A model generated the notes under the pieces. That model was not told where the DNA came from, did not search any database, and worked only from the letters and a program-made list of their open reading frames with translations. From Anolis carolinensis (taxonomy: Eukaryota), in the NCBI RefSeq assembly GCF_035594765.1, contig NC_085846.1, positions 12,945,190 through 13,009,189 of the forward strand: a stretch of 64,000 bases of DNA, written 5' to 3'. Both the position numbers and the translations under genes were made by a program. Positions within the stretch are counted from its first letter, which is position 1. Each line of letters starts with the position of its first letter. This document shows positions 1-64,000 of the stretch, piece after piece.

Positions 1-750
1 TTCTGGCTGGAAAATGCGGATATTCAAATCTCTGTATGTCCCTACATTCAGAAAATACGGAATTTTTATGTTGGTTTGTTCCTGGGTTATACATGTTGGT
101 TCCTGATTGGTTATATCCTAAAAACATGGAAACAGTTGACTAGAGGGCGACAACTTTATCCTGCAAGATAAACGTCATCCTCCACATGTTTAATGAAGTT
201 TGTGACACACAAACAAAGTTTTTGCCATGTAATAACTTTCCCCATGTTTTATTTTAAAAACAATGAGTAACAGATATGTATAACCTAACAGCAGCACCCC
301 ATAGTTCCCAGGCACAAGTACATGACCAAACCTGTCTGTACAGATTGCCATGCAGCCTCTATAACCCAGGAACGGAACTTATACAATGATTCGCATATTC
401 GCATCTTAAGTTTCTTTTTCTTTTTTTAAAAAAATGCTGAAATTTCTGGCGGATGTCCCGTGGCGACCATCTTTGGGGCTGCAAAATCCCAGGACAAACC
501 AGCAAGTGTGGACAACGGAGGCAGAAATCCCAGGACCAACAGGTCTGAATGTGGACCTCTTCTCAGGTCCTGGGATTTTTTGCCCCTGACTAAAACCCAC
601 AATTTGGTGATGTCTGGAAACACCACTGGTTACACCAGTTTTTCAATTACTGCAATGCTAGCAATTTGGGAGCAGAAGGTAAATCTCTTGTGGGTAGCAG
701 AATTCCTATTTTGTAGGAGCAACATCCTAATTTTGTCCTCTTCCTTGTAG

Positions 751-768
751 CTATACCTTTATTGACAG
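751..768 (+). other. Candidate 18-nt microexon with in-frame stop (poison exon) in a TBC1D10B intron
   Basis: cctaat branch-like site, pyrimidine tract ttttgtcctcttccttgTAG, then ctatacctttattgacag, then GTAAGA donor. In phase 0 it reads L-Y-L-Y-stop. Confidence 0.45.
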
Positions 769-1108
769 GTAAGATTTCTTGCTTTGATATTGGGAAAACA
801 TTTCTGGCTTTCAGCTTTTTATGCAGCTGTTCAAAATCACAGAACACAAAATCAATTAATCACAAAGCCATTACCTAAAACATAAGGCAAGCTTCCCAGC
901 TCAAGGAAGCTGCAAAGTGTAGTTATTGGGGCCACTTCAGATGTATAATTTCTGTTTCTGGCCACCTCATTTCTTATGCCACTCACAGAGACTACAAACA
1001 GTATCTAGCAGTGGGCTCTGTTCTCACTGGAGAGAGAAAGAGATTGATTGCCAATCCTATTGCCCCATGTTCACCCCCAATCCCCCTTGTTTTGTTCATC
1101 ATGTGCAG

Positions 1109-3999
1109 GAAGCAATCCAGCTGGATGGGGAGATCTTCTTTGCCCTGCTCCGACGAGCATCCCCTATTGCCTACCGACACCTGAAAAGATACAAAATCGA
1201 TCCCATTTTGTATATGACAGAGTGGTTCATGTGCATCTTCTCCCGGACTTTACCCTGGTGCTCCGTGTTGCGTGTGTGGGACATGTTCTTCTGTGAAGGT
1301 GAGACTCATTCTTTCGTTATTCACTTAGCTGCTTGCCATCTTTACATTGAGCCACTTGGAATCAGTGGCATTCCACTGGATATTTTTTTGGTTTAATTTC
1401 TGTGCTCACACAACCTTCCCATGTTAATTACCCATTTCTCAGTCCTTCTCTTTGTGGTCATTTATGGCACTTGGCCTCTTCCCACTTATTCACCAATTCA
1501 TCCTTGTCTCTTCTCTCTAGGGGTGAAAATAATCTTCCGGGTTGGCCTAGTGTTGCTCCGGAATACACTGGGCTCAGTGGATAAGCTCCGCTCATGTCAG
1601 GGCATGTATGAGACGATGGAGAAGCTACGGAATCTGCCTGTCCAGACCATGCAAGAGGACTTCCTGGTTCATGAGGTAGGAACTTGTTTTGTCTCTCTTT
1701 AAAATATTGAGATTGACACAGCATAAGGCACATTGTGTGGGTTTCTCATTAGACAAAAATAACAATTTTAATCTAATATAAAATAATACAAATAAAATTA
1801 AAGCAGAGAACAAGGAATATGAATCTGACAATGAAATCTGCATTGGAGGTAAGTTATTCTGCACAAATAACTTACAAACAGTTATTCTGTCATACAAAAA
1901 AGTGGGGTAGGACAATACTAAAGATGGATTGAAAGTGATAAGAAATACCGAATTGAAATAAAAGACTTTTTCTTCTTGCAACAATTCAGATTTCCATCTT
2001 AGCCAAAACTATTCATGGTAGATAATCCAATATCTTCCATCAGATGTTGCTGACATGTTCTTGAGTTCTTAGTGGCAGCCACAAGTAGAAATCTGCGAGT
2101 GTATGTGTGCCTTTAAGGGAAAGCTTTGAATTTTTCAACTTTTTTACCTTGTTGCTATTAGTAAATATACTAGTATGAAAGATATATCACATTGGCCAGA
2201 TTTGTGTTCTGCATTCTTCATCCATATTTGTTCAGAAGCGCATGAAATCATAATCATTTTGTTTTAAATTGAAATACTCAACATTCTGAAGTCAAGTAAT
2301 TGAGTGAAGGGGATTTAATGGCTTACTGAATAACACTCATAAACACACAAATGATTACACTATGTAACAAAATTTAAAAAATTTAGTTGAATTAAAAACT
2401 ATAGTAAAATGTGCTGCAGGATGCCCACAAAAGTTTTTTGTAGTTTAATGAACTTTTTCCATGTTTTTATAATTGAACCAATTAGGAAATGATATTTATA
2501 ACCCAGGTACAAAAACTGTGTTACATAATGCTATGTTTAGTTTATTGATAGAAATGGCGGGGTTTTGTTTTTTTTGAAAACTCTCTTAGAGCAGGAGGGA
2601 ATGGCTGTGGCCCTTTAAACGTTTTTGGCCCACAGCATCCATCAAACATGGCCAACACCAATGAATGGTGAGAGATGCAGTCTTTCAACATCTGGAGGGC
2701 TACTGCTGTTTACTCCTATTCTAAGATCAGGCTTGATGGGCCTTTCTTGGTAATGGATGCCAAGGAGATTGGGGTAAAAGCCCATGTTATTCCTCAGTTT
2801 TTGTGTATAGCAAGGGATGTTTCAAGAATAGCAGCACACAGCACATTGGATGAAATGCTGTGGCTTTTTCATCTTTGCTTTTAATTTAATTTTTAAAGAA
2901 AACCAAAGCAGACTTAGGTGGGCTTCAGATTGTAATGGAGAATGTACACGTATGGGTGGGTTGCTGCTTGAATCTGTGCCTGTTCTTGATTTTCTGTTTT
3001 AAATTTATGTCTCTCTCACACACAATGGAGGTCGGGCTGCTTTTTTTCGCTTCAGAAGGTGTGTCCTGAGTTGGTATTGCCCTTGTTGATTAAGAGAACA
3101 ACACCCAAAACAAAACCAAAAAACCCACAAAAGGTTAGAGAATGAGGAACCCTGTGCAGCATGTAGTTTCAGGCTCAGTTTGTATGAGGAAGGGCTCCCG
3201 GTACATGCAAGAAGTGGTGGTGTGGATGTTTGGCTAGGGATGCCGTGTGACTGTCCTTCTCAACTCTCCTCTTGTTCCCCATTGTGGCCAGGTGATTAAT
3301 CTCCCAGTGACTGAAGCCTTGATAGAGCGAGAGAATGCCACCCAGTTGAAGAAATGGCGGGAGAACCGGGGTGAGCTCCAGTACAAGCCTTCCCGCCGTC
3401 TCCACGGCTCCCGAGCGATCCATGAGGAGAGGCACCGCATGAACCCTCCCTTGTCCGCCAGCGCCAGCCTCTTAAGCCTCACTGGCCTGAAGCAAAGGGT
3501 TTCTCTCAGTGGCACGAGCGGGCCCTCTTTCTCTCCAGCGCACTCTGTGGGCGGCTTGGCAGTGTCTGCGGCCCCAACCCCAGCGCCTCCTGCGGCCCAG
3601 AGCCAGGTGGTGGTATCGGAAGGCCTCCATCCTGCCTTGCCCTCCCCGACGGGGAACAACACGCCCTTGGGAGGCCCCAAGAAGGTAGGGAGTGGCAGCA
3701 GCAGCAAGGAGGGGAAGCGGAAAGAGAAGGAACGTGAGAAGCAGGAGAAGTTGGAAAAGGAGCGGCAAAAGCAAGAGAGGGAGCGCGAGAGGAAACTGCA
3801 AAAGGAACGGGAGAAGCAGGAGAAGGAGAAGGAAAAGAAGCAGCAGAAAGAACGAGCCAAAGAGGAAGCCAAGCTGAAGAAAGAGAGGAAGTTGTCCCTG
3901 AAGAAAAAAGAACCCAAGTCTGCCTCCCTGCCGCCCCCAGAAGAGGGAAAAGATGGGGAGAACCCCGGATCATCAGTGCTGCAAGACACATACTTTTGA
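1109..3999 (+). CDS. TBC1D10B: TBC1 domain family member 10B (Rab-GAP, EPI64B), 3' part; exons 1109-1298, 1521-1675, 3292-3999; upstream exons outside window
   Basis: Spliced translation [38 protein letters not shown]|[21 protein letters not shown]|[37 protein letters not shown], then an E/K/R/Q coiled coil and terminal QDTYF*, matches recalled TBC1D10B. Junctions are GT-AG with phases 0/1/0. The C-terminus is a PDZ-binding DxYF motif. Confidence 0.95.
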
Positions 4000-6900
4000 A
4001 TAGGGCTGGGGGAGAGGGGACGTTGTTCCCAGTGACTGCCTCCTGTCACCTAAGGACCAAGATGGCAGCTGCTCCCAGAGACATACGGTGGTAGGAGGGC
4101 CCAAAGGGCAGGCAGTGGTGTGCCAAGAGCTGCTTTGCACTGAAGCACCCATCTTAGGGCTACAATAGGTAGGAGGATAATTTACCTAGTGCACATATTT
4201 CCACCTACCTTTGTGTGCCTGAGGTGGATATGGCCCTCCCTCCCCTCCCCCCTTTAAGGAACCGGGCCAAAACAAAATGGCTGCTGTTCTCTGGCTGTCC
4301 CAGTGCAGAATTTGCCAAACCTGACAGGTGCAGCAGCACAGCCCTTCCACTTCCCGAAAGCTTGGAGTCTTAACCAAGGAGCTAATTGTAATATTAATAA
4401 TAACTCCCAACATGGGTCCTCTCAAGTACTGTATATAGAATAATCTCTCCTGACAAATATTTAACTACTCCAGGCTAGATACACCAGCTCTTCCCAGGAG
4501 ATTAGTTTTCAGAGCAAAGGATGGTCTTTCCTCCCCTCTGCTCTGACAAGTTAACAAATTATTCAGTTGTGGGTTGGATTCACCTATGTAATGCCACTGT
4601 GTTTTAATCCCCAGCACCATCCCAAAAGGCATATAAAATAAATCCCAATGAAGCCGCTTTCTATACAAAGACGCAGGAGGCTTCTCCCAGCATTGAGGGA
4701 ACGGTGCACCTTATGCAGCTTTCAGGGGCAAGGAGTGTGTCCATATGGGGATTGGGAGACAGCGGCTGGCTCTAATACCCACAGACTCAGCCATACAGTT
4801 GTTACTATGCAAATGTTTCTTAGAAGTGGTCAGGGAAAAGAAATTCCACTCTACTGGTGCCTAGAAGCATCTCAAGATTCGTGAGAAATAAGACTGGAGC
4901 AGTGGGTTTGGAGCCTCCCTCCCGTTGCTGGCAAACCATTGAGAGAGGCTTCTGTTCTTATTAAGAAAATTGATCTCTTCCCCTGCCCTACAGTATTGTC
5001 ATTTGGCAGAAACATTCCTGAGTGCAAAGGCAGGAGGTCATCTTTATTCTGTTGCTTGCAGAAAAGAGACAGCCATATTTCTTGGGAGCATCTATCACCA
5101 TGATGAAGGCAGTGATAAAACTGTTTCTGCCAAAGCTCCCTGTATAATAAGAACCAATTTAGAAATGTTTGCCCGTTGTTGTTAGTATGCATCTAGTCCT
5201 TCTTCTGTCCTTGCCCATCCCTTATGGGATATCAAGGGTACATCTCCATTACAAATTTAAACCAGTTGAGAAATCATTTTTAAAAAAATCTTCATGTGCT
5301 CAATCTGAGAATTCCTGGGATCTGTTTTGGGGAAGATGCTGAGAATGGCTCCTGAATTTTTGAGTCCCAGGCTTTCTTTACAGAATTTTCAGAGCTTCTT
5401 GAGCCATGACTGCCGAAACTGGTTGAGCAGTGGTTTCAGTTTGTTAATGTAGAATTACATTCCTAAATGGTGCATGCTTTATCCCCTTGCCCCTCATTGA
5501 AAAACAAACTGGTCCTTTTAAAATAACTGGAATGTATCTTCGCTTCTTTTTCTCCGTGGTACGCTGTGCGGCCACAAAAGGAGTCCCCTTTGCCTTTTTA
5601 TATTATCACACACTGGTATCAGCTTGTTCAGCCTTTGTGGGAGGACAGAATGGCTTCTTTCCTACATGGTTTAGGAGCATAATGGTACCAGCAGATTAAC
5701 TGGGGCTGTGGATCAAAAGTAGGAATCCTGTGCATGAAAAATATCTTAGGAAGCTGGCAACTGGGAGACTGAACTGTTTTGAGATCAAGTTAGGCTAGGG
5801 CTACAAATCTAGACTAACGTATGTTTGTAACTCTTTGTCTTTGCCCTTCAGCTTTCACCTTCTGCAGGCTCAGTTTCTCCACCTTGGGTCACATTTCCTG
5901 CTATTGTGAATGAAGCAGTTTCAGAATTTGGCTTCCCACAGCACACCTGTCCCAAATGGTGGCTTTTTCTAAAGTCCTCAGTCCCATCCATGATCCAGCA
6001 AAAAAGATCAAGTAGCCCATCCTCATCTCTGTACATAACTGTTCTCTATAACACATATATTATATATATGTTTCAGTATTGTAATTATGTATACAGATAC
6101 TTGGGATTTTTTTTTTGATCTTGTGCTTTTATTTAATGGGACAGACACTGGAAATTAGGAATTCATTTTCTCCCCTTGCCTTTTATTATTATTTTTTAGG
6201 TTTTTTTTTTTTACCACCACTCCTAATCAGGAAGAGCAGAAAATTAGAAGTTTACAGCCGATATATTCTTGCTGTCCTACTTGTTAATATTTTCTTTGTC
6301 GTTTGTGCCTCATTCTCATTGGATTCCCTGTTTCCTGAATTGCTTTGTTTAAAAATGTTAACAAAACAAAATGAAAGCAACTGTCTTTGTTCCTCGAGGA
6401 TGGGTTGGACTCTCATATTGGATTGGGGTGTCCAGATCAACAAAAAAAGAATTGGAGGAGGCTTGTCAACAGTGAGTGTGGTTTGGAGAAGGAACACTTT
6501 ATCCACAGGTTAGGATAAGCCTTTGAACAAACCTTTCCCCAGCCTGATGTCTTCCAGATGCATTGGACTCCCAAGTCTTATCAGCCCTAGCCAATAGGCC
6601 TAGCACATTTGGAGAAGGACACCAGGATTGGAATGCCTGCTAAAATATTGGCTTTGAGTCGGTTGTTGAGAGAAGGCTGTTTGTTGAATAGTTCTAGCCA
6701 TTTGATCTGGCATATTACTTCATTCTTACATTTATTTTGTCACAGATGCCGATCTGCAAGTTTATGGTGTTAGTTTATCCTGCAAGTTAGGTCAGCACAA
6801 GAGAGACCTTGGCTGATGAGACCAATCCCAAAAAATGGACCTGAACTTTGCTCTCAGACACACACCCCAACCACACATCCATGGTTGTAACACTTGATCA

Positions 6901-7978
6901 CCATGCACATTCCCTGGTTCCTGTTGATTTTTGTTTAAGTTTAATTGGCTTGCATTAGTGTTCTGTTGAGTGACCACAGGTACTGCTAAAAGTAACGTAA
7001 CACAGCAAGCCTTAATCTGCCAGTTTGGAAACTGCAGCTCTTTAGATGCAAGACTACAAATCACATCAACTTTGTCGATAGTGAGGCGTAATGGGAGCTG
7101 TGGTCTAAGAACACCTAGAGAGCTGTAATTCAGTACTGCCTTCCAGGTATTCAGTTTTGTTATTGGATGCCCACAACTTGCTCTTGGCTACTGACATTGA
7201 GAGATGGAAATACATGTACACAAGTGAGAAACAGGCCTTTTAAAACTGGGTTGCCTATATTTAAGCTGTAAGGAGAGCTTTGGTGAGGGCGATAGCCTGC
7301 TTCTCCATTGCTGCTATTCTCACAATTCCCTCGGTTTGTGTTTCTGGATATTCACCAGGTACACTTACAACCTTATGAGACGCAGTCTTCTCTGCATCTA
7401 CTCCCCGCTTCTCTGTGTTGTTGGAACGGGAGTCCAACAGAACCCATGACATGACACAGTCCAACTTCTGGCAGGTCTCCGTAGGGCTTCGTTTCAGCAG
7501 CATGGAGAAACAGAGCCCAGAGTGGTTTTGGAGGAGTTGGGTAACAATCAGCTCTTCACTGAAGAAAAAGAGAACGAAGCAGGAAAGGATGGGAAACAAT
7601 GCGGGATTGGAGGCCATCCCAGAAGACCGGGAAAGATGATAGGGAACAAAGGATGATGGTTCCCCCTGCACTCTCCCTCTTTCCCCCTGCCCGTCTGATG
7701 AGGTCATTAGTGATTCCTAACTGGGTTCCCACTATGTAGTAGGTAGTGTAGTTCCCTGTAATATCAGCTCACTTGGCCGATGCAGTATGGAAGCAGAGGT
7801 TGTGATTGACCAGAGTGGGATGACTGCATAACAGGATTTGGGGACCTGCCACAGCAAGCAACCTCCCCCCCCCCCCCCCCAAAAAAAAAATATTTCGCAG
7901 GAAGAAACTGATCTTTTTCAACTAAATATGACTGGTGCAGAAACACACATACATTTCAAGCTTTCTTCAAAATACAAA

Positions 7979-7984
7979 TTTATT
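7979..7984 (-). terminator. Polyadenylation signal of the PHETA-like gene
   Basis: TTTATT on + (AATAAA on -), about 115 nt past the stop codon. Confidence 0.6.
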
Positions 7985-8097
7985 CATTATTTTGTATCAA
8001 TGTACATAGCCTAGCTCTCTGTGTGCCCCTCTTTCCACAAACTTCATATATATTTGAGTTTTGCCCAAAACTTAAACGTTTGGAATTGTTTATTCCT

Positions 8098-8739
8098 CTA
8101 CCCGAAATCTATCAAGCTCTCTCCCTCCAGGGCTTCTGGAACCCATTCCAGTTGCTGCTGACTTCTCCTTTCTTCTTGCCAGATGTGTCTCACTTTCACA
8201 ATATCCTTCCCAAATTCCAGATGGAGTTGAGTAAAATCCATGTTGTGGGATGCCATTTCCAGCTTCGGTACTGAAGGAGGTAGATGAAGGTCCATTACAC
8301 GTTTTGGGTTTCCCTCTAATTTGGGCTGTTCCTGACTCTTCAGCCTGCGATACTGACTCTCTAGGTCATCAACCAAGGCTCGGAGGTACCCAAACCCTGC
8401 TGCACTAATAGCTCTCACCCAACCTTCCATTGTCTCTTGGTTTCCTGCTGCCATCTTATAGGAGCGGCTACCAGGTAATCCATTTGGATAGGAAATTTCA
8501 AAGGTATATGGTTCAGATGCGGATTCCTGGAGTTCCACAGTGCAGCCTTCTAGGACAATAAGCTGAGGAGGGCCACGGTCTCCATGTCGCTCCCGGCAGA
8601 AGAGAAGGTTGCCCCAGAGTTCACACCAACACTGGTGGTAGGAGGCACTGCGAATGCTCTTCTTATACAGAAGACCCTGGCATTCTGGGACATGTCCGAA
8701 GGGGAAAGAATGAATCGTGGCAGACATACGGAGCTTCAT
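8098..8739 (-). CDS. Sesquipedalian/PHETA (FAM109/IPIP27)-family PH-domain endocytic adaptor, 213 aa, single coding exon; probable distinct paralog
   Basis: MKL start; PH domain GLLYKK..YHQCWCELWGNLLF..IVLEGCTVEL..MEGWVRAISAAGFGYLR (cf. PHETA1 GFLYKK..GNMLFY..IILEGCTVEL..MEGWVKALSRASFDYLR); short coiled coil; F&H motif FTQLHLEFGKDI. Splice acceptor 12 nt before the ATG (exon starts 8751). AATAAA on the minus strand at 7979-7984. Confidence 0.9.
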   Translation of the reverse strand: MKLRMSATIHSFPFGHVPECQGLLYKKSIRSASYHQCWCELWGNLLFCRERHGDRGPPQLIVLEGCTVELQESASEPYTFEISYPNGLPGSRSYKMAAGNQETMEGWVRAISAAGFGYLRALVDDLESQYRRLKSQEQPKLEGNPKRVMDLHLPPSVPKLEMASHNMDFTQLHLEFGKDIVKVRHIWQEERRSQQQLEWVPEALEGESLIDFG

Positions 8740-9797
8740 GTTGGATGGATCCTAAAATAAGGAAATAGACAATGGGTGATAAAACAAGCCAAACAACCAT
8801 GTACTAGGTCTCTGGTGTTCATGGTTCATCTCCAGATGACAAGGTACAAATTTTCCCATTTATTTGGAGGTAAGGTCAATTCTAGGTAAGAAAAGTTGAC
8901 CTCCATATCAACAACTAGGAGCAACTTGCTACAACCTAAAGGCCTTTTGATTTGTTGCTACAATTTGCAACAAGTTTCAAGTTTCTCTTGAAAGATGTAT
9001 GGATTTACTTCATTTTCTCCTTCTCTTCCAATTGTGGCACAAGGGCTCATCCACATACTAGCTGAAAGCATATATGCCAAAATAAAAGGAGCTTACCATC
9101 CTTAGCAAATGTGGGGAATAGTCCCCTCATTCCGTTTTGATTTACAAACAGCCTCTCTAGATAGAATTTCTCAATTTCCAAACAGCAAAATATATGAGTT
9201 TGAATGACAAGCTGCAAGCAATAATGGGTTGGTAGTTAATATATATTGCTTATTGACCCCAATACAGTGAGGATTCATAGAAACCGTCCGCAGATCAGGT
9301 TTTGGTCTGGAAACCTCAGCCTGGGATGATCCAGCCCTACTATGGATTAGAATAGAAAAAAAAACCGATGGAGGGATCAAAGGAGGAAATACAAATCAGT
9401 ACAGAAAATGAGAAGTGAAAGAATACATCATGGCGATGGGATGGAAGAAAAATAGGGCAGAGGTAAGAGATGAAAATAACAGAAATGAGTGAAGCAAGAG
9501 CAAAACTGAAATATATGAGGGTGGGAGAAAGCAGGAGATGAGGAACAATGTTAGATATGGCTCATCCATTTGGAAGTGGGATTTTAAAAACATCAAGCAA
9601 AAATACTTGAGTAAAATAGAAGAACCAAATGGAAATAAAGTTATGGATTGAGCAAACTAATAGTGACATGCAGGCATAAATAGATATGAGTCTTAAATAT
9701 AAACTTTTAAAGAAGTTGCAGACATAAAAGAAGGGTGATGTTTAGGAAGGAGAGTGTTTGAAATCGGGAGATGAATGAGAAGACAAATATGTGGGTG

Positions 9798-10041
9798 CTT
9801 TTTATTGTGTCAAAAGTGACTTGAGAACATACTGCCAGTCACTTCTGGTGTGAGAAAATTAGTTGTCTACAGAAACATTGCCCAAAGGATGCTGGAATGT
9901 ATTAGCTGGGAGGATTTTCTTATGTCCCCGCAAGCTAGAGCTGACAGACAGGGGTTCACCCCGTCTCGCAGATTCAAACCGGCAACCTTCAGGTCAGCAG
10001 TTCAGCCAGCACAAGGGTTTAACCCATTGTGCCACCATTGT
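9798..10041 (-). mobile_element. tRNA-derived SINE (AnolisSINE2-like), reverse copy
   Basis: Reverse complement resembles the SINE at 23207-23472, with an A/B-box head and a ..ttctcaagtc..gacac(A)n tail. Confidence 0.65.
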
Positions 10042-10103
10042 GTGGATGATGGGTGAAAAGAGTTTTCGGGAATGAAAACATGGAAATTTGATCTTAAAAT
10101 GTA

Positions 10104-10437
10104 CAGTAGAGTCTCACTTATCCAAGCTTCACTTATCCAAGGTTCTGTATTATCCAAGGCAGTCTGCCTTTTAGTAGTCATTGTTTTTGTAGTAAATGTT
10201 AAAATGTTTTGGTGCTAAATTCGTAAATATAGTAATTACTACATAATATTACTGTGTATTGAACTGCTTTTTCTGTCAATTTCTTGTAAAACATGATGTT
10301 TGGGTGCTTAATTTGTGAAATCATAATGTAATTTTATGTTTAGTAGGCTTTTTTCTTAATCTCTCCTTATTATCCAAGATTTTCGCTTATCCAATGTTCT
10401 GCCGGCCTGTTTATCTTGGATAAGTGAGGCTCTACTG
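10104..10437. mobile_element. Tc1/mariner(pogo)-type MITE
   Basis: TIRs CAGTAGAGTCTCACTTATCCAA / TTGGATAAGTGAGGCTCTACTG with TA target duplications; further copies at 28897, 35590 and 47840. Confidence 0.85.
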
Positions 10438-11987
10438 TAGTTAAATTGAGAGAATGAGACATAGAAAAGAAGTTCCCTTTTGAAACTATTTGAAGTAAGT
10501 TAATGAGAGCAGGGCCTCTGCCCATTTTTGAGCCAGTTTTTGAGGATTTTTGAGACACTGAATGCCCCTTACCTTTGGAAGTCAGCTCTTCCCTTAAGAC
10601 TTTCCTCCAGGTCACTCCACTTCCTTCATTGCTCCACAAGAATAGTTTCCAAGGTGAAGAGGAGGGGCTTGCATTTACCTGCCTTTCCCCATCCAGGTAG
10701 TATTAGAAGTCACTTGATCCCGTGTTCCAGGAAGGCTGGAGGGTAAAGCAATCACGCACTTTGATGACAGCGTCTTGACTGTTTCTCTCACCCTCTCCAA
10801 AAGCAGGAAGAACAGGCAGCTCTACAGAAAAGGAAGTAAAAAACCCTAAATGAGTAGTGGATTTTTTAAAAAATGAAGTGAAAGTTTTCTCTGGTCCTAA
10901 AAAGCCCTATTTCAAGAAACAGATGAAGCAGTTGTAAGAACAAATTGTTGTGGGAAACGTAGGGCAAAAGAAGCTTGAGTTGCTGCTGGACCCTATAAAA
11001 TCGTTACAATTTGTCTGAACCCGTCTCATGTATCATATATTTAGACTGTTGTCAGTTAATAACAGCTTGGTGATTTTCAGGGGTTGGGACAATTTGATGG
11101 TGGTATTGTGTAGTTTTAGGAGGGAGAGATGTCCTGTTCTATTGCTTTTCTGAGGCTTCTGCGGGTAGATTCTTACAAACTTTAAAAGAAAGAAGAAAAC
11201 ATAAAATACATTGTTCCTGTCTATGGAGTTTCCATTGAACCTTTATAATTAAACACTGCTGCTTCTAAGGTCTAGATATATTTTCTGTATGTGCCACTGC
11301 TTTTAATGCCGCTCCCAAAGCATCTGCGGCCACATCTTGTGGCAGTAAACTCTTTAGCTGTGGCTGCATCTTATGGCAATAACATTTAAAAACCAAACAG
11401 ATGCCATAAACACATGCCATAAAATAAGCGTGGGGCCTTGGGTCAACAAGGTTTTAAGCATGAAGATATAAGTCCTCCTTGATGGCTAAATTTGAAGCAA
11501 TGCTGTTCAGGTTTAGTGTCTGGGAAACTGAAATGCTCCAAAGCCTCAAACTGTCCACCTGGGGGCTGGGATGGCACACCTTTGTTTGCAGATTTTTCAG
11601 TGTACAAAAGCTTTATTGCATCATACAACTATTCAAAATTCTGTGTATAAAGTTACCTTCAGGCTATGTGTTTCAGGGATATGCCTCCCTAGACAACTTT
11701 CAGTCATGAGTTTTGATTTACATTCTGTTGCTAGTATCTGCCAGTTCTGTATCTGTGTTTGGTGCAAGTTTTAAAAAATATTTTGTGCTTTTATCTGTCT
11801 TTTATTTTATATATTTTGTGCTCATATGTTTTTGACTGTTGTACCCCGCCTTGAGAGTTGGGTAATAAATAAAATTTATTAGTATATTATTAATATATAA
11901 GAAACATACATTAATGTTGTGTATAGCTATGTCTAAATATTGAAGTAATGTCACATTGAAGATGGAGGCAGTGTGTTTACTGCTGCT

Positions 11988-12018
<31 letters not shown>

Positions 12019-12147
12019 CAGCATTTATATTCCGCCCTTCTCACCCCGAAGGGGACTCAGGGCGGATCACATTACACATATAGGCAAACATTCAATGCCT
12101 TTTTAACATAGAACAAAGACAAGACAAACATAGGCTTTAGAGACTTA

Positions 12148-12487
12148 GGGGCCATGATGGCGCAATGGGTTAAACCTTTGCACTGTTGAATCTGCTGATC
12201 TAAAGGTTGGCAGTGCAAAGCCGTGGGTTGGGGTGAGCTCCCGTTGTTAGCCCTAGCTCCTGCCAACCTAGCAATTCAAAAACATACAAATGTGAGTAGA
12301 TCAATAGGTACCGCTTTGGCAGGAAGGTAATAAAGGTGCCCATACAGCCATGCCATCAACAAGGCCAGGAGGTGTCTACGGACAACAGGCTCCTTGGCTT
12401 GGAAATGGAATAAGAGCACGTCCCCATGACCAGAGTTGAGCACCACCTCCAGAAAGCCAGAGATGAAAGGGGAAGCCTTCACCTTTG
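12148..12487 (+). mobile_element. Sauria SINE
   Basis: tRNA-like head, core gttagccctagctcctgccaacctagca..aaatgtgagtagatcaataggtacc and an ACCTTT-type tail. Confidence 0.8.
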
Positions 12488-12608
12488 CTCTGTGTATTTG
12501 TATGTCATTGTTATTCCGCATTGAATGTTTGTCTATCTGTGTTTGTGGTAATCTGCTGAGACCCCTCGGGGAGATAAAACAGAATATAAATAAAATGTAT
12601 TATTATTG

Positions 12609-12898
12609 TGTTGTTGAAGGCTTTCGTGGCTGGAATCATTGAGTTGTGCATTTTCTGGGCTGTATGGCCATGTTCCAGAAGCATTCTCTCCTGACGTTTC
12701 GCCCACATCTGTGGCAGGCAAACTCAGAGGTTTTGAGGTATATTGGAAACATTAAGCAGTAAAAACTATAAACCTTCCTTGCTTAGTCTTCCAGTATACA
12801 TTACAACCTCTGAGGATGCCTACCATAGATGTGGGCGAAACGTCAGGAGAGAATGCTTCTGGAACATGGCCACACAGCCTGGAAAATGCACAACTCAC
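12609..12898. mobile_element. Penelope-like element remnant, inverted pLTR pair
   Basis: About 95-bp inverted arms (gagttgtgcattttctgggctgtatggccatgttccagaagcattctctcctgacgtttcgccc.. and its reverse complement), each carrying a hammerhead motif typical of Penelope pLTRs. A related fragment lies at 46634-46710. Confidence 0.75.
12807..12847 (+). ncRNA. Minimal type I hammerhead ribozyme, Penelope-associated
   Basis: ccu-CUGAGGA-U-GCCUAC(cauagau)GUGGGC-GAAAC-GUC-agg: complete core, 6-bp stem II, palindromic minimal stem III (ACGU), stem I ccu/agg. Predicted cut after C12844. Confidence 0.7.
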
Positions 12899-12930
12899 TG
12901 TATTATTATTATTACTACTATTATTATTCA

Positions 12931-13373
12931 GGGCAGACCCTCTATCCCAGGATCTGATCCCAGGTTTTCTGCTTTAAACTAGATTATGAGTCTGCACTGC
13001 CAAATCTGGGATAAACAGAAAACCTGGGATCAGATCCTGGGATATAGGCCCTGTCTGGAAGAGCCCTAAGGCCCCTTCCACATTGCGCCTATATCCCTGA
13101 ATCTGAACCCAGATTACTTGCTTATCCCAGATTATCTGGTAGTGTGGACACATATAATCCAGTTTAAATCAGATAATCTTGGTTCAGATCCTGTGGTAGA
13201 GGGCAGTGTAAGAGGGCCCTCAGGGCCCTTCCACATAGCCATATAACCCAGAATATCACGGCAGAAAATCTCACTATATCTGCTTTGAACTGGGTTATCT
13301 GAGTCCACACTGCCATATATCCCAGTTCAAAGCAGATAATGTGGGATTTTATTCAGCTACATGGTAGGGGACC
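12931..13373. mobile_element. Tandem array of three palindromic PIF/Harbinger-like MITEs
   Basis: Units 12931-13066, 13070-13219 and 13223-13373 have GGGCCCTTCCA-like termini separated by TAA/TCA. A solo copy lies at about 20300-20449; related internal palindromes at about 30770-31000, 32070-32225 and 37105-37225. Confidence 0.65.
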
Positions 13374-13379
13374 ATAGAC

Positions 13380-13610
13380 ATGGAGCAATGGATTCAAATG
13401 GTAGGAAAAGAGATCCCACCTAAACATAAGGAAGGACTTGCTGAAAGTTGTTCCAACAAGATGCCTGAGAGTGTGGTGAAGTCTCCTTGTCTGGAGGTCC
13501 TTCGGCAAAGGCTGGATTGGATGGCCATCTGTCAGGAGTGCTTTGATAAGTATGTAATATTCCTGCAAAGAATGGGGTTGCACTGAATGGCCCTTGTGGG
13601 GTCTCTTCCA
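13380..13610 (+). mobile_element. CR1 LINE 3' fragment
   Basis: ..aagagatcccacctaaacataaggaag..gtggtgaagtctcct..ggctggat..ggccatctgtcagg.. resembles a CR1 3' end; similar fragments at 20155-20298 and 57215-57285. Confidence 0.65.
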
Positions 13611-13846
13611 GGGCCAAAAGCGAGGCCTGTGCCTTTAAGTTTTGCCCATACTGCCCACAGCTGCGCTGTTCAGTTCTAGCGAAGCCACGGTTTGCCAGGA
13701 GTTGACGTCACTTCCCATGCGCCAAAGGCTCCCCCCTTTAGCAGTCCTCTAGCCGTCCTGTTGTCGCATCGGCTTCGAATGGTGGCAGGACCCGGATGTT
13801 GATTCCTTCCCTGAGGTGGGCCGAGAGTGGTCTGCGTGCTGCAGAG
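13610..13846 (+). promoter_or_regulatory. CD2BP2 promoter and non-coding first exon, with an ETS-CRE composite motif
   Basis: Local CpG enrichment. Full CRE TGACGTCA (13703-13710) fused to CTTCC (ETS core on the minus strand). Donor GAG|GTGAGA after 13846; the next acceptor at 17320 precedes the ATG. Confidence 0.6.
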
Positions 13847-14005
13847 GTGAGAGCTGTTATATTATAATTAACATATTATAATTAGCATATTATAATTAGC
13901 AGAGGCCAGGAGGGAGGAATAGGCCTTGGGGGCTTCCACATCACTCCCCATTAATGAGTGGGAGTTCATCAGATCCATATCTGCATATCCATATTTATTA
14001 TATTA

Positions 14006-15520
14006 CTAGCTTGGGGACCCAGCGTTGCCCTGGTTATTTGGAAAAGTCAATGTTTTAATTGTACAAAATGCATAATGTAGATTAATTCTAACTGGCATCA
14101 TGCCAGGTTAACCCCCTGAAATTCCATCACTACATAAAAGTTTGTCATGTTGGGCAAGTTTGCTCTAGATCAGGCCTGGGCAAACTTGGGCCTTCCGGGT
14201 GTTTTGGACTTCAACTCCCACCATTCCTAACAGCCTCAGGCCCCTTCCTTTCCCCCCTCAGCCGCTTAAGCGGCTGAGGGGGAAAAGGAAAGGGCCTGAG
14301 GCTGTTAGGAATGGTGGGAGTTGAAGTCCAAAACACCCTGAAGGCCCAAGTTTGCCCAGGCCTGCTCTAGATGCATCATCAGTAGGGCTCAGTGTACTCT
14401 CTGGCTGTAGGGTAAACTACAACTCCCACTCTGGTGAATCAGTCCTCTCAAACCCCTCCAGTAGGTTGAGTTAGCCATGGGGGTTCTGTATGCCAAGTTT
14501 TGTCCCAGTCCATCATCGGTGGAGGTCACAGTTTCCCTGGTTGTGGGTGAACTACAACTCCCAGAAAGGAAGATCAGTTCCATCCCATCCCCCTGTCCCC
14601 CAACCCCTCCAGTAATAAAATTTTGCCATATCAGGTACCTGTGCCAAGTTTGGTCCAAATCCATCCGTGTTTGGGTTCACAGTGCTCTCTGGATGTAATT
14701 GAACTACAACTCCCCCAATCAAGGTGAATGTATTATTTCCGCCAAAGATCTCCAATATTTTTTTGCTGGTCATGGGGGCTCTGTGTGCCAAGTTTGGTCC
14801 AATTCCATCTTTGGTGGAGTTCAGAGTGCCCATTGATTGCAGGTGAGCTATACATCCCAATACCTACAACTCCAAAATGTCCAGGTAATTCCCCTCAAAA
14901 CCCACCAGTATTCAAATGTGGGCATATCAAGTATGCATGCCAAGTTTGGTCCAGATTCATCATTGTTTGGGTTCATAGTGCACTCTGGATGTAGGTGAAC
15001 TACAACTCCTATAAATCCCTCCAAGTCCCTCCAGTATTTTTTGTTGGTCACGAGGGTTCTGTGTGCTAAGTTAGGTCCAGGGCCATCGTTGGTGGGGTCC
15101 AGAGTGAACTATACATTCCAGTACCTACAATGGCTATAAATCAAGATGAATTTTCCCCCAAACCTCTCCAGTATTTTTCTTTGGTAATGGGGGTTCTGTG
15201 TGCCAAATGTGGTTGAAGTCTATTGTCAGTGGGGTTCAGAGTGCTCTGACCTGATGCAGGGTGAACTACAACTTTCATCATGAGTCAATCCCCCAAACTC
15301 CAGTATGTTTAGTTGCTGCTCAGTTTGTTATGCAGACAGAGTTGAAAAGAGTAGGAAAGGGTTAAGGGAGAGGAGTGGGTGGGATCATGCAAATTCCACA
15401 CCAATACAGAGAGTAAGAAATACTGGGATGTTTGTGGTGGTGGAAACACGTAAAATCTAGAATGAAATTGTCTCTGAATGAAAGCATCCCTTGGGTGGTG
15501 GGCTGTAGTGTTTGGGGAGG
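14006..15520 (-). mobile_element. Helitron-like non-autonomous element with an internal ~180-bp tandem repeat
   Basis: The minus strand ends in an imperfect hairpin ccagggcaacgctggg followed by ..aagCTAG|T, the Helitron 3' signature. The interior repeats aactacaactccc..ccagtatttt..gccaagtttggtcc. The right boundary is approximate. Confidence 0.55.
14171..14364. mobile_element. hAT MITE (CAGGCATGGGCAAACTT family), near-perfect palindrome, nested in the Helitron-like element
   Basis: TIRs plus an exact 8-bp TSD ctctagat. Other copies at 26679-26811, 33070-33188, 33489-33606, 36612-36697, 51404-51568 and 52339-52455; partial copies at 15547, 31553 and 40696. Confidence 0.85.
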
Positions 15521-17326
15521 AAGAACCCATAAGAGTCATCTAGCCCAGCCATGAGCAAACTTGGGCCCTTCAGGTATTTAGGACTTCAACTCCCACAATT
15601 CCTAACAGTCTACTGATTTCCACCACACTATTGTTGTTGATATTATTATTATTTCTACTTCATACCAGCCTCTTCTCGTGGATTGAGGTGGAGAATGAAA
15701 ACATATTAAAATACGACATGTGCCGTTGGTTATAAAACACACAACACACACACCAGTTAAAACATCAGTTTATAAAGAACATATACAACCAGTTTATATT
15801 CAATCTGGACAAAGGTGGGAGGATTGCACAAGTCTGCCTGGGGAAAAAACTTTTAAAAAAATATGGTAGCTCTTCCAAATTTATTTTTAGGTGCTGAAAA
15901 CCCCGATGAAATTGCTGTGCCACACGTAGTTCTTTCACATATTTGCTAGTTTTATCAATTCAGTTGTTACTCTGTTTTGATCACATGCTAATGTCCCAGC
16001 GTGATTTCCTTTAGTGCTTTTGAATGAATGGGCTGTTGTTTTTCAAAGCAGTGGATTAAAGTGTTTTGAAAACCTATGGCAGGATCTGCAGTGCCACACA
16101 ATGCAGTTTGGAACTACATTATATGGTCAGTGCAGACCCATATAATGCCATTGAACTGCATTGATTTTATTTATTTACTATATTTATACTCCTCTCTTCT
16201 CATGTCGAAGGGGACTCAGCATGGCTTCCAAGCTGTCAATATTCAATGTCATACAAGCGACAAACAGAAACAATCAATACAAATATTAAAATCATTAAGT
16301 GTTCCAAAATTGATACATTAAAATCAGCTAATAAAATCACACAAATCCAAAGTCATAGTCCAAGAGCCATTCCAATGCTTGCTACATTGATCTGCATTAT
16401 ATGGCAGCATAGATAGGATATATGAGGTAACTTTATAAACTCCCCCTTAATGTTTAAACTTCACTCCCCAAAGAAGTCATACTCAGTCACATATTGCAAA
16501 ATGATAGCAAAGCAAGTTGTAACAAAAACTAAATATGATGGTGCAAATATGAGGCTATTTTTGGATTTACCAAAGCAAATTTCTATATTAGTGTACATTA
16601 AAAAAGGTTTTATGACTTTCAATTTTGCAGGGCAGTTTTTTTTGGAAGGGATGCCCTCACATTAATTTGTTCGTGTCATTTAGTTTAGAAGATATCTAGT
16701 GGGTTTGTTGCAGATGTGTTAATTGAGACAGATTGTTATGAAAGGTGGTAATATATTGTAAGAGAAGAAAAAACAACCAGAAATAGTGGTTTATATTTTT
16801 TTGTATTCTTCCCCGCTCCAGCCTTTACTAGCCACAATCAATTTCCAAAGTAAACAAAAAAATTCTACCTTTAAGAAAGTGTTTTGCAAACATTCAGAAA
16901 CTGCATGTCTATATTTCTTTCTCAGAACCTGAATTTTAATTAAGTCTTTTATTATGTGAGTGTTTTCAAGCAAGATGATGCAGTAGAGTATGCAATGATT
17001 TTTGTTAATTTGCTTTATTTCTCTGTGTCTATTTCACTGTGGGATTATTTCAGTGTTTCAGTTGCATTATAGTGTAGGATATGCATTTATGCAGAGGGAC
17101 GAGAAATGTGTATAAACACCGCTATCCCACGTGTCCATCTGTACCACAAAGATGGCACCAGCAGCTGCTTGTTTACAAACGTTGCCTTGGCTTGTGTTTG
17201 GTGAAGATAAGGACCTTATCGCCATGTTGCTTTCCAGAAAGCTGTCCAGTCTGAAGACATTGGTTTTGGGTGCATAAAGGGCTCTCTATCTTCCTTTGAG
17301 TCTATTTTGCTTTCCATAGGTCCATT

Positions 17327-20300
17327 ATGTCAAAACGCAAGGTAACCTTTGAAGACCAAGGTGATGAAGATGAAGAGGAAATGAGTTTGCCAAAGAAGAA
17401 GGTATGACAGAAGAAAACCCCTTTTCCCTCCCTTAATATCTAATTTTTTTTAAAAAATAGTGAGACATAGTGGTGTTAACATTGGACTATGAAGACCGGG
17501 GTTCAGTTCCACATGAAAATCCACTGGGTGACAAATTCTCAGACCCCCAAACTCCCATGATAAGTTTGCTCTAAGTTAGAAACAACTTGAAGACAAACCA
17601 CAACAATAATAACCTTGCTAAGTCTGGATCTTTGTAGTCAAAACATCTGGAAGGACCAGGATGCTGGTAGTTATATTCTGTCACTTGGTATTTAGGTGAC
17701 AAAGCTGAGTGAAATCTAGCTAATATTTTCACATCATGTTAACGTTAGGAAGCTGTATTTATTTCATTGAAAATGGCCCACCACATGAATGATTTTAAAA
17801 GATAGGAGGAGGAAAGTATTGATAGTTGTCTATTACTCCTAGTATCAGAGATGATGACTCCCACTGCCAATTGTTGTGTACACAAGTTGGAATTATTGGT
17901 CTTCTTGCACTCATGTTTTGGGATGTGGCTTTCAATAGGCATTGTGAGAAAGACTAGATGAGCCTTTTTGGTTCCCATATTGTTCTTACAACAGAGGTAA
18001 ACTGCTAAGTGTTGAGAATGACAAAATAACAGAGGCACTTTAGTCTTTCTGAAAATGCATCATTTCCTCATTATTTTTTCTCTCCTGATCAGCTTGTAGA
18101 ACCTGCCATTGGTGGGCCAGGTAGTCGTTTTAAGGGCAAACACTCATTAGACAGTGATGAGGAAGATGACGAAGAGGAGGAAGGACGAGGCAGTAAATAT
18201 GACATCTTGGCATCAGATGATGTGGAGGGTATGTATGAGACTGTATTTGATTCAATGGGATTAAATATTCTAAAATGCTGTATAAATAAGAGGGGCTGTT
18301 TGGATTTCAGATGCCACCAGCGTGGATAAGACTGCCCTTAAGGAATCTGGGTGACTGAATAGCTATTTTAGTACTTCAAAATAACTGCAAAGATTAAGTG
18401 TTCAAAATCAAATGGCGTTTGTTTTGTCAGCAATTCTTAAAATAGGGGTAGCCATTATTGGCAACGGCTTTATCAAACATCCCCCCCCTTATTTCACTCT
18501 TGTAGGGCAGGAATCTGCCACTATTGACTACGAAGATGGTGTTCGGATCACCCCATTCAATTTGCAGGAAGAGATGGAAGAAGGCCATTTCGATTCAGAG
18601 GGCAACTACTTCTTGAAGAAAGAGGCAATGATTCGTGACAACTGGTTGGACAACATAGACTGGGTAAGACCATCTCTATGGCTTCCATGTAAAGTAGTCA
18701 GTACAAATATAGCTATGATCTCACATATGTCTAATTAAAGATGTGAAGACTGGGGGAAACCCCAGAAGAAATCAGAAAAAAGGTCCCTATTGTTAAACCT
18801 TTTTTTAAAAAGAAAATGTGAAAAACATTAGTATTAGTATCATAAAAAATATTTAAGACAAGCTACTCATGTATTTGCTGCTCCAAAATCATTTCTAAAA
18901 ACCGTGTAGGATGAATATATTTATTGAAGCCTGTGTATAATTTTAAACAATTACAATTCCTGGTCTTGGTTTCCTTTTCCCAGTTCTTTTTATGGGAATG
19001 AGTATGTTATGTTATATTGGGTGCAAATGTTTTCATAAAGAATATACAGCCCAATAAAAAAATTGATTTCTAGCTCTGTTCCTGGGGTTATTTGGGATGA
19101 TGATTCAGAAAATTGTATAGACTGCATCAACTCTAGTTTCTTAAATATGGTTATCGTCATTTTTTATGGGCAAACAGATGGCAACTGATAGATGGCGTAT
19201 GTTCTGTATCTCAGAAACTGAAGCTGATAGAGGGAAACCGGTGCCGTTTTTGGAATTAGTAGGTTAAGTATACCCAGAAAGAGAGCTAACATCTGAGGCA
19301 CCTAAGTGTATGTTGCCCTGTGATATCATTACTTAAATATCCACTAGAATTCTTTGTCCTGACCATAAACACATTTTAATGGCACAGTATTTTGCTTACC
19401 ATAGTTCCCATCTTTCCCTTTAGGTCAAAATAAAAGAACAGCCTCCTGGTCGGAAGAAACCACCACTGGATTCTGGGGAAGACAACGGCGAAGGTGACGA
19501 AGATGACCTTGAAATTGGCCAGACACCTTTAGGGAAGAAGGAGCTATTAGAAGGGATGGTGGATTTGGTGCAACCTGGCGAGACGGTGGCCAGAGCCATT
19601 CAAAGGCTTGGAGATAGAGGTGGGCCCAAGAACAGTGGGCGTCAGCAGAAGCCCTGGAGCCGCCTCAAGGCAAACGAAGCAGAGCAAGCTGAGCAAGGGG
19701 AGCCCCAGAAGATTGGGTCGCCAGAGCGGAAAGAGCAGCTGGAGCGCCTGTCTGGGCTGGCTGACCAAATGGTGGCTCGGGGCGTGTACGAGATCTACCA
19801 GGAGACCCGGGAGAAGCTGGCGCTGAGGCTCCGGGCATTGGAGCATCCTCATGTAGCACCTTCCGGTGCTGAGCCGGAGCTTGATATGTTTGCCGAAGAT
19901 ATTGATGAAGCAAAACTGGGGGAGAAGACGCCGGCAGGTGAGAGAGAGAGTCTTTCAGGCATGTAGAACACTATGGAATTGGGATCACTTGAAGTGGAAA
20001 CACAGAGAATCACATGAAATAATTCATTGCTGAGTCATACCACTGCCTGAGGGAAGTTGTGTGATGTCAAGATTTTCTTTGTGCTTAGGAAGTAAAGGGG
20101 TCATGGAAAAGGTCTGGTATAATGTTCAACAACGGAACTCATTGCACTGCTTCAGAGTGTTGTGGAGACTCCTTCTTTGGATGCTTTTAAACAGAAGCCA
20201 AGTGGCCATCTGTTAGGGGTATTTTGATTGTGCTTTTCCTATATGGCAGGGAGTTGGACTGGATGGCCCATATGGTCACTCCCAACTCTATGATTCTAAG

Positions 20301-21563
20301 GGCCCTTCCATGCTGCCCTTTATCCCAGGATCTGATCCCAGATTATTTGCTTTAAACTGGAATATATGAGTCCCCACTGTCAAATAACCTTGGATAAACA
20401 GATAATCTGGAATCAGATCCTGAGATAAAGGGGCAGTGTGAAAGGGCCCTGTGTTGATCAAGAAAACATCCAAATATCAGCTTCCTTGTGTTGCTGTTCT
20501 TAGTTGTTTAGATTTTTATGGAATTGACATATGACATTTTTTTTCTTATGCATTTTTATTATTATTTTAACATACACATTTTAGACAACATCAAGCGATG
20601 ATCAGATTGTACAAGAACAAACAAGTACACATGTTTACACAACTACCAGAAGACAAAGGGTTAAAGTAAAATGCATTGAAACACTAAATGCTACACCTAT
20701 AACACTAAGTCAAACAGTGAAATGTTACTTCCAATTAGTATACTAACTCTGTCTTCTCTTTTTTAAAATAATAATTCTGACATATGACCTATTTTAATGT
20801 TCTCCAACAGCAGGAAGCGAGGCTCAGCAGCAGGATGATGATGACGACAACTCTCTCTCTGAGGTGATGTGGGAATATAAATGGGAAAACACAAACTCAT
20901 CCGAACTCTATGGCCCATTTAGCAGCTCACAGATGCAGGTAAGAGAATGCAGATGGAAGAAACAGATTTCTGTTAATGTGTGTGTGTGTACATATACGCG
21001 TACATTTTTTGCCCTGTTTTTACTGTCCTTGAACAAGTCAAACTGTCAGCTTTGGAGAAAGGCAAAGGCTTTCTCCCCTGGGGGAGAAGAGCGGTATACA
21101 AATTAAATAAATAAATACCCATCTGAAAAAAATTGCAAAAAACTATGTGATAGTCTATAACTTATAAAACTATAAGTCAGACTTAGAAGATGCACAACAA
21201 CTTTTTGGAACTTCATAATAATGGATTGTTGATGTAGTTGTAACTCTGGGATCTGGATGGTCATGGGTACAGAACTGGTGCAAAAACAAACTTCCTTGGA
21301 ATCAGCTTGGCATTGATTGCTTTAATATAACATTTGTTGGTTACATTAGTTCCTTCCTTGAGTGCTTCTTGGGTCTATTTGCTTGCTTGCTTCCTCACTC
21401 TGGCGTCAGTTTCCTTTCTATTTTTACATTCTCTTCTCCTGTATCCCTCCAGGACTGGGTGTCCCAGGGCTATTTCCCTGACGGGGTTTACTGCCGGAAA
21501 GTGGAAAATTCTGAGGGCCAGTTCTACAACTCCAAGCGCATTGACTTCGACCTCTACACGTGA
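17327..21563 (+). CDS. CD2BP2: CD2 antigen cytoplasmic tail-binding protein 2 (U5-52K, GYF domain), 373 aa; exons 17327-17401, 18093-18228, 18506-18663, 19424-19937, 20811-20938, 21453-21563
   Basis: MSKRKVTF (RVxF), [74 protein letters not shown], and GYF domain [46 protein letters not shown]. All junctions are GT-AG and in phase. Confidence 0.97.
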
Positions 21564-21771
21564 TCGGAACCCACCTCCTGCCCCTCGGAATGCAAGACAT
21601 GGCACTCAACCCGGTGGCAGAATGAAAGACCTTGCCGGACTTTAGGGGGTGGGGGCTGAGGAGGGGAGGGTTTTCTCTGTGTGTATGTGTGTGTGCGCAT
21701 TCGTGTGTTTGCAGAGAAGAGAAGAGGCTTGATTCATCATTAATCCTGGAGGTGTTTCAGATTTGTGGAGA

Positions 21772-21777
21772 AATAAA
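21772..21777 (+). terminator. CD2BP2 polyadenylation signal
   Basis: AATAAA about 210 nt after the stop, followed by GU-rich sequence. Confidence 0.6.
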
Positions 21778-22589
21778 AGAATCAGCCTGATACTGGGTTG
21801 GTTGGTCTACTGTTTCCTTGATGGCAATTGCATCCATTCATTAGTTGGGACAAGCAGATACAAGCCATCAAGTCTTCTTCCACCTCCAGCCCAGTTTTCT
21901 AGTCCTGTCCTTTATAATGCATAGATTCATGGAAGTCTTAATTTACTTCTAAACACAAAGCTCATATCTTGTTCCATGTTTAAACCCACAATGTTACTTT
22001 TTTGCTGCTATGCTACCACCTGGTGATAGTAGCAGTGTTGGGGTCCTTATAAATTTCAGGTGAGGGGAAAAAATTAAATCTGTGGAAGAGCCTTAACATT
22101 TTTCATCATGTCCAGTGATACAGACTAAATGAATAGGAGAGTTAATGTATAAAAATGGACCCACAAGAGAATTTTATAGCACAAGTGCCGTATATTCCTC
22201 TTTAATTACATGCCATTTGATGCAACGAGTGCATCCTGTGATGTTACCATAACGGAAGCTTCTGTGTTTTAATAACTACATATTTCTGTCTGTCTGTCTA
22301 TCCACACACAAGCATGAAGTAGTCATTGCAGTTCTGTAAAAAATGGATTTGAATGAAAGCTCTTTTTTGTTCTAATTTCCACATAGAAACCTCATGCAAT
22401 ATGCACACCTACATTTCTTCCTCACAGAAGATCTGTGAGAGGAACGAGACAGAGATTGACTACTCCAAAGGCTTTGTAGGGCTTCATAGTTGTGTATAGA
22501 TGTGAATCTGAGCCTCATGAATCCTAATCCAACGCCTTCTTTAAAAAAAGTACATCTGTGTAATTTTTGCGCGTAACTGATGAAAGGAA

Positions 22590-22851
22590 CAGGAGTGGGG
22601 AAAGGAAGTACTCTTTTCAAGTCTCCTTAACACTTCGTTTTGCACATATGAATCCTTTCGTTGCAAGATGGTTAAGAAATGTTTAAATAGAAGGAAAATT
22701 GCAAAAAGAAGTGATTTGTATAGAAAGGAGTGTGTGGGGGAGAGGCCTTCGCAAGGGCGTCTTGGTGTGGTCAAAATAGGAAGTGAGATGCAGAGCTCTC
22801 CAGCACAGCATGTTGACAGAAAGCCACAGAGGACGTGAAGTAACAGGCAGC
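22590..22851 (+). promoter_or_regulatory. Leukocyte-type promoter of the integrin gene (RUNX plus PU.1/ETS sites)
   Basis: TGTGGTC (22766-22772) directly adjacent to AAAATAGGAAGTGA (22773-22786), a second GGAAGT near 22605 and C/EBP-like TTGCAA/TTCGCAA sites, all just upstream of the ATG at 22852. Confidence 0.55.
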
Positions 22852-37461: not shown

Positions 37462-40400
37462 GAAAAAGATGACCTTTGAGATCATAACCTTTTGGAAAAC
37501 CAGAATCTCCATTGCCTTTTGGAAATGTGACCTTATGGAGATTATTGGCATTCACACCATTTGGAATAATCATAACCTTTTTGTAAAGTATGAGCTTCCT
37601 GAGAAGAGCTAAAAACTCATTTGAGTAAATCTTCTCTTTAGTGGTATATATCCACTAGTGTTCATGCAAGGCAAATTAGGTTTCTCAGCTGTTAGACTGA
37701 TATCTCTTTAAACTGTTAGGAAAAAAGGTTATGCCGATGCACAAAAATATATAGCAGATCTTCAGAAGTCTTGTTTCAGTTGCTCAAAAAGCATCTACTC
37801 TCCCATAAAATATATTTGGTTTAAATCATGCTTTCAAGAGACAAAATAAGTAGTCTTTGTTGAAATAACATAGTTGGTTTACTTACAAACTTCATGTATG
37901 CAGCATACATGTACATTGCTTATCAATCCAGCTACAGATAGGTTTGAAGTAGTTTCTCTGTGCAGATAACACAGGGCATCATTCTTTCAATCAACAGCAA
38001 CATCTTTCCATTCTGAGAGTCTATTGGAATCTGAGGGCCTTCCCCATGGTCATTCAAAGAATAGTTCCAGATGTGATCATGTGGTCCGTAGTCCCTCCCA
38101 CACCCTCAAACAACATTAAGGAGTTAAGGGAAACTGCATACTAATACACTCATATACACTATAGTAAGCAATCTGAGTTATATACATAACAAATAACTAG
38201 TATAGGAGGCTTGTAGAAGGTTGCTATTTCCAATAATATATACACACACATATACATATCAATGTGTACAATGAAATGTTTAAAAATATATGATTTATCA
38301 TAGAAAGCATTAAAAAAAATATGGTGGGCCCTTCCTATCCATGGGCGCCAGGACCTGTTATGGATGTGAAAAAAAATGTGGCTGATCATGCCCTATATTA
38401 TTAAATGTCTATGTTCATGACATCTCCATTTAGTAATATTAGGCACGGATGATCCACAGTACCTGAAAATCTTGCAGATCGGTTGTACTGAAACTACATG
38501 ATATCATGTAGAAAACCATGCTGTTTTATTGCACCAGATGTAAAAGAGCTCTCATCCTTGGTTTTAGTATGCTTTGGTTATGTGAGTTAAGGGATTCTGG
38601 CAGCTGTAGTACAGGAAAAAGTATTTTCCAACTTTGGTCAAAGGTTTCTAAGCTTTGATATAAGGGAAGGAACAAAATGTAAGTGGTGTTCATCAGTCTT
38701 CATATAGTTGCCCCTTTTTGCTGTGCTTTCCTCCTCCTCCTCAGGAGCATGTGGTGTCTGGAACTGTTGGCACTTATGAATGGTCTGGAGGCCTGGAGGA
38801 AGAGGTTTTGACAGGCCCTCCCCAAATCAACTTCATGAACGTGTCGGATAAAAGCTCCCTGTATTCTTACCTGGGTGAGTGAGGCAACAGGGAGCCTTTT
38901 CCCTCCAACACACATTTGGGATCAAGGATCCATATCTGACAGCTGTAATTTTCTTTTTCCTGGTGTCCCAACAGGTTATTCCATGGCTCTGGCTCATCAT
39001 GGCCAAAGGATGTTCTACATAGTTGGGGCACCACGATATGAGCACATTGGGAAAGTGTTTGCCTTTGAAAAACAAAGCAGGATGTTAGTGGGGAGTGTTG
39101 GGGGTGATCAGGTAAGAGGAGCAATTGGGATGAATCTTGGTCTTCCATTCGTTTCTTTTGGTGGGTGAAGAACCTACTTAGGAATTTTGCTTTAAAAGAA
39201 AGGGAGAATGTGAAATACTTTCAGTCTATACAGAAATAATCTAGCTAGACTTTTGTGAAAAACTTTGACTTCAAATATCTATAGAAGAGGCCAAAGAAGA
39301 AAAGTTAAAGTGAGCATAAAAACAGAGTCAGGTTGAAGAAAACCGTGCTTCGATTTAGAACATAATTGAAGCCCATAATGATTTCAGGTTGCTAAATATG
39401 TACAAAACAGTATGAACTGGGTTTCAAAACTATGAGATGTGATAACAGCCAGAATTCTGAAATAAGATACAATAAACAGATCATAATTTGAAAATAGTAT
39501 CACATTTTTTTATTACTCAGTTATTCCTTATTTGAGGAGCAGGTCGTCAGAGATTATGCCTTGTCATTTATTTGGTTTTTATCTCTGTTGTTCATTGTCC
39601 TTCCCCCTTCCCCAGAGATGGACTGTTCTATGTTGTTGTCTCTTTTCAGATTGGTTCTTATTTTGGTGCTGAGCTCTCTGTCGTGGACCTTAATGGGAAT
39701 GGACATACCGATCTCATTCTGATCGGGGTTCCCTTTTATTACAATGGGACACAAGGAGGCCTTGTCGAAGTCTGCGCCTTTAATGAGACGGTGAGGAAAA
39801 GACCTTGACAAGAAGAAAGCTAGTCCCCTAATCCCAAGATGGGAGGCATGCTGATTGCTAGATGTGACTGAACTGCAGTTCCCAGTATTCGTCACCATTG
39901 GCTGTGTTTACTAGGGCTGTTGGGAGTTGCAGTTCAGCAACATCTGGAGATCTATATGATTCCCATCCCTGTGCCAAACACCTTTACTTTCCTCCAGTGC
40001 AGTCAAGGATTTGGCCCGATTGCCAGCAGCATAGAAAGAAAATCTACTGCAATGTCTAAAATGTTTTATGTCTATGTCCGATGTTATATGTCATTTTAGA
40101 TATGTGATGCATTTTTACATATATGCGAGGCATTGAATTTTGCCATTTATTATGTTGTAAACTGCTTTGAGTCCCCCTAGGGGTGAGAAAAGCAGTATAC
40201 AAATGCAATAAATAAATAAGTGCTACTTCATATTATAATTATAGTTTATACTGCTGACTTTAGTGGCAGTCATTTTACTCCTGAGAGCATAAGCTGCCTT
40301 AACATTTGGTTATTATAAGGTAAATGTGTTTCACATAAATAACATTTCTTTCAGGGTGGCCTTAGTCGCCTCCAGATCCTTCGTGGGCTTCCTGGCAATG

Positions 40401-43400
40401 CATTTGGCAGGTTTGGGAGTGCACTCTCCTCATTGGGAGACATTACTGGGGATGGCCTGGCTGATGTGGCAGTAGGTGCTCCCTTGGAGGGTGAAGAAGA
40501 ACGTGGAGCCATTTACATCTTCCTGGGAGAAGTGGGGAGACTCCGGGATGTGCACAGCCAGGTGAGCCTAAGGGTCAAAGCAGGTAGAATGCAGTCCATG
40601 AGCATCTTCATTTATTAACTAAACTAAGGCTGATTCTACACTCACCATATAATGCAGTTTGAACCACATTGAACTGCATTATGGTCAGTGTAGAGCAGGC
40701 ATGGGCAAACTTTGGCCCTCCGGGGGTTTTGACTTGCAACTCTCACAATTCCTAACAGCCTCAGGCCTCTTCCTTTTCCCACTCAGCCGTTTAAGTGGCT
40801 AGTCTGATTAAAGATTTACTTTGTTGGGTGACAGTATAAAAAACATTTCCTGTGGAAAACACAGGAGTAATGATCAAACTTAGGGTGCTTCTATATCAGT
40901 AACTCATTTCTCTCTCTCCCTCCGTCATACAGTGCATCGCTGCTGCCTCTTTGTCTCCTGTGCTCCATTTTTTTGGACAGTCCATCCAGGGAAGGTTGGA
41001 TCTAAGTGGAGATGAACTGACCGACTTAGCTGTTGGAGCGCTAGGAAGTGCAGTGATACTTCGGTAGGCATGGCCGGCATGGCCGTGGAACTTACTTGAA
41101 AGCAAGGGGAAACGACCTACTAGCCTTCTTGAGATAGGATTTTTCTTTTCCCCAGATGTTGCTATACCCTTTAACTGTCTCAGTTTGGCAATTCCAATAA
41201 GTTCTGTGCCAGCCAGCCTTTTGTAAAGTGTCTCTCTTCTCCTCCCATTTCCCCTCTTTAATAATATACTTTATTTATATTCCTCTCTATCTCCCCAAGG
41301 GGACTCAGGGTGGATTACAGAACACATATACGGCAAACAGTCAATGCTGTTATATAATTAACAAGGAAAGGCAATACATAAACAGAGGAAAAGGCTTTTC
41401 CCATCTTTTCCATTTCCGGCATCTGGAAGCTGTGCCCAAATTTGGCCATGGAGGGTGTTGTCACTCTACCTTCCATGCCGAGGAACTTTGTCATCCTTAG
41501 ACGTCCTTCCAATTGAATCGCTGGCATGTCCTTATGGGAACCTTTTATTACCTCCCAGCTTAAAGCGATATCTATTTATCTACTTACATTTCTGTTTTTG
41601 ATCTGCTAGGTGGGCAGGGAGATGGGCATGGAGATGGGGCTGGTGGTGGGTGCTCTACCGACCTAGGCTTGAACTGCCAACTTTTCAATTGGCAGGATTT
41701 TCTGCAGTTTAGCAGTTTAGCCCGCCGTGCTAAGCCCAGCCCCCCTTTATCCTTAGCTTACTTCAATTGCTGAAAACCAAGTTCAAAATGAAAAAGTAGT
41801 TGGCGCACTATTAATGTGAAGAAATTAATGAAATCCTGCCCTTTCCTTTAGACTTAAGCAAAAGCTAACTGCTGCAAGGCCTTTTAATATATGGGTGTTT
41901 TTCCAAATTAATATCTTGTGCCATTGTGATCACACTTAGATGTTGTATGGCTAGAAGTGTCCCAGTTTTAAACTATGACATTTTAGAAAGTGTGTATTGC
42001 TATGAAATTATTTAAATTCTAATGCTTAAATCAGATAAAGAATAACTGGATTGTGGTTTGATTGGTCAGGGACTTTGGACAGCTGCTGGATCGGAAAGAT
42101 CATATTTTCTGTCTTCTGCACTTCAGATCCAGGCCTGTTTTCACCGTCATCCTTTCACTGAGTTTCTCTCCTTCTCCGATCCCCCTGGATGACCCTTCCT
42201 GTGGAAGTGGGAAACATTTGGGTATTGGGCCTCGTGGAAACCTCAGCATTTGCTTCACATTGAAACCGATTAGTCCAAAACAAAATAGTGGTAAGACCCC
42301 ATTTTTTAAATTTGCCATCCAGTCCTCTCATTTGCCTCCAGAAATAATTTCCTCTTTCGTGTGTACAATATTCTGTATACAATCCTTTTTCATATACTTG
42401 TTCATTTGTTCACACTTGAGATTCTGTTTCATGCCCTCGTTTTCCTTTAAAACCCTTATTTCCCTTTTTTTTGCTCTTATTACTTATTTTACATTATTTT
42501 TCCTCATTTTTCCTTCAATTAAATGATTTTTAAATTGAAATTATAAAATGACTAATTTTAAAAATAAAATCCAATAAAATCTAATCCTACTGCTAGAACT
42601 ATTGTTTCCACATTAATTTTCGTTTCATTTCAACCATTCCTTCTCACTCACTGTTGTTTTCAGTGATTCTTACATAGTCTTCTCATATATTAATCTGTTC
42701 ACTTTGTGAAATGGCTTGTAGGTTCCCTCAAGGAATGTACTGCATTCATTCCAGTTTGTCCTGCTCCTTGAATGTTCTTTTCTTTTTTACTAGATATTCT
42801 GCGGGCAACCATCACCTATTCTGTCCAGTCTGATGCAGCCCAATCTATGCCACGTCTTACATTTGAGAATGAGAGCCCTACCATCCGTAAGGACATCCGT
42901 CTTGGAAGGATGACAAGATGTATCAAGGAGTCCCTCCAGGCTCCGGTAGGGAAGTGATATGCCATTCAGAATCCTAAGAGATAACATTTTGTACATGCAG
43001 AGATGGGGGGGGGGAGGGTTTATTTAAGGGTTTTTTTTATATATCCCAACTGCTTCTATTTGGCAGAGACAGTCCCAATTAAGTGCAATTAGTGGGAACA
43101 CAAGAGAGAGGCCCAACAGGGCCCTCTCCAGATTATCATAATGTTCTAACTTTTGGAAAATTGAAATCTCCATAACATTTTGGGGATGTTAAGATCTTTG
43201 GAAAGGCATAAAGTTAGAAGTCATACCCTTTTGAAAAATGATGTCATAACATCTTGGTTAAAAGCATGACCTGTTAGAGTCATAATCTTTTGGGGAAATG
43301 GCATTCATGCAAGGCAATCAGGTTTCTCAGCTGTTAATCTGATGGACGTAGATATTTCTTTGAACAGTTACAGACAAAAGCATGCCAATGCACAAAACAC

Positions 43401-46400
43401 ACACATATATAGTAGAGTTTCAGAAGTGTTCTTTTTAGTTGCCCCAAAACATCTACTCTCCCTGAAAATATATTTGCTTTTAAATCATGCTCTCAAGAGA
43501 CAAAAATAAGCAGACTTCTTTAAAAATATCATAGTTGGTATATTCACACACTTGATGTATTCAGCATATAGGTATTTTGCTTATCAAATCCTGTTACAAA
43601 TAGGATTTGAAGTAGTTACTCTGTGTAAGTAACACAGGGCATCTTTCTTAGAGTCAACAGTCTATAATCTAAAGCATCTCTCTGTTCTGGGAGTCTAACA
43701 GGGTCTCTGTCTAGTCTGAAAGTCCAAAAGAGTCTAAATTCCTGGCATCTGAAACGATACGTCTTCTACAGTCTTCCAAACTGCACTGTTTCTAAAATGG
43801 AATCTGAGTCCTGAACAAGCCCAGATCTGATCACGTGGTCTGCAGCCCTTCCCACAACAAAGAGTTTAAAAAAACTGCATACCAATACACACATACAATA
43901 CAGTAAGCAATCTGAATTATATACACAACAAATAACTAGTGGAGGCTTGAAGAAGGTTGCTATTTCCAACACTAACAGGTTCATGCAGAGAGGCATAGTC
44001 CTTCAAATAACAGAGACCCAAGCCAAGAATGTGCTGATACATTGGAAATGTCTCCTTCTCCCTTAGGCCTGCCTGGATGACACCTTCTCTCCAGTTGTGT
44101 TGAAGGCAAACTTTTCCGGTGAAGGGTCACCCGATACCAGGGAACTACGCCCAATCATCCACCCGGAAACAAACTTTTCTGCTGAAATTGAGGTGTTACT
44201 TTTCGTTGCTTCTTATTATGTCCACTTACAAAAATCCACCAGCCAGCAAGATTTGTGAAAACACCTGATAGGCCACAATCTGCTATTTCTGAGCAAATCC
44301 AGGTCTTGTCAGTCACTGTGTGATGGGACAAATGACTGTGAATCCTATGCATGCTAGNNNNNNNNNNNNNNNNNNNNNNNNNNNNNNNNNNNNNNNNNNN
44401 NNNNNNNNNNNNNNNNNNNNNNNNNNNNNNNNNNNNNNNNNNNNNNNNNNNNNNNNNNNNNNNNNNNNNNNNNNNNNNNNNNNNNNNNNNNAAATAATAA
44501 TTTATGTATTGCCTTCCTCTCTTTGCGGCTCAATAAATATTAGAAACTTAATAGCAACTCAGCTGCCTTATGTTATTTAATAATAGTGACAAAAAGAGAA
44601 GAAGAAGAGAGAGCTATCCTCACAGAGGACTAGAATACTTATGGAGATTTTAACATAAAAGAAACTTAGAACACCATGGGATAGATTTGTGCCTATTTTT
44701 CACACTCTTCCATATTTTGTATGCCCTTGAGTTGTACTCTTTTGATCCATCTTGTTCACCATGTTGCTTTTTACCTCTTGTAACACAAGGTTCCCTTCAA
44801 GCAAGACTGTGGCCCTGATGAAATTTGTGTGTCTGATCTTCGGGTCTCCTTCAACTTTTCAGGGTGAGCATCTCCTGTGAACCCTTCACAGATATTGTCC
44901 TATTATAGACTGCTGTGCCTTATGACCCTTGCAAATGAAATATGTGCTGCAGGGAAGAGGGAGCCATCCATCCCCATGAATATTGCGAGGAATTAGGGGG
45001 CTTGGCCCTTTGCTGCTAAAAAAGCAGTGCACAAGCTGCATATTGTACCAAGGTTCCTCTATGACATTATAGGACATCTCCAAGATCATTCCTTAACTCT
45101 TTGTTTGTCCTGGAATGTAATCCGACAGCTTTCCTTAGAGTCACATATATAAGAGATGCTGCAATACATTCCTGAGGCTATGTGCGTCATCTTGTACATT
45201 CAGTCACCTTGTGCTGAAAATGTAAACCTAGGACCCTTTCACACTATACATTTGTGGCACCATGATTCCACGTTAATTGCCATGGAGACATCCTATGGAA
45301 TCCTGGGATATAGAGTTTTTTGGGGGGGAATTTAGAATTCTCAGTTATCTGCATCCTACAAATCCTAGGATACAGTCATAACGCTTGAAATAGAATCATT
45401 TGGTAGTTTGTAATGACCCTTGGCGATCATTTCAAGGAGGGCTTTCCATAATATGCCCATCTCACAGAACTTGGAAACAGTTCTTTTTTTGCTATGCTGG
45501 GGAATTCTGGGAGTTGTAGTCCAAACGTAACTTTGCAAGGTGCTGCTTTTCATATACTTGTCTGCATGAAGTCAACCTAGCAACTAATCATTAAAGCAGC
45601 GTTTCTTTTTTTTTAAATAAATTTTTATTAAAAAGAAAAAAGGAAGATTTTATATACATAAAAGTGGGGAAACGATATAGGTATAGGAAAGTAGGAAAAA
45701 CAACAAAAAAGAAGAAAAAGGTAGGAAAAAAGGAGGGAGAAAAAACACCCATAGGAATAGGGTAGAGGTACTTAGAACTTCCGTTCTTCCTCCTCCTGTA
45801 AAATTGTAATTTTATAAGAATCTTACACTGTCAGTAAAAGAACAAAAAAAAAGCAGTGTTTCTCAATCTGGGGGTCGGGACCTCTGGGGGTATTTCATAG
45901 GGGTCGCCAAAGACCATCAGAAAACATATATTTCTGATGGTCTCAGGAATCCAAATCCCTCCAGTATTTTCTGTTGGTCATGGGAGTTCTGTGTGGAAGT
46001 TTTGGCCCAATTCTATCGTTGGTGGGGTTCAAGGGGTGCTTTGATTGTAAGTGACCTATAAATCCCAGCAACTACAGCTCCCAAATGTCAAAGTCTGTTT
46101 TCCCCAAACTCCACCAATGTTCAAATTTGGGCATATTGAGTATTTGTGCCAAGTTTGGTCCAGATCCATTGTTGTTTGGAGTCCACAGTGCTCTCTGGAT
46201 GTAGGTGAACTACAACTCCAAAACTCAAGGTCAATGCTCACCAAACTTATCCAGTATTTTCTGTTGGTCATGGGAGTTCTGTGTGCCAAGTTAGGTTCAG
46301 TTTCATCGTTGGTGGAGTTCAGAGTGCTCTTTAATTGTAGGTTAACTATAAATCCCAGCAACTACAACTCCCAAATGACAAAATCAATCCGCCCCAACCC

Positions 46401-49045
46401 CACTAGTATTCAAATTTTGGGCATATTGGTATTTGTGTCAAATTTGGTCCAGTGAATGAAAATACATCCTGCATATCAGATATTTAAATTATGATTGATA
46501 ACAGTAGCAAAATTACAGTTATGAAGTAGCAACAGAAATAATTTTATGGTTGGGGGTTACCACAACATGAAAAACTGTATTAAGGGGTTGTGGTCTTAGG
46601 TAGGTTGAGAACCGTTGCATTAGAAGAATACATGTTCTGGAACATGGCCATACAGCCCGGAAAACTCACAGCAACCCAGTGACGCTGGCCATGAAAGCAT
46701 TCAACAACATATTAGAGGAATACTTTGCAATCTCTTCCTCATACCTTCTTCACAGTAGGCAGTCTTTAAGCAGTCTTTATGCTTAAATTTCAGCACTGGA
46801 AACTGAGAGAAGAGGCCAAGATTTGCCTGAGGTCCTGTTCCCGAGGCCTAAAGGTTGACTAAATATGCAATTTCATTTCAGATCCAGAGGTCTTAATCTG
46901 AGTCCAAAGTTCATACTAAATTTAACGGTGAAACTGGAAAATGTGGGAGAGACGGCGTACGAACCAGGCCTTTCCTTTTATTACCCCCCTGTTTTGTCTT
47001 TTCAAGGGGCTTCAGTTCTTCAGGTGAGTTGAAGGAGCAATTTATAGCGGTGTGGGAAAAGACAGATAGGAAGAGACCGAAGATTGGTAAATGTTGGGTA
47101 TATAGGAATTGTCAGAAATATTAAAAATTAACTAGTTATTTTTAATTACAAACATGTGAGTCAAGCACTGAAAGGGTTAAATATGCTAGTGTTGCCCTGA
47201 GGAGAATGAGTAGGCCGAAGACTGTTAGAGTTAGTGGGCCAAAGCTAGTGTTGTCCTGAGGAGTGTGAGAAATGCCTCAGTGTTAGGCAGTCTCTGAGTG
47301 AGAGAGGTCTCACTGTGAGGTAGGCCTCAGTATGAGGTAGGCCTCTGTGTATGAAGAAGGCCTAGTGTGAGGATGCCTCAGTATGAAGAAGGCCTAGTGC
47401 AGTGGTTTTCAACTTGTGGGTCCCCAGATGTTTTGGCCTTCAACTCCCAGAAATCCTAACAGCTAGTAAACTGGCTGGGATTTATGGGAGTTGTAGGCCA
47501 AAGCACCTGGGGATCCACAGGTTGAGAACCATCGGCCTAGTGTGAGGAAGCCTCAGTGTGAGTGTTGTGGCTGATTGGAGAAATAATACCAAAAGAAATC
47601 CTTTTGGGAGGCTTAAGAAAAAGAACGGTTTATTTTAAGGAAAACCAGCTGGAACTGACTCTAGCATAGATTACTCCAAAAGATACCAGAGTGAGGGCAA
47701 AAAGCTGTCCTCCTCTATTTATACATTTTCAGAATACAGACAAACAAAGAACATACTCCTACATAAGTATCATCATCACAACGTCACTTTACACATCACA
47801 AAAACTCATGTTACCTTTTCTACATACATGGGGCATATACAGTAGTCACACTTATCCAACACTCGCTTATCCAACGTTCTGGATTATCCAACGCATTTTT
47901 GTAGTCAATGTTTTCAATACATAGTGATATTTTGGTGCTAAACTCGTAAATACAGTAATTACTACATAGCATTACTGAGTATTGAACTACTTTTTCTGTC
48001 AAATTTGTTGTATAACATGATGTTTTGGTGCTTAATTTGTAAAATCATAACCTATTTTGATGTTTAACAGGCTTTTTCTTAATCCCTCCTTATTATCCAA
48101 TATATTCGCTTATCCAACGTTCTACCGGCCCGTTTATGTTGTATAAGTGAGACTCTACTGTATATGCATGTCTCAGCATATATATCTAAGGCACTCTGGA
48201 AGCAGCTTGCAGGTTCAGCTATAGAGATCAATCACTTTTGACCTGTCAGGGGAGAGAAGTGTCAGGTGATGTCTTCCATTAATTTTGAATAAATTGATTT
48301 TTATTTCTCTCCTGTCTCCCTTCAAGTCAAATTGGCGCCTGTCCCCAGCTTGCCAAATGCATGGATCTCAAGGGAACTCATCCACCCGCCACAGCTCTTG
48401 CAGTTTTAGACCCCCAACTCTCAAGAAAGGCATTCAGGTAAAAAAAATAAAAGTACAGCGCTGGGGAAATGAAATCAAAGTTATTGATCATAATGAGAAA
48501 AGGAAGAGAAAGTGTGAAGAGTGGGATTGGGAAAGTCCCTATTCAGAGATGTCATGACGGACTTATTTGTTCCTTTAAGGCTTTCCTCAAGTTTTCCTTC
48601 CGCTCTTCCAGACGTGACTCCTGGCATGACAAGTTTGCATCTGTCACCATTCGAGCCCACAGGTAGGGGAAGACCTTGTTGAAGGTATCACACAACACAG
48701 GCAAACCACCATTACAGCGGGGAAGTGGATTTTTGGGGGAATGATCCAGATGAATGGCCAATTCTGTAATGTAATCACATTTATTGCTCTCAGGATTAAA
48801 ATGAGACATTTCCCCAATTTGTGGGAGGGGAAATTGCGGGAGGAACCAAGATACCTTGTTAGGGAAATGCCGTTGTTGTTGTTGTTGTTGTTGTTGATGT
48901 TGATGTTGTTGTTGTTGTTATTATGCTACCGTGTCCTGGGAGTAATAGTTACCCTTCTCTGTGTGCGTCTGCATCTGAGAATAAATGAAGTAGGGACCCA
49001 TTTTAAATGCCATTATTATTGTTGTTGTTGTTGTTGTTGTTGTTA

Positions 49046-49094
<49 letters not shown>

Positions 49095-49302
49095 TTATGA
49101 CACAGCAAACAAGATAGATAAGCTGGATTTCATATCACAAAATCACAAATCGAACACTTCCCAAGTGTCTAGGACTGTGTGATGTATTTTCGGATGATGA
49201 GCGCAGATCCCAGCAGGGTGGCCTTTTGCAGCTGGCAGATCGTAATTTTGTCAATGTCTATTGTTTCCAAATGCTGACGGAGATCTTTTGGCACGGCACC
49301 CA

Positions 49303-49364
<62 letters not shown>

Positions 49365-50675
49365 GCCATGTGTCCATGCTGTAGATTCCTGGGAGTCATA
49401 GTTTTCCAAGGTCCATACCCTTCTTTTACAGTATGGAATGAATTCCTTTGCACCCCATTTTAAATGCCATGGCTCAATGTGATGGAGTCCTCCCGGGAGT
49501 TATAGTTTCCCAAGCTCCATACCCTTTTCTGGGTGCAGCTACACTGTGGAATGAATGCAATTGGACCTGACTTTAAATGCCATGTCTTGGGAATTGCAAC
49601 AGCCTTTGTAATATAGATAGACACACAGACTTTGACATATATATATATAGAGAGAGATTTATATAGTTTGGTTTGTGGAGGCGAGTGTTAAATTCTGGAA
49701 TTATGCAATTGTATTAAAAATATATTTTTTAAAAATTAAGGAACCGCAGTCGTGCAGGAAAGCAGAGTTATGAGGTTGTGTGAATGTATGATTGTAGGGC
49801 CATGGATTGATGAATCAGTGCAATTGGTTACCAAGTATATCAAAGATGCTCAATGCAGTATGCATTCATTCGCAATGATAATGCAACTGTAATAGAATGG
49901 AAAAGTCCTGTAATATGGTCCAGTGTGTCTTCATTGTCTGGTTTGGTCTCTTCGCTTGTCCGATTTGGTGATACTAACTCTTGTTTGTCTTCCAGTCAGA
50001 ATGAGAACGACACTCGTACCCTAAGTGACAATGAGGCTACAGGTTCCCTGCCTGTGCTACATCCAGTCAACGTCATTATTAAGGGGTAATTCTGCCCCTA
50101 GATCCCTTTTCTCCAAATTCTCAGAGGTGGCTGGCCAGTGTGGTCCCCCACCTCTTGGCCGATGCCCATCTCTGAACTCCATAAACATTTGTCCTCTCCC
50201 TTCTCCTCTAGGGTTGAGTCTACCACCTACCTCAATTTCTCTACAGAGATCCCACAAAGGAAAACCCTTACACACACCTATGTGGTAATATATAGCTGAT
50301 TTTCTTCCTGCGTTTTTATAACAGTTTGCCCAATTTAGTCTTATATACAGCCTGTCATCCTTGAATCCTGTTATTCCACATTTCCCTTTTGCTCTTGTAG
50401 GTTCAAAACGATGGCCCAAACTCCACCCCAGTCAATGTGACCTTTGAACTCTCCTCAGAGACTAAGTTGGGCTTCTTCTGGAATGTGACCCTAACTCACA
50501 GTAATATGGTGAGTAGTAAATCTTATTTATTAAATAATGTATTTATTTTACATTGTTTATATTCCATCCTTCTCACCCCTAGGGGGATTCAGGATCACAG
50601 AACATATATGTGCAGCAAACATTCAATGCCGTTTATACACCGACAAGGCAGACAATTGAACATAGATAGGGGCAA

Positions 50676-50716
<41 letters not shown>

Positions 50717-53700
50717 GGCTTTTCCCATCTTTGGCATCTTGGAGGCTTGTGCTCGGTTCTGGCAACTGGGGGGAGGGTGCTGTTGCTCCATCTCCCTGCT
50801 AAAGAGCTTTGTTCATAAACTTCCTACTTGATCGAATTGCCAACATTTTTCTGGCATTTCCTTATGGGTGCCTTAAAATACCTCCCCATTTTTAAGCAGT
50901 ATCTATTTATCTACTTGCCACCCAGCTCCCTCAGCCCTTCCTCAACAGGGCTCAGATTCTAAACTTTATTATCTTTTATCACCTTGAAAATATCCTTACA
51001 TTGCGGTGCCTGGATCTATGCACAAAAGGATGTATTAACTGGGTTGTGGGTATTTCAGTAAATCTTCATGAGATAATCTCCCTCTACTAAAACCACAGAG
51101 AAAAAGGTTCATGCTCAATAGTGGCAAGTGATCTTAGACGGAGAGTGCCAATGGGCTATTGGACAAGGGAAAATGTGAGTAAGTGATACAATTGGACTAT
51201 CCTGGAAGAGGGCATGGCTAAGCTGAACAGGAGCACTCACTGCTGGGACATTTTCTCCGAGTTGCACAGAATATTCTGTTTTCTTTTAGACGGACAAGTT
51301 CTGTACGCCATTGATCACCCCCAGGATGCAGTTAAAGACTAAGAAGATCAAAGGACCAATTAAGGTAAGACTATCTGGATAGAAAATACAGCTACCTCTA
51401 GATCAGGCACGGACAAACTTGGTCCCTCCACGTGTTTTGGACTTCCACCATTCCTAACAGCCTCAGGCCCTTTCCTTTTCCCCCTCAGCCGCTTAAGCTT
51501 GAGGCTGTTAGGAATGGTGGGAGTTGAAGTCCAAAACACCTGGAGGGCCTAAGTTTGCATGTACCTGCTTTAGATTCTGGTTGGTGACTGCTTATAGAAG
51601 GATCTCTTCTAGCGCAGGTTGAGATGCAGCTGACTGTGAGCTGGTGAAGCAGATGTTAACTGGTCTCCCTTCCTTCCTTCCTTCCTTCCTTCCTTCCTTC
51701 CTTCCTTCCTTCTTTCCTTCCTTCCTTCCTTCCTTCCTTCCTTTTGCCAGAGAGGATGTCCAGAGACAGCTACATGCACCAGATTTCTTTGCCGGTTTAC
51801 CAGCCTCTCTCCAGAAGAGAAGGTCAATTTTAGCTTTTCTGGGGAATTTTACAGAAAGGAGGATACTAGTAAGGTAAGTCGCACTTCTTTCAGGTGAGAA
51901 GGACTGTTACAGCCTATTGGTTGGAGGGAAAGATTTTGTGCAGAGATAACAAATTACCTTGAACCCATGGCCAGGCAGATTTAATAATAATTGTACTGAG
52001 AGACTGACTGTATGAGAAGTTTTTGAGATGTGTCAAAGAACGTGGGGGGGGGGGGGGGAGGGGGGAAGAGAGAAACGAAGGACAAAATAATATTTGTTTA
52101 ATCTGTTTGGCAACTCTACAGCTGGACTCCCAGAAATTTCATCTTCTCAGCGAAGCATCTGTGTTTGTTGACGAAACCAGGTTTTTCCAGATTCATCTTG
52201 GGAAATTCAATTTTAGCCAGGTAACTTGAAAAACAATTGAAGCCACGCTATGGGAACTGTGTTCATCTCATCATGCAGAGATGGCAATTGGTCGTTGAGC
52301 ATAGAAACTGATTATTCAAAATGTCTGAGATAATAGAGCAGGCATGTGCAAACTTTGGCCCTCCAGGTGTTTTGGACTTCAACTCCCACAATTCCTTAGG
52401 AATTGTGAGAATTGAAGTCCAAAACACCCAGAGGGCCAAGGTTTGCACATGCCTGTAATAGAGGGATGGATGCTACTGGGCTATAGTTCCCATATCCCCA
52501 TTTTCATCAGCTTTGCTAGATGCAGCTTATAAGAAATGGACCTCAGCAATTTCTGGTGGGATAAAGGATCACTACCCTTATATTGCAATGACCATGATAA
52601 TCTTTCTAAAATGTAGGTGGAGATGTAACGCCACGTGATTGGAAGGGGCAGTTGTTGTGGGCAAGTGTCTTAAGTTCTCTTCCTCTCATTTGCAGATCAG
52701 TACTGAAGTAGAGCTGATTTCTCCTTTCAACCCTGTTCCCATCATCATTGGCAGCGTTGTTGGTGGGATCTTGCTCTTAGCCATTCTGGTGGCTGTCTTG
52801 TATAAGGTACGCTCATCAGTTGATAAGTCTGTCACTTTTGCCATCTGTCAGACCAAGGGACAAAACAAATATGATTTATTTACGATACTTTTACCCCGCC
52901 TTTTTCACCCCGGAGGGGACTCAAGGCGGCTTCACAGTGTGGCAATAATTCAATGCCTTTTAAAAACAAGTACAAAAATAGTCATTTAAATAATAATAAT
53001 AAACATTAGAATACAATTAAAACATAATTAAAACCATAAACATTTAACTCTGACAGCAGAGTAAATCACGTGATCCAAGAGTGTGGTCTGGGCCATTCCA
53101 TTGATCATTTCCTTGTCTTCATATTTATTACTGCACCAAATTTTCATTTGTGTCAGAAGCAAATTAAGGATACAGTTATAATGTATTTAAAAACACAAAG
53201 TTTAAAACTTGGCATTATACTAGATTTTCTTTGACCAGAAGCTGGTCACTTGGAGTTCCTCTGGTGTCACTGTGAGAAGGTCCTCCATTGTGCATGTGGC
53301 AGGGATCAGATCACATTGTAGTAGGTGGTCTGTGGTTTACTTTCTCTACACTCGAATGTTGCGGATTCCACTTTGTAGCCCATTTCCTAAGATTGGCTCT
53401 GCATCTTGTAGTGCCAGAGCAGTCTGTTCAGCACCTTCCAAGTTGCCCAGTCTTCTGTGTGCCTAGGAGGGAGTTTCTCATCCGGTCTCAGCCACTGATT
53501 GAGGTTCCGGGTTTTAGCCTGCCACTTTTGGACTCCTTTTTGCTGAGGTGTTCCTGCGAGCATCTCTGTGGATCTCAGGAAGCTGTTTCTTGATTTAAGG
53601 CGTTGGCATGCTGGCTGATATCCGAACAGAGCAGAGGATGGGCCGGAGATGTCACTGCTTTGGTCCTTTCATCACAGGCTGCTACTTCCCGACAGATGTC

Positions 53701-54207
53701 AGGTGGTGCAATACCAGTTGCAGTATGTGACCAACAGATATGATGCATCTTTGATCAGGACTTTTACCACATAGGTGCAGGAGGAAGCCAAAGACATAAA
53801 GATGGCCAGGGCAAGAGAACGGATTGGGCAAAGTTTACTTGTTAAAATATACAGTGAGACCTACTCTGTAAGACCAGAGGAGTTAATAGCAGCTTTGTCA
53901 GTTGGGGATACTGAGTTACAGTTGGAAAACTGATTGTGTATGTGGGTTGATCTCTTCCTTTTTCAATTTGGCTGCTTTCAACAGTTTGCTTTTGTTTTGT
54001 TTTTAAATTGAAAAATCCCATCACCAGTTGCTCTTGTGGCTGACAAATGACCCATTAATTCCTTTATGGGTCTTACTGCATATTTCTCCTTCCTTTTCCC
54101 CCCAGGTTGGATTCTTTAAACGGAAACGCATCCCCCAGGTGGATGAAACCACAATGACCCCAGTTGCCCCAAGTGAAGAGGCTCCTCCACCTTCAAGTAG
54201 CTCCTAA
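22852..54207 (+). CDS. Leukocyte (beta2-associated, CD11-family) I-domain integrin alpha chain, ITGAL-leaning but divergent; 30 exons, 1164 aa
   Basis: Exons: 22852-22915, 27922-28051, 28141-28235, 29723-29787, 30582-30696, 31151-31284, 31887-32035, 32290-32443, 34330-34462, 36938-37014, 38745-38874, 38975-39111, 39650-39790, 40355-40561, 40933-41063, 42127-42290, 42794-42945, 44067-44192, 44790-44863, 46882-47023, 48327-48437, 48580-48662, 49996-50085, 50212-50284, 50401-50508, 51290-51364, 51751-51873, 52122-52220, 52696-52806, 54106-54207 (3495 nt, open frame). Encodes a signal peptide, FNIIDT N-terminus, FG-GAP repeats with DxxGDG Ca2+ loops, an I-domain (DDSYS, T, TDG, ..IEG), genu CGPDEIC, a TM helix and KVGFFKR. 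The exact CD11 ortholog is unresolved. Confidence 0.92.
23207..23472 (+). mobile_element. tRNA-derived SINE (AnolisSINE2-like) in integrin intron 1
   Basis: Head ggtggagtagtgggttaa..ggttcgaatccc (A/B boxes), body and A-tail. Confidence 0.7.
24330..24663 (+). mobile_element. Sauria SINE
   Basis: Full-length match to 57604-57933 with an (ACCTTT)-like tail. Confidence 0.85.
24954..25009. repeat. (ATT)n microsatellite after an L2-like 3' end
   Basis: Direct sequence. Confidence 0.9.
25186..25406. mobile_element. Palindromic MITE (catctacactgtagaattaatgcagtttgacacc family)
   Basis: Inverted termini; copies at about 33792-33993 and 54968-55186. Confidence 0.6.
25684..26250. repeat. Degenerate compound tetranucleotide microsatellite (TATC/TGTC/CAGA/ATCA)
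   Basis: Direct sequence; explains the low-complexity ORFs at 25648-26324. Confidence 0.9.
26679..26811. mobile_element. hAT MITE
   Basis: CAGGCATGGGCAAACTT TIRs; TSD ctctacag/ctctatag. Confidence 0.85.
28578..29600 (+). mobile_element. LTR-like repeat (TGTTGGAA..TCCTAACA plus downstream shared sequence), interrupted by a Tc1 MITE at 28897-29219
   Basis: Homologous reverse copies at about 37480-38236 and 43140-43971; boundaries approximate. Confidence 0.5.
28897..29219. mobile_element. Tc1/mariner-type MITE
   Basis: Same TIRs as 10104-10437; TA TSD. Confidence 0.85.
29893..30378. mobile_element. hAT (Charlie-like) non-autonomous element
   Basis: TIRs CAGTGGTTTCCAACC / GGTTGGGAACCATTG; TSD ttttagac/ttttaaac. 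Confidence 0.75.
31402..31478. repeat. (GT)n(GA)n microsatellite
   Basis: Direct sequence. Confidence 0.95.
32447..32953 (-). mobile_element. 5'-truncated RTE-clade LINE inserted at +3 of integrin intron 8
   Basis: Degraded ORF C-terminus ..[33 protein letters not shown], a (TAAG/TAAA)n tail, and a 14-bp TSD atgccattggggta (32433-32446 / 32954-32967). Confidence 0.85.
33232..33365. mobile_element. hAT MITE (CAGTGGTTCTCAACC family)
   Basis: TIRs and exact TSD ctctataa; second copy at 47400-47534 with TSD gcctagtg. Confidence 0.85.
34600..35290 (+). mobile_element. L2 LINE fragment (degraded ORF2 C-terminal region)
   Basis: [37 protein letters not shown] resembles L2 ORF2, with stops and frameshifts. 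Confidence 0.75.
35590..36126. mobile_element. Tc1/mariner-type MITE, reverse orientation, with an inserted L2-like tail and AT-rich tract
   Basis: Same TIRs as 10104-10437; TA TSD. Confidence 0.75.
41430..41745 (-). mobile_element. Diverged Sauria-type SINE
   Basis: Reverse complement resembles the Sauria SINE core; a partial similar copy lies at about 50720-50915. Confidence 0.55.
43140..43971 (-). mobile_element. LTR-like repeat copy
   Basis: Reverse-complement homology to 28578-29600. Confidence 0.5.
44358..44490. other. Assembly gap (133 N) in integrin intron 18
   Basis: Run of N. The flanking exons join in frame, so no missing exon is required. Confidence 1.
45854..46618. mobile_element. 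hAT (Charlie/MER5-like TIR) element carrying the same internal tandem unit as 14006-15520
   Basis: CAGTGTTTCTCAATCT ... AGGTTGAGAACCGTTG termini; internal units ccagtattttctgttggtcatgggagttctgtgtg..aactacaactccc. Confidence 0.7.
47840..48160. mobile_element. Tc1/mariner-type MITE
   Basis: Same TIRs as 10104-10437; TA TSD. Confidence 0.8.
49095..49302 (-). mobile_element. R4/Dong-like non-LTR retrotransposon 3' fragment inside a (TAA)n microsatellite
   Basis: The minus strand encodes [41 protein letters not shown], and (TTA)n flanks both sides. Confidence 0.7.
51669..51742. repeat. (CCTT)n microsatellite forming the polypyrimidine tract of integrin exon 27
   Basis: Ends about 8 nt before the exon start at 51751. 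Confidence 0.9.
53130..53720 (-). mobile_element. LINE 3' fragment, clade uncertain (RTE-X/Vingi-like)
   Basis: The minus strand gives degraded [28 protein letters not shown], a zinc-knuckle-like C-terminal region. Confidence 0.55.
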
Positions 54208-56008
54208 TTTGGCATTGGCCTGAGAGTCAGGATTTCTGACTTTTCTGGAATGGAAATGGAGAAACAGGACTATCTGAGGAAGGAATAGGGCATGGGAGTG
54301 GGTTAAGAGGAAGAGACTAGGAGCCAGAACAAAACTATTTATTCTAATAATCATGTATGTTTTTGAATTGGAAAGCCAAAATCCACTAGTGCACCATGCA
54401 AAGCTGTCCATCAGTGAGGAAGGAAGGATGTCAGGCTTCCTATTTGCCTGTTAGCTAATTGATAAACAAGACGCGTGGGTGGCAATGGCAGATATTGATT
54501 TCTCCTGGGGCATCAGCTGCTCTAAATGATGAGGATGGGATTTGGACAAGAGCAAGAGATAATGGACTAATCTCTCTGTGCTTAGATGTTCTGGTAGAGC
54601 CCAACAGAGGAAGTTGAGCCATCGCCTGACTTTAGCAACATGTACCTTTGAAATTAAAGGGATGTGATTCAGGCTTCTGTTGACATCTTTCTGTAATTTG
54701 CAAAACCTCCTCCAAATGGTTGGATTTCAGGATGTGGATTTCATAGAATTTCAAGGAAACCCATTTTTCCTTCCTGTTTACGAAATGATTAAATATATTA
54801 AGAAACAAGCTTAACAAAAGTTGGTGTGGTGCAGCAATTTAATTGGAAAGAGCTGGATCCCAGTTTTGGAAAGGGTAGCTGTGTTTGTCTGTGGCTGCAA
54901 AAGCAAGGGGTTGTGCATGCAAAGGACGGAAGTACTGAAGGAAGAAGCATCTGAGGAAGTAGACCTAGGATGTGTCTACACTGTAGAATTAGTACAGTTT
55001 GACACAACTTTAATTGCCATGGTTCAAGGCTGTGGAATCATGGGAGTTGTAGGCTGGTGAAGCACTAGCACTCTTTGGCAGAGGAAGCTAAGAGCTTGGA
55101 AAACTACATCTCCCATGATTCCATAGCATTTAACCATGGCAGTTAAAGTAGTGTCAAACTACATTAATTCTACAATATAGATGCACTCTCAGTCTTTGAA
55201 AGCGTACTGCATTCTGTCAGTATCTCAGATGCCACAAGATCTCTTTCCACACTTTTATTTATTTATTTATTTATTTATTATTTAAACTTATATGCCGCCA
55301 CTCCCCTAGGGCTCGGGGCTGCTTACAAGAAAGGCTAAAATCTAACAATTTAAAAACATCTTTAAAATATCTTTAAATTTTTTTAAAAAAAAATCTTAAA
55401 AACACTCCCCCAGAGCTCGGAGTGGCTTATATAAACAGCTAAAATGTAAGCAATTTAAACAATATGCCAAAGTAACATGGCTATGTCTTTGAATCCTACT
55501 CTAAGGAACCTTGTGGCTTATTCAAAGGCTAATATATTTGTTATGGCACAGTCCACAGTTTGGCAATTTCTTCTGCTTCTGCCTAACCTATTTAGGCAGG
55601 TGGTTGTGAAATAAGGGTGGGTGGATCTCACATGCTGCATTTAGCTCTGGAAAGGTAGGCCAGGATAAAATAATTAAAAATCAATGTCTTTTTAGTAGAG
55701 GTTTTCTTCTGCATTCAGGATTTTTCCCAGGGGAAGAAGCCTCATTTTTCCTTAAAAGTGTTTGGGAGTCCACTTGAAAAGCAAGATATTGTCCCATATG
55801 CTGTGAGTCTCCTATGGAGTCTAATTATGGAGGGTCGTGACAATAGGAATTTTATATGCCCCTACACAATATTTCTATGAGGCTGGAGGTAAGGAAGACA
55901 TAGTTGAAGGGCATTGTTCCGGACCTGATCTCACCTCCTACCACTGTAATCTCAATACTAAGAGAATAAGAAAAAAGCACAAGATGGTAGAGACGTTTCC
56001 ATTAGGAT

Positions 56009-56014
56009 TTTATT
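56009..56014 (-). terminator. Candidate MMP25 polyadenylation signal
   Basis: TTTATT on +, about 870 nt past the stop. Confidence 0.4.
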
Positions 56015-56880
56015 ATAAAAACAGAAGGCAATGCACATCCTATTTGCATCCTGTCCATTCCCCTGCGTCTCCCTTTTAAATGACCAGTGTTAAACCATCA
56101 CTCTCATTTCTTCTAAGGGGCAGTTCTGAGAATTAGTTGAATGTTTTCTAATGCATATTATGCAGCTACAGTTCCTTAATACATCTAATGCCCTATTATT
56201 TTTGAGGCCGAAGGATGGACAAATTGCAACCACCAGTACAACCTTCTTGGTCCACAAGCTTATAATACCGAGTGTCCCACTTCTGTCTCAGCCTTTGTGC
56301 AGAAAGTTCCAGTGGGGTGTGCATGAGGATGGGATACTTGACCTAGTGGTATCATCTTCCTCTTCATTAATACCCAAGCGTAGGCTTAGACCCTTGTCAG
56401 ACCTCCGAGTGAGCTAAAGAATGGGAAAGAATAATTATCAGCTGGGACCACTAATGGTAAATGGAGAATTTGGGATGGGGAGAGTAGAGCTGAGCTTGGT
56501 GTGTATGTGAATGGATAAAAACAGCCTCCTCGGGTGTGTACTAATACAAAGAGAGACTTCTGAACATGTGCAGACTAGAGTACATTTCCTTCCTCCCTGA
56601 GAAATCACACTCTTGCCGCACACTTGGGACTTGTAGGCAAATTAAAGACCCAGTACCTTTTTAGTTCCATGGTTAGTTAGAAAACTACTCACAAAACTAG
56701 AGGATTGAAGAGGCAAAAAGTGATTGGAAGGCGGGATTAAGAGCACCATAGAGTTGTACGAGGAACCATATCAGAGGGAAAGCAGCTGTTCAGTGGCTGT
56801 TCCTGAGATGGCTGTCTTCCTCTGCCCATCATCTCTTCATTTGGCTTTGTAAAGTGCGCTGTTTTGTCACTGGCCAGGGG

Positions 56881-59800
56881 TCAGCATACGGCCCACAGAA
56901 AAATGATGATGCAAGCTAAGAGGGGTGCTATTTTGTGGGAAGCCCCTGCACAGATGCACATCCCCCCTTCTCCATGTCTCGGAGCTGGAGGGGAGGAAGC
57001 GCCAGGAACATCGCAGTGCATCCAGTCATGGGCAGTGGAGCGTGGGAAACTGGCATCTGACTCCACACTGCCACCTGTGAAGCGCCAGTACTGGGCATCT
57101 TTGAAGAAATAGGTGTTGCCTGCAAGAGAAAAGAACACCAATGGGGGCAAGATAGCCATGGGGATAGAATATTACATTGAGGAGGAGACAAGCTTGTGTT
57201 CTGCTGCTCTAGAGACTAGGACACAATGGAGTAATGAATTCAAATTGCAGGAAAAGAGATTCCACCTAAACATTAGGAAGAACTTTGTGATTTTTTCCAA
57301 CTGTAATTCTATGCTGAAAGCAAATGGTAGGCAGTTCCATGGCAAGGTGGAAAAGCAGTGAATACAATCTGGGCTAGTTGGGGGAGTTACATGCCCTAAA
57401 TATCACCTTGGAGAGGCCCAATTCAACCCCCCTCAACATGGGCAGAACTGTGAATGAAGTCAATTAACACCTGGACAATCCTCAGATGTTATGTTCCTTC
57501 AAGTTGACTGGTTTAAGGTGATACTGAGTTATTTCTCAGCGAAATTTGTTCAGAAGGTGTTTGCCTTTGCCTTCCCCTAATATTGCCCGGCTATGACTTG
57601 ACTGGGGCCCCTGGTGGCATAGTGTGTTGAAGCGCTGAGCTGCTGAACTTGCGGACCGAAAGGTGCCAGGTTCAAATCCTGGGAGCTGAATGAGCGCCCG
57701 CTGTTAGCCCCAGCTCCTGCCAACCTAGCAGTTTGAAAACCTGCAAATGTGAGTAGATCAATAGGTACCGCTCTGGCGGGAAGGTAACAGTGCTCCATGC
57801 AGTCATGCCGGCCACATGACCTTGGAGGTGTCTATGGACAACGCCAGCTCTTTGGCTTAGAAATGGAGATGAGTACCAACCCCCAGGGTCGGTCACGACT
57901 GGACTTAACGTCAGGGGAAACCTTTACCTTTACCTATGACTTGACCAGTCAATTTTGAAAACAAATTGGGGATCTGAACCCTTGTCTCCCACAGTCCTAG
58001 TCCAACACTTTTCCATGCTGGCTCTCTTGTAGGAACTTTTGCCATTTGTAAAATTGTTTAGAGAATCCCTGGTGGATATTCCTCAAAATTAACTTCACGG
58101 ATATTAAAGAGGCCTAAGTTGAATGTTCAAAGTTGAGCAATACTATATTTTCAATCTAATTCTTGCCTCTTAGAAGGGCAGAGTTGCTTTCAGTGCATTG
58201 AATCTCAAATCAAAGAATTTACAAGTTCTGAAATTTTCATGAAACTGCATTCCAAGTTATTATCAGGCTTGTTCAAAACTCTCTGCCAACAAATACGCTT
58301 CAGCCCCTCCATACCATCGTTCCACCGTGTGACGTCATCCAGATCCGTAGGCACCCCTTTCCAGAGGGTGACAGGTTTGGGGTACCCTGGTTCCACATGG
58401 CCCAATTGGTCATCGTAACGCCAGTATTGATCCTTTTCTATGAGGTAGGTTTTCCCATTGTGGGGCCACACAAACACAGCACCAATGATCGTGCCAGGAG
58501 GGAGGCCAAGATCTGACGTGGGGCGGGGGTATCCAGGGTTGACCCAAGTATCTGTGAAAACCCAGTATTGGGACCCTACAAAGGAGAAAGTAACAGAGGG
58601 TTAAAAATGCATAACTACAAGGCATCCTAATGGGATTATAGAAGCAACTTCAATAACATGCAAACAACCTGTAGCCTCTTTTCTGATCATTCTCTTTAGT
58701 ACCAACACCTACTATTCATTACAACTCAGATACCTTTGGCACCAATTGCTGCACCCTAGCACTGAAACACCTTTTCACCAGCACCACATCGGAGTCCAGT
58801 GATCTAATAATAAAATGTTTGTTGACAAAAGTATTTAAAAAAGAGAAAAAGGGCAAATCCAAAAGAGACAGTCAGGATATTAAATGCAACACACAAAAGA
58901 AGCCAGAGTTCAATAGCAGTAATCAAAAAATGCCAGGATAAACATCAAAAGCAAATAATCTAAAATCACAGAGTTAATTCAAAGGTTAATTCTTGAGCAT
59001 GGAAACAGGAACCTCTCCAAGGTAAATCCTCCAAAGGTACACAGGCATAAACAGGAACAGGCAATATAGGAACCATGAATTTGGAAGCATGAACAGGAGA
59101 CTGATTCCCATTAGCAACATTGTCAAAGTCAAACCACTTAATTTAAGCCCATTCAGGCACCCATGATATCATTTCTAACACATTTGGACTTCAAGGTCTT
59201 ATCTCGAATCCTCTGGGAATATTTAGTTTGCCTGCTTTTCATGCCTTGCATTCTCAGGTCTAATCTACACTCCCTTGAAACCTCATCTTCCCAAGGCCTT
59301 TTCTCAAGGAAACTGGTACTTTCATTTTCCCCTGTTGCCAGGGAACGAGATGAGGAATGTAAAACATCAGCCTCATCTGCCTGTAATTCCCCCCGAACAC
59401 TCATAGACTCCTCACTTGGAAGCTCAACATCCCCCTCATCCTCTGAACATTCAGAAAAATCCTGTGAGGCTTGCCAGACTACAACAACGACTGTCTTCTT
59501 TTGAGTAAAGAGAAACTGTTGCCAATTTATATTAAGGATCTTGTCAGGAAACTATATTGAACTCTGTTACTTCAATAGCTAACGAACTATTAGTTCTATG
59601 GAATATGAATCTAGCAGGCAGGATTCAACAGACACATCACGTGTAACCATTGTTTGTTGAATTAACCCACAGATAAACCATCCAGAATTTGATTTCTGTT
59701 TCTCTCCCATCCCAATTGTCAACTATGGGAAACTGAAGAAATAAATCTTGAGCAAACCACAGTTCTAAGCCAGCATTAACATACATCAGAGTTCATAAAC

Positions 59801-62109
59801 TAGCTCATGGCCTTGAATTGTGATTTGTGGCTAGGTAACAAAACATAGTGTGTGTGAACCCAATCTTGGGCTGAATCCAGGTTTAGATATCTAGACCATA
59901 CCTATTAGCTAATCATGGTAACAATTTAAAGTCACCCCGCTTTCAATGAATTTACTCTAAGAATGGCAAAAATCTGGATCCAGCCCACAACTGTTAAGTT
60001 GTTCTCTGCTAAGAAGCACCTGATGTATAATAATCATGTATTACAAAAATAGATTTTCAAAGCAATAAAATGAAACGATAACTGAAAACAATATTCCAGG
60101 CATTACTATATTTATAAGGACACATCTTTATGGCGATAATGTGTTTGCTCCATGGAAATCAAACAAGATGCTACAATAAAAGAAATGTTTCAGTCTTTAA
60201 GATTGTATGTACATGTGTGTTGTGTTTGCACCCTAGTGTAGTTGTACATGACATATATGGAGCACTACTACATTGCAGACATCACTTCTTTGCCATTGGA
60301 GGTGAGTTTTAAGATTAACAATTCTTGGAATTCTTATGTTATGAAGAAGGCAGGAAGCCCAACTCCACACACAGACCTTGGGGTTCTTCTCTTGAACACC
60401 GAAAATCCATGTGGCCACTTTAAAATATTCAGTCGCACTCAATTCCCACAGAAACTGAAAGCTTTATTGCCCACTGCCAGTCAGCTAGCCAAACTCACCA
60501 ATGAAGAACACAATTTGGCTGTCGTTGGCACGTTCGTACACGGCATCAATGCCCTGGAAGTCCTGGGGCAATCCGTTCCAGAAGCGGAGGATTTGCGCTG
60601 GCTCCAGGGAAACCAGTTGCTGGGTTGGTTGCATCCGCCAGAAATGTTTCTCTGCAAAGAGTTAATGTGCTCCTCTTCATTAGCTCAAAAACAACATGTC
60701 AGAAACAGTCCTTACCACTCCTGAGCCTCCAGTTTCAATAAATCTCTGAACAAAAGAGTCATTTGGCAACCACACTGGCAAAAACATTGTGCTGGCGTTT
60801 GCTTGCGCATGTCAGACCTGCTGCAAATACCTCAACTGGTTTCCCTAGGCCCAAATTACACACAGCACTGAAAACTAGTGATCAAATATCAATCAATACA
60901 TAATTTCACCTATAGAACAACTTCTTTATTCGTGAACTTGCTATCTACTTTTTGACTTCTCTATATTAAAAAAAAATCCTCCCTGAGGACATTACGCAAT
61001 ACACTAAACAGCAATAGCAAGTGTCACTGTCACTTATTCAGAGTCAAGAGAACACAAATCAATCAGTAGGTTTATGTGAGTCTGAAGGATTTAAGCCATG
61101 CCATGAGTGTGGAGAAAAACTCAAAACACAAATAACTTTTCTTACTTTTGAAGAAGAACACTTCTCCCCGGATGTTAGCGATGGCATCGAAATGGACATT
61201 ACAACGATCTGGTGAGGGCAGCCGTGGCCTGAAGAGAGAAAATTGTTTTCTGTCCACTAGAAACCTAGAGCCCAAGATATGGCTCATGATGTTTTAAATC
61301 AGTTAAATTCAGTTTTTTTCTCATGGTTCTTACATCACTTCCTTTCCCTCTCTATGCCATATCCTCTTACATTTCACAGATGGAAATCAGGACATACGTG
61401 GCCAGCCACCACTACAATATGATCAAGAAGACAAAAAGTTCTCAAAGAGGAAGAACTCACAGGTAGGAGAAGATGCAGCAGTTGGCTTTTGCCTCTGACT
61501 AGTACTTGTGGGATTTTATTTTCCTCTGGGCTCCAGACCGATTCCCAGTTAGATTGCTAATTTTGCTATTTCAAACAAAATAATGAAGGTCTCTATTTGC
61601 TCCTGAACCACCCTGCCACAAATTCATTTTGTTTTCACAGTCTGGATCTTGCCAGAATTTTGTCCCACTTTCTGAGAAAGCCAAAAATAATTTAGGAGAC
61701 TAAGTTTAAGAATTATTAAAGAGGCACTTGCATATGGCTTGTTTGGGAATGAAGCCCAAAGCAGGTAGGTGAACTCCAGCCAAGGCTAAATATCAACATG
61801 AGACTGTCCCAAGTGCAAAAGCAGTCAAACAATACAAAGTCGAAAGGAAGTTTGAAGAGAGAGCTCAAGAGGAGATCAGAATTTGGCTGAACACCTACAA
61901 TAATGGACGTATCACATGGACAACTAGCCAACAGGTTGCAACAATAGTGGAAAGAGATAGTTAGCTAGATTAGCATCCAATAAGAAAAGTTACTTACCCA
62001 TAAGTGGGTCTGTTTGGAGGCAAGTCGGGGATGGGACGGGCTGTGGGGGCTGGTAAACCTGGGCTCTCTTGGTCTGGATAGGAACCCGACTGGCGCTTCC
62101 CTACAGCAA

Positions 62110-62172
<63 letters not shown>

Positions 62173-63742
62173 CAAGGGAGAAGAAAACCTACTAATTAAT
62201 CATTCAACCAACCCACCATTTTCTCCAACCATCTATGTGTATGGAGGAAGGCACACTGGCAAAATGTAAATGGGTTTTACTATCTCAAGTGTATATTTTC
62301 CCGAATTAAGCAAAGAAACAATAATTAAGAGAGTCTCTACTCATATATATGGGCTTCACATGATGGCTTGAGTGCAAGTCTATGAATTTGGTAGATCAGG
62401 GTTCTAATCTCCACCTGGCCATAGAAACCCACTAGATGATCTTGGTAAGTCACACTCTCTCATCCTCATAGGAAGGCAATGGCAAACTCCAGCTGAAGAA
62501 ACTTTGCTAAGTAACCTTCCTGATACGTTCATATCAGAGTCAACATCTTGAAGGCATATAATATACAGCTCCTCCACAGAAATCCATTGGTGGAGGGTTG
62601 CTATATAAAATATTACATAAGGACAATATGAGGCTATGGATGGGAAAAGGAGAACAGAATGACAAAAAGAGCTGCTTTTCTTGGGCTGAATAGAGCTTCT
62701 CACCGTAGAGTTGTTCAATTCCCATCACGTCATCCAATGGGAGCTGGTACAGGTGGGCCTGGCCGACAGGACCCTGGTAATACGGGATCATGATGGACTC
62801 CTTGGCAGAAGAGTGAGCCAGCCCCAAGGCATGGCCAAATTCATGCACAGCTACCGCAAAGAGATCTGTGCCACTGACTAGGACCAAAAGAGAAAGAAAA
62901 AATGTCATCCGTAATATGGCTTTTCTAGGTGATGCTGCCATGGTTGATCTAACCAATTAGTTATTCTTCCCACTGTGTGGTGGTAGATCCTGCTGCTACT
63001 ATGAACACCCCTCCCCACAAAAAACTGCCATCTGATTCAGTGAAATGAGAATATTGGGGTGGGGGGGGGGAGGCTATAGGAACTGTGCCTTGGCAGATGG
63101 GTGAAGGACATGGAAGCAATGCCATATCCTCCTCCTTCTCTGGATGTGAATGCATGGACACTACCAGCTTGGTTTCTTTCTTTCTCTGTTACCATCTCAT
63201 TTGCCACTTTAGAGATTCTCAGAAACCTCAGCTACCCCAGCCAATGATCAAGGATTCTGAGGAATTAAGTCCAAAACACCAGGAGACCAGAGTTTGAATA
63301 CACTACTATTCTGTTTCTTGACCATTGCCATCACATCCCCCTTTAGCAAAATAGGAGTGGAGTAACGGGGTGAATAAATTCAGCTTCATGCCTCAAGTGG
63401 TGGCAGATCTTGGACTGCCCCGGATGCCACGTGGTTCTGAAAGTACCTGACTTCGTGTTCCCCGGGTTGTAAATCCATGTCTCTTCATCATCAAAATGAG
63501 TGTCACCAGAAACAGGGTGTTCACCAGGGAAGAAAGCATGGGCCAGAGTACCACCAGGGCCATCAAAGGGGTAACTGTCTTGGTGGTAGGACTGGGTGAA
63601 ATCCACCAGGATGTCCGCTTGGTCAGAAGGCAATTCCCGGAAGGTCAGGGCTGAGGACTTGCTCCAGGCCCGGAAAGCCTCGGAAATAAGCTTCCGGACA
63701 TGATCTCTACTTAGGTAGGAGGAACGAGGGAAGGAACGGATA
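56881..63742 (-). CDS. MMP25: Matrix metalloproteinase-25 (MT6-MMP, leukolysin), 3' part; exons 63742-63447, 62877-62704, 62100-61998, 61228-61146, 60651-60499, 58575-58315, 57119-56881; prodomain exons outside window
   Basis: [38 protein letters not shown] (MMP25-type rather than MMP17), zinc motif [11 protein letters not shown], Met-turn SIMIP, Pro-rich hinge, hemopexin [19 protein letters not shown], stem CIC and a hydrophobic GPI signal. Phases are consistent. Confidence 0.93.
57604..57933 (+). mobile_element. Full-length Sauria SINE
   Basis: tRNA-like head, core, ACCTTTACCTTTAC tail and 12-bp TSD ctatgacttgac. Confidence 0.9.
58747..59486 (-). mobile_element. Possible solo LTR in an MMP25 intron
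   Basis: TG..CA ends with imperfect inverted termini; no clear TSD. Confidence 0.35.
62109..62172. repeat. (AAT)n microsatellite abutting the MMP25 hinge-exon acceptor
   Basis: Direct sequence. Confidence 0.95.
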
Positions 63743-64000
63743 CTGTCAAGAGAAAAGAAAAAGAAGAAGACAATGGTTGGATTAGGATTGAAAGGCTTTG
63801 CAACCATGCACTCTGATCCTCGCAATGCCCAACTAAAAACCTACGGAAAACTCATACTCAAGGCATAAATGAAAGGTGACGTGTAGTACACTATAAAATA
63901 TGAAAAGTACAATTGTAACAGAAAAAGGAAAGTGAATGAACAGAAGCAATGAATTATAGCATCATTTAAGATGGGAGCTGAATTACATTATAAGAGAAAG

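What the first reader, a model, noticed from the sequence alone, without database searches (positions are those of the whole stretch)
8098..8751. Candidate third sesquipedalian/PHETA paralog between TBC1D10B and CD2BP2
Seen: an intact 213-aa ORF with the family layout (one coding exon, PH domain, coiled coil, F&H motif FTQLHLEFG), a splice acceptor 12 nt before the ATG and a poly(A) signal. Known: PHETA1/2 (IPIP27A/B) bind OCRL and INPP5B through the F&H motif; the human genes lie on chr12 and chr22, and to my recollection human TBC1D10B and CD2BP2 are neighbours with no PHETA gene between them. Inference: this is a third paralog, possibly an ohnolog, retained in squamates and lost in mammals. 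The human divergent lncRNA recalled at this site (CD2BP2-DT; verify) could be its remnant.
Basis: partly seen in the sequence, partly recalled or inferred. Interest (0 to 1): 0.8.

Follow-up and report, generated by a model that had tools for sequence, protein, structure and literature searches.

The report
Third PHETA endocytic adaptor gene
This lizard gene is a real, expressed member of an old third branch of the PHETA (OCRL-binding adaptor) family; the branch also holds cattle genes and, by its published primers, the zebrafish gene called pheta2, and it is separate from mammalian PHETA1/2.

Summary
Window 8098-8739 (minus strand) is an intact 213-aa ORF with a PH domain, a following helix, an F&H motif and a C-terminal LIDFG tail. 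Contigs from four studies cover it. Three show a GT..AG intron (8752-10572) ending 12 nt before the ATG, and they stop just after an AATAAA. dN/dS among squamates is 0.15-0.32.

It is a third paralogue. A careful ML tree puts it in a 43-sequence clade (support 100/97), separate from PHETA1+PHETA2 (100/99). Forcing the reptile genes into PHETA1/2 is rejected (AU p=0.022).

The clade is not limited to squamates or missing from mammals. It includes sharks, coelacanth, lungfish, ray-finned fishes, amphibians, turtles, ruminants, hippopotamus and moles. Cattle carry it in the same CD2BP2 / gene / TBC1D10B arrangement. No bird, crocodilian, primate or rodent protein turned up, but those genomes were not searched.

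The published zebrafish pheta2 RT-PCR primers encode two signatures of this clade. So zebrafish "pheta2" is most likely an orthologue of this gene, not of human PHETA2.

The gene is annotated as "sesquipedalian-1-like". I found no paper treating it as a separate paralogue. OCRL and clathrin binding are inferred from motifs only.

The parts
8098..8739 (-). Coding sequence, 213 codons plus the TAG stop (8100-8098), all in one exon
   Evidence: ORF; 93% identity to the Anolis sagrei 'sesquipedalian-1-like' protein, E=2e-132; dN/dS 0.15-0.32 among squamates
7962..8751 (-). Terminal exon 2: 12-nt leader, coding sequence and a 3' UTR of about 135 nt
   Evidence: contigs from four runs in four studies cover 7962/7966/7999/8010 up to 8750-8764
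8752..10572 (-). Intron of 1821 nt, GT..AG on the minus strand
   Evidence: joint 8750(+1) to 10572(+1), ends CT..AC on the plus strand, seen in runs X4 (240 nt on the short side), X8 and X13
10573..10811 (-). Exon 1, a non-coding 5' UTR. This is the minimum extent; contigs of run X8 suggest it may reach about 11053
   Evidence: record 12 of X4 covers 10572-10811; X8 records cover 10572-10660, 10681-10844 and 10880-11053; in-frame stop four codons before the donor
8398..8685 (-). PH domain, residues 19-114
   Evidence: PF00169, E=8e-14; seven strands plus a helix, pLDDT about 85
8332..8391 (-). Helix after the PH domain, residues 117-136. This is the family's 'coiled-coil' region
   Evidence: helix 117-136; conserved Y118, L119, R120, L126, E127 and Q129. 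Coiled-coil formation was not tested
8200..8238 (-). F&H motif, residues 168-180 (F169, H173 and F176 at motif positions 2, 6 and 9)
   Evidence: F169, H173 and G177 invariant; motif present in 43 of 43 clade members; motif definition from PMC6743453
8101..8115 (-). C-terminal LIDFG, a clathrin-box-like tail
   Evidence: L[ILVM]x[ILFW] within the last 8 residues in 33 of 43 clade members and in none of 23 PHETA1/2 proteins. Clathrin binding was not tested
7979..7984 (-). Distal AATAAA poly(A) signal, probably the one used
   Evidence: sequence; contigs end at 7962 and 7966, which is 13-17 nt beyond the signal
8089..8094 (-). Proximal AATAAA, 4 nt after the stop codon. The contigs read through it
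1058..3999 (+). Last exons of the neighbouring RabGAP-TBC gene (TBC1D10B by position), convergent with the PH gene
   Evidence: ORF translations; matches to the TBC genes of Podarcis, a turtle and A. sagrei; PF00566, E=7e-19, at 1058-1318
17293..21563 (+). Neighbouring CD2BP2 (GYF-domain) gene, divergent from the PH gene
   Evidence: exons 17293-17404, 18090-18284, 18481-18723 and 19424-19918 match the Podarcis or turtle gene; GYF domain PF02213 at 20864-20956 and 21444-21563

Best explanation
The ORF is the coding exon of a working two-exon gene. The gene belongs to a third, ancient gnathostome branch of the PHETA / sesquipedalian / IPIP27 family, which NCBI pipelines label 'sesquipedalian-1-like'. 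Its conserved home is the CD2BP2 / TBC1D10B / MYLPF neighbourhood.

**Shown here**
- It is transcribed, spliced and has a defined 3' end.
- It is under purifying selection.
- Its clade is separate from PHETA1+PHETA2.
- Its clade runs from sharks to lizards and includes some laurasiatherian mammals.
- Cattle and five reptiles share the same gene arrangement.
- The published zebrafish pheta2 primers encode this clade's N-terminal and C-terminal signatures.

**Inferred mechanism**
- Like Ses1/2, the protein is probably an endocytic adaptor.
- The PH domain and the following helix would place it on membranes. Whether it pairs with itself was not tested.
- The F&H helix (F169, H173, F176) would dock on the ASH-RhoGAP surface of the 5-phosphatases OCRL and INPP5B.
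- It lacks the PPPxPPRR site through which PHETA1 recruits PACSIN2.
- It ends instead in a conserved [DE]LIDx tail that looks like a clathrin box. So it may couple the phosphatase to clathrin rather than to PACSIN2. This last step is the least certain.
For: **Gene model**
- Intact ORF with a PH domain.
- Spliced contigs in three studies, and coverage in four.
- An upstream in-frame stop fixes the start codon.

**Selection**
- dN/dS is 0.20 (NG86) against A. sagrei and 0.15-0.32 across squamate pairs.

**Family placement**
- In the profile search, the squamate and turtle orthologues score 264-360 bits and PHETA1 at most 248.
- In the exhaustive search of representatives, the score drops from 359 to 181 bits after the squamate cluster.
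- Careful ML tree of 78 proteins: the third clade has UFBoot/SH-aLRT 100/97, PHETA1+2 has 100/99, and squamates plus turtles have 100/97.
- The AU test rejects holding the squamate and turtle genes with PHETA1/2: log-likelihood difference 30.7, p=0.022.
- Clade members were named.

**Synteny**
- GYF / PH / TBC in Podarcis, Elgaria, Rhineura and Bos chromosome 25.
- A TBC gene lies downstream in A. sagrei and a turtle.
- A 161-residue EF-hand gene (not identified further) lies next to the gene in a shark, and a MYLPF-like skeletal myosin light chain in a teleost.

**Motifs**
- F&H motif in 43/43 clade members.
- PPxPPRR in 0/43, against 18/21 PHETA1.
- C-terminal L[ILVM]x[ILFW] in 33/43, against 0/23 PHETA1/2.

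**Zebrafish**
- The pheta2 primers in PMC7272357 translate to THYLSCTS and EEDLIDLG-stop.
- The paper reports that pheta2 lacks synteny with human PHETA1/2 and lacks PPPxPPRR.
Against: - No binding data exist for any member of this clade apart from the genetics of zebrafish pheta2 mutants.
- The F&H helix and the tail have low model confidence (pLDDT 30-50).
- The tail in this Anolis ends in G, not the D/E of the classical clathrin box. Mammals and a few squamates have lost or changed the tail.
- The AU p-value of 0.022 is significant but not overwhelming.
- PHETA2 is represented in the tree only by platypus and one frog.
- The mammalian and frog branches of the clade are very long.
- The runs are labelled 'RNA?' by guess. 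The spliced joint is what shows they hold RNA.
- The zebrafish link rests on 16 residues encoded by primers, not on the whole protein.
Confidence: 0.8

Rival explanations
1. It is the lizard orthologue of PHETA1 or of mammalian PHETA2 that moved to a new site and evolved fast.
For: NCBI names it 'sesquipedalian-1-like'. It shares the PH + helix + F&H layout and about 40% identity with PHETA1. Like human PHETA2, it lacks PPPxPPRR.
Against: - Anolis carolinensis and A. sagrei each have a separate PHETA1 (P0080, P0048) that sits in the squamate PHETA1 clade.
- Platypus and Ascaphus 'sesquipedalian-2' group with PHETA1, not with this gene, at support 100/99.
- The AU test rejects the union, p=0.022.
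- The site is shared with cattle, and sharks and teleosts carry clade members in what looks like the same neighbourhood. So the position is ancestral, not a recent move.
Confidence: 0.05
2. It is a recent squamate retrocopy or lineage-specific duplicate. The single coding exon might suggest this.
For: The whole coding sequence lies in one exon.
Against: - Orthologues at the same locus occur in turtles and cattle.
- Clade members occur in sharks and bony fishes.
- The gene has its own 5' intron.
- Shark and caecilian members also have single-exon coding sequences.
Confidence: 0.02
3. It is a transcribed relic with no protein function.
For: - Several lineages appear to have lost the gene: no bird, crocodilian, primate or rodent protein was found.
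- Mammalian copies are on a very long branch.
- The reference has Cys at a site that is otherwise Arg.
Against: - The ORF is intact in about 30 squamate species and several turtles.
- dN/dS is 0.15-0.32.
- The F&H motif is present in 43/43 members.
- All four transcript sets carry the conserved Arg codon.
Confidence: 0.03
4. It belongs to the third clade but has been rewired. It would act mainly through its tail or other partners, and its F&H helix would no longer bind OCRL or INPP5B.
For: - Residues between the fixed F, H and hydrophobic positions differ from PHETA1.
- The PACSIN2 site is absent.
- The SPKLW linker motif of fish and sharks is lost in amniotes.
Against: - Motif positions 2, 6 and 9, which the peptide-array study calls critical, are kept in every member across more than 400 million years.
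- Zebrafish pheta1/pheta2 double mutants share renal endocytic defects with OCRL deficiency (abstract of PMC7272357).
Confidence: 0.1

Closest known systems
Zebrafish pheta2 (zgc:153733), studied in PMC7272357
   Same: Its RT-PCR primers encode THYLSCTS near the N-terminus and EEDLIDLG-stop at the C-terminus. It has no PPPxPPRR site and no synteny with human PHETA1/2. It is most likely the orthologue of the window gene.
   Different: The fish genes have introns inside the coding sequence (exon 3 was targeted in zebrafish; the gar and Morone loci are spliced). They also carry an SPKLW linker motif that amniotes lack. The full zebrafish protein was not available to place in the tree.
PHETA1 / Ses1 / IPIP27A (FAM109A)
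   Same: N-terminal PH domain, following helix and C-terminal F&H motif. About 40% identity over the PH half.
   Different: It is a separate clade (100/99 against 100/97). PHETA1 has the PPPxPPRR PACSIN2 site (18/21 against 0/43) and no terminal LIDx tail (0/21). PHETA1 lies beside SH2B3, while this gene lies between CD2BP2 and TBC1D10B. The protein is also shorter: 213 aa against about 250-295.
Mammalian PHETA2 / Ses2 / IPIP27B (FAM109B)
   Same: Same domain layout, and PHETA2 is reported to lack PPPxPPRR.
   Different: Platypus PHETA2 groups with PHETA1. Human PHETA2 lies beside NAGA, SMDT1 and NDUFA6. It has no terminal LIDx tail (0/2).
Cattle 'sesquipedalian-1-like' on chromosome 25 (P0272)
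   Same: Same clade and the identical GYF / PH / TBC arrangement. The coding sequence is a single exon and the F&H motif is kept.
   Different: Only 34-35% identical to the Anolis proteins. It sits on a very long branch and the terminal LIDx tail has been replaced.

Membership tests
PHETA / sesquipedalian / IPIP27 family | N-terminal PH domain | tested here: met
   PF00169 at residues 19-114, E=8e-14. The model shows a PH fold with pLDDT about 85.
PHETA / sesquipedalian / IPIP27 family | Helical (coiled-coil) segment after the PH domain | tested here: inconclusive
   The model has a helix at 117-136 with conserved residues. Coiled-coil or dimer formation was not tested.
PHETA / sesquipedalian / IPIP27 family | C-terminal 13-residue F&H motif with F at position 2, H at position 6 and a bulky hydrophobic at position 9 (PMC6743453) | tested here: met
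   F169, H173 and F176 are present. F and H are invariant in alignments A1-A3, and the motif occurs in 43/43 clade members.
PHETA / sesquipedalian / IPIP27 family | Binds the ASH-RhoGAP domain of OCRL/INPP5B | not testable with these tools
   This needs a pull-down or ITC experiment.
PHETA / sesquipedalian / IPIP27 family | Whole-length sequence homology to family members | tested here: met
   All significant hits are sesquipedalian proteins.
PHETA1 orthologue group | Falls inside the PHETA1 clade | tested here: not met
   The clades are separate at 100/99 and 100/97. AU p=0.022.
PHETA1 orthologue group | PPPxPPRR PACSIN2-binding motif | tested here: not met
   Found in 0/43 members of the third clade against 18/21 PHETA1.
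PHETA1 orthologue group | Lies beside SH2B3/ATXN2 | tested here: not met
   The window's flanks are a TBC gene and a GYF gene. Anolis PHETA1 lies on another chromosome record.
Mammalian PHETA2 orthologue group | Groups with mammalian PHETA2 in a tree | tested here: not met
   Platypus sesquipedalian-2 sits with PHETA1. Only one mammalian PHETA2 was sampled.
Mammalian PHETA2 orthologue group | Lies beside NAGA/SMDT1/NDUFA6 | tested here: not met
   The flanks are TBC1D10B-like and CD2BP2.
Third clade ('sesquipedalian-1-like'; zebrafish pheta2 group) | Monophyly with shark, fish, amphibian, turtle and cattle members | tested here: met
   UFBoot/SH-aLRT 100/97 for 43 rows.
Third clade ('sesquipedalian-1-like'; zebrafish pheta2 group) | Position in the CD2BP2 / TBC1D10B / MYLPF neighbourhood | tested here: met
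   Window; Podarcis, Elgaria, Rhineura and Bos; a turtle and A. sagrei. A MYLPF-like gene is adjacent in Morone and an unidentified EF-hand gene in a shark. The caecilian and gar loci had no neighbour within 10 kb.
Third clade ('sesquipedalian-1-like'; zebrafish pheta2 group) | C-terminal [DE]LIDx tail | tested here: met
   The window protein ends in ESLIDFG. The tail occurs in 33/43 clade members and 0/23 PHETA1/2.
Clathrin-box proteins (L-hydrophobic-x-hydrophobic-[DE], recalled consensus) | Exact consensus and binding to the clathrin heavy-chain terminal domain | tested here: inconclusive
   LIDFG has G where the consensus has D/E. Turtle (LIDLE), Podarcis (LIDFD) and Python (LIHFE) fit it. 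Binding cannot be tested here.

The most novel reading that the evidence does not exclude
Jawed vertebrates began with three PHETA genes. The third (this one) pairs the OCRL-binding F&H helix with a terminal clathrin-box-like tail in place of the PACSIN2 site. It sits in the region that corresponds, from my own recollection of the human map, to human 16p11.2, a paralogon of the PHETA1 region at 12q24. It has been lost repeatedly: in birds, in crocodilians and in most mammals, apparently including primates and rodents. On this reading zebrafish 'pheta2' is its orthologue, so zebrafish would have no true PHETA2. The published double knockout would then model PHETA1 plus a gene that patients may not possess.
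Probability: 0.5. Interest if true: 0.6.

Novelty: new member of a known kind. Interest (0 to 1): 0.45.

Why it matters
PHETA1/2 are the adaptors that connect the Lowe-syndrome phosphatase OCRL to endosomal recycling. The only whole-animal study of them used zebrafish pheta1 and pheta2.

If zebrafish pheta2 belongs to a third branch with no identified human counterpart, the orthology behind that disease model needs restating. The redundancy seen in fish may then not carry over to people.

The branch also offers a natural variant of the adaptor. It keeps the OCRL-binding helix but swaps the PACSIN2 site for a clathrin-box-like tail. That makes a testable case of how one phosphatase is sent to different endocytic stations.

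For genome annotation, 'sesquipedalian-1-like' hides a distinct orthologue group that deserves its own name.

Tried and rejected
- **PDB sequence search:** only generic PH domains at E>=0.002, nothing specific.
- **CpG-island scan of 4-20 kb for a promoter:** nothing stood out.
- **Latimeria member look-up:** not on record.
- **Caecilian, gar and Anolis PHETA1 loci:** no neighbouring gene within 10 kb, so they say nothing about synteny.
- **Zebrafish pheta2 guide-RNA target translated in several frames:** no match among the session's proteins. The RT-PCR primers gave the answer instead.
- **A MYLPF paper, searched for zebrafish chromosome positions:** nothing found.
- **Paper search for PHETA3, 'sesquipedalian-1-like' and FAM109C:** zero occurrences.
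- **Earlier-findings search by words:** only the sister note on the tail motif.
- **Whether squamates also have a PHETA2:** could not be settled. No squamate 'sesquipedalian-2' appeared in the truncated hit lists, and no tool here searches lizard genomes.
- **Considered and rejected:** a recent retrocopy, a translocated PHETA1 or PHETA2, and a dead ORF (see the rival explanations).
Full report
**1. The observation**

The minus strand of window 8098-8739 holds an ATG-to-TAG ORF of 213 codons. Pfam finds a PH domain at residues 19-114 (E=8e-14).

An AlphaFold model built on 19 orthologues shows four parts:
- a confident PH fold at residues 20-112;
- a helix at 117-136;
- a disordered linker;
- a low-confidence helix at 169-197 and a disordered tail.

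Residues 168-180 carry F169, H173 and F176. These fall at positions 2, 6 and 9 of the 13-residue F&H motif. A peptide-array study of Ses1 found F and H at positions 2 and 6 obligatory, and conservation defines a bulky hydrophobic at position 9 (PMC6743453).

Contigs of public runs from four studies cover 7962-8751. Three of them join 8751 to 10573 and skip 1821 nt, with GT..AG on the minus strand. One contig carries 240 nt of the upstream exon.

The runs are only guessed to be RNA. A canonical spliced joint seen in three studies shows that they hold mRNA of this gene.

Instead I translated exon 1 by reference, in the frame fixed by the 12-nt leader. It has a stop four codons before the junction, so ATG 8739 is the start.

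Two AATAAA hexamers follow the stop codon, at 8094-8089 and 7984-7979. The longest contigs end at 7962-7966, just beyond the second one.

**2. Surroundings**

- Plus-strand exons at 1058-3999 encode the end of a RabGAP-TBC protein.
- Plus-strand exons from about 17293 to 21563 encode CD2BP2, including both halves of its GYF domain.

From my own recollection, that fits the gene order of human 16p11.2.

**3. What it is**

The closest protein is Anolis sagrei 'sesquipedalian-1-like' at 93% identity. About 30 squamates and several turtles follow at 50-73% identity. PHETA1 proteins reach only about 40%.

Two searches show the separation:
- A profile search puts the squamate and turtle orthologues at 264-360 bits and PHETA1 at 248 or below.
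- The exhaustive HMMER search of 1.84 billion representatives drops from 359 to 181 bits after the squamate cluster.

Many of the next hits are short proteins that also end in LIDLG, LIDFG or LIDLS. Naming them changed the picture. They are 'sesquipedalian-1(-like)' proteins from these groups:
- sharks;
- coelacanth and lungfish;
- bichir, paddlefish, gar and many teleosts;
- caecilians, salamanders and a frog;
- more turtles;
- mammals: ruminants, hippopotamus and two moles.

A careful IQ-TREE analysis used 78 proteins, the LG+C20 PMSF model and an invertebrate outgroup. It gave:

| Clade | Rows | UFBoot/SH-aLRT |
|---|---|---|
| Third clade, including the window protein | 43 | 100/97 |
| PHETA1 plus platypus and Ascaphus 'sesquipedalian-2' | 23 | 100/99 |
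| Squamates + turtles within the third clade | 14 | 100/97 |
| Amniotes + the frog within the third clade | 20 | 99/94 |

Holding the squamate and turtle genes together with PHETA1/2 costs 30.7 log-likelihood units and is rejected (AU p=0.022).

**4. Synteny**

| Species | Arrangement found |
|---|---|
| Podarcis | GYF / PH / TBC |
| Elgaria | GYF / PH / TBC |
| Rhineura | GYF / PH / TBC |
| Cattle, chromosome 25 | GYF / PH / TBC |
| Turtle (Platysternon) | TBC gene downstream, convergent |
| A. sagrei | TBC gene downstream, convergent |
| Horn shark | 161-residue EF-hand gene adjacent |
| Striped bass (Morone) | Gene between zinc-finger genes and an EF-hand gene |

An exon of the striped-bass EF-hand gene best matches skeletal myosin regulatory light chain, which is MYLPF-like. 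From my own recollection, MYLPF is the next gene after TBC1D10B in human.

The locus is therefore ancestral, not a squamate novelty. "Lost in mammals" is wrong as a general statement.

No bird, crocodilian, primate or rodent member appeared among the named hits or the representatives. This shows absence from predicted proteins only. Those genomes were not searched, and human sequence was not used.

**5. Constraint**

Pairwise dN/dS on codon alignments:
- 0.20 (NG86) or 0.30 (ML) between the window and A. sagrei;
- 0.15-0.32 among five squamates.

Comparisons with the turtle and with cattle are saturated at synonymous sites.

**6. Motif wiring**

| Motif | Third clade | PHETA1 | PHETA1/2 combined |
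|---|---|---|---|
| F&H motif | 43/43 | 19/21 | 21/23 |
| PPxPPRR (PACSIN2 site) | 0/43 | 18/21 | 19/23 |
| L[ILVM]x[ILFW] in the last eight residues | 33/43 | 0/21 | 0/23 |

- Mammals have replaced the tail.
- An SPKLW linker motif occurs in fishes, sharks and salamanders but not in amniotes.
- The tail resembles a clathrin box (consensus recalled from memory). In this Anolis it ends in G, not D/E.
- A sister note of this scan (s1-536049) made the same observation. I add the conservation counts, but binding remains untested.

**7. The zebrafish link**

Ates et al. (PMC7272357) reported only two zebrafish homologues:
- pheta1 lies beside sh2b3 and has the PPPxPPRR site.
- pheta2 (zgc:153733, chromosome 3) "lacked obvious synteny" with human PHETA1 or PHETA2. 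It lacks PPPxPPRR, is more divergent and has at least three exons.

Their pheta2 RT-PCR primers translate to THYLSCTS and, on the reverse strand, EEDLIDLG-stop.
- HYLSC near the N-terminus occurs in 13 proteins;
- a DLIDLG end occurs in 14 proteins;
- every one of these that was placed in the trees falls in the third clade, and none is a PHETA1 or PHETA2.

Cypriniform, characiform and catfish members of the clade are in the tree. So zebrafish 'pheta2' is most likely the orthologue of the window gene, not of human PHETA2. I did not have the full zebrafish protein, so this rests on 16 encoded residues plus the paper's own remarks.

**8. How it probably works**

By homology it is an endocytic adaptor.
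- The PH domain and the following helix would bring it to membranes.
- The F&H helix would dock on the ASH-RhoGAP surface of OCRL and INPP5B.
- It lacks the PACSIN2 site and has a conserved terminal LIDx motif instead, so its second partner may be clathrin.

What is shown: the gene model, expression, constraint, phylogeny, synteny and motif conservation. What is inferred: both binding steps.

**9. Known or new**

The gene models already exist in public annotation under an uninformative name, and the fish orthologue has been studied as 'pheta2'. A full-text search found no paper using PHETA3, 'sesquipedalian-1-like' or FAM109C.

I rate it a new member (orthologue group) of a known family. The origin is ancient, before sharks and bony vertebrates split. 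From my own recollection, the regions holding PHETA1 (12q24, beside SH2B3/ATXN2) and this gene (16p11.2-like, near SH2B1/ATXN2L in human) are paralogous. That would fit an ohnologue, but I could not test it.

**10. Limits**

- PHETA2 is thinly sampled.
- The mammalian and frog branches are long.
- Hit lists were truncated at 120-150 rows.
- Whether squamates also keep a PHETA2 is open.
- The N run at 44358-44491 was left alone.

Noticed in passing
window 8682: All four transcript sets read G where the window has A. On the coding strand this turns codon 20 from TGC (Cys) to CGC (Arg). Arg is the residue found in at least 90% of orthologues. The reference individual may carry a rare allele, or this may be an assembly error. 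The change is the wrong type for A-to-I editing on this strand.
   Followed up: partly
window 9801-10600, 12001-12400, 12601-13000: Contig depths in the thousands in all four runs. These are high-copy, transcribed repeats inside the intron and upstream of exon 1. Many false joints arise there.
   Followed up: no
window 5909-6115: A block between the 3' ends of the TBC gene and the PH gene is conserved with Podarcis (68% at the translated level) and partly with a turtle. It is probably a conserved 3' UTR element of TBC1D10B.
   Followed up: no
window 10573-11052 (minus strand) and P0002: The N-terminal extension of the predicted Sceloporus 'isoform X2' (LLCLFFLLLER...) matches the translation of the window's non-coding exon 1, which has stops here. 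The extension is probably an annotation artefact, and exon 1 is conserved among iguanians.
   Followed up: partly
L007, L006, L004 versus L008, L009: The coding sequence is a single exon in a shark, a caecilian, reptiles and cattle. It is split by introns in gar and striped bass, and in zebrafish by the paper's account. Either ray-finned fishes gained introns or the other lineages lost them.
   Followed up: no
P0315 and P0368 (Scyliorhinus torazame): Two third-clade copies lie on the same 147-Mb scaffold, and one is flagged low quality. They are each other's closest relatives in the tree. This may be a local duplication in catsharks.
   Followed up: no
Third-clade proteins of fishes, sharks and salamanders (e.g. 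P0125, P0134, P0149): A conserved linker motif, K-[RK]-S-P-K-L-W-x-K-R, occurs in 16 of 43 members and is absent from amniotes and from PHETA1/2. Its function is unknown.
   Followed up: no
P0159 (platypus) and P0343 (Ascaphus), both 'sesquipedalian-2': Both branch at the base of the PHETA1 clade, outside shark PHETA1. PHETA2 may therefore be old as well, or this may be a long-branch effect. Sampling is too thin to decide.
   Followed up: no
window 7864-7890: A run of about 14 C followed by about 10 A lies some 75 nt beyond the mapped 3' end of the transcript. The reads tool flagged 7851-7898 as a place where reads seem cut.
   Followed up: no
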